Part shown: positions 1 to 29,010 of the stretch, in pieces
Layout of the letters: the number at the start of each line of letters is the position of its first letter
Position numbering within the stretch: position 1 is the first letter of the stretch
From: a bacterium
GTDB taxonomy: Bacteria > Fidelibacterota > Marinisomatia > Marinisomatales > UBA1611
Direction of reading: 5' to 3'
DNA: 29,010 nt
Assembly: GCA_038127595.1 (NCBI GenBank)
Contig: JAYPIC010000017.1
Span: forward strand, 1 to 29,010
Notes under the pieces: model-generated
Databases searched by the model: none
What the model saw: only the letters and a program-made list of their open reading frames with translations
Told to the model about the DNA's origin: nothing
Program-made: the position numbers and the translations under genes

Positions 1-984
1 TACTGCATTTGTATCAGGTTTCAGTGATCCAGACCCAGGCCCTCCATAGCCTAAATGATCAAAGTGAGCACCAATAATAACGAATTCGTCACGATATTTA
101 TGGTTTCTACTAATGATTTTTCCAATCACGTTTGCTGCTCTTGAATAGATATCTTTTAATTCTACATTTGCTGTGATTTTTACATCAGGTATAGTAAATG
201 ATTCTGATTTTAAGCTCCTATTCATCTTATTTTGAATTATTTCTCTTGAACTTCCAACTGATCTTAAAATATCATCAGCAACTTCATTAGCTAAGTGGAT
301 TGCAGGAATGCCTGACTTAGAATATCCCGGGATATATTTAAAGGGAATTAATGTTGAATCTTCTATTTGTGAAATAAAAATAATTCCTGCTGCACCTCTA
401 TCTCTTGCCTCGATCATTTTATTATGAAGGTCGGAGTGAGGTGCATATGCACTATGGGGATTTTCTCGTTCTGGACTATGCCTCATTACCATTACCCATT
501 TACCATCAATATCAAGATCTTTATAATCATTCCAAATTAATGAGTCGGTTATCATATTAATCCCATAACCAGCAAAAACAATATCACCTGATAAACTAGC
601 ATTTCCAGAAAACCAGAGAGGTATGTAGTCTTTTTCTATACTTAATGGTCTGTCATTTATTTTAAGAGAGTTATTTTTTCCTATTTTAACGCTATCAAGG
701 ATGCTAAAAGTTTGTTTGAATGAACTTCCCTCTCCAGCTTGTTGAACTCCAAATGTTTTAAATTGATTAATAATGTACGCAATAACATCTTTAGATTCTC
801 TAGTACCAGGGTATCTACCAGCTCTTTTGTCGTCAGATAAAAACTTTATATGTTCAATGATATCTTTATTTTCGATTTCAGGAGAACCTACATCCCCAGG
901 TCCGATTTGGCGAAACCAGAAAAAACAAAGACCCACTATTATAATTACTAAAATAGTTGATAATAAGCTTTTGTTTTCAGTCAT
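1..984 (-). CDS. M28 family aminopeptidase with PA domain (runs off the window edge; not in supplied ORF track)
   Basis: Manual minus-strand translation from ATG at 984 gives MTENKSLLSTILVIIIVGLCFFWF (N-terminal anchor), then IEHIKFLSDDKRAGRYPGT, IVFAGYGI...WNDYKDLDIDGKWVMV (PA domain) and ANVIGKI...EFVIIGAHFDHLGYGG (M28 Zn-ligand region). Confidence 0.88.
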   Translation of the reverse strand, partial: MTENKSLLSTILVIIIVGLCFFWFRQIGPGDVGSPEIENKDIIEHIKFLSDDKRAGRYPGTRESKDVIAYIINQFKTFGVQQAGEGSSFKQTFSILDSVKIGKNNSLKINDRPLSIEKDYIPLWFSGNASLSGDIVFAGYGINMITDSLIWNDYKDLDIDGKWVMVMRHSPERENPHSAYAPHSDLHNKMIEARDRGAAGIIFISQIEDSTLIPFKYIPGYSKSGIPAIHLANEVADDILRSVGSSREIIQNKMNRSLKSESFTIPDVKITANVELKDIYSRAANVIGKIISRNHKYRDEFVIIGAHFDHLGYGGPGSGSLKPDTNAV

Positions 985-1023
985 AATAAAGTTTTCTTGG
1001 CTTAATTTAACACTATTGAATTT

Positions 1024-1404
1024 ATGTCTGTAAAAAACAATAATATTAGTATTAAAGTAATTCCACACTTTGTTAAAAGCAGGTCATCGCCAGAGAATTC
1101 TATTTTTTTATTTTCTTATGATGTTAAAATAAAAAACAATGGTGATTCAGAGGTCCAACTGTTATCTAGATATTGGCATATTCAAGATGGAGATGGGAAT
1201 GTTGAAGAGGTTCGTGGTCCTGGAGTAATCGGTTTACAACCGTTAATAAAACCCGGTATGACGTTTGAGTACTCTAGTTTTTGTCCTTTGAAAACACCAC
1301 TTGGGATAATGAGTGGGTCGTATCAAATGAAGCTTAAATCAGAAGAAACATTTGATGCGCCAATTCCAGCATTCTCTTTACATGCTACTGAACATATTGA
1401 CTAG
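1024..1404 (+). CDS. apaG: ApaG domain protein
   Basis: Motifs FSYDVKIKN, QLLSRYWHIQDGDG..EEVRGPGVIG.QP, FEYSSFCPLKTP.G.MSGSYQM; 126 aa is typical for ApaG. Confidence 0.95.
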   Translation: MSVKNNNISIKVIPHFVKSRSSPENSIFLFSYDVKIKNNGDSEVQLLSRYWHIQDGDGNVEEVRGPGVIGLQPLIKPGMTFEYSSFCPLKTPLGIMSGSYQMKLKSEETFDAPIPAFSLHATEHID

Positions 1405-2127
1405 TAAGTCAATTAATTTATAGCCCAAGAATATCAACACTACCCATTTACCATACAAGCCCAGTAAATGAATGGGTTTTGTGATTTTTCTTATTTGCGT
1501 TTTACCATTTTTGAATTTAGTTGGTTCTTCATCTGTTGCTACTGAACTATATTGCCAAAGGTTATACCCAAAGGTTTTAACTACATTAATATGAGTGGTT
1601 GTAAAAGATTCGCTCTTATACATTTCTTTATACTTATTAATTGGGAGGATATAGTCTCCAGCATCTAAAATGTTCATAAGGACGTTGGAAAAATACTTTC
1701 CATCTATTAAGGCTGGCTCTATCCCTAATATTTTACCATTACTTTTCAATACTCTTCGAAATTCTTTGAATATGAGTTTGCAAGATTTTGCATTAATATG
1801 GTGAAGGCATAAAGAAACAAATATTATGTCAAAGGAATTATCTGCCCAGGGCAACTTATCTTCCGAAGAATTAATTATTGGAATCTTTTCAAATTTATAT
1901 TTTGGATATTTTCCCCCAGAGCTTTCTACTCTACTAGAATCAACTTCAGAGCCAATATAGTCTTCTGGGTTAAACAATTTAGAATTCGAGCCCGTACCGC
2001 AGCCAAAGTCTAAAACTTTCATGCCCTTGTTATAATGTTCATTAACAAAATCAAATGTTGTTCTACCTTGTAAAGGGACCACAATATTTCTGTAGGCTAA
2101 TGTTTCTAATTTTTCAAAAATCTTCAT
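1378..2127 (-). CDS. Class I SAM-dependent methyltransferase with C-terminal hydrophobic helix
   Basis: Motif I VLDFGCGTG, LPWADNSFDII, LHH and FRRVLKSNG; C-terminal LLGLYGKWVVLIFLGYKLIDLLV. Confidence 0.85.
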   Translation of the reverse strand: MKIFEKLETLAYRNIVVPLQGRTTFDFVNEHYNKGMKVLDFGCGTGSNSKLFNPEDYIGSEVDSSRVESSGGKYPKYKFEKIPIINSSEDKLPWADNSFDIIFVSLCLHHINAKSCKLIFKEFRRVLKSNGKILGIEPALIDGKYFSNVLMNILDAGDYILPINKYKEMYKSESFTTTHINVVKTFGYNLWQYSSVATDEEPTKFKNGKTQIRKITKPIHLLGLYGKWVVLIFLGYKLIDLLVNMFSSM

Positions 2128-2130
2128 TTT

Positions 2131-3096
2131 TTAATTTCTGTAAAGTGATAATATCCATAAACAGTCTTCTTTTGTAATAGGCTTCCCAAGTCTTCCTGCT
2201 ATCTCTGCTTGCATTTTGTTTCTTTGCCCTAATAAAACGCATGCTGTAGGGTTATCAAATAATACTGCTCCGAGTAGTGACTGCATTATTGCATCCTCGC
2301 CAAAACTTGAGAATTTTGATTCAATTTTTTTTCTGTTTTTTTTCATTTTTTTAATGAATTCCATATCTTTGAATTCTTTTACGGATCTTCTAAAGTCCCC
2401 TTTTGGAAAATCGGGTATAGAGTTGTACTTACCTGTGAGTATTCCATGTTTAATAGGTGAAAAAAAACACACTCCTAGATTATTTTTTGTAATGTGATCT
2501 TTCAACCCTGAGGTCTCATATTCAATATCATAAACATTATATAATGGTTGGACTACATCTGGGTCCACAATATCAATATATTTCATTATTCTACTGGCTG
2601 ACCAGTCAGATAATCCAATGAATCGAGTTTTACCTTCTTCCTTAAAACGTATTAATTGCTCGATTGCTCCTTCTAGAAATTCATCTTTTTTACCAAAATT
2701 GCAGTGGTGTAAGTAAAACAAATCTACACAATCAGTTTTAAGGTTTATTAAAGATTGCTCCATTTTTGTTCTGATGTAATCCGAATTGTACCAGTATTTA
2801 TTTGGGCCTTTATCCCATCCGACTTTTGTCGCAAGAAAAATATTGTTCCTTGAAATTTCATTCCACATTGAGCCAATTATTTTCTCTGAATGTCCATCCC
2901 CGTACACATCTGCAGTGTCCCAATGATTTATACCTAATGAAAATGATTGTAATAATGCATCTTTTGAGTCTTGATCAGATTGATTAGACCAACCAACACT
3001 TGCACCATTGTCTGTGTTTTGTTTTCCGTGCGACCAAGCTCCAAGACTAATTACAGATATGGATTCTTCTGTTCTGCCTAATATAACTTTTTTCAT
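2131..3096 (-). CDS. Aldo/keto reductase
   Basis: LGRT...ISVISLGAW, GINHWDTADVYGDGHSE (catalytic D/Y), IFLATKVG, SLINLKTDCVDLFYLH and GKTRFIGLS. Confidence 0.93.
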   Translation of the reverse strand: MKKVILGRTEESISVISLGAWSHGKQNTDNGASVGWSNQSDQDSKDALLQSFSLGINHWDTADVYGDGHSEKIIGSMWNEISRNNIFLATKVGWDKGPNKYWYNSDYIRTKMEQSLINLKTDCVDLFYLHHCNFGKKDEFLEGAIEQLIRFKEEGKTRFIGLSDWSASRIMKYIDIVDPDVVQPLYNVYDIEYETSGLKDHITKNNLGVCFFSPIKHGILTGKYNSIPDFPKGDFRRSVKEFKDMEFIKKMKKNRKKIESKFSSFGEDAIMQSLLGAVLFDNPTACVLLGQRNKMQAEIAGRLGKPITKEDCLWILSLYRN

Positions 3097-3152
3097 TTAT
3101 TTTTATGAAATAGGGTAGATAGTTTCATATAGGTTATTAAAATTTATGCATT

Positions 3153-3488
3153 ATGAAGCGTGAATATTTAAAAATTTTGGATATTGGACATAGCGGGAAT
3201 TCTCCAGACAGAGCAATGATAATATTGGAAACGGCAGTTAGTCAGTGCTCGTTCGAAAATAAAACCAAAGTAATTAAAGTTATTACAGGGCATGGTTCCG
3301 GGAAGCTGCGTAATGCTGTAAGAGACTGGTGTAAAGATCAAGATGGTAGATTTAAAGATGTGATCTATGGTGAGGATTATGATATGTTTAATAAAGCTGC
3401 GGTTGATATGAGAAGTGATTGTGACCAGCCATACGACATTGATTTTGGTAGAAAAAATGCAGCTGTAACCTATATATGGTTAAGATGA
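3153..3488 (+). CDS. Stand-alone Smr (small MutS-related) domain protein
   Basis: LDIGH (LDLH-like), KVITGHGSGKLRNAVRDW and a C-terminal NAAVTYIWL strand. Confidence 0.75.
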   Translation: MKREYLKILDIGHSGNSPDRAMIILETAVSQCSFENKTKVIKVITGHGSGKLRNAVRDWCKDQDGRFKDVIYGEDYDMFNKAAVDMRSDCDQPYDIDFGRKNAAVTYIWLR

Positions 3489-3501
3489 TAGGAAGGTAAA
3501 A

Positions 3502-4077
3502 ATGGCAATAAAAAACAGTTTATTCATAATAATAGTCATTCAATTTTTTAATTGTGCTGGAACAAACTATAAAAAACTCAGCATTGAAAACCCCGCCAAA
3601 CTAGTAGCAGTTCAAGACTCTCTTCTTTTAGTTAGTGGCGACAATCAACGCATTAGAGATGCGTTGGTTACTGCAAATAATAGTGTTGCAAAAGGATATT
3701 TAAATGCCGGCGATTTAAAATCGGCTGCTCAATACTTTAATAAATCAACTTCTATAGATGGCGATAATAAGGACTCTAAATTCGGGCTTTTGATTGCCGA
3801 GGGGAGAATATTAATTAAAAAAGGCAATAAAAATGGAATATGGGATGCGATTGAAAAGTTTTCTAGAGCATCATCTCTATTCCCAAGAAATGGTGAGCCA
3901 TTTTACTGGATGGCTAAATCTTATACAAAGTTAGGCGATACAGAATTTGATTTAATTCTTGAATCATATGAAAAATCTTTAGCGCTAGATTTAGATGAAG
4001 GTTTACGATTAGAAGTTGAAAAAAACTATAAAATAGCTAAAAATCGAAAAAGTAAATTAGATTCTTTTTGGAAATAA
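3502..4077 (+). CDS. TPR-repeat protein, probable lipoprotein
   Basis: Basic N-terminus, hydrophobic stretch and FFNC-A lipobox-like Cys; TPR-like helices (AAQYFNKSTSIDGDN, AIEKFSRASSLFPRNGEPFYWMAKSY, YEKSLALD). SD-like GGAAGG upstream. Confidence 0.7.
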   Translation: MAIKNSLFIIIVIQFFNCAGTNYKKLSIENPAKLVAVQDSLLLVSGDNQRIRDALVTANNSVAKGYLNAGDLKSAAQYFNKSTSIDGDNKDSKFGLLIAEGRILIKKGNKNGIWDAIEKFSRASSLFPRNGEPFYWMAKSYTKLGDTEFDLILESYEKSLALDLDEGLRLEVEKNYKIAKNRKSKLDSFWK

Positions 4078-4129
4078 AATATCTTCACTCCTTAATTAAT
4101 GTGAGTATTTGTTAATTATTTATATTTTC

Positions 4130-4158
4130 TTGACACGTGATTGATTATTAAGTAAAAT
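4130..4158 (+). promoter_or_regulatory. sigma70-type promoter of the motor-like operon
   Basis: TTGACA (4130-4135), 17-nt spacer, TAAAAT (4153-4158), with AT-rich sequence upstream; GAGG RBS at 4204-4207 before ATG 4214. Confidence 0.8.
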
Positions 4159-4213
4159 TGCTCCCACTCTGCATTGAAAGATGCGAAGTGACTTAAAATA
4201 TCCGAGGTAAGAA

Positions 4214-5368
4214 ATGAGATCACAATTGAGCTTTATTAGGCGAGTTGTATGCTCGCTGTATGTTCTGTTGCTTTTTGGGCACTCAGTGTCATTTGCTGCA
4301 GAAAAATATGACTTAAAAGGTACTGTTAGAGGTATAGATGATAAGGTAACTGTTGAACTTGCTGGTACTAAAAAAGATGACAAAACCAATAGAGATGGTG
4401 AGTTTAAGTTAAACAATGTTTTGGAAGGCGAATATACTTTACAGGTCATTGCTGACAAAAAAGTAATTCATGAACAATCTATTAAAGTAGATAGTGACAA
4501 TGATAATTTAGAAATTAACGTTGGCTCTTCATCTGCTATAGTTGATAAGACGATCATTTCTGCTGCAGCCACAAGTTCTGTTAGTCAAGAAGTTTCTTCA
4601 GTACCTGTTCCCCAAACAGCAGAAGCTAGCGGAGGAGCATCTAATGATTTTATTTTAAATGAACTTAATTTTGAAATAAAAAAACTAACAGCAGAGTTCA
4701 AGCATCTAAGTAGAGAAATGGATGATCTTAAAGCTTTAAGTAAAATGTGGATCAATCCATTAACTATTTATTCGAAAGAAATAATTTTAAAAAATGGTAG
4801 TACAGTTTTTGGGAAAATTGTATATCAAGATGATAAATCCCTAAAAGTTGAGACCTTGGTTGGTTATTTAATAATAAAGAGAGATGAGGTAGTTCGAATT
4901 GTTGATAATGTTATAACCGAAGATCAGCAAGAATATGTTCCAGAGCAAATTAGAGAAAGTTATGCTCCACCTCCTATGCCCAAATTGACTGTTCCTAAGT
5001 ACACATCTTCAAGTGTCTCTAATAGAGATGCTGGTGAAAAGTTCTCAGCCAATTGCGTTTTAATGGGTAACATATCAGAAAAAAAGGATACACAAGGGAA
5101 TGTTGTTTTTAATGGTGAAATTAAAAACATAGGTGGTAGAAGAGCAGATTTTGTAAAAATGGATTTTGTATTTAGAAAAAATTGGAGCGGAGAAACCCGC
5201 ACATTGACAACATTCATACAAGGTTCTTACAATACTTTCGATAGTGGAATTGTTTCTGATGCTAGCCTGTTGCCAGGAGCTCTAGGGAAGTTCGAATTGT
5301 ATGTTCCTCAAGACTTTGGGTCTTTCATTGGTTATTCCTATGTAATTGATTGGGAAGAGTATCAGTAG
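4214..5368 (+). CDS. Exported multidomain protein: carboxypeptidase-regulatory-like beta-sandwich, coiled coil, small beta domain, C-terminal Ig/FxLYD-like domain
   Basis: Signal peptide ending SFA-AE; LKGTV...TNRDGEFKLNNVLEGEYTLQV (prealbumin-like fold); heptads LNELNFEIKKLTAEFKHLSREMDDLKAL; IILKNGSTVFGKIV; VVFNGEIKNIGG...LLPGALGKFEL. Confidence 0.6.
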   Translation: MRSQLSFIRRVVCSLYVLLLFGHSVSFAAEKYDLKGTVRGIDDKVTVELAGTKKDDKTNRDGEFKLNNVLEGEYTLQVIADKKVIHEQSIKVDSDNDNLEINVGSSSAIVDKTIISAAATSSVSQEVSSVPVPQTAEASGGASNDFILNELNFEIKKLTAEFKHLSREMDDLKALSKMWINPLTIYSKEIILKNGSTVFGKIVYQDDKSLKVETLVGYLIIKRDEVVRIVDNVITEDQQEYVPEQIRESYAPPPMPKLTVPKYTSSSVSNRDAGEKFSANCVLMGNISEKKDTQGNVVFNGEIKNIGGRRADFVKMDFVFRKNWSGETRTLTTFIQGSYNTFDSGIVSDASLLPGALGKFELYVPQDFGSFIGYSYVIDWEEYQ

Positions 5369-5378
5369 AAAATATTTT

Positions 5379-6260
5379 ATGATAATAAAATTACTATATA
5401 TCATTTCAGTATCTCTTGCTTCATATGTCTTCGGCCAAGATGTAGACGAGAATACTTTTCTACCTGATATGGGAGTAGTTATTCAGTCTGCGGATAAGTC
5501 TAGCAAACCAGAGCCTCCATTAGAAAAAAACCGTGTAGTAAAGTTGAACAATATGACTGATAAAAAAGAATCTAATTTTGTTTTTAAAGCTAAAGCATCT
5601 GATATGATTTCATCCATTGATAGAATTACTAGCCATGTTAGCAATCTAGAAAAAGATTATCAGTCCAAGATAGAACAGTTAGAAGCAGAAAATTCCAATT
5701 TAAGAAATCAAATTATCAGTTTAAACCATAGACTTAATTCAGAAATATTAAATGTTAGTTCAACCGAAGTTGAATCAGTCAAGCCAGAAATTGAAGTGTC
5801 TCTTCCACTAGAAATATCATCCGCTGACAACGGTATTGTTGAAGAAGTTGATCCTCAGACAGAAAATATTAGTCATAAAATAAAACTTAAAGATTTTGAT
5901 GAAGATCTCTATATAGAAGGTGTTATACATTATAATAATGAAAAGTTTGATGAGTGTATTGAAAATTTAGGAGTACTTCCTTTTGAAAAAGGTGAGCCTA
6001 GAAATGCTACAAAAGGATTATTTCTGCTTGCTGATTCTTATGAAAAAATTGGAAGGTACAAGCAGGCTTTGCTTTGTTTAGAAAAATTAACATCGTTTAA
6101 TGACCCTCTCTATTCTGAATTAGTTCTTTTTAAAAAAGGAATAATTTATAGAGATATTGGTATGAGGGATAAGGCTCAGAAAGTGTTTCAAACATTAGTT
6201 AACTTTTACCCTGATAGTGAGTATAAAGCATTTGCTGAACAGGAAATACAAAACATATAG
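5379..6260 (+). CDS. Exported coiled-coil + TPR protein, CpoB/YbgF-like architecture
   Basis: ATG 5379 preferred over TTG 5346 because it puts a signal peptide (MIIKLLYIISVSLASYVFG-Q) at the N-terminus. Coiled coil IEQLEAENSNLRNQIISL; three C-terminal TPRs ending AQKVFQTLVNFYPDSEYKAFAEQ. Confidence 0.7.
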   Translation: MIIKLLYIISVSLASYVFGQDVDENTFLPDMGVVIQSADKSSKPEPPLEKNRVVKLNNMTDKKESNFVFKAKASDMISSIDRITSHVSNLEKDYQSKIEQLEAENSNLRNQIISLNHRLNSEILNVSSTEVESVKPEIEVSLPLEISSADNGIVEEVDPQTENISHKIKLKDFDEDLYIEGVIHYNNEKFDECIENLGVLPFEKGEPRNATKGLFLLADSYEKIGRYKQALLCLEKLTSFNDPLYSELVLFKKGIIYRDIGMRDKAQKVFQTLVNFYPDSEYKAFAEQEIQNI

Positions 6261-6267
6261 CATTTAA

Positions 6268-7647
6268 ATGAATAGCAAAAAAAATATATTATTTATACTT
6301 ATATTTTTGTCAAGTATGATTTTTGCATCTGCTCGAGTTGCTTACACTCGCCCTGGTTTAATGATGAGAATTCCAACATCTAGCGTTGAAAAAGCTCCTT
6401 ATATTTTTAGGACTGGCTTTGGGGTAGAGCTCCACAATTTTGACCCCATCAACACAGCTAAAGGTGTTTACTTTGATATGGAATTTGCAAAAGGATTTTC
6501 TGCAGGATTTTCTGCTGTACAAGGGGGAGATACGACAGCTTTAAATTTGATTTCTGAATCTCAATATTCTCCACAAGTAGAATTTGGGTTTCATTTTCAA
6601 CAAAGAATTTTTGTTTATAATGATATTTCTCTTTCAGCAGGTTTGCAAGATATTGTCTTCCAAAACAACCAAGACGACGAACAAGTTTTAAGTTTAAATA
6701 CTGACCTTTTATCTTTTTTTCTAGTGCTTGCTAGTGAGAAAGATTTAGGTGATTATAAGATGAGCACTTTCATGGGTTTCGGTACTGGAGGCCTAGGCCC
6801 GATGGATAGTGTCAAAGTAATAAGTGATTCAGCACAAACGGCAAATGCGGGTGTCTTTGTTGGATTCTTATTGAAAACGCCCTACTTCGGTAGAACTGGT
6901 GGAATGGATATTGTGGGTGAATTCGATGGAACAGGTGTCAATGTGGGACTCCGCATCCCCCTTACCTCGGATTACCGCCTGAACCTTGGGTTCGCCCACA
7001 TAGAGCGTTTACCTAGCTGGAAGACTCGCTATTGGACTGGTCATCCAGCATTTACTGTGGGTTTTGATATGGCAGTACCAAGAGTAGGTGGCGCGTTGCG
7101 ATCCACTTCTAGTGGTCCATCTAATCAGCCTTTGCCGTTAGGTAATGCGTTTCGTTCTGAAAGCGGCTCTATCCCTGCTTATATGGATTCTACGATTGCG
7201 ATGGCTGATTTTACCGTATTGTCGCTAAGAGACTCTATGTCCATGATGAATAATGAAATGCGAAATTTGATGGTACAATTATCTGCTTTGGAGCAAGAAT
7301 CACAATTTCTTGTGGATTCATTGAAACAGCTAAAACTCAGTAAAAATGTCCAAGAAAAAAATATGAATGAGGCTATGAGACACTTATCAAGAAGCCTTAG
7401 ATATTTTTACGCAGGTGATTTTCGTGAGGCACTAAAGGAAGTTGATTTATCATTGGAACTGAAACCTGATTTAGCTTTAGCTTACGCAAGGCGTGGTTCT
7501 ATATATTATAAGTTAGGTGATGTTCAAAGAGCCACGATAAATTGGAATCTCGCACTTAGGTTAGATCCTGAGTATGATGATGTCAGGAATATTTTAAAGG
7601 CGCTTCATGAGAATCGTCTTAAAGAAGCTAATTTGTTTGAGGAGTAA
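6268..7647 (+). CDS. Exported protein: putative outer-membrane beta-barrel (YjbH-like) N-domain, coiled coil, C-terminal TPRs
   Basis: Signal peptide; amphipathic Gly/aromatic strands (VEFGFHFQQ, GVFVGFLL, IVGEFDGTGVNVGLRIPLTSDYRLNLGF, FTVGFDM); coiled coil MNNEMRNLMVQLSALEQESQFLVDSLKQL; clear TPRs LALAYARRGSIYYKLGDVQRATINWNLALRLDPE. Confidence 0.6.
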   Translation: MNSKKNILFILIFLSSMIFASARVAYTRPGLMMRIPTSSVEKAPYIFRTGFGVELHNFDPINTAKGVYFDMEFAKGFSAGFSAVQGGDTTALNLISESQYSPQVEFGFHFQQRIFVYNDISLSAGLQDIVFQNNQDDEQVLSLNTDLLSFFLVLASEKDLGDYKMSTFMGFGTGGLGPMDSVKVISDSAQTANAGVFVGFLLKTPYFGRTGGMDIVGEFDGTGVNVGLRIPLTSDYRLNLGFAHIERLPSWKTRYWTGHPAFTVGFDMAVPRVGGALRSTSSGPSNQPLPLGNAFRSESGSIPAYMDSTIAMADFTVLSLRDSMSMMNNEMRNLMVQLSALEQESQFLVDSLKQLKLSKNVQEKNMNEAMRHLSRSLRYFYAGDFREALKEVDLSLELKPDLALAYARRGSIYYKLGDVQRATINWNLALRLDPEYDDVRNILKALHENRLKEANLFEE

Positions 7648-7650
7648 AAC

Positions 7651-8439
7651 ATGGATATTGCTTTAATTATAGGAGTTATATTTGGTTTTGTTTGTATGAT
7701 AGGTAGTATTGCTTATGCTCTTTTTGTTGAGGGTTCAGCAGGGGGATTTGGTAACTTTCTATCTGCGCCAAGTTTTGGAATTGTATTTGGAGGTATGATT
7801 GCGTCTATATTTGTGGCATTCCCAATGCCTCATGTTGTCGCTCTAGGAAAAGCTATCGGTGCGGTGCTAAAGCCTGCAGATGATAAAATGGGGCCACTTG
7901 TAGATGAAGCTGTTGAAGTAGCTGAAGTTGGTAGAAAAGGTGCAGCTGACCTTGAAAAATCTGTTGATGGTATAAAAAATTACTTTTTTAAGGATGGTGT
8001 TCAGATGGTTGTAGATGGCTATTCTTTAGACGAAATAACTGAAATCATGGAAACTAGAATTGAATATAGAGAAAAAAGAGAAAACGTTCAGAAATCAATG
8101 TTAAAGTCAATGGGTGATTTAGCTCCAGCATGGGGTATGGTAGGTACTCTTATTGGTCTTGTACTTATGTTAGCTGGTTTTGGGGGTGAAGGAGGAGCAG
8201 ACAACTTAGGTGGTGGTATGGCTGCAGCTCTAATTACCACTCTTTATGGTGCTGTTTTTGCAAATTTATTTTTTCTACCAATGGCAGATAAGATGGGCAA
8301 TAAAACTACTCAAACATCGATGTCAGCAGCGTTATTAGTAGAAGCTGCTAGGTTAATCCATCAGAAAAAGCATCCTTTAATTGTTCGTGAAAAATTAAAT
8401 TCATTCATACCTCCTGGAGAGTGGAAAACAGAGGGCTAA
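7651..8439 (+). CDS. motA: Flagellar-type stator A subunit (MotA/PomA family)
   Basis: Four TM segments; MD...IG N-terminus, F.S.PSFGIVFGG, RKG...LE, FFKDGVQMVVDG, APAWGMVGTLIGLVLML, MAAALITTLYGAVFANLFFLP and HPLIVREKLNSF. Confidence 0.93.
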   Translation: MDIALIIGVIFGFVCMIGSIAYALFVEGSAGGFGNFLSAPSFGIVFGGMIASIFVAFPMPHVVALGKAIGAVLKPADDKMGPLVDEAVEVAEVGRKGAADLEKSVDGIKNYFFKDGVQMVVDGYSLDEITEIMETRIEYREKRENVQKSMLKSMGDLAPAWGMVGTLIGLVLMLAGFGGEGGADNLGGGMAAALITTLYGAVFANLFFLPMADKMGNKTTQTSMSAALLVEAARLIHQKKHPLIVREKLNSFIPPGEWKTEG

Positions 8440-8448
8440 GGTTTTCTT

Positions 8449-9330
8449 ATGGCTGGCGCAGAATTTAAAAACGGATACAAAAAAGGTTTTGAAGATGGGG
8501 CTAACTCTGTTGAAGAGGGGCTTCCTGGATGGTTCGGAACTTTTGCAGACATGATGACATTATTATTTGCATTTTTTGTATTACTTGCTGCTATATCCAC
8601 TATGGATCCTGTAAAACTTCAAGAAATGGCAAATTCTGAGGGCAAGTCACTAGGGAGCAAAATCAAAGCCAGCGGAAAAGCTGAAGAAGAAGGTGAGTTT
8701 GAACCAATTAAAAATTTGGCTGAAATGAAAAAAGAGATGGAAGAAACTATCGAGGAGATGAAGAAAGAGAATCCAAAAGGTGACCCTCCAATCGATATTC
8801 AAACTAGCTCAAAAGGTCTAATAGTAAATATCAAAGGCGATTATGCTTTTCCTATTGGTAAAGCCTCTATGAAAGAAGAGTTAAAAGGACTTTTAGATGA
8901 AGAAATTATACCAAAAATTCAATTAAGCCCTTTTCAAGTAGAGGTAGCCGGTCATTCTGATTCAGATAAAATGCCAAAAAAATGGAGAAAGAACTTTGCT
9001 ACTAACTGGGAACTTTCTGCTGCAAGAGGTGCTAGTGTGGTTCGTTATATGATTGACAAGGGAGTACCCGCACCACGATTATTGGCTGCAGGTTATGGTC
9101 CTTGGGCTCCTCATGGACTTGATAGTGTAAAAAAGCAAAACCCAATGTGGAATCCTTTAACATTAACTTGGAAAGACCCTGTTAAGACTGCAGACGGGAA
9201 AGAAATGCCAACTGTTTTAAGTCTAAATAAAAACGAAAAAATGAAATCTAAAAACAGAAGAATTCAAATTACTTTTTTAAATCCGCCACATCATGGTAAG
9301 GGGCGGTCAGCAACAAGCTATGAAGATTAA
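8449..9330 (+). CDS. motB: Flagellar-type stator B subunit (MotB/PomB family) with OmpA-like peptidoglycan-binding domain
   Basis: WFGTFADMMTLLFAFFVLL (conserved Asp34), plug helix DPVKLQEMANS, VEVAGHSD, NWELSAARG, GYG and NRRIQI. Confidence 0.93.
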   Translation: MAGAEFKNGYKKGFEDGANSVEEGLPGWFGTFADMMTLLFAFFVLLAAISTMDPVKLQEMANSEGKSLGSKIKASGKAEEEGEFEPIKNLAEMKKEMEETIEEMKKENPKGDPPIDIQTSSKGLIVNIKGDYAFPIGKASMKEELKGLLDEEIIPKIQLSPFQVEVAGHSDSDKMPKKWRKNFATNWELSAARGASVVRYMIDKGVPAPRLLAAGYGPWAPHGLDSVKKQNPMWNPLTLTWKDPVKTADGKEMPTVLSLNKNEKMKSKNRRIQITFLNPPHHGKGRSATSYED

Positions 9331-9351
9331 ATACATACCGAGGAGTATTTC

Positions 9352-11205
9352 ATGATAAAAATAGTTTCAAATATTAAAAAAAGATTAGCGGTTTTCTTAC
9401 TGTCTGCTCTTTTAATAGGCCAAGGGTCTGGCTACCTAGCACAAAAGCTTATGGTAGAAAATAATATAAGAGAAAGAATTAAAGACGCTCTTTCTAAGAT
9501 TATTGACAGTAATAAATATGTTATTAACGTTGATATTGATCTAGATATTAGTGATGAAGTGGAAGAGCAAATCACAGTTTTGTCAGAAAAAAATTCAAAC
9601 CAGTCTGCTAATGATATGCCTGAAGAAAAGAACACTGTAGAAGAATCTTTATCAAGTATTCAGCAATCAATAGAATCAGAAGAAGAATCTAGCCAGTCTG
9701 GTTACTCTGTTGGGTTACCTATTCCTGGGTTTGAAATGGATTTTACGAATTCAAATAAAGCTTCAAAAAAAGCCGAAGAACCAAAGCCTCCAGTAATGTC
9801 AGTTGAAACAAAGAAACCAATTGAAGTTACTGATAAGAGTAGTAGTTCTAATGAACCTCGGGTTGACAAAATTTTGTCTAGGACAAGACCATCTAGAGCT
9901 GAAGTAAAAAAGATGTATATTAGTTTAATTTTACAAGAGGGAGCTGCTCCAGAGCTTATCGAAAATATCAGACAATTAACTATGGCCGCTGCAAAATTTG
10001 ATAGAAACCGTGGTGATAAGCTAACTATCATGACTGCTAGTTTTAGAGAAAGAAGAGATCAGCGCTCAGCTGAACAGATCATGCTGAAAAACATAGCAGA
10101 AAAAATTGAACTTCTTGAGCAAAAAAGAGAAATTGAAGAAAATACCCAAGATGCTACCTGGAAAGATGAATTAACTAGATATAGAGAAGAAGAGGCGGCT
10201 AGAAGAGAGGATGATAGAAAGTTTTTTGAGGGACAAATTTCACAATTAGAACAGCAAGCCAAAGATCGCGCTTATGCTCAAGAGAAAAAGGACATGCTTT
10301 TAAGAGACTCTTTAAAGCTAAAAAAATTAAATGATGAAATTGTTGCTTTGAAATCAATGCTTAAGAGCGCCGAAAAACGTGATAGTTTAAAAACCGTTAG
10401 CAAGCAAGAACGTATAGATTCTTTAAGGTATGTTAGCCTTAGTACTGAGCTTGATGAGTTAGCAAAATCACTTCAAACTGCAGTTGTTTCAAAATCTAAA
10501 GATGAAGAAGTGAAGGCAAAGCGTAAAATTCAAGCTGAAATGGCTGAGAGAGAAAAACAGAAAGAAAAAAGAGAACAAGAAATTGCTGACAAGATTCGTG
10601 AACTTGATAGCGTTCAAGAAGAGCTAGATAAGTTGCATCAAGATATGGAAAAAGAAAGTGGAAATACTTTCATCATCTTAATTGTTCTTGGTGCTTTGGT
10701 ATTTATTTTGATAGCAGCTTTAATATTTGTTTTGTTAAGAAATAATAGCAGGCAAGCACCTGTTCCTCCTTGGATGATGCCTCCACCACCGCGTAGACCA
10801 AGAAGGAAAAGAAGAGAGGCACCAAATAAAGAGAAAGAGTCTAAACAAAATTCAAAAACTGAAGAACCAGCATCAAAGTCTCAGTCTGAGGAGCCTGTAG
10901 TTACGCCACCTGCACCTCAGCCTGAGCAGTCCGCTGATCAAGAAGTAACAGGCGCTAATAAAGAAGAATCGCAGCCTGAAAGTTCCTTGCCACCATCGAG
11001 TGATAATGATCCAGATGTGGTCAGGAGTGAAATAAATGATATACGCAAATCCGTTGTCTCTATGAGTGTAGGTCAACCGGATAGGACTACCACAATAGTA
11101 AAAGAATGGTTAGAACAACCAGAACCTACACCGCCAGCTGAACCTGAGCAAGAGGCACCTGCTGCTGATGCAGATAGCGATGGTTCTGAAGAGAAAGAAA
11201 AGTAA
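9352..11205 (+). CDS. Atypical FliF-like M-ring protein (RBM3/beta-collar only, long coiled coil, TM helix, FliG-binding tail)
   Basis: VENNIRERIKDALSKIIDSNKYVINVDIDLD, LPIPG, VDKILSRT...VKKMYISLIL and IENIRQLTMAAAKFDRNRGDKLTIMTASF match the FliF C-terminal RBM3 pattern. TM at aa ~440-462. C-terminal VVSMSVGQPDRTTTIVKEWL matches the FliF P-x7-W-L tail. Directly upstream of fliG; GAGGAG RBS. Confidence 0.78.
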   Translation: MIKIVSNIKKRLAVFLLSALLIGQGSGYLAQKLMVENNIRERIKDALSKIIDSNKYVINVDIDLDISDEVEEQITVLSEKNSNQSANDMPEEKNTVEESLSSIQQSIESEEESSQSGYSVGLPIPGFEMDFTNSNKASKKAEEPKPPVMSVETKKPIEVTDKSSSSNEPRVDKILSRTRPSRAEVKKMYISLILQEGAAPELIENIRQLTMAAAKFDRNRGDKLTIMTASFRERRDQRSAEQIMLKNIAEKIELLEQKREIEENTQDATWKDELTRYREEEAARREDDRKFFEGQISQLEQQAKDRAYAQEKKDMLLRDSLKLKKLNDEIVALKSMLKSAEKRDSLKTVSKQERIDSLRYVSLSTELDELAKSLQTAVVSKSKDEEVKAKRKIQAEMAEREKQKEKREQEIADKIRELDSVQEELDKLHQDMEKESGNTFIILIVLGALVFILIAALIFVLLRNNSRQAPVPPWMMPPPPRRPRRKRREAPNKEKESKQNSKTEEPASKSQSEEPVVTPPAPQPEQSADQEVTGANKEESQPESSLPPSSDNDPDVVRSEINDIRKSVVSMSVGQPDRTTTIVKEWLEQPEPTPPAEPEQEAPAADADSDGSEEKEK

Positions 11206-11222
11206 GGGTAGGAGGTTTAGAT

Positions 11223-12167
11223 ATGATAACAGATTATAATCGCCTATCGGGGCTTCATAAAGTTGCAATTCTTTTTTCAGTGCTAGGTGAAAGCCTTGCT
11301 ATGTCGCTTATTAAGGGTTTATCTCGTACTGAGGTAAGAAAAATAAGAGCTACTATTCGAGAAATGGATAGCGTTTCGTTTACGCTGAAAAGACGAATAA
11401 TGGAAGAATTCTATTTTGGTTTTTTAAGTGAACAATTTTCTGAAGAAGGTGGAGATGATGAGGATGAAGGACCCATCAAGCCATTTGAGTTTTTAACTGA
11501 AATGACTGATGAGCAGCTCGTTGCACTTCTTGCAAATGAAGATGTCCCAGTAATTGCTATAGCATTAGCTCAGCTAGACTCATCCAAAAGAATGTCCATA
11601 CTAGAACGTATGAAACCTGAAGAAAAAGGGAAAGTATTAATTGAACTTGGTAGTTTGCAGGATGTTCCTTTAGAAGCGATAGTAGAGGTTGCGGGTAAAT
11701 TAAAAGAAAAAGCATCTTACTTACCCAAGCCAGTTGAGTTTTCTAGGGGCGGAGCCAAAGAGATAGCTGACTTAATTGGAGAGATGAGTGCAGATGAAGC
11801 TGAAAGATATATGCAAACTCTTCAAAATGAAAATCCTGAACTATATAAAGATGTTAAAATGTTAGTTCTAACTTTTGAGGATATTTTGGCTAATTTCCCA
11901 GATGGAATTCTAAGAGATCTTTGTAATAGTGTTGAGCTTGATGCATTAGCAATGGCCTTGAAGGGAATTGAACAAGAAACTGTCGACAGAGTTATTGGTA
12001 ATTTACCTCAGAAAAAACAAGCTATGTTTGAGCCCGTTGAAGGTCCAAAACCCAAGAGGGAGGTTGATGATGCTAGAAAAATCATTGTCACTGCGGCTAA
12101 AGCAATGGAAAAAGAAGGTGCTTTTAATTTAGCAGATATGATGGGTGGTGGAGAAATGATTGAATAA
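11223..12167 (+). CDS. fliG: FliG-like rotor protein
   Basis: LSGLHKVAILFSVLGE (FliG-N), PFEFL, GG linker (SRGGAKEIADLI), ENPEL...TFEDI, LAMALKG, GP...EVDDARKIIV and EGAF; AGGAGG RBS. Confidence 0.9.
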   Translation: MITDYNRLSGLHKVAILFSVLGESLAMSLIKGLSRTEVRKIRATIREMDSVSFTLKRRIMEEFYFGFLSEQFSEEGGDDEDEGPIKPFEFLTEMTDEQLVALLANEDVPVIAIALAQLDSSKRMSILERMKPEEKGKVLIELGSLQDVPLEAIVEVAGKLKEKASYLPKPVEFSRGGAKEIADLIGEMSADEAERYMQTLQNENPELYKDVKMLVLTFEDILANFPDGILRDLCNSVELDALAMALKGIEQETVDRVIGNLPQKKQAMFEPVEGPKPKREVDDARKIIVTAAKAMEKEGAFNLADMMGGGEMIE

Positions 12168-12193
12168 TCATCTATCTAATTTTCTTTAATTTT

Positions 12194-12223
12194 AAAAAAG
12201 CCCCAAATTTTTGGGGCTTTTTT
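12194..12223. terminator. Bidirectional intrinsic terminator between fliG and the OPT gene
   Basis: AAAAAAGCCCCAAATTTTTGGGGCTTTTTT: GC stem with A/T tracts on both sides, between convergent genes. Confidence 0.9.
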
Positions 12224-12228
12224 GTTAA

Positions 12229-14130
12229 CTATTTTAATAATCTTGGTTTTGATTGAATGTAGATCCAATATACCGTAATTATTGAAATGATAAGTGTTAA
12301 TCCACTGATTATGTCAGAATCAATGCCCAAATCAAGATTTTTTATTCCAGCTCCAGCAATAAATGCTAGTAAGATTCCCATCAATGATTCTCCTGCGATT
12401 AAACCGGATGATAAAAGAATTCCTCTTTGAAGTATATTGTCTGGTTCTCCTTTTGTTTTATTCTCTGATAGAATGAAATGAGCCATCACTCCACCTATAA
12501 GAATTGGTGTAGAAAGACCAAAAGGCAGATAAATACCAACAGCAACAGGCATAAGGTGAAGTCTAAAATAGCTACCTTTTGATTCGAGAATAGAGTCAAT
12601 TATAAGAATTATAATTCCGAGTGCACATCCAATTAAAACCATGTTCCAAGGAAGAATACCGTCTCCAAAAAAGCCTTTTGCAAGGCTTGCAAATAAGCCT
12701 GCTTGAGGTGCTGCAAGTTCTCTACCGCCAATCCCACCTGGAGTGTTTTCATGAAGCAATTGCATGATTGGAGCCATTACTAGAGAAGCAACTGCAACGC
12801 CAGCGATTTGCATTGTTTGTTGTCTATAAGGAGTTGCTCCTACAATTTGACCAGTTTTAAGGTCATTACAAACATCTCCTGAAGTACATGCAGCACAGCA
12901 TACTATTGCAGCTACACCAAGCGTAGCTATCATTCCTTCTGTACCAGAAAACCCAAAGATATAGAGCATGCCACCAGTAAATAGCACAGCAGTAATTGTC
13001 ATGCCCGAAACCGGAGAATTTGAGTTTCCAACTAGTCCTACAATATAGGATGCAACTGCAGTAAAAAAGAATGCCATTACAATCATGATTATCGTTGTTA
13101 TTGCAGCAATTGCTGCATTATTTGTAATGTAAAAATAAACGCCACCAACCAAGACAATAGCAATTACTGAAAATATATTAATTGCCTTTGCTGATATATT
13201 TTGTTCATTTAAAGGAGTGTTACTTTGATCTGAATTTATTTGGCTTTTCCGCAATACTTTGATAGCATCAATCAATCCTTTTCTCACTTTAAAGATTGAG
13301 GCCATACCGCCAATTACCATGGCTCCAACGCCTATGTATCTTATTTTTGTAGACCATAGAGTCCATGCCCCATCGGCAGGGTGTGATATATAGTCTAATC
13401 CTCCACCTAACAAAGGTATGCCGATTAGCCACCCTATGGACCCACCAATAAAAATAAGCACAGCCACATTTAGTCGAACGATGAATCCCACAGCAAGTAA
13501 AGCAGGAGATATATCGCTACCAAAAAAGAATATTCTACTGCCACTTAGCATTGCTGTTTCGAGATTACCCTTAAGAATTCCGGCGAATGAAATCAACCCT
13601 TTAAATGCGCCGCCAACTAGGGCTCCTTTAATAATTGATGTTGCACTATCCGATTCAGCATCATCTTGTCCAGCTTCAAGTACAGATGCACATGCTAGCC
13701 CTTCTGGGTATTGCAGATTGTCTTCATTTTTTACAATGAAAACCTGTCTCATTGGGATCATAAACAATATACCAAGTAGTCCTCCTGTAAAAGCAATTAC
13801 AGTTGTAAGGTACATATCAAATGACTGCCAGACGCCGATTAATATTAATGCTGGCATTGTGAAAATTATTCCTGCTGCTAGAGATTCACCTGCAGAAGCA
13901 GCTGTCTGAATTTGATTCGCTTCTAAAATTGAGTTCGAAGTTCCACTCATTCTGGAAAAATATTTTAAAGCTAACATACCAAGAACAGCTGCAGGTATAG
14001 AAGCTGAAACGGTCATTCCCGCTTTAAGTCCGAGGTAAACATTTGCTGACCCCATTATTACAGATAACAATAAACCTAAAACAATTACTCTTAAATTTAA
14101 TTCTGGCAATAATTTTGAATCATTTTGCAT
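12229..14130 (-). CDS. OPT family oligopeptide/metal-chelate transporter
   Basis: ELNLRVIVLG, ANVYLGLKAGMTVSASIPAAV, QTAASAGESLAAG, YPEGLACA, SPVSG, DLKTGQIVGATP, LAAPQA and SGLIAGESLMG; many TM helices. Confidence 0.93.
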   Translation of the reverse strand: MQNDSKLLPELNLRVIVLGLLLSVIMGSANVYLGLKAGMTVSASIPAAVLGMLALKYFSRMSGTSNSILEANQIQTAASAGESLAAGIIFTMPALILIGVWQSFDMYLTTVIAFTGGLLGILFMIPMRQVFIVKNEDNLQYPEGLACASVLEAGQDDAESDSATSIIKGALVGGAFKGLISFAGILKGNLETAMLSGSRIFFFGSDISPALLAVGFIVRLNVAVLIFIGGSIGWLIGIPLLGGGLDYISHPADGAWTLWSTKIRYIGVGAMVIGGMASIFKVRKGLIDAIKVLRKSQINSDQSNTPLNEQNISAKAINIFSVIAIVLVGGVYFYITNNAAIAAITTIIMIVMAFFFTAVASYIVGLVGNSNSPVSGMTITAVLFTGGMLYIFGFSGTEGMIATLGVAAIVCCAACTSGDVCNDLKTGQIVGATPYRQQTMQIAGVAVASLVMAPIMQLLHENTPGGIGGRELAAPQAGLFASLAKGFFGDGILPWNMVLIGCALGIIILIIDSILESKGSYFRLHLMPVAVGIYLPFGLSTPILIGGVMAHFILSENKTKGEPDNILQRGILLSSGLIAGESLMGILLAFIAGAGIKNLDLGIDSDIISGLTLIISIITVYWIYIQSKPRLLK

Positions 14131-14174
14131 AAAATCCTTTACATTATATTATTGAGCAACATTACGAAATTTGT

Positions 14175-15218
14175 TTAGTTATAATGAACTATATTTTCAC
14201 CTTTAATTACCTCACCAATAGTATAGATATTTGTAATATTTTTTAAAGCCTTTTCTATAGAATCCACAGAATCATTATCTACAATAAAAACCATACCAAT
14301 ACCCATGTTGAACGCTTGGCACATTTCTTCTTCTTCAACGTTGCCAAGGTCTTTCAGAGTATCAAATATTGGTAGGGATGGCCAAGTCCCTTTTTGAATT
14401 TTTACTGAGCATCCATTAGGCAATATGCGAGGTATGTTTTCTGTTAAGCCTCCGCCGGTAATATGTGCAATTCCTTTTACATTGATCTTTTCATTTAACA
14501 ATTTAAAAACATGGTTAGTATAGTTTATGTGCGGCTTTAGTAGTGCTGCTCCAACTGTATCATTAAGACTTTCAAGGTATGTATCAACATCATATCCCAT
14601 ATCTTTAAAGAAAATTTTTCTTGCCAGTGAATACCCGTTTGTATGCAAACCATTTGATGGCAATCCAACTAAAACATCACCTGGTGAAATGTTTTTACCA
14701 GTTATAATTTTATCTTTATCAACTATGCCTGTTATAACGCCAACAAGATCATGTTCGCCTGGTAAATATGTGTCTGGCATTTCAGCGGTTTCTCCACCAA
14801 CAAGCGATACGCCAGTTTCTTTGCATGCTTTTGCCATGCCCTCGACAATTTTATCAACAATTATAGGGTTTAGTCTATCATTTGCAATGTAATCTAAAAA
14901 TGTTAATGGTTTTGCGCCCATTACCAAAATATCGTTAGCACACGCACTCAAAAGATCTATGCCGATTGTATTAAATTTTTTCATTTTTCTGGCAATGATT
15001 GTTTTGGTCCCTACACCATCAATGCTTTGAACCAAAACGGGGTTTACGTAGTTTGATAATATTTCTTTGATACTATATAACGACCCGAAACTTCCAATGC
15101 CAGTGAGCACCTCTTTCGTGTGAGTACTTTTAACTTTTTTCTTAATTAAGTTTACAGCTTCATTGCCTGCTTTGATATCTACACCTGCAGATTTATAGTC
15201 TGTTTTTTTATCGTTCAT
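14175..15218 (-). CDS. purM: Phosphoribosylformylglycinamidine cyclo-ligase (AIR synthetase)
   Basis: YKSAGVDI, DGVGTK, ND...GAKPLTFLDY, GGETAEMP, GLHTNGYSL, AHITGGG and FNMGIG. Confidence 0.97.
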   Translation of the reverse strand: MNDKKTDYKSAGVDIKAGNEAVNLIKKKVKSTHTKEVLTGIGSFGSLYSIKEILSNYVNPVLVQSIDGVGTKTIIARKMKKFNTIGIDLLSACANDILVMGAKPLTFLDYIANDRLNPIIVDKIVEGMAKACKETGVSLVGGETAEMPDTYLPGEHDLVGVITGIVDKDKIITGKNISPGDVLVGLPSNGLHTNGYSLARKIFFKDMGYDVDTYLESLNDTVGAALLKPHINYTNHVFKLLNEKINVKGIAHITGGGLTENIPRILPNGCSVKIQKGTWPSLPIFDTLKDLGNVEEEEMCQAFNMGIGMVFIVDNDSVDSIEKALKNITNIYTIGEVIKGENIVHYN

Positions 15219-17557
15219 TATTTTATTTTTTCTCTTAGTCCATTTGTCCAGAGACTTTTTATTTCCTCAACTTCCATATTGATTGCATCGTTGACTACTA
15301 ATCTTTGATCTTTGCAGGTTTCTCCAATTAACTCCAAATTGATATTATGGTTATTAAAAATTTCATTGACATTTTCAGTCTTTGAATCTTCTACTTCAAT
15401 GATGAAACCACCAGTTTCTGAAAAGAGTAACTTTTCAACTGATAATGTTCCTGGTATAGTTACAGAGCATCCAATATTATTTTCAAAAGTCATTTCAGAT
15501 AATGCAACAGCAATTCCACCATCAGAAATATCATGACATGATTCAATTAGTTTATCATCAATACAATCTGTGATAGCATATATTTGATTTTTAACTTCAT
15601 TCAAATCTGGGCTCGGTACATTAGCTCCTAACTCACCAAAAAGGCGATAATATAAGCTTCCCCCAAGTTCATCCTTTCTTTTTCCTATCATAAATATTTT
15701 TGAATTAATTTTTTTAAAGGACATAGTGATTGCCCTATCCACATTATCCATTTTCCCCAAACAACTAATAATTGGGCTTGGTGGTATTGATCCTGATTTT
15801 GATTCGTTATAGAAGCTGACATTACCTGCTATTATCGGGGTAGGAGAACCTGGGTGTTCTTTTAATTTTACTCCTTTACATGCATCAGAAACCCCTTTTA
15901 CTGCTTCAACAAATTCCCACATTTGATGAGGTTTTTCTGGGTTACCAAAACAGAGACAATCTGATAAAGCATGTGGAGTAGCGCCTACAGCAGCGACATT
16001 CCTCATCGCTTCAACCGTAGCATTTATTCCACCTAGATATGGATTTATTTTGCTTTGGTTTGGATTATGATCTGTGGAAAGGGCAATTCCAACTTTTCTG
16101 ATTTCTTCTGGGTATTCATCACTGTTAAATGGGGCCATAACACCAGCATCACTCATGCCTGATTCTATTATGGTTCTTCCTTGTACTTGCTTATCATAAG
16201 ATTCAAAGACAACGGCTCTTGATGCAATATTTTCATGTGAGATCATTTTCTTAAGTATGATATTTAAATCATCAGGGGTAGAAATTTTAGGCTCTTTAAA
16301 AACATTATCTGGGTTTTTATATTCCCTGTCATATATAAATCCTTTTGTGACTTCCTCAGCGAGAGCGTCTACAATCTTTTCACCATTATTATACACTACA
16401 TAATTTTTATCATCTTTAATCTTACCTATCACGGATGCTTTTGCTCCTGAAGATACATTAGGTAGATCAAAATCTTGGTTATAGTGTTTAACTATTTTTT
16501 CTGTTAACTCTGGTGGACTGACCCACATAAACCTCTCTTGTGTTTCTGAACACAAATACACACTTGGGTGTAAATCATTCATTCCAATATGAACTTTATC
16601 TAACCATACTTCAGATCCATATCCTGATGTTTCAGCCAGTTCAACGCTTGCACAAGCTACACCGCCAGCTCCTAAATCTTTAAAGCCTACTTTTTCACAC
16701 AAGTTGTTCTTTTGTAAATATTTAAATAAAGAGTAGGTTGATTTAAGTAGGTGCCTTTCTAGAAATGCGTTTGGCTCTTGCACAGCTCCTTTGTTTTGCT
16801 CTTTTTTTTCTTCCTCTAGTTCTAACGAAGCAAAGCTTGCACCTCCAAAGCCGCTATTGTCTGTTGGCTTACCTAATAAAATCAAATCATACCCGTTTGA
16901 TTTTTTAGGAGCATAGGAGTGAATGATGTGATCTTCTCTTACTATTCCAAGGGTTACTAACGTAACGAGACAGTTATCATTATATCCGCTGTCATAATAT
17001 ATATCTCCACCAATATTAGGAATTCCTAGAGGGTTTCCGTAGCCTGCAACTCCAGCAACAACCCCATCATGTATCCACTTTGTTTTATTACTATCTATTT
17101 CGCCAAATCGAAATGAATCTGAACAGGCAATTACTTCTGCGCCCATGCACATTACATCTCTAACATTTCCACCTACTCCTGTTGCAGCGCCTTCATACGG
17201 TACGATCTGAGAAGGGTGGTTATGAGATTCGTGACTCATTACAACGCACCATCGATGTCCTTTTTTGTCTGTTGTGATTGCAACTACCCCAGCATCCTCT
17301 TTTGCGCCCAGAACAACATCCGGGCCATCTGTAATGAATTGTTTTAAGTGATTTCGACTGCTTTTGTATGAGCAGTGTTCTGATCCTTGGATAGAAAATA
17401 ACACTAACTCTGCAAGGGAAGGGGGCCTGCCAAGCATTTCATTTTGAATTTTTTTCCCTTCTTCAGGAGTAAGAGCTATATTTAATTCAGAAAGTTTACT
17501 TTTTATCTGATTATCGTCTAGCCCTGAAAGATCAATTATTTCTTTCGTAAAATCCAT
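15218..17557 (-). CDS. purL: Phosphoribosylformylglycinamidine synthase subunit PurL (small form)
   Basis: SEHCSYKSS, ESHNHPS...PYEGAATGVGG, DLGAGG, SETQER, FGNPEKP, GNVSFYNE and HDISDGG; 779 aa with no glutaminase domain. Stop overlaps purM start (TAATG). Confidence 0.96.
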   Translation of the reverse strand: MDFTKEIIDLSGLDDNQIKSKLSELNIALTPEEGKKIQNEMLGRPPSLAELVLFSIQGSEHCSYKSSRNHLKQFITDGPDVVLGAKEDAGVVAITTDKKGHRWCVVMSHESHNHPSQIVPYEGAATGVGGNVRDVMCMGAEVIACSDSFRFGEIDSNKTKWIHDGVVAGVAGYGNPLGIPNIGGDIYYDSGYNDNCLVTLVTLGIVREDHIIHSYAPKKSNGYDLILLGKPTDNSGFGGASFASLELEEEKKEQNKGAVQEPNAFLERHLLKSTYSLFKYLQKNNLCEKVGFKDLGAGGVACASVELAETSGYGSEVWLDKVHIGMNDLHPSVYLCSETQERFMWVSPPELTEKIVKHYNQDFDLPNVSSGAKASVIGKIKDDKNYVVYNNGEKIVDALAEEVTKGFIYDREYKNPDNVFKEPKISTPDDLNIILKKMISHENIASRAVVFESYDKQVQGRTIIESGMSDAGVMAPFNSDEYPEEIRKVGIALSTDHNPNQSKINPYLGGINATVEAMRNVAAVGATPHALSDCLCFGNPEKPHQMWEFVEAVKGVSDACKGVKLKEHPGSPTPIIAGNVSFYNESKSGSIPPSPIISCLGKMDNVDRAITMSFKKINSKIFMIGKRKDELGGSLYYRLFGELGANVPSPDLNEVKNQIYAITDCIDDKLIESCHDISDGGIAVALSEMTFENNIGCSVTIPGTLSVEKLLFSETGGFIIEVEDSKTENVNEIFNNHNINLELIGETCKDQRLVVNDAINMEVEEIKSLWTNGLREKIK

Positions 17558-17560
17558 TTA

Positions 17561-18853
<1,293 letters not shown>

Positions 18854-18941
18854 TTAAAGTTTATTTTATAAAAACATTGAATCTTTTGATTAAATAGCAC
18901 TGAAGATTAATCAAACTAGTCTTTCAATTAAAGGTCTATTG

Positions 18942-19142
18942 TTATTGGCTCTTAGATTTTTCTTTATATCCAGCTTTTTTTTTCGCCCAGACAAGTAATC
19001 GTTTTATTGGGGGAAAATAATCAGCCAAAATAATTAGGCCTGGGATGCCAAATAACCATCCTTGAAAAATGGGGATTAAACCGCCTATCAGACCAATGAT
19101 AACCAAAATGATTCCAAGAGCGATTCGAAGAGTATGTTTCAT
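18942..19142 (-). CDS. Small two-TM membrane protein (PGPGW/DUF454-like)
   Basis: LGIILVIIGLIGGLIPIFQGWLFGIPGLIILADYFP followed by a basic tail. Confidence 0.65.
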   Translation of the reverse strand: MKHTLRIALGIILVIIGLIGGLIPIFQGWLFGIPGLIILADYFPPIKRLLVWAKKKAGYKEKSKSQ

Positions 19143-19273
19143 ATAGTTTTAACGTATTATACTTGCTTGAAATTAATGAACATTCATTTGTAAAAATTCA
19201 ATCTCTTGATTCTTATCAAACAATTCTTTTATGCTATTGTTATATTTATGCGGATGAAAATGAACATATATTT

Positions 19274-19927
19274 ATGAAATTTAAACGATATAATTACAAG
19301 AAAAAAAATGACCAAGAAATACTTGAGCATTCTCACAATTTTATGCAGCTAATGTTAAACAGGAGGAGTATCAGAGATTTTTCATCTAAGAAAGTTTCAG
19401 ATAAAGTAATCGAAAATATTTTAAAAACTGCAATAAGCTCCCCATCTGGAGCGAATAAACAGCCTTGGAGTTTTGTGGTTGTAAAAAGTAAAGTTTTAAA
19501 AAAGAAAATTAGAATTGCAGCAGAGCAAGAAGAAAAAAAATTCTATGAGCAAAGAGCAACTGACGAATGGCTAGATGATTTAAATAAATTCGGAACATGT
19601 TGGGAAAAGCCGTTTCTTGAAGAGGCACCTGCATTGATCATCATCTTCAGACAATCTTATGACAATAGTGGGAGCAAGAAAAGAAAAAACTATTATGTTA
19701 ATGAGTCTGTTGGTATTGCATCTGGTTTTCTACTTACCGCGATTCAAAATGCTGGATTGGTTTGTTTAACCCATACCCCTAGTCCTATGGGGTTTCTCGA
19801 GCAGATATTAGAAAGGCCTAAAAATGAAAAAGCATATTTACTTATACCTATAGGTTTTCCTAAAAAAGATGCTCAGGTCCCGGTTTTAGATAAAAAACCA
19901 TATAATGAATCCGTGGAAGTGTTTTGA
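19274..19927 (+). CDS. Nitroreductase-superfamily protein, iodotyrosine deiodinase (IYD)-like
   Basis: ATG 19274 preferred over TTG 19163. RRSIRDFS, SPSGANKQPW, IRIAAEQEEKKFY, W..DL..FGT.WEKPFLEEAP, YYVNESVGIA and LTHTPSPM. Confidence 0.85.
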   Translation: MKFKRYNYKKKNDQEILEHSHNFMQLMLNRRSIRDFSSKKVSDKVIENILKTAISSPSGANKQPWSFVVVKSKVLKKKIRIAAEQEEKKFYEQRATDEWLDDLNKFGTCWEKPFLEEAPALIIIFRQSYDNSGSKKRKNYYVNESVGIASGFLLTAIQNAGLVCLTHTPSPMGFLEQILERPKNEKAYLLIPIGFPKKDAQVPVLDKKPYNESVEVF

Positions 19928-19928
19928 G

Positions 19929-20414
19929 ATGATAAAAATATTTGTAACTGGAGGGACTTTTGACAAAGACTATGATGAAAAAAATGGAAGGCTTTACTTC
20001 AAAAAAACTCATATGAATGAGATTTTAGCATTAGGTAGATCTAAGGTCGAGGTAAATATTGAGACGCTTATGATGCTTGATAGCTTAGATATAAAAAAAA
20101 AAGATAGAGAACTAATCGTCAAAAAATGTACTGCCGCTATTGAGCATCATATTGTAATTACTCATGGCACAGATACAATGGTCGACACAGCAAGAGCTAT
20201 TGGTGACAAACACCTTGAAAAAACAATTGTATTAACAGGTGCAATGATACCATATAAGTTTGGCACCTCAGATGGTCTATTTAACATTGCTAGCGCTCTA
20301 GCTTATGTTCAGACACTGCCGCATGGTGTGTACATTGCGATGAATGGTAGGGTGTTTTTACATAACAAAGTAATAAAAAATAGAGCAACAGGAATTTTTG
20401 AGGAAATAAAATGA
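19929..20414 (+). CDS. Short-chain L-asparaginase-like protein (catalytic N-domain only)
   Basis: ATG 19929 sits 1 nt after the upstream stop. TGGTFDK, DSL, ITHGTDTM, IVLTGAMIP and GVYIAMNG. Confidence 0.85.
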   Translation: MIKIFVTGGTFDKDYDEKNGRLYFKKTHMNEILALGRSKVEVNIETLMMLDSLDIKKKDRELIVKKCTAAIEHHIVITHGTDTMVDTARAIGDKHLEKTIVLTGAMIPYKFGTSDGLFNIASALAYVQTLPHGVYIAMNGRVFLHNKVIKNRATGIFEEIK

Positions 20415-20767
20415 ATGATGTAACAATTTATCACAATCCAAGATGTAGTAAGAGTAGGCAAACTCTACAAATAATTAAAGATCACGGAATACAGCCTGTG
20501 GTGGTGGAGTATTTAAAAGTACCTTTAAAGAAATCTGAACTAGATAATATTTCAAGACTGCTAAATAAAAGACCTAAAGATTTTGTAAGAAAAAATGAGG
20601 CTGATTTCAAAGAAAATAATATCAAAAATATTATTGAAAACGATGCTGGGCTAATTAATGAAATGGTCAAATACCCTAAAATTATAGAAAGGCCGATTGT
20701 GCTTTACAAGGATAAAGCTGTAATAGGTAGGCCACCAGAGAATGTATTAGAACTGTTAAATCCTTAA
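20411..20767 (+). CDS. arsC: ArsC family (glutaredoxin-type arsenate reductase) protein
   Basis: IYHNPRCSKSR, EYLK, IIERPIV and IGRPPENV; ATGA overlap with the upstream gene. Confidence 0.88.
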   Translation: MNDVTIYHNPRCSKSRQTLQIIKDHGIQPVVVEYLKVPLKKSELDNISRLLNKRPKDFVRKNEADFKENNIKNIIENDAGLINEMVKYPKIIERPIVLYKDKAVIGRPPENVLELLNP

Positions 20768-20826
20768 ATTTTTTATGCATATATATATAATGTGTAAAAT
20801 GAGTCAAAAAAAATATAAAATTAAAC

Positions 20827-20856
20827 TTGACACACATCGTTTCCAGCGGTTAGGTT
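20827..20856 (+). promoter_or_regulatory. Probable sigma70 promoter of the TBDR operon
   Basis: TTGACA (20827-20832), 18-nt spacer, TAGGTT (20851-20856), preceded by an A-rich UP-like tract. Confidence 0.5.
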
Positions 20857-20867
20857 TATTATACACG

Positions 20868-20961
20868 TTCTTGGGGTGATGCGGGTAGGACTTTGCTATC
20901 TATCCGTCCAAAGGAGGAAAAAATAAACTATTTTGTTGTTTTTTCACTCGGCACACAAGAA
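20868..20961 (+). ncRNA. Candidate structured 5' leader (three-way junction) upstream of the TBDR
   Basis: By-eye pairing: TTCTTG/CAAGAA plus GTG/CAC closing stem; GCGGGTAGG/TCTATCCGT hairpin; GAGGAAAAAATAA/TTGTTTTTTCACTC hairpin. Confidence 0.35.
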
Positions 20962-21001
20962 TTATGAAAAAATTTGATTAATGTAAACTGGAGGCAGAAA
21001 A

Positions 21002-23989
21002 ATGGGAAAAATCTCAAAATTAGTCGCTCTCACTTTGTTAATGTCATTTGCGTTATCGCAAACGACAGGTAAAATAAGGGGAACAGTAACCTCAGCAGAT
21101 GGGCAACCACTTGCTGGTGCTAACGTCATTGTTGATGGTACAACAAAAGGTGCCGCTACTGACGGTGAAGGTAATTATACAATATTAAATGTTGAAGCTG
21201 GTTCGTATAGCGTTACTGCATCATACATTGGATATCAAAGCAGTACAGAATCTAATGTATCAGTTAAGGTTGACCTTACTACTCCGCTGAGTTTTGCAAT
21301 GCAGACATCAGCTGTTGAAGGTGAAGCTGTTACAATTGTTGGTGAGAAAAGACTCATTGAGAAAAGTGCTACAAACTCTGTTAGATCTGTAAGTTCTGAA
21401 GAAATTCAAAACTCTGCTTCAAGAAGTGTTTCTGGCATGCTTGATATGCAGGCTGGTGTTAATATTACAAACGGTAGACTCTCTATTCGTGGTAGTAGAG
21501 CAGAAGAGGTTGCTTACACTCTTGATGGAGCATCAATTACTGACGTGGTAAATACTGGTAGAGATGTATCTGCTATTCCTGAAGCTCTTGCAGAGATTTC
21601 TGTTGAGTCTGGAGGATTCGGTGCTCATATTGGTGGTGCTAACTCAGGTGTTGTTAGACAGACATTAAGAACTGGTGGTAACGAAGTGGCGGGGACTGTT
21701 CGTTTTGAAACTGGTGATTATGGCCATACTGATCTAACTGCAACAGTAGGAGTTCCTATTGGAGATAAGGTTAAAACTTTTATTGCGCTTCGCAGTAATC
21801 ATGTTGATGATTGGAATCCAACATACTACACAGATTTTAAAATTAATGATGGTCAGCCTCTAGAAAGTACAGTCTCTGGTAGCACTCCTGATGGTGAAAC
21901 AGTAGTGGTTGATTTTAAATCAGGCGGTAAAGATGGCGTTGCTCATAGAGCTCAAGATATTTTACAAATCAATGCTACTGGAACAGTCGATCTAGGGCCA
22001 TTAAACTTGCGTCTATCCGCAGTAGTTGATAACAATACTTATGAAAGTAATAGTCTACCAATATACTATATGCACAATACAGAGAGGCTACCTAAGACAG
22101 AAAGAAAACTTTCTATGTATAACGCTAGGGCAAACTACTTTTTAAATCCAAATATGCTTTTATCCGCAGGGTTAAGCACATTTAAGCGCACATATGAAAA
22201 ATATGATGATGCTATGGGTAAGCCAGATGGATTTGGAGATCTACTTGGTTGGTATGATTCAACTTCAGTTGCTGCAGCTGGTGTAGATGCTTCTTGGTGG
22301 GCAGGTGGAAACACTAATTTTTCTGTACCAGGAGCTACATACATTTCCCCAGCACCTTATTACGTAGCTAACACATTTGCTTTTTCCAGACCAGGTGATA
22401 TTGCTACTGACTATGATAAGAATGAGCGTTCTTCTTTCGGTTTTGATGCTGGGTTAACCTGGCAAAGAGGTGATCATGAAATCCGCGCAGGGTTTGATTA
22501 TAAGAAATATACTTACCGTGTTTATGAATTAAGTACAACTGCAATGTACAATATCAATAAAGCGATTGCTGATGGTGATTACACGAGAGAAGAGGCTGTT
22601 AGCGGTGATAATGCTCAAGTAACATCTGATCTATCACTATATAATAGAGATGGTCAGATAGGCTATGATGATTATGGTAATGAGATTAATGATGGTTTTG
22701 ATGGTCCTCGTGAGCCAACAGTAACATCTTTCTATGTTAATGACAAATACGAAGCTGGAGATTTAGTATTAAGTGCAGGTGTTCGTATTGATAATTTTAT
22801 GATGGACGATTTTAAAATGAAAGATCCTGCTAATCCAGGTTGGGATCAATCAAATCAAGGTATAATAGCAGATGAGTTCGAAGAGTCTGAAACAAAAAGT
22901 GTGCTTCAACCACGTCTTGGTCTTGCTTTCCCTGTTTCTGATCAAATGGTCTTTCATTTACAGTATGGTAAATTCGCTCAAATGCCAGAACTTGATCTGC
23001 CATATGCATCTACTCGCTATATGCATTTAGTTTGGGGTGGTCAGAACTATACTCCTGATCCAATGGGTTTTGACCTTGATCCAATTGAGACTACTCAATA
23101 TGAAGTAGGTATGAGTTATCAGTTCTTGCCTTCTGCTGCGATTGACGTAACAGCCTTTGCTAAAAATACTACTGGTCAGGTGGTTGTTGGTAAAAATGAG
23201 GCAGTTGACATTTCAAACACATATGGTGTAGCTCAAGATGCTTTCTATTACAAGAATGGTGATTTTACTACGGTGAATGGTTTTGAGTTCACTCTTAGAA
23301 CTCGTAGAGTTAGCAGATTACAAACATTTGCTTCTTACACATGGTCAGATGCGAGAGGAATTAATTCAGATCCTAACACAGGAGCTGGTAATATTGCTCA
23401 GGATCTGTTGAGCCCACCGCCATTAATGATTTCACCACTTTATTATCATAATAAGCATCGTGGCGCGATAGCATTAGATTATCGTTATGGTTCGGATGAT
23501 GGCCTACTAAGTGGTCTTGGTTTTAATTTTGAATATAAATTCAACAGTGGTCATCCGTATACATTGAGCGATGGTGGCATGGGTCAGCGTGCAGCTGATG
23601 AAGGAGCAATTCTTGCAGATGCTCGTTCTCGTGAACCACAAGAGTCAATTGGCGGATCTACTACTCCATGGCAGTACTACGCTAATTTGAAAGTTGATTA
23701 CAAGTTATCACTAGGTGGAGTCGGCGTTACTCTTTTCGCCTATATAGATAATCTGTTTGATACAAAAAATGTTATCAATGTTTACTCAAGATCAGGTAAT
23801 GCTTATGATGATGGATTTTTAACAGATCCAGCATTAAGCTCTGAGATAGTAGCAGCGAATGGTCAGACTTATGTTGATCTTTATCGCAACGTTAATCTAG
23901 AAAATAGGCAGCATTATATGAACGATTTTGGATTAGATGTTTTTGCTACTCCACAAATTGTGAAAATGGGTGTTTCCGTTAATTTCTAA
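21002..23989 (+). CDS. TonB-dependent outer membrane receptor with N-terminal carboxypeptidase-regulatory-like domain
   Basis: Signal peptide; GKIRGTV..ADGQPLAGANV..DGT.KGAATDGEGNYTI; plug IRGSRAEEVAYTLDG; barrel LSAGVRID, QPRLGLAFP and NLFD; C-terminal Phe (GVSVNF); GGAGG RBS. Confidence 0.93.
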   Translation: MGKISKLVALTLLMSFALSQTTGKIRGTVTSADGQPLAGANVIVDGTTKGAATDGEGNYTILNVEAGSYSVTASYIGYQSSTESNVSVKVDLTTPLSFAMQTSAVEGEAVTIVGEKRLIEKSATNSVRSVSSEEIQNSASRSVSGMLDMQAGVNITNGRLSIRGSRAEEVAYTLDGASITDVVNTGRDVSAIPEALAEISVESGGFGAHIGGANSGVVRQTLRTGGNEVAGTVRFETGDYGHTDLTATVGVPIGDKVKTFIALRSNHVDDWNPTYYTDFKINDGQPLESTVSGSTPDGETVVVDFKSGGKDGVAHRAQDILQINATGTVDLGPLNLRLSAVVDNNTYESNSLPIYYMHNTERLPKTERKLSMYNARANYFLNPNMLLSAGLSTFKRTYEKYDDAMGKPDGFGDLLGWYDSTSVAAAGVDASWWAGGNTNFSVPGATYISPAPYYVANTFAFSRPGDIATDYDKNERSSFGFDAGLTWQRGDHEIRAGFDYKKYTYRVYELSTTAMYNINKAIADGDYTREEAVSGDNAQVTSDLSLYNRDGQIGYDDYGNEINDGFDGPREPTVTSFYVNDKYEAGDLVLSAGVRIDNFMMDDFKMKDPANPGWDQSNQGIIADEFEESETKSVLQPRLGLAFPVSDQMVFHLQYGKFAQMPELDLPYASTRYMHLVWGGQNYTPDPMGFDLDPIETTQYEVGMSYQFLPSAAIDVTAFAKNTTGQVVVGKNEAVDISNTYGVAQDAFYYKNGDFTTVNGFEFTLRTRRVSRLQTFASYTWSDARGINSDPNTGAGNIAQDLLSPPPLMISPLYYHNKHRGAIALDYRYGSDDGLLSGLGFNFEYKFNSGHPYTLSDGGMGQRAADEGAILADARSREPQESIGGSTTPWQYYANLKVDYKLSLGGVGVTLFAYIDNLFDTKNVINVYSRSGNAYDDGFLTDPALSSEIVAANGQTYVDLYRNVNLENRQHYMNDFGLDVFATPQIVKMGVSVNF

Positions 23990-24043
23990 TTCTGATCATT
24001 TAATAGAATGATAACAAAAAATAAAAAAGAGGGTATAAAAACC

Positions 24044-27000
24044 ATGAAAATAAAGAATATTAAATTAATAGCAGCTGCGAGTATCATTCTTGTTTCTAGC
24101 TTGTTCTCAAAGGAACTAGCATCAACAAGTGTAAGCTCAAAAGCTACGCAAAGAGTGCTCAATGGTGAAAATCAATCACCTGGCATATCTGTACTTAACA
24201 TTAACAATATAGCATACTGGATTGGAAAAGATGGTGCATATACAACTGCGGGTAGTCCTAATGGTACTATGGCAGATTATCCTATCTTCACAGGAGGATT
24301 CATTTATTCTGATGGTATGTTATGGGGTGCTAAAGTTAAAGGAGATGGGCAAGGTGATGAAGTAAGAGTAGGTGGATCAACATATTATCATGGTTTAAAG
24401 GCAGGTAGAATAATAACAGATGCTGAAGGTAATGTGCTTGGTTCAGATGACCCAGTTAATAACCACGTATGGAGAGTTAGAAAAGACTGGGCAACTGCAG
24501 ACTTAACAGTTGATGCAGCAAATTATTATGCAGTTGGAACTGGTGATGTTTCAGCGGCTCAAATCTCAGTTGTTAAAAACCAATATGAATATGATTGGTA
24601 TAACTGGCCTGCAGCATGGGGTGCTCCTTACCATGATGTAAATGGTGATGGTAGTTATGATCCTGCTGTTGATGTCCCTGGATATCCTGGTGCTGATCAA
24701 ACAATGTGGACTATTGCTAATGATGTTCCACTTATTGTAGATGCTGCGGGAGATAGTATTGGTTATAGTAACACTGCTCCAAGTTTATATGGTGCAGATC
24801 CAATTGGTATTGAACTTCAAATTACTTTGTGGGGTTATGCTTTTGGTGCTAGTGACCCATTAGGTAATAATATTTTCAAGCAGGCAAAAATGAAGTATAT
24901 GGGTCTTCCAGGTACTCCTGATGGAGCGATGCTTGACTCCCTTTATTTTACGCAGTGGTCAGATCCTGACTTGGGTACATATACGGATGATTATGTAGGT
25001 TGCGATATCGATCTCTCTTTTGGATATGTATATAATGGTAATAGGTTAGATGGTGTTTTTAATGGAATTTTTAATTTACCTGTTCCAGCTGGTGGTTATG
25101 ATTTCTTGCAAGGTCCTCCAGATAACATGGATATAGATGGTGATGGTGATACAGAAGAATACCTAGGTATGACCTCATTTACATACTTCGGAGCTGGTTC
25201 TGCTATCTCTGATCCGGATCTATCATCTTACTCTGGTTCATTGCAGTTTTTTAATTTAATGGAAGGGTTTTTACCAAGACCCGAATATCCACAACAAATT
25301 CCTTTTACAGATCCTTCAACAGGTCTAGAAACAAAGTATGCTCTATCTGGTGATCCAACAAGTGGTTCAGGATGGATTGATGGTGTTCAGCTTCCACCTG
25401 GTGATAGAAGAATGGTTATGGCAAGTGGTCCATTTAGATTGAACTTAGGCGAGGAAGCAGATGTTGTATTTGGAATTGCTGGAGGAATGGGATTAGATAA
25501 TGTCTCTTCTGTTTCTGTAGCAAAATTCCATGATCTTTATGGTCAATATGCTTATGATCAAGAGTTTAATCTACCAAGTGCTCCATCTTCTCCAACAGTT
25601 CATGGAATTGAAATGGATGGATCAATTGGTCTTGATTGGGGCTCTGATGAGAACTCGGTTTCGGCAACAGAAGAAACTGTTAGCGCTGGGTTTGAATTTG
25701 AAGGTTATGTTGTTTATCAGCTACCATCTGCAAGCTCGCCATTGAGTGAGGCAGTTAAGGTTGCTACTTATGATAAAGTGAACTTAATCCAAAATATATT
25801 AGACCCATCTATTGATCCAATAACTGGTTTAGTTGTAGATGCAGCTAAGCAAACGGGTACAGATGCTGGCGTACAACGTTATTTTTCAACTGATTATGAT
25901 GAAGTAAGAGGGCGTCCAATGTCGAATGGTATTACTTACCATTTTGCTGTAACTGCTTACAGTTATTTAGCAGATAATGAAGGCAGTCCTTTTAAAACAT
26001 TAGAATCTGGAGAAACAAGAATTGCTGTTACTCCTAGATCTTTAAATCCTGGAGAAACAGTTCATAGTGAAATGAGCTCAGCAATCGACATTACTCATAA
26101 TGGAACTGCTAATGCCACAATCAATGTTAGTGTTATTAATCCTTATGAGTTAAAAGATGAGAGCTATAAAGTTACTTTTGATACTCAAGAGTATTATAGA
26201 GATCTTGATGGTACATGGAAAAAAGTTGTAGCTGGAAGAGCTGCTGGTAAAGCCTCAGATTGTACTGGTTCAACAGTAGCAGCTGCAGCAGTTGCTAGTG
26301 CTACCGTTGGAACTATTGATCTTGTATTAACTTTTACTATGAATTGTGGTAGTAACTGGGTTGATGGAATTGATTTTACATTCCCTGCAGATATGGGAAC
26401 AATAAATAGCTGGGAGGTAATTGGCCCAGGGAATTTATGTTCATATGGAACTGGTTCTGGTCAAAATTGTAATAATCTAGATGGTACTTTAGATGGTAAT
26501 ACTTTGCTGTTCGGTACTGTTAATACAGGTGGAGGTTTTGGTGCTTTTGAAAGTAGTAACACTTTTAAAATTAATTACACACCAGGTTCTGGCGGATACC
26601 CATATGATGTTGGCTTTACTGTTTATGATGATGCTTATGATGGCACGGAGGTAAATGCTGTAGGTACCGCAACAGTTGCAGAGCTGGGTTATGAAACAAA
26701 AACAGAGTATCATTGGAACCTTTCTACCGCAGGTGGTACAGTTCTGCTAGAAGACCAAACTTTCATTGGTGGAGCAGATTTATATGGAGGAGCTAGTGTT
26801 GATAATAATTCTAGCCTACACTATAATTCTGCAGCTGCAGTTACTGTTGATGGATTTCACTTAAATGTAGATGGTGGATATGATTCTCCTGTTGATTATT
26901 TTGAATCTGTTATAACTCCTGACGCTGCTAATGCAGCACTTTACGGAGAGTCTAGCTATGATTTAGGTTCCTATATCAGATATGGTTGGGCGTTAACATC

Positions 27001-27904
27001 AAAAGCTACTGATACATATGGTAACGGTTTAACTTCTGTAGATTTTCTACAAAGAGACATAGAAGTTAGATGGGTTGGTGAATTTGTTGATGAACCAATT
27101 ACAACAGACGCAGGTGTAGTTTATTATACAGCTGATACCAACCTCCCTCATTCATATGCATGGATCAGTGGTTCTAGATTAAGCCCATTAGCTGATCATC
27201 CAGATCCTGCTAACCCTGGTGACGGTTCTTCTTTCAGGGTAGCAGTTCCGTTTGAAGTTTGGGACATGGAAGATCCAAATGGTCCTAGACAAATTGATAT
27301 TGATATTTATGATAGAATACAGTCATTTAACTCAGGAGATACAGTGTATGTGTTTAATCCGTTTGATCGTATGTATACACACTTTATGATGGCTGATTAT
27401 CAAGAAGATGGTCTATATGAGGATGGACCAACTGGAACACCGACTGATTTCTTGACATGGAATATCGTATGGTGGGAAGCACAGTTTAACCAAGGTGATG
27501 TAGTTCGTTTTAATTACGCGAACCCAATTCAGCCTGGCGTAGATGAATTTGTCTTCAGCACAATGGCTAGTGAAACAGTCGCATCAAATGATGTATCCGA
27601 AGTTAGTGTTTATCCAAACCCATACTATGGAACTCATGAGCTAGAAAGTAGTCGTGCAGAAAAATATGTTTCTTTTAACCATTTACCGGTTGAGGCAAAG
27701 ATAGACATTTACTCTTTAGGTGGTGTTTTTGTTAGAAGTATAGACAAAAATGATGCATCACAATTTGCTCAGTGGGATCTTAAGAACCAGTATGGTTATC
27801 CAGTTGCAAGTGGTATGTATGTAGCACGGATCAAATCTGGTGGTGAAGAGAAAATCTTAAAAATTGCACTTGTTCAAGAAACACAAGTGTTGAAATACTA
27901 TTAA
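24044..27904 (+). CDS. Large secreted/surface protein with T9SS type-A-like C-terminal sorting domain
   Basis: ATG 24044 preferred (GAGGG SD, signal peptide MKIKNIKLIAAASIILVSSLFS). C-terminus VSVYPNPY...FNHLP...IYSLGGVFVR...WDLKNQYGYPVASGMYVARI...KILKIALV. Fn3-like segment (GYVVY...YHFAVTAY) and DxDGDG motifs. Confidence 0.8.
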   Translation: MKIKNIKLIAAASIILVSSLFSKELASTSVSSKATQRVLNGENQSPGISVLNINNIAYWIGKDGAYTTAGSPNGTMADYPIFTGGFIYSDGMLWGAKVKGDGQGDEVRVGGSTYYHGLKAGRIITDAEGNVLGSDDPVNNHVWRVRKDWATADLTVDAANYYAVGTGDVSAAQISVVKNQYEYDWYNWPAAWGAPYHDVNGDGSYDPAVDVPGYPGADQTMWTIANDVPLIVDAAGDSIGYSNTAPSLYGADPIGIELQITLWGYAFGASDPLGNNIFKQAKMKYMGLPGTPDGAMLDSLYFTQWSDPDLGTYTDDYVGCDIDLSFGYVYNGNRLDGVFNGIFNLPVPAGGYDFLQGPPDNMDIDGDGDTEEYLGMTSFTYFGAGSAISDPDLSSYSGSLQFFNLMEGFLPRPEYPQQIPFTDPSTGLETKYALSGDPTSGSGWIDGVQLPPGDRRMVMASGPFRLNLGEEADVVFGIAGGMGLDNVSSVSVAKFHDLYGQYAYDQEFNLPSAPSSPTVHGIEMDGSIGLDWGSDENSVSATEETVSAGFEFEGYVVYQLPSASSPLSEAVKVATYDKVNLIQNILDPSIDPITGLVVDAAKQTGTDAGVQRYFSTDYDEVRGRPMSNGITYHFAVTAYSYLADNEGSPFKTLESGETRIAVTPRSLNPGETVHSEMSSAIDITHNGTANATINVSVINPYELKDESYKVTFDTQEYYRDLDGTWKKVVAGRAAGKASDCTGSTVAAAAVASATVGTIDLVLTFTMNCGSNWVDGIDFTFPADMGTINSWEVIGPGNLCSYGTGSGQNCNNLDGTLDGNTLLFGTVNTGGGFGAFESSNTFKINYTPGSGGYPYDVGFTVYDDAYDGTEVNAVGTATVAELGYETKTEYHWNLSTAGGTVLLEDQTFIGGADLYGGASVDNNSSLHYNSAAAVTVDGFHLNVDGGYDSPVDYFESVITPDAANAALYGESSYDLGSYIRYGWALTSKATDTYGNGLTSVDFLQRDIEVRWVGEFVDEPITTDAGVVYYTADTNLPHSYAWISGSRLSPLADHPDPANPGDGSSFRVAVPFEVWDMEDPNGPRQIDIDIYDRIQSFNSGDTVYVFNPFDRMYTHFMMADYQEDGLYEDGPTGTPTDFLTWNIVWWEAQFNQGDVVRFNYANPIQPGVDEFVFSTMASETVASNDVSEVSVYPNPYYGTHELESSRAEKYVSFNHLPVEAKIDIYSLGGVFVRSIDKNDASQFAQWDLKNQYGYPVASGMYVARIKSGGEEKILKIALVQETQVLKYY

Positions 27905-27927
27905 TCACCATATAAACGGAGATAAAA

Positions 27928-28956
27928 ATGAAAAAACATATTATTACAAGTTTAGTAATTATAGCAATTAGCTCTCTAGTTGTTGCTCAGAGTTCTAGAA
28001 TGGGTTCTGCATCATCAACACAGCTGCTCGTAGTTCCTAGTGCTAAGCACCTTTCAGGTGGTGGTGCTGCTGCTACAGCAACAGGGATGGATGCTACATT
28101 TTGGAATCCTGCTGGATTGGCAATGAGTGAAAATAGTATTGATGCAATTTTCTCAAATCGTCAGTATTTCGCAGATATTGATAACAGCTTCTTTGGGGTT
28201 GCAACAGATATTGGTGAATATAAAATGGGTGTTACTGTAAGGACATTTAACATCGGTGATATAAATGAAACCACTGTTTATTTTCCGGATGGAACTGGTC
28301 AGGTATTTACGCCTAACTTTTCTATCCTAGGTGGAAGTATTGCTAAAAAGCTATCTGACAATACTAGCGTTGGCATGAACGTAAACTACGTTAGAGAAGG
28401 ATTTGGTAGAGTTTCTGCTTCTGGCGTTGCTTACGACTTAGGCGTTCAATACAAAGGACTACTTGGTAGAGAAAATTTAGATGTTGGATTTGCTCTTAAA
28501 AACTTTGGTAGCCCAGTCAAGTATGATGGTCCAGGCTTAGGTGTGTTTGCTGAACCTTCAGATGCTGATAGACCTTCAGAGTATTATAAAATTGATGCTG
28601 CTGCTTTTGATTTGCCTTTTACATTTGATATGGCTATTTCATATAATATTGCAGGAGCTGATCTAGGTGCGACTTACACTAGTAATTATTATTCTACAGA
28701 TGAGTTAAAGCTTAGTGTCGGATACAAAATTGAAGGGCTTGGCTCTGTAGGTGTTGGAATTCAAACCTCTGGAGCTGCTCAAGAGATTGAAGATGCTGAT
28801 GGTGATTGGTATACAAATCCATCAGATGGTGTATCTTTTGGCGCTTCCGTTGACCTATCTAGATATGTTGGAACTAATCTTAGTGTAGATTATTCTATGC
28901 TTCCAATGGGTGACTTTGGAACGAATTCTGTAGTTGCTTTGAGATTAGCATTTTAA
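27928..28956 (+). CDS. PorV/PorQ-family (FadL-like) outer membrane beta-barrel
   Basis: Signal peptide; LLVVPSAKHLSGGGA..A..GMDATFWNPAGLA hatch motif; AYDLGVQY, GFALKNFG, DLP and VDYS; C-terminal Phe. Confidence 0.85.
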   Translation: MKKHIITSLVIIAISSLVVAQSSRMGSASSTQLLVVPSAKHLSGGGAAATATGMDATFWNPAGLAMSENSIDAIFSNRQYFADIDNSFFGVATDIGEYKMGVTVRTFNIGDINETTVYFPDGTGQVFTPNFSILGGSIAKKLSDNTSVGMNVNYVREGFGRVSASGVAYDLGVQYKGLLGRENLDVGFALKNFGSPVKYDGPGLGVFAEPSDADRPSEYYKIDAAAFDLPFTFDMAISYNIAGADLGATYTSNYYSTDELKLSVGYKIEGLGSVGVGIQTSGAAQEIEDADGDWYTNPSDGVSFGASVDLSRYVGTNLSVDYSMLPMGDFGTNSVVALRLAF

Positions 28957-28980
28957 TTAAATAATTTAATTTAATTATTT

Positions 28981-29010
28981 AAAAGGGCAGATTTTATCTG
29001 CCCTTTTTTT
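28981..29010 (+). terminator. Intrinsic terminator after the PorV-like gene
   Basis: AAAAGGGCAGA-TTTTA-TCTGCCCTTTTTTT. Confidence 0.9.

Follow-up and report, generated by a model that had tools for sequence, protein, structure and literature searches.

A cassette of seven genes resembling the core of a flagellar motor was analysed in a window of 29,010 nucleotides (contig JAYPIC010000017.1, assembly GCA_038127595.1) from a genome of the Marinimicrobia. The cassette probably (at about 0.6) encodes an ion-driven rotor-stator machine of the flagellar-motor type that would stand alone, without a switch or a flagellum, and be coupled to outer-membrane partners; part of this picture we infer. The Marinimicrobia, or SAR406, are an abundant group of ocean bacteria. 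A motor core joined to outer-membrane proteins without a flagellum points to an undescribed ion-driven envelope machine, and no published description of this cassette was found.

Layout of the cassette

Seven open reading frames are packed on the + strand between 4214 and 12167. They encode three exported proteins, MotA, MotB, a cut-down FliF and FliG, which confirmed an earlier note on this DNA that had described stator and rotor genes in one tight cluster. The reading frames of ORF1 and ORF2 overlap, and the remaining intergenic gaps are 3–21 nt. The features are as follows.

3502–4077, + strand: candidate eighth member, a TPR protein of 191 aa with a signal of the lipoprotein type (Cys18); TPR_2 match and sequence reading
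4130–4158, + strand: promoter-like site, sigma-70-like, TTGACA-17-TAAAAT, 11 of 12 matches
4214–5368, + strand: ORF1 (p1), exported multi-domain protein; Pfam CarboxypepD_reg-like match below cut-off, AF2 model
5346–6260, + strand: ORF2 (p2), exported coiled-coil and TPR protein; Pfam TPR_2 and TPR_6 matches
6268–7647, + strand: ORF3 (p3), outer-membrane-type beta-barrel, helix and TPR protein; Pfam TPR, AF2, Foldseek
7651–8439, + strand: MotA-type stator A subunit of PomA/MotP-like size; Pfam MotA_ExbB, 95.5 bits
8449–9330, + strand: MotB-type stator B subunit with plug, TM helix and OmpA-like peptidoglycan-binding domain; MotB_plug 55.2 bits, OmpA 39.2 bits
9352–11205, + strand: FliF-like ring protein (p6); YscJ_FliF_C 39.5 bits against a cut-off of 23.8
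11223–12167, + strand: FliG paralogue, here FliG2, with N, M and C domains; FliG_N, FliG_M and FliG_C all over Pfam cut-offs
12194–12223, no strand assigned: GC-rich hairpin between an A-run and a T-run; direct reading of the sequence

The earlier note had placed a sigma-70 promoter and a terminator at the two ends. The promoter-like site is present, but such sites were not above chance in the region (35 seen against 29.7 ± 5.5 in shuffles), and RNA-library contigs run across it (X1 record 2, X7 record 25). The hairpin and T-run can be read directly between the convergent FliG2 and OPT-transporter genes but were absent from the terminator-scan list. Synteny stops at this hairpin; the genes downstream are shared only with one near-identical locus (L005). 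The description of the neighbours as housekeeping genes needs qualification upstream, where the TPR lipoprotein gene recurs. A homologue of it precedes ORF1 in the same orientation in 36 of the 52 loci whose upstream sequence extends 1500 nt or more from ORF1, and lies within 400 nt in 22 of these. It may be a further cassette member.

Conservation and RNA coverage

Wherever the contigs reach, all 75 related Marinimicrobia loci showed the same gene order and strand. ORF1, ORF3, MotA, MotB, the FliF-like gene and FliG2 were found in one order and strand in 58 of them; the remaining 17 end at contig edges, and every gene with room was present. Synteny was strict over FliG2 identities of 41–100%, with all ORFs intact. 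The proposed cassette of seven genes thus kept its order on comparison across genomes, but 19 related loci with ORF1 and ORF3 have no ORF2, and there ORF3 follows ORF1 directly. The conserved core is therefore six genes.

The dN/dS values were 0.017–0.094 for these six genes and 0.20–0.23 for ORF2, the least conserved. The cassette genes are under purifying selection. Signs of decay, which the earlier note had named as evidence against its reading, were looked for and not found in these values or in the synteny.

Metatranscriptome contigs from four runs (4 studies) cover 23–29 of 30 cassette bins and bridge 5 of 6 gene junctions, ORF1/ORF2 being the exception; this coverage consists of contigs only, which are no proof of transcription, of its strand or of a single transcript. 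Depth was zero in both flanks of the cassette in two of the four runs.

Accessory envelope proteins

The N-termini of ORF1, ORF2 and ORF3 are hydrophobic and signal-like. The AF2 model of ORF1 (mean pLDDT 78) showed a transthyretin/CarboxypepD_reg-like sandwich, a linker, a long helix, an SH3-like barrel and a C-terminal Ig-like sandwich, for which Foldseek gave generic domain matches only. Residues 150–384 of ORF1 are strongly conserved in 58 sequences, and dN/dS for the gene was 0.05–0.07. Its atlas relatives are from Fidelibacterota only, and ORF1 seems specific to this phylum. The start of ORF2 is uncertain, lying at TTG 5346 or at an in-frame ATG 11 codons further on. ORF2 matched TPR families of the BamD/CpoB/YbgF type weakly, far under their cut-offs.

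The AF2 model of ORF3 (mean pLDDT 77.5) consists of a 12-stranded beta-barrel (about 45–271), a disordered linker, a 75-residue helix (307–382) and a C-terminal TPR domain (385–458). Foldseek matched it to 12-stranded barrels (FapF, NanC and a designed 12-strand barrel; TMt 0.5–0.65) and to TPR proteins. ORF3 has 40 invariant columns across 63 sequences and a dN/dS of 0.05–0.07.

Stator proteins

All ten PDB matches of MotA were flagellar MotA/PomA (best 8.8e-37). The best NCBIfam scores were 176 bits for MotP and 153 bits for PomA, both under the equivalog cut-offs. Arg95/Lys96 and Glu102 of MotA, encoded at 7933–7956, are conserved together with two prolines in at least 95% of 70 sequences; dN/dS for the gene was 0.024. 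The MotA tree came from an unrooted quick search. In MotB, Asp34 lies in the TM helix (codon 8548–8550) and is conserved, as is the peptidoglycan-binding motif (69–70 sequences for the MotA and MotB residues together). Conservation across 69 sequences extends to the motifs FADMMTLL and NWELSAAR, and dN/dS was 0.03. A second MotAB pair, without FliG, is found elsewhere in the source genome.

Rotor proteins

The FliF-like protein has a first TM helix (9385–9441), an RBM3-type domain (about 9490–10044) with GLPIPGF and RGD...F motifs, a periplasmic coiled coil, a second TM helix (10669–10737), a Pro-rich cytoplasmic linker and a conserved C-terminal helix (11038–11118). The Pfam search of this ORF gave YscJ_FliF_C only, without the YscJ_FliF N-domain, and the NCBIfam search gave no family match. 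The family profile matched solved FliF chains over the RBM3 region (8z4d, 3e-4; 12dr, 4e-4; 6scn, 1.4e-3), and the C-terminal helix aligned weakly with the FliF C-terminal tail. P123, P125, G126, R207, R220, G221, D222 and F231 are invariant. Among relatives the coiled coil varies in length, and the whole protein is 389–661 aa.

FliG2 is the only FliG_C locus in the source genome. Its best PDB match was FliG 1lkv (9e-19), and its TIGR00207 score was 104.5 bits against a cut-off of 226.7. It shares 21–26% identity with canonical FliG from 12 flagellated genomes in the phylum, and its dN/dS was 0.02–0.04. At 11538–11549 EDVP stands in place of EHPQ, so that the FliM-docking motif is lost. In the shortened stator-contact segment (12006–12059), four residues are deleted from the helix, and the acidic pair of a canonical torque helix is missing. 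The linker between the N and M domains is also shorter.

The tail of the FliF-like protein and the N-domain of FliG2 were co-folded with a score of 0.45 against 0.02 for the best control. Three runs agreed in at least 88% of contacts, with a partner pLDDT of at least 61. Of 157 solved complexes, 116 reach this mark, as do 2 of 215 mismatches; a pass here may reflect memorised structures because FliF-FliG complexes are already solved. The model weakly suggests that the tail pairs with the FliG2 N-domain.

Relationship of FliG2 to FliG and to FliF-FliG fusion proteins

The FliG tree was built from 124 rows by a quick search. A branch with SH-aLRT 100 sets the canonical FliGs (61 rows, 12 of them from this phylum) apart from 29 FliG2 and 34 FliF-FliG-fusion rows; the tree is unrooted, so derivation from a flagellum and sisterhood to it look the same. 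FliG2 is a deep paralogue of canonical FliG and clusters with FliF-FliG fusion proteins that occur naturally in other bacteria.

FliG_M and FliG_C were found in 11 of 11 fusion-type proteins scanned, and YscJ_FliF_C (E ≤ 0.001) in 4 of 11. The fusion gene is flanked by an ORF3-TPR-like protein and then MotA and MotB in 20 of 22 long metagenome loci; one further locus, which ends after MotA, has the TPR-like protein and MotA. In these 21 of 22 loci, the TPR protein is 34–46% identical to the helix/TPR part of ORF3.

Independence from flagella

The source genome (2.0 Mb, 95.84% complete) was searched with profiles of eight flagellar and chemotaxis families. FHIPEP/FlhA, FliP, Flg_bb_rod, Flagellin_N, FliMN_C, YscJ_FliF, Bac_export_2/FlhB and CheW were all unmatched, while each was positive in control genomes. 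The claim that other flagellar genes are missing, made from the window, thus extends for these families to the whole genome, and no flagellar set relying on these rotor and stator copies was found there.

Among 201 genomes of the phylum, a FliG2-type match (at least 215 bits) was found in 132 and FlhA over cut-off in 48: both in 32, FliG2 without FlhA in 100, FlhA without FliG2 in 16, and neither in 53. The search found no FliG2 in family f3 (13 genomes of about 1 Mb each) and none in 28 of the 33 genomes of family f24, so the cassette function is not essential. In six flagellated relatives the full cassette occupies a second locus, apart from the canonical FliG locus; flagellated relatives thus have it beside a separate flagellar locus that looks complete. 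The one flagellar locus examined (L089, genome G004) has its own FliG (21% identical), MotA (37%) and MotB (30%). The cassette does not depend on flagellar genes, and its description as a self-contained stator-plus-rotor module outside any flagellum was borne out.

Proposed machine and alternative explanations

In the proposed machine, MotA and MotB would form an ion-conducting stator fixed to peptidoglycan. The ion may be Na+, as suggested by PomA and MotP, the named families nearest to these proteins. The FliF-like protein would form a membrane ring through its single RBM3 domain, and its cytoplasmic C-terminal helix would recruit the FliG2 N-domain to build a FliG2 ring beneath the membrane. 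The FliG2 C-domain retains a contact segment that is conserved though shortened; by pushing on it, the stator would turn the ring or at least strain it. No switch would be expected because FliM/FliN and the EHPQR docking motif are missing. Work might reach the outer membrane through the periplasmic coiled coil of the FliF-like protein, periplasmic ORF1 and ORF2, and the barrel-helix-TPR protein ORF3. By analogy with Tol-Pal, TonB or GldLM, the most likely guess for the output is the energising of an envelope or outer-membrane process. Swimming is unlikely.

Some observations count against this reading. With the deletion and the loss of the acidic pair, the MotA-FliG interface may function in another way or fail altogether. 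Flagellar FliG rings are normally stabilised by FliM/FliN, which the source genome lacks. The greatly varying coiled coil argues against a fixed envelope-spanning shaft, and ORF2 is dispensable in some lineages. The same altered contact helix and the failure to find FliM/FliN in the genome would suit a non-rotary device, in which the FliF-like protein and FliG2 are a static or transiently strained inner-membrane scaffold and MotAB is a force generator or gated ion channel. MotAB would then act as TolQR does on TolA, tethering or remodelling peptidoglycan and outer membrane without continuous rotation. The genome has only three MotA_ExbB loci, none an obvious TolQR, and the partners resemble Tol-Pal-type scaffolds in their coiled coil and TPR, their CpoB/YbgF/BamD-type matches and the OmpA-like peptidoglycan binder. 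However, the CpoB/BamD matches are far under cut-offs, and the three FliG domains, the MotA charges and the RBM3 ring-building motifs, all under strong selection, are what a rotor-stator interface needs. The non-rotary device is considered unlikely.

It is very unlikely that the cassette is an accessory of a true flagellum, a second rotor/stator set that serves it in flagellated Marinimicrobia and moonlights where the flagellum was lost. FlhA does accompany FliG2 in 32 of 132 genomes, and second FliG copies are known in flagellated bacteria, such as Borrelia FliG1/FliG2. However, FlhA is unmatched in the other 100, the cassette lies apart from the canonical FliG locus in six flagellated genomes and from the flagellar locus in G004, FliG2 lacks the FliM-docking motif, the cassette has its own ring protein and outer-membrane partners, and selection in the flagellum-less genome is as strong as expected for a working gene. 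Still less credit is given to a type IX secretion motor replacing GldLM/PorLM. The translocon domain SprA_N occurs in 197 of 201 phylum genomes, including the source genome, GldM_1st in 0 of 201, and a weak T9SS sorting-domain match lies within the window; yet the GldM_1st search lacked any positive control, which leaves its zero count with little weight, and SprA is kept in 13 of 13 f3 and 31 of 33 f24 genomes, against 0 of 13 and 5 of 33 for FliG2. A decaying, functionless remnant of a lost flagellum would explain why every other flagellar gene tested is missing and why FliG2 was not found in some families, but it is scarcely credible and was rejected: six genes have dN/dS of 0.02–0.09, ORFs and synteny are intact, relatives keep separate canonical flagellar genes alongside, the accessory genes are known from no flagellum, and RNA-library contigs cover the cassette.

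Comparison with known systems

ExbBD-TonB, TolQR-TolA-Pal-CpoB and GldLM/PorLM are non-flagellar 5:2 motors in which an inner-membrane, ion-driven stator works on outer-membrane partners. They use ExbD/TolR-type or GldM-type B subunits and, to our knowledge, have no FliG or FliF ring. The cassette resembles them in the predicted pairing of such a stator with outer-membrane partners, and in its periplasmic TPR and coiled-coil proteins, ORF2 giving weak CpoB/YbgF-type TPR matches. It differs in its MotB-type B subunit with plug and OmpA domain and in its A subunit, for which every PDB match is a flagellar stator.

With the flagellar motor core (FliF MS-ring, FliG ring and MotA5B2/PomA5B2 stator) the cassette shares homologous MotA, MotB with plug, Asp and OmpA-like domain, a three-domain FliG, the RBM3 ring-building domain and a C-terminal FliG-binding-like helix. 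Unlike that core, it stands in a genome without export gate, rod, hook, filament, FliM/FliN or FliF RBM1-2. Its FliG lacks EHPQ and has a contact helix four residues shorter, its proteins fall under the NCBI FliG, MotA and PomA equivalog cut-offs, and its partners are an outer-membrane barrel-TPR protein and periplasmic proteins known from no flagellum.

Flagellar genes are also retained in non-flagellated bacteria, for example Lysobacter enzymogenes (PMC9927559). Rotor or flagellar genes are present there without a filament, so that another function is conceivable, but such cases are leftovers of canonical flagellar sets. The present cassette, in contrast, is a distinct paralogous set with its own partners, occurring beside true flagellar genes in relatives.

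No publication was found on FliF(RBM3)-TM-FliG fusion proteins beside MotAB and a TPR protein. Their FliG domains are the sister group of FliG2, and their MotA, MotB and TPR proteins are homologous to those of the cassette at 26–46% identity. LPGLP in the fusions corresponds to GLPIPGF here, and RGD...F, PFxFL and TFxD are matched. Unlike the fusion systems, the cassette has its rotor split over two genes, FliF-like and FliG2, and its barrel and TPR form a single protein, ORF3. The gene order is accessory genes, MotAB, FliF-like and FliG2 in the cassette, and barrel, TPR, fusion and MotAB in the fusion loci.

Organization of the cassette

The earlier note had proposed a stator and rotor operon of seven genes, and this was confirmed by the ORF listing and Pfam. 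All seven genes were on the forward strand, from 4214 to 12167; the first two overlapped, and the remaining gaps were 3–21 nt.

4214–5368, +, ORF1, exported protein; weak CarboxypepD_reg-like match under the Pfam cut-off
5346–6260, +, ORF2, exported protein; TPR
6268–7647, +, ORF3, exported protein; TPR
7651–8439, +, ORF4, MotA; MotA_ExbB, 95.5 bits
8449–9330, +, ORF5, MotB; MotB_plug and OmpA
9352–11205, +, ORF6, FliF-like protein; YscJ_FliF_C (PF08345) only, 39.5 bits against a cut-off of 23.8
11223–12167, +, ORF7, FliG (FliG2 below); FliG_N 60.6, FliG_M 43.3 and FliG_C 78.9 bits, all above cut-offs

The sigma70 promoter proposed at 4130–4158 matched the consensus well, but such matches were not enriched in the region. 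The hairpin of the terminator proposed at 12194–12223 was plain in the sequence. Both are kept as weak details. The ORF1 model contains a sandwich and a helix, then an SH3-like barrel and an Ig-like sandwich; in that of ORF3, a 12-stranded barrel is joined by a linker to a 75-residue helix and a TPR domain. Fold searches with the two proteins gave generic domain matches only.

According to Pfam, the cassette is preceded by genes for an aldo-keto reductase, a methyltransferase, an Smr protein and a small TPR protein, and is followed, on the opposite strand, by OPT transporter and purine genes. The Smr-domain gene (3153–3488, same strand, two genes upstream) recurred in 31 of the 52 related loci with room for it and had no evident link to the cassette. 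The region 21002–28956 on the forward strand encoded a 995-aa TonB-dependent-receptor-like protein (CarboxypepD_reg, Plug and barrel), a 1298-aa protein with a weak match to a type IX secretion system (T9SS) sorting domain (20.3 bits, under the cut-off), and a 342-aa protein matching no family.

Search for flagellar genes in the host genome

FliG and FliF are textbook parts of the flagellum only. The genome containing the window (2.0 Mb, 133 contigs, 95.84% complete) was searched for the other flagellar parts. The export gate proteins FlhA, FlhB and FliP (PF00771, PF01312 and PF00813) were not found in it, while the controls gave matches in 4 genomes each. The rod proteins (PF00460) and flagellin (PF00669) of the axial structure, the FliM/N C-domain (FliMN_C; FliM's own PF02154 lay outside the search) and CheW were likewise not found in this genome, and their controls gave matches. 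The FliF N-domain (RBM1–RBM2, YscJ_FliF, PF01514) was present neither in ORF6 nor in the rest of the genome, again with matches in the controls. The claimed absence of flagellar genes therefore held for all these families across the genome. FliG_C occurred once, at the window locus.

MotA_ExbB was found at three loci: the cassette, an ExbB-ExbD-ExbD-TonB set away from the cassette (C1, L002), and a second MotA/MotB pair. No TolQR-like locus was seen among the three. The second pair (MotA of 292 aa; MotB of 241 aa with plug and OmpA) was on contig C8 (L004:644–2250, minus strand) with no FliG nearby, and adjoined a rhomboid protease and a Big_9/cadherin-like protein.

Conservation, selection and expression

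Conservation was investigated by tblastn of the seven cassette proteins against 75 related loci, in which FliG identity ranged from 41 to 100%. The genes for ORF1, ORF3, MotA, MotB, the FliF-like protein and FliG had one order and strand in 58 loci. The other 17 were cut by contig ends, and every gene with space was present. For these six genes, the expected synteny across genomes was borne out as far as the contigs reach. ORF2 was weakly conserved and was missing from 19 loci, where ORF3 directly followed ORF1. Downstream synteny ended at the FliG stop codon, and the TPR lipoprotein gene of the upstream flank recurred in 36 of 52 loci with room. At one locus (L011:2947–4979), ORF3 was shortened to 348 aa and separated from MotA by about 1 kb, possibly through disruption, insertion or an assembly fault. 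Three contigs titled SAR86, Lentisphaeria and Thaumarchaeota (L010, L076 and L078) carried Marinimicrobia-type cassette genes and are probably mis-binned; the FliG2 of L076 nested within the Marinimicrobia clade of the FliG tree.

dN/dS of the cassette genes, computed against two close relatives with dS of 0.8–2.0, which is near saturation
MotA: 0.024–0.025
MotB: 0.031–0.034
FliG: 0.017–0.038
ORF3: 0.054–0.068
ORF1: 0.049–0.066
FliF-like: 0.078–0.094
ORF2: 0.20–0.23

Metatranscriptome contigs from 4 runs of 4 studies covered 23–29 of 30 bins across 3000–12400, where bins without contig cover are evidence of nothing. Contigs from the RNA libraries spanned the ORF2/3, ORF3/MotA, MotA/MotB, MotB/FliF-like and FliF-like/FliG junctions, and two of the four runs had zero depth in both flanks. 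Because contigs cannot prove transcription, strand or a single transcript, these data are a hint of expression.

Distribution in the phylum and relation to true flagella

The 201 genomes investigated were an even sample of the phylum. FliG_C gave matches in 152 genomes and FlhA in 50, of which 48 were over the cut-off. The cassette-FliG profile split two classes cleanly, with orthologues at 215–527 bits and canonical (flagellar) FliG at no more than 128 bits.

Genomes by cassette-type FliG and FlhA (n = 201)
Cassette-type FliG present: FlhA over cut-off, 32; no FlhA, 100
Cassette-type FliG absent: FlhA over cut-off, 16; no FlhA, 53

Losses of the cassette-type FliG clustered in two families: it was carried by 0 of 13 genomes in f3 (genomes of about 1 Mb) and 5 of 33 in f24. 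A 346-aa FliG-like frame of an FlhA-positive genome (G030:C8:10152–11150) shared its contig with FlhA, at a distance of 24 kb; its 215 bits fell between the classes (295–527 and at most 128).

The whole cassette was at its own separate locus in six flagellated genomes. The flagellar locus of one of the six, genome G004 (L089), encoded its own FliG, MotA and MotB, which were 21%, 37% and 30% identical to those of the cassette. The canonical FliG of 12 flagellated genomes showed 21–26% identity to the cassette FliG. Given the separate loci, the own flagellar FliG and MotAB in G004, the low FliG identity and the 100 genomes without FlhA, the cassette is, as judged from sequence, a deep paralogue that coexists with the flagellum and has outlived it. 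The alternative that it is a flagellar remnant was rejected: it is contradicted by the strict synteny, the low dN/dS and the coexistence with separate canonical flagellar genes. The relaxed dN/dS that the earlier note had named as a sign of flagellar decay was not seen (0.017–0.094 in six genes and 0.20–0.23 in ORF2).

A further MotA class, 42–47% identical to the flagellar MotA of the phylum, occurred where FlhA was missing and, in flagellated genomes, as an additional copy (G047:C6:27734–28510, G012:C31:3524–4309, G067:C25:136905–137690 and others). It was not seen in the genome containing the window at E ≤ 1e-60.

Properties of the stator, ring protein and FliG2

All 10 PDB matches of ORF4 were flagellar MotA or PomA. 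At least 95% of 70 sequences share MotA residues R95/K96, E102 and both prolines, and MotB has retained its plug, Asp34 and peptidoglycan-binding motif. The best NCBIfam matches of ORF4 were the Na+-type MotP (176 bits, cut-off 394) and PomA (153 bits, cut-off 341), both under the equivalog cut-offs. These matches, together with Thr residues aligning with PomA, hint at Na+ coupling. Flagellar, cassette and fusion-cassette MotAs formed separate groups in the MotA tree, which is silent on which two are closer because it has no outgroup.

In the FliF-like protein, TM1 is followed by an RBM3 domain (the ring-building domain of FliF). A periplasmic coiled coil, very variable in length, leads to TM2, after which a proline-rich linker connects to a conserved C-terminal helix. 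The RBM3 domain contains invariant GLPIPGF and RGD...F motifs. The family profile matched solved FliF chains across RBM3 (3e-4 to 1.4e-3), and its C-terminal helix aligned weakly with the FliF C-terminal tail. Co-folding of this tail with the FliG2 N-domain gave 0.45, compared with 0.02 for the best control; 116 of 157 solved complexes score this high, as do 2 of 215 mismatches. Three runs shared at least 88% of contacts, with a partner pLDDT of at least 61. The model weakly supports binding of the tail to the FliG2 N-domain, and the score may reflect memorized structures, since FliF–FliG complexes are already solved.

FliG2 has FliG_N, FliG_M and FliG_C, and its best PDB matches were FliG chains. 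Its score against the NCBI equivalog TIGR00207 was 104.5 bits, under the cut-off of 226.7. The EHPQ of the FliM-docking EHPQR motif is EDVP in FliG2 and ED(P/V)P across its family, whereas the canonical FliGs of the phylum retain EHPQ. The linker between the N and M domains is shorter than in canonical FliG. The contact helix, PQKKQAMFEP-VEG, is 4 residues shorter than the canonical SERAAEMLQDELEYLG of the phylum. The charged torque helix of E. coli FliG has the pattern R281/D288/D289, according to the available portion of PMC12505986. In the alignment to it, FliG2 has Lys at the Arg and Pro plus a gap at the acidic pair, with Glu residues nearby, and the shortened segment is strongly conserved. 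Among the matches listed, the homologues of FliG2 were near-identical relatives, annotated by pipelines as 'flagellar motor switch protein FliG'. Because of such labels, motility of SAR406 may be wrongly suggested.

FliF–FliG fusion cassettes

An exhaustive search with the cassette FliG gave 3849 proteins at E ≤ 0.001. Among the best 150 of these and one separately found long protein, 37 had 480–777 residues with the FliG part C-terminal. That long protein, a fusion of 611 aa, came from a search for longer homologues and is attributed by NCBI to an Elusimicrobia bacterium. All 11 fusion-type proteins analyzed by Pfam contained FliG_M and FliG_C; 4 had an N-terminal YscJ_FliF_C at E ≤ 0.001, 2 of them over the cut-off. 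The N-terminal part of several fusion proteins matched the RBM3 region of ORF6.

A FliG tree (124 rows, quick tree search, LG+C20, unrooted) was built with the most query-like canonical rows. The 61 canonical FliGs were split from the rest by a branch with an SH-aLRT of 100. The non-canonical rows formed a Marinimicrobia type (29 rows, support 97) and a fusion type (34 rows, support 97). In this unrooted tree, FliG2 was the sister group of the FliG domains of the fusions and did not lie within them.

A 5-row fusion alignment was used to find 22 long metagenome loci; Pfam was run on the fusion gene of one of them. In 20 of the 22, a TPR protein preceded the fusion gene, which was followed by MotA (29–32% identity to the cassette protein) and then MotB (25–30%). 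One further locus, with its contig cut after MotA, had the TPR protein and MotA. The TPR protein shared 34–46% identity with the helix/TPR part of ORF3. A 356-aa barrel-like protein upstream of the Pfam-analyzed fusion gene had no detectable similarity to the ORF3 barrel (BLASTP E > 20). The rotor of the fusion cassettes is one FliF(RBM3)-TM-FliG polypeptide, whereas that of the Marinimicrobia cassette is encoded by two genes 17 nt apart.

Proposed mechanism and comparison with known systems

With its parts, independence from the flagellum, selection and paralogy established, the cassette may work as follows. A peptidoglycan-anchored MotAB stator would drive a FliG2 ring without a switch. This ring would be held beneath an RBM3 ring formed by the FliF-like protein, and the work would be relayed via the periplasmic coiled-coil and TPR proteins to the outer-membrane barrel of ORF3. 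If it works in this way, the cassette would be a further kind of ion-driven envelope machine.

The cassette could instead be the motor of the T9SS, whose translocon, SprA, is widespread in the phylum: SprA_N was found in 197 of 201 genomes, including the genome of the window (G000:C83:3015–4343, L174). GldM_1st of the GldLM/PorLM motor was found in 0 of 201 genomes, but no control genome gave a match either. SprA persists in the families mostly without FliG2 (f3 and f24), and a T9SS motor is thus disfavoured.

No description of such a cassette was found in the literature, searched mainly in non-subscription journals. FliG-linked non-flagellar stators are not treated in the available portion of a MotAB phylogeny paper (PMC12505986), and PMC11652737 describes the sole cultured representative of the phylum, Fidelibacter multiformis IA91, as non-motile.

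The results present a FliF/FliG/MotAB module that is conserved, under selection and apparently expressed; it occurs without a flagellum, yet coexists with a true flagellum in relatives. Its host group ranks among the most abundant uncultured ones in the dark ocean. With a single ring domain, a single FliG and no switch, the cassette would, if it works as proposed, be a small natural minimal rotor suited to structural and single-molecule studies. An old question also becomes testable with it, namely whether the flagellar rotor-stator pair existed as a module earlier than, or separately from, the flagellum. It is unlikely, at about one chance in seven, that the split cassettes of Marinimicrobia and the fused ones represent an ancient free-standing rotary machine, a sister and not a derivative of the flagellar motor core, in which a bare inner-membrane ring still drives an outer-membrane process. 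If so, they would be a living relative of the rotor-stator module to which the export apparatus and axial structure were added later.

To our knowledge, none of the non-flagellar 5:2 motors known so far has a FliF/FliG rotor. Tol-Pal and ExbBD-TonB use an ExbD/TolR-type B subunit and a TolA/TonB partner, whereas the cassette, with no ExbD or TonB domain, has the MotB-type ORF5.

Follow-up and report, generated by a model that had tools for sequence, protein, structure and literature searches.

FliF, FliG and the stator proteins MotA and MotB are known almost only as parts of the bacterial flagellum, whose MS-ring is the rotor and at the same time houses the export gate. A ring-building domain of the RBM3 type, with a beta insert, is also used without RBM1 and RBM2 in SpoIIIAG, but in contrast to the protein described here SpoIIIAG is encoded in the spoIIIA operon, goes without FliG or MotAB and has neither a C-terminal transmembrane (TM) helix nor a FliG-binding tail. 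According to the available excerpts of Bergeron 2016 (PMC4768692), the third domain of FliF is SpoIIIAG-like, and a chlamydial FliF-FliG fusion, discussed there in connection with the injectisome, has kept RBM2 and one more RBM-like region and lacks the SpoIIIAG-like RBM3.

We analysed a stretch of 29,010 nucleotides (the window) from a Marinimicrobia (SAR406/Fidelibacterota) bacterium, whose own genome comprises 2.0 Mb in 133 contigs and is 95.8% complete. The window encodes a FliF-like protein of 617 aa, termed FliF′ (positions 9352-11205; all features given here lie on the forward strand), of which an earlier note had considered the first 231 codons (9352-10044). A word-index homologue search returned, among the 120 of 1844 matches listed, only copies that were 98-100% identical.

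Marinimicrobia (SAR406) form a globally abundant and nearly uncultured phylum that ranks, in the dark ocean, among the most abundant of all bacterial phyla and is of importance for carbon cycling in the deep ocean. The gene cluster around FliF′ suggests that the envelope of these bacteria contains an ion-driven machine not described so far. Like the chlamydial fusion as outlined in the excerpts of PMC4768692, FliF′ is a reduced FliF relative that occurs in a flagellum-free organism and is linked to FliG; unlike that fusion, it keeps the opposite half of FliF and is accompanied by a separate FliG gene and a dedicated MotAB pair. We found no description in print of an RBM3-only FliF together with MotAB and FliG, and the portions of PMC4768692, PMC12505986, PMC13277936 and PMC11652737 that were available contain none.

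An RBM3 domain without RBM1 and RBM2

From the sequence alone, the earlier note had claimed that the N-terminus of FliF′ leads straight into the RBM3 pattern of FliF (aa ~29-231), that the RBM1-RBM2 region of about 200 aa is absent, and that Pfam should accordingly detect YscJ_FliF_C without YscJ_FliF. The Pfam search came out exactly so. YscJ_FliF_C (PF08345) matched aa 47-231 with E 9.7e-10 and 39.5 bits (cut-off 23.8), the match covering the whole profile (1-147 of 147), and no match to YscJ_FliF (PF01514, RBM1-2) was obtained at E <= 0.1. No NCBIfam family, the curated FliF model included, matched FliF′ at E <= 0.01. When 30 representatives were scanned, PF01514 was found in none of the 27 non-canonical proteins and was present in the three marginal matches, which are canonical FliF. 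Because all 27 non-canonical representatives are without PF01514, the absence of RBM1-2 is characteristic of the family rather than the result of truncation. In this FliF′ departs from FliF, and it is left without an inner M-ring that could hold FliPQR-FlhB.

We place RBM3, the domain from which the S-ring of FliF is built, at aa 24-231 (9421-10044) on the basis of PF08345 and VIA-align. An AlphaFold2 model of aa 1-260, built from a 33-row alignment (mean pLDDT 76), predicts the order helix-strand-strand, a low-confidence insert, and strand-strand-helix-strand, as in RBM3. All 18 Foldseek matches of this model in the PDB at E <= 1e-3 were FliF RBM3/S-ring chains (E 1.7e-7 to 1.1e-5). VIA-align superposed residues 25-231 of the model on residues 231-437 of Salmonella FliF (6sd1_A) with Z 15.8 and an rmsd of 5.3 over 125 aligned residues; 14 FliF cryo-EM entries reached Z 13.4-15.8 and one FliF-YlxF integrative model Z 11.4, compared with Z 9.4 for the best non-FliF fold. 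A profile of 33 FliF′ relatives matched residues 270-461 of Vibrio FliF (E 3.8e-6). The Pfam match and both structural comparisons thus uphold the proposed RBM3 pattern. SpoIIIAG was not among the Foldseek matches at E <= 1e-3 or the 50 VIA-align rows listed, which is compatible with a relation of fold. The mean column identity of the FliF′ alignment is 31%, with Q31, K32, P125, R207, G221, D222 and F231 invariant.

The low-complexity insert (aa 77-172, 9580-9867; pLDDT below 50-60) lies at the position of the beta-collar of FliF, as is found in the RBM3 of Salmonella and Vibrio FliF (PDB 6sd1, 6scn, 7bk0, 8z5v), and its length ranges from 65 to 109 aa in 40 relatives. It contains the conserved motif GLPIPGFE at aa 121-128, with P125 invariant and G126 conserved in 90% or more of the sequences. 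In the alignments the motif falls on GxPGALSNQ of FliF from E. coli and Vibrio, so that FliF′ shares with FliF a GxPG motif inside the insert. Because the insert is of low complexity and modelled at pLDDT < 50, a beta-collar in FliF′ is not established.

N-terminus, helical linker and C-terminal tail

The pre-sequence of 23 aa (9352-9420) carries an apolar run of only 12 aa, compared with 17-27 aa for TM1 of five canonical FliF proteins. All 40 aligned relatives have Gln24 (+1), preceded at position -1 by G, A or S; some relatives have a charged residue at -2. In keeping with the earlier description of this segment as signal-peptide-like, these sequence features indicate that aa 1-23 are probably a cleaved Sec signal peptide and, unlike the corresponding segment of FliF, not a retained TM1. 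If the segment did stay in the membrane, the linker described below would have to fold back as a hairpin and the geometry would change.

RBM3 is followed by a helical linker, predicted to be periplasmic and to form a coiled-coil stalk (aa 240-437, 10069-10662). The full-length AlphaFold2 model places helices at aa 240-342, 361-379 and 383-465, with a predicted hinge at aa 343-360. The distance from the end of RBM3 to the TM helix has a median of 166 aa and a range of 123-208 aa (39 of 40 relatives), whereas FliF has almost no linker at this point; the window's family possesses one extra linker block of about 45 aa. The single clear TM helix (aa 438-465, 10663-10746) reaches up to 3.4 in Kyte-Doolittle windows of 19 residues and is followed by a Pro/Arg/Lys-rich stretch. 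A TM helix after the periplasmic part is also found in FliF, as is a tail that the C-terminal two-helix motif of FliF′ resembles, namely the one that binds FliG.

This cytoplasmic motif (aa 548-590, 10993-11121) retains 60-67% identity even where the middle of the protein has diverged. AlphaFold2 predicts its helices at aa 554-574 and 576-588, and the FliF′ profile aligns it weakly to Vibrio FliF 562-578. We regard aa 548-590 as the likely FliG-binding peptide, of the FliF type. A complex prediction of aa 540-600 with aa 1-105 of FliG′, the FliG-like protein of the cluster, scored 0.46, compared with 0.01 for the best of three controls; the runs shared at least 90% of contacts and the pLDDT of the partner was at least 62. 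The mark applied was passed by 116 of 157 solved complexes and by 2 of 215 mismatches; scores <= 0.60 comprised only 18 of those 157 solved complexes and both mismatches. The prediction lends weak support. Because FliF-FliG complexes have already been solved, the pass may reflect likeness only.

A conserved cluster of envelope, stator and rotor genes

FliF′ is part of a cluster that consists of three envelope proteins (A, B and C), MotA, MotB, FliF′ and FliG′, in this order. A, C, MotA, MotB, FliF′ and FliG′ occur in identical order in 13 of 13 relatives' loci, including those of a different class and of closed genomes. FliF′ directly precedes fliG′, just as the gene of FliF lies directly upstream of a fliG. 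In metatranscriptomes, contigs from four runs of four studies covered 26-29 of 30 operon bins, with DNA carry-over possible; one bin of 30 was uncovered in X1, X2 and X3 and four of 30 in X8. Contigs bridged the motB/fliF′ and fliF′/fliG′ junctions. Strand, level or a single transcript cannot be read from contigs.

Gene A (4214-5368, 384 aa) encodes a signal peptide, a CarboxypepD_reg-like beta-sandwich, a short coiled coil and C-terminal domains. The beta-sandwich, matched by PF13715/PF13620 with both under their cut-offs, is absent from two distant relatives, and the two beta-rich domains at the C-terminus are very conserved. A weak NCBIfam match to Lepto_7_Nterm was also obtained. Gene A is present in 13 of 13 relatives' loci with a mean column identity of 53%. 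Gene B (5346-6260, 304 aa) encodes a coiled coil plus TPRs (Pfam TPR_2, TPR_6) with weak likeness to CpoB/YbgF and BamD, for which the NCBIfam matches (BamD, CpoB, YbgF) are all far under their cut-offs. Ten of the 13 loci have it; in the other three (L013, L020 and L022) gene A borders directly on gene C, leaving no room for it.

Gene C (6268-7647, 459 aa) encodes a signal peptide, a beta-rich, Gly/aromatic-rich N-terminal domain of about 260 aa, a coiled coil and C-terminal TPRs that are nearly invariant (TPR_2 at aa 403-436 in Pfam). All 13 loci contain it, although in L014 only its C-terminal half was detected, and its mean column identity is 64%. The N-terminal domain is possibly an outer-membrane barrel, a lead suggested by an Atlas feature search in which YjbH (PF06082) clusters appeared at 0.94 (19 matches in the set). 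The alignment of gene C with E. coli YjbH had an hhalign probability of 0.3, and Pfam at E <= 0.1 returned TPR families only. Profiles of genes C and A matched, among PDB sequences, only TPR proteins and a NOMO/CarboxypepD_reg-type domain.

The stator genes are of the flagellar type. The MotA-type subunit (7651-8439, 262 aa; PF01618, E 2.6e-27) is PomA/MotP-like, with NCBIfam scores of 176 bits for MotP and 153 bits for PomA, both under the equivalog cut-offs, and all 14 sequences retain the equivalents of E. coli MotA R90, E98, P173 and P222. The MotB-type subunit (8449-9330, 293 aa) contains a MotB_plug segment (PF13677, E 5.2e-15) and an OmpA-like peptidoglycan-binding domain (PF00691, E 9.1e-10), and the equivalent of E. 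coli MotB Asp32 is kept in 14 of 14 sequences.

FliG′ (11223-12167, 314 aa) is the sole FliG_C match in its own genome and has the N, M and C domains of FliG (PF14842, PF14841, PF01706), with all three Pfam matches over their cut-offs; TIGR00207 scored 104.5 bits (cut-off 226.7). Its torque helix is 4 aa shorter than that of E. coli; K264 is kept, R281 is replaced by K, a single Glu stands for the D288/D289 pair in 13 of 14 sequences, and R297 has disappeared. Nor has FliG′ retained the EHPQR motif: at the position of EHPQ, the window protein reads EDVPV and most relatives read EEPRV. The available part of PMC12505986 gives MotA R90/FliG D288-D289 and MotA E98/FliG R281 as the rotor-stator pairs. 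Because the torque helix of FliG′ is shortened and D288/D289 and R297 are changed, the rotor-stator interface differs from the canonical one.

Five longer FliG′ relatives (P0248-P0252, 760-833 aa) carry FliG_M and FliG_C at the C-terminus. None of their N-terminal halves was detectably similar to the FliF′ profile. Because the hhalign probability for the N-terminal half of P0250 was 0.3, common descent of its ring part with FliF′ is not established.

Independence from the flagellum and possible functions

The earlier note had also argued against a flagellar role, and the survey of genomes supports this view. No match to PF01514, FHIPEP (FlhA), FliP, flagellin N or FliMN_C was detected in the window's own genome (95.8% complete), using profile searches that were positive in 4 of 14 control genomes. 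A separate gene supplying RBM1-2 together with an export gate, which the note had named beforehand as evidence against its reading, was looked for in the own genome and not found. Rod proteins were found in 0 of 13 genomes of the window's family. Two near-closed relatives (G064, one contig; G204, two contigs) contain FliF′ and FliG′ without PF01514 and are not among the genomes with an FlhA match. Unlike FliF, FliF′ also occurs in genomes that have no gene for an export gate, rod, hook or filament.

The flagellated relatives G153 (closed), G036 and G030 each possess a separate canonical fliF (534-538 aa, with PF01514) adjoining a canonical fliG, and they also carry the FliF′ gene with its own divergent fliG. 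Because these three genomes carry both pairs, the FliF′ ring belongs to a paralogous, flagellum-independent system. Among 201 genomes of the phylum (FliF′ at E <= 1e-20, tallied by hand), 140 contain the FliF′ gene and 50 contain FlhA; 34 contain both, and 106 contain FliF′ without FlhA. In family f12 no FliF′ gene was detected (0 of 16 genomes), in family f25 it was detected in 5 of 23, and several other lineages gave no FliF′ match beyond the level of canonical FliF. Because it was not found in whole lineages of the phylum, the gene is dispensable. Judging from published FliF structures, a ring built of RBM3 only should be unable to house a type III export gate. In the available part of the Fidelibacter paper, 'non-motile' is the sole statement on the matter.

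We propose, with a probability of roughly 0.6, that FliF′ is the ring-forming core of a flagellum-independent rotor-stator machine. After cleavage of the signal peptide, mature FliF′ would be anchored by its single TM helix, and many copies would assemble in the periplasm into a ring resembling the S-ring, which would be carried by a palisade of helices of 120-210 residues, about 18-31 nm long if fully extended. The cytoplasmic tails would recruit a ring of FliG′, which units of the MotA5B2 type, fixed to the peptidoglycan via MotB, would turn by ion-motive force; rotation of FliF′/FliG′ is assumed here from homology to the flagellar motor. In the absence of a FliM/FliN switch, RBM1-2, an export gate, a rod and a filament, the work would be performed inside the envelope, where it would probably be delivered to or through the periplasmic/outer-membrane proteins A, B and C, which may be either the load or a scaffold of the stator.

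A more specific version of the rotor-stator machine is possible but doubtful, namely a free-standing envelope motor in which about thirty FliF′ chains would form an S-ring on a rotating helix cage of 18-31 nm that reaches across the periplasm, is driven by FliG′/MotAB with no type III secretion core, and turns or drags the outer-membrane or periplasmic partners A and C. If so, the rotor-stator half of the flagellar motor would be an autonomous module, either the survivor of a pre-flagellar rotor or a later reuse.

What is found in most sampled genomes of the phylum is the rotor half alone, under clear selection. The proposed machine would imply that a module that generates torque can persist and function independently of type III secretion, which bears on the modular assembly of the flagellum, and the cluster hints at an ion-driven process in the SAR406 envelope. 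A small rotor of this kind, which comprises a single ring domain and has neither a switch complex nor axial parts, would be an easier object of study than the flagellar motor. Surveys that score matches to fliF, fliG or motAB as 'motility' will mis-score bearers of FliF′.

The same components could, alternatively, form a non-rotary transducer of the Tol-Pal/TonB kind, in which the MotAB-like proteins would use ion-motive force for conformational work via FliG′/FliF′ and the long helices, outer-membrane or TPR partners would receive this work for envelope integrity, division or uptake, and the ring would be a scaffold instead of a rotor. The resemblance of gene B to CpoB/YbgF and to TPR proteins of the BamD type (weak, under cut-offs), the OmpA/Pal-type peptidoglycan-binding domain of MotB and a periplasmic helix of FliF′ as long as that of TolA are consistent with such a transducer. 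The own genome has three MotA_ExbB loci, comprising the FliF′ cluster, an ExbB-ExbD-ExbD-TonB set and a second MotAB-like pair, and a TolQ-TolR-TolA set is not among them. However, the stator is flagellar-type (plug, OmpA domain, PomA/MotP-like) and has kept the equivalents of the rotor-facing residues R90 and E98, and we know of no role of a three-domain FliG outside torque generation; we therefore regard the transducer as unlikely.

In another alternative, the FliF′ module would be the motor of type IX secretion (T9SS) or gliding, in place of GldL/GldM. The window encodes a PorV/PorQ-family protein (27928-28956; 90.3 bits, cut-off 90) as well as a protein of 1298 aa that bears a C-terminal sorting domain of T9SS, SprA_N is present in 199 of 201 genomes of the phylum, and the NCBIfam models of GldL and GldM are without a match in the own genome, a negative result that is not validated, given that 0 of 14 control genomes were positive. 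The T9SS genes are located about 10 kb from the module, beyond genes on the opposite strand. Because SprA was found in 16 of 16 genomes of family f12 and FliF′ in none of them, T9SS exists without the FliF′ module, and we consider this assignment very unlikely.

In a third alternative, FliF′ would form a static channel ring like that of SpoIIIAG, a conduit across the periplasm that produces no torque. An RBM3-type domain alone is sufficient to build the SpoIIIAG ring, but all strong structural and sequence matches of FliF′ are FliF, its predicted tail is of the FliF type that binds FliG, motAB precede and fliG′ follows it in 13 of 13 loci, and no spoIIIA-type neighbours are present at the locus, which makes a static ring highly improbable.

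We give next to no credence to a decaying remnant of a lost flagellar cluster that has no function of its own, for although the own genome is without all other flagellar genes searched and FlhA, still present in 50 of the 201 genomes, indicates repeated loss of flagella, the reading frames are intact and their functional residues conserved (140 of 201 genomes, 13 of 13 inspected loci), the architecture of FliF′ is identical across classes, flagellated members have the module in addition to a separate canonical fliF-fliG, and conservation is higher in the non-flagellar partners A and C than in FliF′ (mean column identity of 53-64% versus 31%).

A FliF-like protein with RBM3 and without RBM1-RBM2

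The FliF-like protein, here FliF', is encoded on the forward strand by a 617-aa ORF (9352-11205), of which the first 231 codons (9352-10044) had been described in the earlier note as a signal-peptide-like N-terminus (aa 1-23) followed directly by an RBM3 pattern, with RBM1-RBM2 absent. A Pfam scan detected YscJ_FliF_C (PF08345, RBM3) over aa 47-231 with the entire profile covered (E 9.7e-10; 39.5 bits versus a cut-off of 23.8) and gave no match to YscJ_FliF (PF01514, RBM1-RBM2) in FliF', as that note had expected. The AlphaFold2 model of aa 1-260 (33-row alignment, mean pLDDT 76) comprises a helix up to residue 47, strands 56-67 and 70-76, a low-confidence insert (residues 77-172), and then strands 173-179 and 182-195, helix 200-213 and strand 223-229. 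When this model was compared with the PDB by Foldseek, all 18 matches at E <= 1e-3 were FliF RBM3/S-ring chains. VIA-align placed model residues 25-231 on Salmonella FliF 231-437 (Z 15.8, rmsd 5.3, 125 aligned residues); the 14 FliF cryo-EM entries reached Z 13.4-15.8, a FliF-YlxF integrative model 11.4 and the best unrelated fold 9.4. Together with the match of the FliF' family sequence profile to Vibrio FliF 270-461 (E 3.8e-6), these comparisons and the Pfam scan confirm the observation of the earlier note. The collar-position insert is of low complexity and 65-109 aa long in the aligned relatives; its conserved motif GLPIPGFE, with P125 invariant, corresponds in the alignment to GxPGALSNQ of the E. 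coli and Vibrio FliF proteins.

The apolar run of the 23-residue pre-sequence is 12 aa long; that of TM1 in five FliF proteins of the canonical type is 17-27 aa. Because this run is short, and because all 40 relatives have a small residue at -1 (G in 19, A in 13, S in 8) followed by an invariant Gln at +1, we infer a cleaved Sec signal peptide, in agreement with the earlier description. Position -2 is charged in several relatives. According to PMC5837995, the Bacteroidetes 'Q-rule' does not apply across the entire FCB group.

Hydropathy points to one strong TM helix (aa 438-465), separated from RBM3 by a K/E/R/L-rich region for which the full-length AF2 model (mean pLDDT 67) predicts helices 240-342, 361-379 and 383-465. 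A TM helix is clear in 39 of the 40 aligned relatives, and in these the linker measures 123-208 aa (median 166); at 0.15 nm per residue it would span 18-31 nm as a fully extended helix. An additional block of ~45 aa is present in the window's family. The Pro/Glu/Ser-rich cytoplasmic tail ends in a conserved motif (aa 548-590), whose identity stays at 60-67% also in proteins with a diverged central part; AF2 predicts two helices in it, and a profile comparison gives a weak alignment with residues 562-578 of Vibrio FliF, its FliG-binding end. The last residues of many relatives are 5-11 consecutive lysines (GKKKKKKKK), and those of the window protein are EEKEK; such a polybasic end could tether the tail to the membrane.

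A conserved gene cluster with its own FliG and stator

The FliF' gene is the sixth of seven co-directional, closely packed genes on the forward strand, and the gene that follows them lies on the opposite strand. Gene A (4214-5368) encodes a signal peptide, a CarboxypepD_reg-like domain, a coiled coil and conserved beta-rich domains; gene B (5346-6260) a coiled coil and CpoB/BamD-like TPR; gene C (6268-7647) a beta-rich N-terminal domain, a coiled coil and nearly invariant TPRs. These are followed by motA (7651-8439), motB (8449-9330; plug and OmpA-like domain), the FliF' gene and a gene for a divergent three-domain FliG, FliG' (11223-12167). Six genes of this order, A-(B)-C-MotA-MotB-FliF'-FliG', are kept in all 13 inspected loci and gene B in 10 of them. 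The gene A proteins of the two loci furthest from the window's (in genomes G153 and G064) are without the CarboxypepD_reg-like domain and have a lipoprotein-like LSGCA or LDGCA start. Judged from the alignment, protein A may carry a lipid anchor in these two and be simply secreted in the lineage of the window. At another locus (L014) gene C was detected as its C-terminal half only (query residues 225-452, 229-aa ORF); the N-terminal part may be frameshifted or strongly diverged.

Equivalents of MotB Asp32 and MotA R90, E98, P173 and P222 are present in 14/14 sequences; the rotor-stator residue pairs are those given in PMC12505986. FliG' keeps K264, carries lysine in place of R281 and has lost R297; its torque helix is shortened by four residues, and in 13 of 14 sequences one Glu stands for D288/D289. 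The FliM-binding EHPQR motif is not kept (EDVPV in the window, EEPRV in most relatives).

A complex prediction for FliG' aa 1-105 with FliF' aa 540-600 scored 0.46 (best of three controls, 0.01), with contacts agreeing at least 90% between runs and a partner pLDDT of at least 62. Among solved complexes 116 of 157 pass the mark applied, as do 2 of 215 mismatched pairs; at 0.60 or under, only 18 of the 157 and both mismatches pass it. The prediction hints that the two segments bind; because like complexes have already been solved, the score may reflect no more than similarity to them.

Contigs from four metatranscriptome runs in four studies covered 26-29 of the 30 bins of 4214-12167. They bridged the motB/fliF' junction (X2, 9242-10934) and the fliF'/fliG' junction (X1, 10834-11353; X8, 10834-11384). 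DNA carry-over is possible, and we take these contigs to indicate the presence of the module only.

Distribution with and without flagella

In the window's own genome (2.0 Mb, 133 contigs, 95.8% complete) FliF_C and FliG_C occur at a single locus each, and both loci lie within the window. Searches of this genome for PF01514, FHIPEP, FliP, flagellin N and FliMN_C found nothing, each search being positive in 4 of 14 control genomes, and rod proteins were not found in any of the 13 genomes of the family.

The closest loci are in Marinimicrobia/Neomarinimicrobiota (SAR406) MAGs and single-cell genomes, Fidelibacterota being the new name of this phylum (PMC11652737). A search with aa 1-260 found the FliF' gene in 33 of 41 close genomes, in ORFs of ~500-624 aa, with matches always starting at query residue 3-22. 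One genome of the window's family (G011) has two full-length copies, at C7:13394-14155 in a 614-aa ORF (61% identity to the query) and at C52:2527-3255 in a 611-aa ORF (55%), which could reflect duplication or mixed strains (genome contamination 3%). Among 201 genomes of the phylum, each at least 80% complete, 144 matched the query, 140 of them at E <= 1e-20. The remaining four are probably canonical FliF because their E values are weak (1e-4 to 1e-5) and all lie in FlhA-bearing genomes. FlhA was above the cut-off in 50 of the 201, and a tally by hand gave 34 genomes with FliF' and FlhA, 106 with FliF' alone, 16 with FlhA alone and 45 with neither. Three flagellated genomes (G153, closed; G036; G030) have two FliG genes each: a canonical one (137-144 bits) adjoining a canonical 534-538-aa FliF with PF01514, and a divergent one (69-74 bits) adjoining FliF'. 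Two others, G064 (one contig) and G204 (two contigs), have the divergent FliG only and no PF01514. Across 1.84 billion cluster representatives, 127 matches were obtained at E <= 1e-3. Full-length ones begin at residues 5-37; the exceptions are a few longer proteins, which match further in (around residues 120-325), and canonical FliF, which matches only marginally.

Rather than a broken FliF, FliF' is the component that defines a conserved module of its own. Some relatives have this module alongside true flagella; in most it occurs by itself. The inference of the earlier note that the ring cannot cradle a type III export apparatus, which it took as an argument against a flagellar role, is supported because the gate-surrounding part is missing, no gene supplies it and the organism is without a gate; a separate RBM1-2 gene together with an export gate, which that note had named as contrary evidence, was sought and not found in the own genome.

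A putative rotor-stator machine and its alternatives

A rotor-stator machine is the most economical mechanism for the module. The proposed FliF' ring would recruit FliG' through the FliF' tails, and peptidoglycan-anchored PomAB/MotPS-like stators would act on FliG'. Because there is neither a switch complex nor an axial structure, the output would have to lie in the envelope. With the signal peptide cleaved, an S-ring-like ring would sit at the distal end of a helical stalk long enough for the peptidoglycan or outer-membrane side, and the very conserved A and C, often with B, are candidates for a load or scaffold at its far end; were the N-terminal segment retained, the linker would need to fold back as a hairpin.

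The main alternative is a non-rotary transducer of Tol-Pal/TonB type, with which the CpoB-like gene B, the OmpA domain in MotB and the lack of a TolQRA set among the own genome's three MotA_ExbB loci are consistent. Against a type IX secretion motor stands the presence of SprA in 16/16 genomes of one family (f12) that gave no match to the module. SprA_N occurs in 199 of the 201 phylum genomes. GldL and GldM models, searched without a positive control, had no match in the own genome. Three further genes of the window encode a SusC/RagA-like TonB-dependent receptor (21002-23989), a protein of 1298 aa that carries a T9SS C-terminal sorting domain (24008-27904) and a member of the PorV/PorQ family (27928-28956). 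A SpoIIIAG-like static conduit would leave the obligatory FliG' and MotAB unexplained, and a decaying remnant is contradicted by the conservation of the module and its coexistence with canonical genes.

A full-text literature search of main articles gave no account of a FliF reduced to RBM3 that has a FliG and MotAB of its own. The chlamydial FliF-FliG fusion, the one architectural exception noted by Bergeron (PMC4768692), keeps the FliF half opposite to that of FliF'. Five proteins of 760-833 aa (P0248-P0252) look like fused ring-FliG rotors: each begins with a signal peptide and periplasmic helix-strand-strand-helix-strand-like repeats, continues with a Ser/Asn-rich segment and a single TM helix, and has FliG_M and FliG_C at the C-terminus. 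Comparison with the FliF' profile detected no similarity in them. The own genome has a second orphan pair (C8:39164-42553), MotA-like (292 aa) and MotB-like (241 aa; plug and OmpA), flanked by genes for a rhomboid protease and a Big_9/cadherin-like-domain protein; the pair could serve this rotor as another stator or belong to a different system.

Follow-up and report, generated by a model that had tools for sequence, protein, structure and literature searches.

The window analysed here, the whole 29,010-nucleotide stretch of contig JAYPIC010000017.1 from a member of the Marinimicrobia/SAR406 lineage, carries on its forward strand an operon coding for TPR proteins, MotA, MotB, a FliF-like protein and FliG, which is conserved across Marinimicrobia/SAR406. 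The FliF-like gene (9352..11205; 617 residues), recognised from the open reading frame list, its translation and a Pfam PF08345 match, is followed by a gene for a FliG with N, M and C domains (11223..12167; PF14842, PF14841, PF01706), the only FliG of the genome (one FliG_C match). Upstream lie the genes for a MotA/PomA-type stator A subunit (7651..8439; PF01618, E 2.6e-27), against which the NCBIfam MotP/PomA models stayed below cut-off, and for a MotB-type stator B subunit (8449..9330; PF13677, PF00691), whose product has a plug and an OmpA-like peptidoglycan-binding domain. Operon order and strand are conserved in 80 related loci, retrieved by a search that used 14 closer alignment rows: FliG is present, and adjacent, in 79 of them, MotB in 76, MotA in 71 and the barrel-TPR protein described below in 70, the absences falling mostly at contig ends. 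Other families of the phylum retain the operon too, at 20 of 20 loci.

The barrel-TPR protein (6268..7647) is predicted to form an outer-membrane 12-strand beta-barrel. In its AF2 model (mean pLDDT 81.8), the barrel (aa 45-271) is followed by a disordered linker, a 77-residue periplasmic helix (aa 306-382) and a TPR domain; VIA aligns the model with the KdgM porin (4pr7_A, Z 17.5, rmsd 2.2 Å over 164 residues) and NanC (Z 16.1), and gives TPR matches at Z ~14. A first-pass annotation of the DNA had envisaged outer-membrane partners for the FliF-like protein, and this product, with its predicted barrel, periplasmic helix and TPR domain, supplies a candidate. Next to it is the gene for a periplasmic coiled-coil and TPR protein of CpoB/YbgF-like layout (5346..6260; TPR_2, TPR_6), the likely true start of which is the ATG at 5376. 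Its product has a signal-like N-terminus ending in G-Q and sub-threshold matches to YbgF, BamD and TolA_bind_tri, and the gene occurs in 37 of the 80 related loci and 19 of the 20 from other families. The gene at 4214..5368 codes for a secreted protein with a CarboxypepD_reg-like beta-sandwich (PF13715, below cut-off), a Ser-rich linker and a short coiled segment (57/80 and 20/20 loci), and that at 3502..4077 for a small TPR protein (TPR_2; 48/80 loci), probably a lipoprotein with Cys18 after a hydrophobic leader.

Domain layout of the FliF-like protein

From its N-terminus, the FliF-like protein is laid out as a probable signal peptide, an RBM3 (S-ring type) ring-building domain, a helical stalk, a transmembrane (TM) helix and a cytoplasmic tail. 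The ring domain (aa 24-231; 9421..10044) is recovered by Pfam, Foldseek and VIA alike. PF08345 matches aa 47-231 at E 1e-9 (39.5 bits; cut-off 23.8) and the isolated ring domain at E 9e-11; the best 18 Foldseek matches are all FliF MS-ring chains (8z5v_A, E 2.4e-7); and VIA-align pairs residues 22..231 of the model with 228..437 of Salmonella FliF (6scn_A, Z 15.7), 8z5v_A scoring Z 15.6. PF01514 (YscJ_FliF), the model of the RBM1-RBM2 region, gave no match in the protein at E<=0.01 and none genome-wide in a search that was positive in four flagellated control genomes, and NCBIfam returned 0 families for the protein at E<=0.001, the curated FliF model included. The position of the FliF beta-collar is occupied by an acidic, Ser-rich low-complexity insert (aa 77-172; 9580..9867), with AF2 pLDDT <50 across most of aa 80-170, in four segments. 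Inside it lies a conserved G-L-P-I-P-G-F-E motif, with a nearly invariant P123; an alignment of 14 sequences shows no variation at P123, P125 or G126.

The single membrane-spanning helix (aa 440-462; 10669..10737), equivalent to TM2 of FliF, is the sole strong hydrophobic segment of the protein on the Kyte-Doolittle scale (KD up to 3.42) and corresponds to aa 437-464 in the AF2 model. The cytoplasmic tail (aa 463-617; 10738..11202) consists of a Pro/Arg/Lys-rich linker and two helices within aa 554-588, with 26 prolines, low pLDDT and a nearly invariant W586. Its FliF-type C-terminal pattern is similar to that at the end of canonical FliFs from this phylum, with BLASTP across the motif not significant (E 1.3), and suggests a putative FliG-binding tail. 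Homologues number 208 cluster representatives at E<=0.001, the nearest clusters in the protein atlas being mostly from Fidelibacterota. Contigs of four metatranscriptome libraries, from four studies, cover the gene, the stalk-coding part included, which is consistent with expression rather than proof of it.

Canonical FliF has two TM helices. The N-terminal hydrophobic stretch of the present protein (aa 12-30) is short and of low hydrophobicity (KD 1.69; TM1 of five canonical FliFs of the phylum reaches 2.6-3.2) and overlaps a probable cleaved signal peptide (aa 1-23; 9352..9420), with predicted cleavage before a near-invariant Q24. A [G/A/S]-Q motif stands at a constant 7 residues ahead of the first RBM3 helix, and in the AF2 model the signal peptide runs directly into RBM3 with few or no residues between. 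In the heuristic signal-peptide test applied to the family, the residue at -1 is G, A or S in 90 of the 94 members scored, i.e., those passing a run-length filter among 126 examined. Across this genome, 85 of 341 signal-like N-termini (25%) have a Q after the uncharged leader, as against 9% of 1932 internal controls, and in 66 of these 85 the -1 residue is S, A or G. According to the abstract of PMC5837995, the Q rule does not hold for the whole FCB group, and the near-invariant Q24 could be structural instead of marking a cleavage site; judging from the sequence features, we consider cleavage probable. Were the segment cleaved, the ring could occupy the far end of the stalk. The earlier proposal that the ring is lifted off the inner membrane is possible only with such cleavage, for which the N-terminus does offer sequence evidence.

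Composition and length of the helical stalk

Between the ring domain and the TM helix lies a real periplasmic alpha-helical stalk of about 205 residues (aa 232-439; 10045..10668), proline-free and helical in the AF2 model. The first-pass annotation had described a proline-free, E/K/R/Q/L-rich helical stretch here, and the translation of the gene confirms it, nucleotides 10069-10737 corresponding to aa 240-462, i.e., the helical stretch plus the TM helix. There is no proline from P200 to P470, a 269-residue run with a chance of ~1e-7 at the protein's own proline frequency (36/617); aa 240-435 are 65% E/K/R/Q/D/L and 47% charged, with one glycine. AF2, run on a 37-sequence alignment, places stalk helices at 237-346 (pLDDT ~85-95) and 360-435 (66-91), the whole monomer having a pTM of 0.33. 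No Pfam family matches the stalk at E<=1, and its conserved blocks fall at aa 233-257 and 320-338. The charge flanking the TM helix places the stalk on the periplasmic side, as had been assumed: strongly positive residues follow the helix (RNNSRQ...RRPRRKRR), and the FliF-type C-terminus and the adjoining FliG gene agree with this topology. If fully helical, the stalk would measure about 29-31 nm, in line with the original estimate. The short linker attributed to canonical FliF also holds, at about 20 residues in the stalk position: the five canonical FliFs, which come from flagellated members of the phylum, have 528-543 residues with TM2 at aa 412-428, and for one of these a weak alignment locates the end of the ring near aa 395, with ~22 aa left for the linker.

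The stalk is less clearly one straight rod, or a coiled coil, than had been supposed. AF2 shows a low-confidence break, a possible hinge, at aa 347-359 (10390..10428; pLDDT 49-56). Pro or Gly occupies the equivalent site in 38 of 42 homologues with stalks of 141-190 aa as against 4 of 42 in the long class, to which the gene at 9352-11205 belongs in this comparison, so that the break may be an alignment artefact. In VIA, the whole stalk fits straight long helices at an rmsd of 80-105 Å and a folded cohesin elbow at 15 Å, which points to an AF2 model that is bent or folded back, albeit one with pTM 0.33; contact between its two stalk helices was judged indirectly, from the VIA alignments. As to coiled-coil character, a coiled coil is a possibility rather than an established feature of the helix: the 3.5-residue hydrophobic periodicity is modest (p 0.0135 against 2000 shuffles; 24% hydrophobic residues), and the heptad register drifts along the stalk, with two E/R/K-rich stretches poor in hydrophobic residues. 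These stretches (aa 253-301 and 379-427) are 14-21% hydrophobic and 50-64% charged, with 0.14-0.21 i/i+4 opposite-charge pairs per residue; single alpha-helix (ER/K) features fit only such parts of the stalk, other parts being 29-36% hydrophobic. A two-copy prediction of the stalk (aa 232-466, with alignment), run without controls, returned a score of 0.00 and 'no answer' and is uninformative either way. Internal duplication as a source of the roughly 42 extra residues of this clade (aa 319-341 against 355-377) scored 32, with a shuffle p of 0.20, and is not supported.

The first-pass annotation took a conserved stalk length as suggestive of a ruler. The length is conserved within clades (SD ~3 aa) but not between families, where it ranges from 44 to 210 aa in the same operon, the wide variation that the annotation itself had named as speaking against its reading. 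Among 68 complete ORFs at named Marinimicrobia loci there are two stalk classes, of 151-169 aa (n=38, SD 2.9) and 199-210 aa (n=30, SD 3.2), with within-class stalk identity down to 30-36% and proline absent from all 30 long-class stalks. Three of four comparisons show greater variation in the flanking segments than in the stalk (SD 5.7-10.1); in the fourth, the N-terminal part of the long class is about as constant as the stalk (SD 3.4). This tight within-clade length fits a ruler-like constraint. More widely, stalks fall into discrete length classes of about 45, 130, 160, 175 and 200 aa. The distance from the ring end to a conserved DSL motif takes values of ~69, 103, 121 and 149 aa, with the segment from the motif to the TM helix steady at ~58 aa; the clade of the gene at 9352-11205 shows the reversed pattern, with a first segment of ~102 aa and a second of ~100 aa (99-106). 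The two halves thus vary in length independently of each other, which is evidence against a zipped hairpin.

The partners of the stalk do not follow its length in any general manner. In this order, MotB measures 243-268 aa alongside short stalks (three outliers at 147-224) and 276-314 aa alongside long ones (one outlier at 263), but outside it stalks of 203-210 aa pair with a MotB of 213-226 aa. The periplasmic arm of the barrel-TPR protein is constant at 114-128 aa (n=49). A stalk of 44-210 aa facing a constant arm does not measure a fixed span, and the proposed reach to the outer membrane is accordingly no conserved requirement. Naive correlations (rho ~0.5) arise from clade structure, and we set aside the idea of a ruler co-varying with its partners, given that the MotB link is confined to this order and the barrel-TPR arm does not vary.

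Comparison with the flagellum and other envelope machines

The rod, presumed missing from the outset, is indeed so by domain searches: in this genome (95.8% complete) they returned neither FlhA nor any rod, flagellin, RBM1/2 or FliM/N domain. A survey of 201 genomes of the phylum found the FliF-like gene without FlhA in 100, the two together in 32, FlhA alone in 16 and neither gene in 53; FlhA is hence absent from 100 of the 132 genomes bearing the FliF-like gene. SprA is present in 197 of the 201, including 13 of 13 genomes of a family (f3) that lacks the FliF-like gene, a distribution that led us to discard the motor as a GldLM replacement in type IX secretion; the genomic distribution lends no support to an obligatory link between the two. 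GldM was matched in 0 of the 201 genomes and GldL/GldM in 0 of 1 (this genome), but the models matched no control genome either and these zeros are uninformative. A full-text search of the literature, covering main texts, returned no description of this operon or protein, and a term search of a paper on MotAB evolution (PMC12505986) yielded one passage on FliG and none on FliF, Marinimicrobia or TPR.

The closest known relative is FliF itself (Salmonella, Vibrio; PDB 6scn, 6sd1, 7d84, 8z5v), which shares the RBM3 fold down to the position of the collar insert, a TM helix after the periplasmic part, a similar cytoplasmic C-terminal motif and a gene adjoining fliG. Against this, BLASTP gives no significant match to canonical FliFs from the phylum (E 0.43), and the present protein lacks RBM1 and RBM2, has probably exchanged the N-terminal TM for a cleaved signal peptide, carries 208 stalk residues where FliF has about 20 and bears a low-complexity acidic insert in place of the collar, in a genome without export gate, rod, hook or filament. 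The analysis as a whole suggests a motor derived from the flagellum. The ring-building motif fold is also shared with SpoIIIAG (5wc3_A, Z 7.5) and SpoIIIAH (3uz0_C, Z 7.5) and with the SctJ/SctD proteins (PrgK/PrgH and CdsD; needle complex 2y9j_Y, Z 8.0; CdsD 4qo6_A, Z 7.2), but with VIA scores much below those for FliF, and these proteins have no FliG-binding tail, MotAB partner or long helical stalk.

Long, largely helical output elements spanning tens of nanometres occur in motors of the MotA/ExbB family, namely GldM/PorM in type IX secretion and gliding, TolA, TonB and the ZorA tail, where the shaft is part of, or lies within, the stator-like 5:2 unit. The stalk described here belongs instead to a FliF/FliG-type rotor ring, with the stators pushing from outside; we saw no sequence or fold similarity to those shafts. 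TPR proteins of the periplasm that act on MotAB stators, or are encoded together with them, are likewise familiar from PflA/PflB of Campylobacter and Helicobacter and FlcA of spirochaetes, which decorate a complete flagellum, whereas the rotor accompanied by the TPR proteins of this operon has no rod, and one of these proteins is fused to a predicted outer-membrane barrel.

Possible workings of the stalk and their implications

The reading that we prefer, to which we give an even chance, is that of an extended, ring-positioning stalk forming a palisade between an inner-membrane rotor and a periplasmic ring. The N-terminal segment would be removed before Q24, leaving the mature protein anchored by the TM helix at aa 440-462 alone and the ring domain at the distal end of the stalk. 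The subunits would oligomerise into a ring, as expected from their homology with FliF, and the palisade of stalks would join the inner-membrane rotor, comprising a TM ring and a FliG ring driven by MotA/MotB, to the periplasmic ring. The height of the ring would be lineage-specific, up to about 30 nm in this clade, a height at which it could contact the barrel protein through the helix-TPR arm of the latter, as well as the remaining TPR proteins encoded in the operon. The AF2 break at aa 347-359 and the weak heptad periodicity count against an extended stalk, and a ring above the peptidoglycan would, by our reasoning, require a very large hole in that layer.

The first-pass annotation went further, to a true driveshaft in which the palisade replaces the rod and conveys continuous MotAB/FliG rotation across the whole periplasm to partners in the outer membrane. 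The complete stator-rotor set without rod or export apparatus fits this idea, as do the roughly 30 nm that a fully helical stalk would measure in this clade, the predicted outer-membrane barrel-helix-TPR protein with two further TPR proteins in the operon, and the probable loss of the N-terminal anchor. Yet the same operon and partner arm occur in families whose stalks measure 44-47 or 119-132 aa, the stalk has a possible hinge, and about 30 separate helices should make a torsionally soft coupling, unable to rotate through peptidoglycan; we think the driveshaft unlikely, and a driveshaft reaching the outer membrane is unproven and cannot be universal. Another geometry would retain TM1 and hold the ring on the inner membrane, the 208 residues folding into an antiparallel hairpin collar above it. 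Halves of nearly equal length around the motif in this clade (about 102 and 99-106 aa) would suit such a fold-back cage, along with the bend of the AF2 monomer near mid-stalk and the two TM helices of canonical FliF; in other clades, however, the halves are far from equal (69:60, 103:58, 149:61) and vary separately, and the N-terminal segment is far less hydrophobic than canonical TM1, has a signal-peptidase-like small-residue-then-Q end and leaves few or no residues before the first RBM3 helix, all of which renders the cage improbable in our view.

A static spacer or scaffold, in which the stalk sets the distance of a periplasmic platform that does not turn, in the manner of flagellar accessory disks or a Tol-Pal-type bridge, appears very unlikely. 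It would account for the CpoB/YbgF-like and BamD-like TPR proteins of the operon, for clade-specific fixed lengths of the kind typical of spacers and for the lack of the switch proteins FliM/N, but a three-domain FliG and a MotA/MotB pair with plug and peptidoglycan anchor are retained in nearly every locus, which is hard to explain without torque generation at FliG. Returning to the ring-positioning stalk, one may, though we consider this unlikely, extend it to a rotating stalk cage that passes MotAB/FliG torque to a periplasmic ring engaging the helix-TPR arm of the outer-membrane barrel, i.e., a rod-less, export-less trans-envelope machine. That such a machine descends from the flagellar motor, or preceded it as an ancestor, and that each lineage fits the length of the stalk to its envelope, are similarly speculative corollaries. 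If real, the machine might move or remodel components of the outer membrane.

The flagellar rotor is not known to send torque outside other than via the rod assembled inside the MS ring. Here, a FliF relative that has lost all the parts holding the export gate and rod retains the ring domain, a putative FliG tail and a MotAB stator of its own, and has acquired a long stalk, apparently with its length under selection. The discrete stalk-length classes constitute a natural experiment, in which the height of the ring should track the length of the stalk. If the ring truly sits at the end of the stalk, a flagellar torque generator can be linked to another kind of output, which would bear on motor evolution, be it through a stand-alone pre-flagellar rotor-stator module or one derived from the flagellum. 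SAR406/Marinimicrobia are almost uncultured and, in the dark ocean, belong to the most abundant groups of bacteria; with the ring so placed, the operon would point to an uncharacterised, energy-consuming envelope machine in these bacteria.

Ring domain and operon of the FliF-like protein

The FliF-like gene (9352-11205, forward strand) is an ORF of 617 aa in a window of low GC content (33-40%), and PF08345 (YscJ_FliF_C, corresponding to RBM3) matches its product at aa 47-231 (E 1e-9; 9e-11 when the domain was scanned alone). An AlphaFold2 model from a 37-sequence alignment (mean pLDDT 69.6, pTM 0.33) has N-terminal helices at 2-23 and 26-47, strands at 56-66, 70-76, 173-179, 183-195 and 223-229, with a helix at 200-214 before the last, and pLDDT below 50 over most of residues 80-170. 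In a Foldseek search of the PDB, every one of the best 18 matches of the ring domain is a FliF MS-ring chain, among them 8z5v_A (E 2.4e-7; TM-score to target, 0.61). VIA-align of the model against 48,161 chains likewise recovered 6scn_A (Z 15.7, 123 residues aligned, model 22..231 equivalent to Salmonella FliF 228..437) and 8z5v_A (Z 15.6), whereas SpoIIIAG, SpoIIIAH, the needle complex and CdsD reach merely Z 7-8. Since PF01514 (RBM1/RBM2) is absent from the protein, as from the whole genome in a Pfam scan, and no NCBIfam FliF model matches it, RBM3 is its sole RBM. In place of the FliF beta-collar it has an acidic, Ser-rich, low-complexity insert (9580-9867, aa 77-172) with a conserved G-L-P-I-P-G-F-E motif; this disordered segment might serve the TPR domains of the operon as a peptide ligand.

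Canonical FliFs from five flagellated genomes of the same phylum are 528-543 aa long, with TM1 at about aa 21 (Kyte-Doolittle 2.6-3.2) and TM2 at aa 412-428 in the four of five where the scan located one. In one of these (L103), RBM3 ends near aa 395 by a weak alignment, leaving a linker of about 22 residues against 208 in the FliF-like protein, which bears out the first-pass annotation's premise that the canonical linker is short. Because BLASTP against these five FliFs is not significant (best E 0.43), the two proteins are old paralogues.

The gene is one of eight in a tight cluster on a single strand (3502-12167). First come the genes for a small TPR protein resembling a lipoprotein (3502-4077), a CarboxypepD_reg-like secreted protein (4214-5368), a coiled-coil and TPR protein of CpoB/YbgF-like layout (5346-6260) and a 459-aa barrel-TPR protein (6268-7647); those for MotA (7651-8439), MotB, which has a plug and an OmpA-like domain (8449-9330), the FliF-like protein, and FliG with N, M and C domains (11223-12167) follow. 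The 5346-6260 ORF is listed with a TTG start; starting instead at the ATG ten codons later (5376) yields a signal-like leader that ends in G-Q, and the product has a coiled coil followed by YbgF/CpoB-like TPRs, its TolA_bind_tri and YbgF matches being sub-threshold. For the 459-aa protein, AlphaFold2 (35 sequences, mean pLDDT 81.8) gives 12 beta strands over aa 45-271 and, after a disordered linker, a helix of 77 residues (306-382) followed by a TPR domain. In VIA-align the first part matches the 12-strand outer-membrane barrels KdgM (4pr7_A, Z 17.5, rmsd 2.2 A over 164 residues) and NanC (Z 16.1), and the end matches TPR domains at Z about 14. From this predicted combination of barrel, helix and TPR, the operon is modelled to encode an outer-membrane protein with an arm extending into the periplasm. 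Metatranscriptome contigs from four libraries of four studies cover the operon at no less than 95% identity, with pieces within the stalk-coding part (9886-10820 and 9748-10422) and a summed depth that falls in the final bin past fliG; as DNA carry-over is possible, these are consistent with transcription.

Distribution and independence from the flagellum

A word-indexed protein search scored 7999 candidates, 1844 of them at E<=0.001; the 120 matches listed are all 617 aa and 98-100% identical, and the window organism is therefore abundant in metagenomes. An exhaustive search of 50%-identity representatives gave 208 at E<=0.001, 136 at <=1e-10 and 40 at <=1e-30, and the nearest clusters in the protein atlas, mostly from Fidelibacterota, are titled 'hypothetical protein' or 'Flagellar M-ring protein C-terminal domain-containing protein'. 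GTDB species genomes contributed 226 candidate stretches, of which 165 code for a relative; 80 were kept as the locus set. Their titles are mostly Marinimicrobia, Neomarinimicrobiota or Fidelibacterota, the remainder being unnamed bacterial MAGs and one SAR86 bin; in the latter (L080), a partial FliF-like gene, 76% identical, lies on a 4-kb contig, and the label is probably a binning error. By tblastn (E<1e-5), the 80 loci encode FliG (79), MotB (76), MotA (71), the barrel-TPR protein (70), the CarboxypepD_reg-like protein (57), the small TPR protein (48) and the CpoB-like TPR protein (37), in constant order and strand, with absent genes mostly at contig ends; the OPT and PurM genes downstream recur in just one. 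The full set of CarboxypepD_reg-like, barrel-TPR, MotA, MotB, FliF-like and FliG genes is present in each of 20 further loci representing other families of the phylum, and the CpoB-like gene in 19 of them.

The window genome (2.0 Mb, 95.8% complete) has a single FliG and, in profile searches, no FlhA, rod domain, flagellin, RBM1/2 or FliM/N domain; the same searches were positive in all four flagellated control genomes, so that the rod is indeed missing, as had been proposed. Across a 201-genome sample of the phylum, the FliF-like gene is present in 132 and FlhA above cut-off in 48 (both in 32, FliF-like only in 100, FlhA only in 16, neither in 53). Hence, the module is independent of the flagellum, although able to coexist with one. 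A cultured relative, Fidelibacter multiformis, is described in a passage of PMC11652737 as non-motile and diderm. The FliF-like matches of four genomes (G045, G117, G105 and G110) are each interrupted by a single in-frame stop, TAG in three and TGA in the fourth, which may reflect pseudogenes, sequencing errors or recoding. We found no description of the operon or its FliF-like protein in the full-text literature, and a term search of a recent survey of MotAB relatives (PMC12505986) returned no mention of the operon.

Three genes lying together 9 kb downstream (21002-28956) are outside the conserved operon: one product (995 aa) has a SusC/RagA-like match at its N-terminus, another, of 1298 aa, carries a type IX secretion C-terminal sorting domain, and the third belongs to the PorV/PorQ family. 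SprA_N, a T9SS translocon domain, occurs in 197 of the 201 genomes and the GldM model matches none; GldL and GldM were not found in the window genome, and these models matched no control genome, so the T9SS energising motor of the phylum is simply not picked out by them. A 169-aa ORF at 19905-20414, matching the N-terminal half alone of type I/II asparaginases, may be a truncated gene.

Topology, conformation and length of the stalk

The region 10069-10737 (aa 240-462) comprises a helical stretch together with a TM helix. From P200 to P470 there is no proline; in aa 240-435, E/K/R/Q/D/L make up 65% of residues, 47% are charged and glycine occurs once. The sole strong hydrophobic segment of the protein is aa 440-462 (Kyte-Doolittle up to 3.42), the N-terminal segment at aa 12-30 peaking at just 1.69. 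AlphaFold2 places a long helix at 237-346 (pLDDT about 85-95), a low-confidence break at 347-359, a helix at 360-435, the TM helix at 437-464 and C-terminal helices at 554-574 and 576-588. Composition, hydropathy and model thus confirm the proline-free helical stretch before a single internal TM helix noted at first pass. The TM helix has acidic residues before it and a strongly basic flank after it (RNNSRQ...RRPRRKRR), the C-terminus has two helices and a motif patterned like those of canonical FliF, and fliG begins 18 bases downstream; because of these features, we place the tail in the cytoplasm and aa 24-439, with the stalk, in the periplasm, contrary to the cytoplasmic placement that would have refuted the first-pass reading.

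The family alignment has a hydrophobic N-terminal stretch (median 14 uncharged residues), then a small residue and a near-invariant Q24, at a fixed 7 residues before the conserved Q-K-L-M-x-E that opens the first RBM3 helix. This anchor motif is present in 122 of 126 members sampled, 94 of which passed a strict filter requiring a run of 8 or more uncharged residues ahead of the Q; in 90 of the 94 the -1 residue is G/A/S, and in 90 the -3 residue is L/G/I/V/A/S. Most failures still have a small residue then Q, and two have E replacing Q. Genome-wide, Q follows an uncharged leader in 85 of 341 signal-like N-termini without a later TM segment (25%), against 9% of 1932 internal control stretches, with S/A/G at -1 in 66 of the 85; overall, Q is 2.9% of residues. 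The pattern resembles the 'Q-rule' of Bacteroidetes, which, according to the abstract of PMC5837995, does not extend to the whole FCB group. Because of this, and because the test is heuristic, cleavage before Q is suggested rather than proven; if it occurs, the mature protein would be anchored by the TM helix alone, with RBM3 as its free N-terminal end.

The stalk had been called a coiled coil; what the sequence shows is a long charged alpha-helix with heptad patterning in parts. Hydrophobic residues are 24%, their 3.5-residue periodicity stands out only modestly from 2000 shuffles (p 0.0135), and the optimal register changes several times along the length. Stretches 253-301 and 379-427 (50-64% charged, 14-21% hydrophobic, many i/i+4 opposite-charge pairs) resemble single-alpha-helix (ER/K) segments, and 316-385 is more amphipathic. 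Pfam has no match to the stalk at E<=1.

Two blocks are conserved: the first ~25 residues, with A240, E241, L245, I248 and A249 invariant in a 14-row alignment, and a central D-S-L...L...I..L-K (aa 320-338). Splitting the stalk at the end of the central motif (present in 101 of 123 sequences) gives a first segment of ~69-72 aa among stalks of the 130-aa class and 103-106 among those of the 160-aa class; it is 121 where the stalk has 178 aa and 149 where a stalk from another family has 210, with the second constant at 57-63 aa in all these examples. In the window gene's clade the two are ~102 and 99-106 aa. The halves thus changed length independently, which counts against a zipped antiparallel hairpin, where a change in one half would have to be matched in the other; halves of 149 and 61 residues could not bring both ends to the membrane. 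For this reason an extended stalk is favoured. Against it, the AlphaFold2 monomer is not straight (pTM 0.33). Helix 233-351 aligns to straight coiled-coil helices over 100-120 residues (rmsd 2-6 A, Z about 7.3), an unremarkable score expected of any long helix, and residues 232-469 align to straight helices at rmsd 80-105 A versus 15 A for a folded cohesin elbow. Pro or Gly lies within 12 residues after the central motif in 38 of 42 stalks of the 141-190-aa class and 4 of 42 of the long class; a hinge there is hence likely in many relatives and doubtful in the window's protein, whose modelled break may come from the alignment.

Measured from the invariant F ending RBM3 to the TM helix start, the stalk is 45-208 aa (median 163) in 37 full-length representatives. 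In 68 complete ORFs of the named loci, a set excluding one further ORF without the ring-end motif, lengths are bimodal (151-169 aa, n=38, SD 2.9; 199-210 aa, n=30, SD 3.2), with 170-198 aa empty. Length is near-constant although pairwise stalk identity goes down to 30% in the first class and 36% in the second, and the flanks are more variable than the stalk in three of four comparisons (N-terminal part SD 10.1 and 3.4, C-tail SD 5.7 and 9.8). All 30 long-class stalks are proline-free. Among 18 measurable loci of other families, stalks are 44-47 (3), 119-132 (5), 144 (1), 161 (1), 173-179 (3) and 192-210 aa (5); in two further loci the ring-end motif is not recognisable. Length is therefore tightly held within lineages and jumps between them up to 4.7-fold: the ruler anticipated at first pass is partly supported by constancy within clades (SD ~3 aa) and partly contradicted by the spread between families (44-210 aa), the wide variation that was to refute it.

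Proposed rotor coupling and possible role of the stalk

The first-pass annotation cast the stalk as a driveshaft lifting the ring to the outer membrane in place of the rod. The barrel-TPR protein offers a candidate partner, and its periplasmic arm, measured between the end of the barrel and the beginning of the TPR domain, spans 114-128 aa in each of 49 measurable homologues at any stalk length. In the order to which the window belongs, long stalks go with a MotB about 30-35 aa longer (276-314 aa, one outlier 263) than that found with short ones (243-268 aa, three outliers 147-224). This relation is gone outside the order, where stalks of 203-210 aa accompany MotB of 213-226 aa and stalks of 44 aa accompany MotB of 236-240 aa. 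As there is no general co-variation with partners, we reject the stalk as a gauge of a fixed distance to a fixed partner; contact between TPR arm and ring is geometrically possible with short and long stalks, as the ~30-residue linker of the barrel protein is disordered. A full driveshaft carrying continuous rotation to the outer membrane is unlikely, because ~30 separate helices would make a compliant coupling and could not turn through the peptidoglycan layer. Alternatively, the stalk may be a spacer or scaffold that sets distance alone.

A MotA/MotB stator, three-domain FliG and FliF-type ring protein are always co-encoded with envelope TPR proteins, and such operons occur in genomes without other flagellar parts. 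We propose that the FliF-like protein would form a ring through RBM3, as FliF does, and that its TM helices and tails would hold a FliG ring acted on by peptidoglycan-anchored stators. The ring, or the acidic insert with its P-I-P-G-F-E motif, is a plausible TPR-domain ligand, and the stalks would join the inner-membrane rotor to a periplasmic RBM3 ring at a lineage-specific height.

Follow-up and report, generated by a model that had tools for sequence, protein, structure and literature searches.

The last gene of a seven-gene operon in a stretch of 29,010 nucleotides from a Marinisomatota genome (assembly GCA_038127595.1; the whole stretch is referred to as the window) encodes a FliG homologue whose FliM-binding motif is degenerate. 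To our knowledge, all characterised FliG proteins work in flagella and sit on FliM. The question raised by this locus is whether such a protein belongs to a flagellar motor deprived of its switch or to a machine of another kind.

The FliM-binding site of the FliG homologue

The open reading frame at 11223-12167 contained the domains FliG_N, FliG_M and FliG_C in this order, all above the Pfam cut-offs (E values of 2.6e-16, 4.2e-11 and 4.2e-22). Against the flagellar FliG equivalog TIGR00207 the protein scored 104.5 bits, below the cut-off of 226.7. Its features are as follows.

11223..12167, + strand: FliG-like rotor protein, 314 aa, assigned as a non-flagellar paralogue (domains, separate clade, dN/dS 0.007-0.038)
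11538..11549, + strand: degenerate EHPQ site in the middle domain, E106-D107-V108-P109 (gaa gat gtc cca); E kept, H and Q lost
11643..11645, + strand: E141, aligned with R160 of E. coli, the Arg of the FliM-binding motif EHPQR; charge reversed
11748..11753, + strand: Gly-Gly linker G176-G177, kept (G in 95/95 and 93/95 operon homologues)
11865..11876, + strand: V215-L216-T217-F218, MFxF hinge in altered form, with the final aromatic retained but neither M nor the first F
11961..12056, + strand: C-terminal region facing the stator; basic residues retained at the E. coli K264 position (K247) and R281 position (K264)

Residues 102-118 read LLANEDVPVIAIALAQL, exactly as given by a sequence-only reading that had preceded this analysis, and its statement that EHPQ is absent from this FliG was correct, as EDVP occupies precisely that place. 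EDVP aligned without gaps with PDB chains 1lkv, 3hjl, 3ajc and 4fhr and corresponds to E125-Q128 of E. coli FliG. A fifth motif residue had been missed in that reading: R160 of E. coli is E141 in the window's protein. The accessible text of PMC6290876 names EHPQR as the FliM-binding site of FliG and gives the Vibrio residues as E144, H145, P146, Q147 and R179, the Arg lying 35 positions on; most substitutions of E144 or H145 leave the cells non-motile, and with R179H flagella are lost. For Salmonella, the accessible text of PMC11087270 describes that the middle domain of FliG binds FliM and that the switching signal runs from FliM through the middle domain to the torque helix. By this comparison, a FliG without the FliM-binding surface would receive no switching input derived from FliM.

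For the comparison with relatives, alignments were made of 95 distinct FliGs from operons of this type, 15 flagellar FliGs of the same phylum, 47 FliG-like proteins of canonical length (315-385 aa, from the best 150 matches, genomic context unverified) and 59 fused forms. One locus near-identical to the window, fragments below 250 aa and exact duplicates were left out of the counts. The closest homologues of the window's FliG came from 75 loci of Marinimicrobia/Fidelibacterota, which correspond to Marinisomatota (SAR406).

The glutamate of the motif was present in 94/95 operon FliGs, and H, Q and R in none of the 95. The Arg column held E in 82, D in 6, Q in 6, Y in 1 and R in 0 sequences. The loss is shared by all operon homologues read. 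The flagellar FliGs of the phylum had EHPQ plus R in 15/15 cases. Among the 47 canonical-length proteins of unverified context, EHPQ occurred in 34, Q in 46 and R in 45; none of them resembled EDVP, so that the many flagellar FliGs with EDVP-like motifs that would have spoken against the switch-less reading did not appear. EDVP itself is not a new conserved motif, since it was found in only 7/95 operon FliGs. In the paralogue, columns 107, 108 and 109 ranked at the 89th, 69th and 67th percentile of variability, compared with the 16th, 5th and 0th in flagellar-type FliG; read from the alignments, this is the pattern of a surface freed from constraint. The Arg column is an exception to the released variability, being again conserved, but acidic (88/95), and the stretch following E141 is conserved as G-x-L-x-x-[IV]-P-L-E. 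The dN/dS of fliG against five relatives was 0.007-0.038; in four of these comparisons dS was close to saturation. The operon fliG is under purifying selection (dN/dS <0.04).

The other two features named by the sequence-only reading, the altered MFxF hinge (VLTFEDI) and the kept GG linker, were upheld by alignment. The hinge is M233-F234-x-F236 in E. coli FliG and VLTF in the window's protein; across the operon homologues M occurred in 0/95 and F, W or Y at the last position in 95/95. On the stator-facing side, the E. coli K264 column held K in 95/95 and the R281 column K or R in 95/95. The window's FliG has a torque helix that lacks about 4 residues and carries Pro at the D288 column. The helix is shortened in 75/95 operon homologues, the window's among them, and the columns of D288/D289 and R297 are not kept there (D289 column: gap in 75/95, E or D in 20/95). 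The R297 column is unkept in the operon FliGs, though a basic residue follows. Deeper-branching operon FliGs retain the basic and acidic pair of the torque helix.

Distribution of the paralogue, FliM and fused forms

According to the sequence-only reading, loss of EHPQ should correlate with the absence of fliM from the genome. In a survey of 201 genomes of Marinisomatota, operon-type FliG (scored at E <1e-35) was present in 135, FliM in 49 and FlhA above its cut-off in 51. Both the paralogue and FliM were found in 35 genomes, the paralogue only in 100, FliM only in 14 and neither in 52, and the expected correlation was not borne out (Fisher p 0.49, the genomes being kin and not independent). 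Neither FliM nor FlhA was matched in 99/135 paralogue carriers. The paralogue was read from 24 of the 35 FliM-bearing genomes and had EHPQ in 0/24, which rules out that the motif was lost because the genome lost fliM. All 15 flagellar FliGs that were read, 11 of them from the same FliM-bearing genomes as the paralogues, had EHPQ, and in the 7 loci viewed the flagellar gene lay between FliF- and FliH-sized genes. Since the paralogue lacks EHPQ even beside FliM, and flagellar FliG keeps it, the sequences indicate that the paralogue is a second, non-flagellar FliG lineage and not a flagellar motor minus its switch. A fliG or motAB match in these genomes is not evidence of swimming.

The module was missing from 66/201 genomes, so the system is dispensable. 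It was found in 0/13 genomes of 0.8-1.1 Mb (family f3 / genus g6) and in only 5/31 genomes of family f24; these losses, in f3/g6 and most of f24, may hold a clue to what it does. Five genomes in which FliM, FlhA and operon-type FliG were all unmatched gave weak FliG matches (E 4e-12 to 5e-7), which may represent fragments or a third kind of FliG-like protein.

Of the 150 best-matching representatives, 35 were long proteins with a C-terminal FliG, whose names point to Fibrobacterota; the FliF ring domain was matched in 3 of the 21 that were scanned. In an atlas, giving leads only, look-alike fusion clusters were commonest in Balneolota, Bdellovibrionota, Bacteroidota, Pseudomonadota and Elusimicrobiota. 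A metagenome scan for fusions yielded 34 loci, 26 of which were read. In 20/26 loci the fusion was followed by genes for a likely barrel protein, a TPR lipoprotein, motA and motB, and 3 loci were cut short. The remaining three had the fused FliF-FliG, the barrel and the TPR lipoprotein with motAB missing alongside; their stator may be encoded elsewhere in the genome or lost. The fused forms had EHPQ in 0/59 and Arg in 0/59, and the K264 column was mostly lost. Homology between the Marinisomatota-type and fused-type barrels was not detected by hhalign (probability 1.2%), the match of the two proteins being confined to their TPR parts, and no solved relative of the fused-type barrel was found by sequence.

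In a FastTree phylogeny of 127 rows, a long branch (support 1.0, length 0.62) separated the paralogue together with the fused forms from all other rows. IQ-TREE on an 81-row subset concurred, with SH-aLRT values of 100 for the flagellar, 99 for the paralogue and 93 for the fused group, and of 100 for the branch with paralogue and fused forms together on one side. An origin of the paralogue as a duplicate of its phylum's flagellar FliG was rejected (p-AU 0.002, for a group named after the tree was seen and with long branches). The long branch to the paralogue clade may partly be an artefact. With the trees unrooted and long branches attracting each other, one early loss of the FliM site would be the simplest reading.

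The operon and its host genome

The operon consists of seven genes on the + strand, 4214-12167, in the order exported protein, coiled-coil/TPR protein, outer-membrane barrel-TPR protein, MotA, MotB, cut-down FliF and, as the last gene, FliG. Besides fliG, listed above, the following features were assigned.

4130..4158, + strand: sigma-70-like promoter match (11/12) upstream of the operon, a consensus match only
4214..5368, + strand: predicted exported protein, first gene; transthyretin-like sandwich, 37-residue helix, Sm/Hfq-like small barrel and C-terminal Ig-like sandwich (model pLDDT 80)
5346..6260, + strand: periplasmic coiled-coil and TPR protein, weakly CpoB/BamD-like; in 57/79 complete operons, dispensable
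6268..7647, + strand: predicted outer-membrane beta-barrel (aa 45-271), 77-residue helix and TPR (AlphaFold, pLDDT 78.7)
7651..8439, + strand: MotA/PomA-like stator subunit; R95, K96, E102, D122, R246; T166, T196, T197
8449..9330, + strand: MotB/PomB-like stator subunit; ion-binding Asp D34, plug, OmpA-like domain
9352..11205, + strand: cut-down FliF-like protein, 617 aa; likely signal peptide, C-terminal ring domain at about aa 33-235, helical stalk, TM at about 440-460, C-terminal helix
12194..12223, no strand assigned: GC hairpin between an A run and a T run, read from the sequence and not listed by the promoter-finding scan

The six-gene core was complete in 79/100 loci, and the remaining 21 were interrupted by a contig end. 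The first gene was present in the 79 operons complete to that gene. Fold searches with its product found common folds only (best Z 10.7, rmsd 2.1, 76 aligned residues). A paralogue of this gene with 25% identity lies on host contig C15 (25104-26189, - strand), where by eye it adjoins genes for a likely HEAT-repeat lipoprotein and a likely TonB-dependent receptor. The model of the barrel-TPR protein gave weak Foldseek matches to OMPLA, FapF, OmpG, NanC and TPR proteins. Its gene was found in 133/201 genomes, in 132 of them together with the FliG paralogue and in 1 by itself; FliG only occurred in 3 genomes and neither in 65.

The best matches of the stator were MotP/PomA and PomB. By alignment, R95, K96, E102, D122 and R246 of MotA correspond to the rotor-contact charges of PomA and were kept in 85-88 of 88 rows, and T166/T196/T197, corresponding to the Na+-site threonines of PomA, were present in 88/88 rows; in the accessible text of PMC10374538 these charges are described and the three threonines are tied to Na+ selectivity. 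D34 of MotB was found in 88/90 rows, the other 2 being gapped. The FliF-like protein matched Pfam YscJ_FliF_C (E 9.7e-10), and its profile matched residues 270-458 and, weakly, 552-579 of FliF 8z5s. The N-terminal half of FliF was unmatched, and the C-terminal helix resembles the FliF tail. In 90/90 rows the protein had one TM past residue 40, located 54-220 residues beyond the ring domain, a range that leaves aside one value of 307 from a probably mis-picked motif.

The promoter match is weak when taken alone, as the scan returned 36 sites compared with 30.3 +/- 5.7 in shuffled sequences. The hairpin is likely a two-way terminator between fliG and a convergent OPT transporter gene, as far as its sequence indicates. 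In 4 metatranscriptome runs, each from a different study, contigs covered the operon, some of them spanning fliF and fliG; this attests presence only and not level, strand or a single transcript. No gene for a cytoplasmic candidate partner was found within the operon at any locus read. Upstream in the window (3153-4077), genes for an Smr-domain protein and a TPR lipoprotein were observed; they often precede the operon in close relatives, though not phylum-wide. Downstream (21002-28956), a TonB-dependent-receptor-like gene, the gene for a 1298-aa protein with a weak type IX sorting-domain match and the gene for a PorV-like barrel lie in a row. Three operon-bearing contigs belong to records titled SAR86, Lentisphaeria and Thaumarchaeota; they are probably mis-binned Marinisomatota DNA, since by identity their proteins nest among those of that phylum.

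The absence of fliM and fliN claimed from the window held for the host genome, which is 95.8% complete. In profile searches that matched control genomes, FliM, FliMN_C, FliN/SpoA, CheC and CheW as well as FlhA, Flagellin_N and Flg_bb_rod were not found in it, and tblastn with E. coli FliE, F, H, J, L, M, N, O and P and with the N-part of CheA gave no match. E. coli FliI matched at three places with 25-30% identity, probably F1-ATPase subunits and a related ATPase. Of the earlier claim that this rotor has no CheY-controlled switching, the loss of the FliM surface stood in all homologues read, but its proposed link to the absence of fliM failed. FliM/CheY switching of the window's rotor appears very unlikely, since the FliM surface is gone and FliM, FliN/SpoA, CheC and CheW were not found in the host genome. 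Stand-alone receiver-domain proteins are present in that genome and could regulate the FliG system by another route. Host contig C8 (39807-41413, - strand) encodes another motA/motB pair, which has the ion-binding Asp and charges resembling those of the rotor contact. No rotor gene adjoins it, the flanking genes encoding a rhomboid-like protein and a 689-aa exported protein, and the pair might serve the same rotor as an additional stator. On host contig C76 (460-4829), likely prepilin-peptidase and PilB-like genes with a small receiver-domain protein beside them were recognised by eye; this gene set suggests type IV pili.

The proposed machine and its comparison with known systems

The FliG paralogue is probably a one-protein cytoplasmic rotor ring that is served by its own MotA/MotB in a non-flagellar, FliM-free envelope motor, and whose rotation we infer. 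With the same confidence, somewhat above even, the envelope machine is taken to work without switch, export gate, rod and filament. Sodium ions, judged by the three PomA-type threonines, would flow through MotA5B2 and turn MotA, the conserved charges of which would engage the C-terminal domain of FliG. FliG would be held on the C-terminal helix of the cut-down FliF, with the ring domain in the periplasm; in other phyla, FliF and FliG are one protein. Force would pass to the outer-membrane barrel/TPR partners, and the output, at a guess, might be the moving or releasing of a surface substrate. As there would be no CheY-P route without FliM, the default rotation would be in one fixed direction. 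H and Q would have decayed after FliM ceased binding, and the near-fixed acidic residue at the Arg position may keep FliM off the ring in flagellated cells too. FliF-FliG rings without FliM/FliN in flagellar systems have a floppy FliG part (accessible text of PMC6079021 and PMC10941966), so a stable FliG-only rotor would require additional changes. More boldly, and with belief and doubt evenly balanced, the system may be read as a natural minimal rotary motor, in which a FliG-only rotor on a cut-down FliF ring would be turned one way by a sodium stator and geared to the outer-membrane barrel. By the same evenly balanced judgement, it may form an old separate lineage across several phyla, existing beside the flagellum without cross-talk because the FliM site is erased and charge-reversed.

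In one rival explanation, MotAB would turn against a fixed or partial FliF-FliG and pull the outer-membrane partners in the manner of ExbBD-TonB or TolQRA, and FliM would then be dispensable because there is no full C-ring. The shortened torque helix in 75/95 operon FliGs, the lability of FliG rings without FliM/N (accessible text of PMC6079021 and PMC10941966), the weak likeness of the TPR partner to CpoB of Tol-Pal and the long helical stalk of the FliF-like protein are consistent with such a non-rotating puller. It is nevertheless unlikely, as the stator is of the flagellar type by its best matches (MotP/PomA/PomB), plug and OmpA-like domain, not of the ExbB/TolQ type, and as none of the three FliG domains has been lost, nor the GG linker or the FliF ring domain. 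Rather doubtful, too, is a rotor that is FliM-free but not one-way, being switched or braked by a new partner on a remodelled middle domain (E106, E141 and G-x-L-x-x-[IV]-P-L-E). The near-fixed E141 (acidic in 88/95) with the conserved stretch behind it, the kept GG hinge and the stand-alone receiver domains of the host agree with it, but columns 107-109 vary more than most of the protein, as expected of a released surface, and the operon offers no cytoplasmic candidate gene at any locus read. An equally doubtful proposal is that the module energises the type IX secretion system of the phylum in place of GldL/GldM. SprA was found in 199/201 genomes, GldM was not found in the host genome and was unmatched in all 201 genomes (though no positive control matched), and the window encodes a protein with a weak type IX sorting-domain match. 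However, SprA was still present in 65/66 module-free genomes and hence does not strictly co-occur with the module, no recognised type IX gene lies inside the operon, and look-alike fusion clusters are commonest also in Bdellovibrionota, Elusimicrobiota and Pseudomonadota, according to the atlas lead.

The two explanations that stay closest to the flagellum fare worse. That the paralogue is an accessory flagellar FliG, bound to FliM through a co-varied interface or joining the C-ring, is very improbable. It draws on the 35 genomes that hold both the paralogue and FliM and on the 13/47 canonical-length FliG-like proteins that deviate from EHPQ. Yet 100/135 carriers have no FliM match, flagellated carriers own a separate EHPQ FliG beside FliF/FliH-sized genes, 12 of the 13 deviants keep Q, and a clade with the phylum's flagellar FliG was rejected (p-AU 0.002, the group having been named post-tree). 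A decaying remnant of a lost flagellum, for which the alteration of several functional motifs could be cited, is hardly credible: dN/dS is <0.04, the frames are open and stop-free among the matches listed, and the gene is kept alongside intact flagellar genes and co-occurs with non-flagellar partner genes. The vestige reading was rejected on account of the purifying selection and the phylum-wide conservation.

Read as a FliM-free envelope motor, the system supplies a selected, phylum-wide FliG that is likely unable to dock FliM, and with it a natural test of whether FliG alone makes a stable torque ring, which default direction it turns in, and whether the switch was added later, to a rotor-stator pair that had been simpler. 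Its presence in two-thirds of the genomes sampled also suggests that an energy-using function of the envelope is widespread in this abundant marine phylum. A full-text literature search, outside which most subscription papers and supplements lay, found no published description of a natural FliM-independent FliG or of the operon, and the operon is unmentioned in the accessible text, supplements aside, of PMC12505986, PMC13277936 and PMC10359470. The assembly is built from parts of known families; judged by the genes and domains compared, it falls outside both the flagellum and the type IX motors.

The paralogue shares with flagellar FliG (T. maritima 1lkv/4fhr, A. aeolicus 3hjl, Salmonella 8umd; TIGR00207) the N, M and C domains, the GG linker and the K264 and R281 columns, and its gene directly follows a FliF-like gene. 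It differs in that EHPQR is reduced to E, MFxF is altered, the torque helix is mostly shortened and about 25 residues are missing between the N and M domains, and it falls below the equivalog cut-off and into a separate clade. Like the core of the flagellar motor, the system has a flagellar-type stator with rotor-contact charges and PomA Na+-site threonines, and the C-terminal ring domain and tail of FliF. In contrast to that motor, FliM, FliN, export gate, rod and flagellin were not found in the host and are not needed phylum-wide, FliF is without its N-terminal half instead of having two TM and three ring motifs, and the partners are barrel-TPR and periplasmic proteins. Engineered FliF-FliG rings (Salmonella PMC6079021; Vibrio PMC10941966, PDB 8z4d) likewise have no FliM/FliN, and natural fusions exist; in the accessible text of these papers the FliG part of the rings is labile and no function is reported, whereas selection acts on the natural system, which comes with a stator and outer-membrane partners of its own. 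With the 5:2 motors ExbBD-TonB, TolQRA, AglRQS, GldLM and ZorAB the system has in common an inner-membrane ion motor encoded together with envelope partners. These five are non-flagellar stators that have no FliG/FliF rotor. The classes of such motors are set out in PMC12505986, the accessible text of which contains no case of a flagellar-like stator paired with FliG outside the flagellum, the combination found here. If the reading as a minimal rotary motor is true, the system would be either the rotor-stator counterpart of the injectisome, in which a flagellar module was re-used whole, or a living sister of the motor that preceded the switch.
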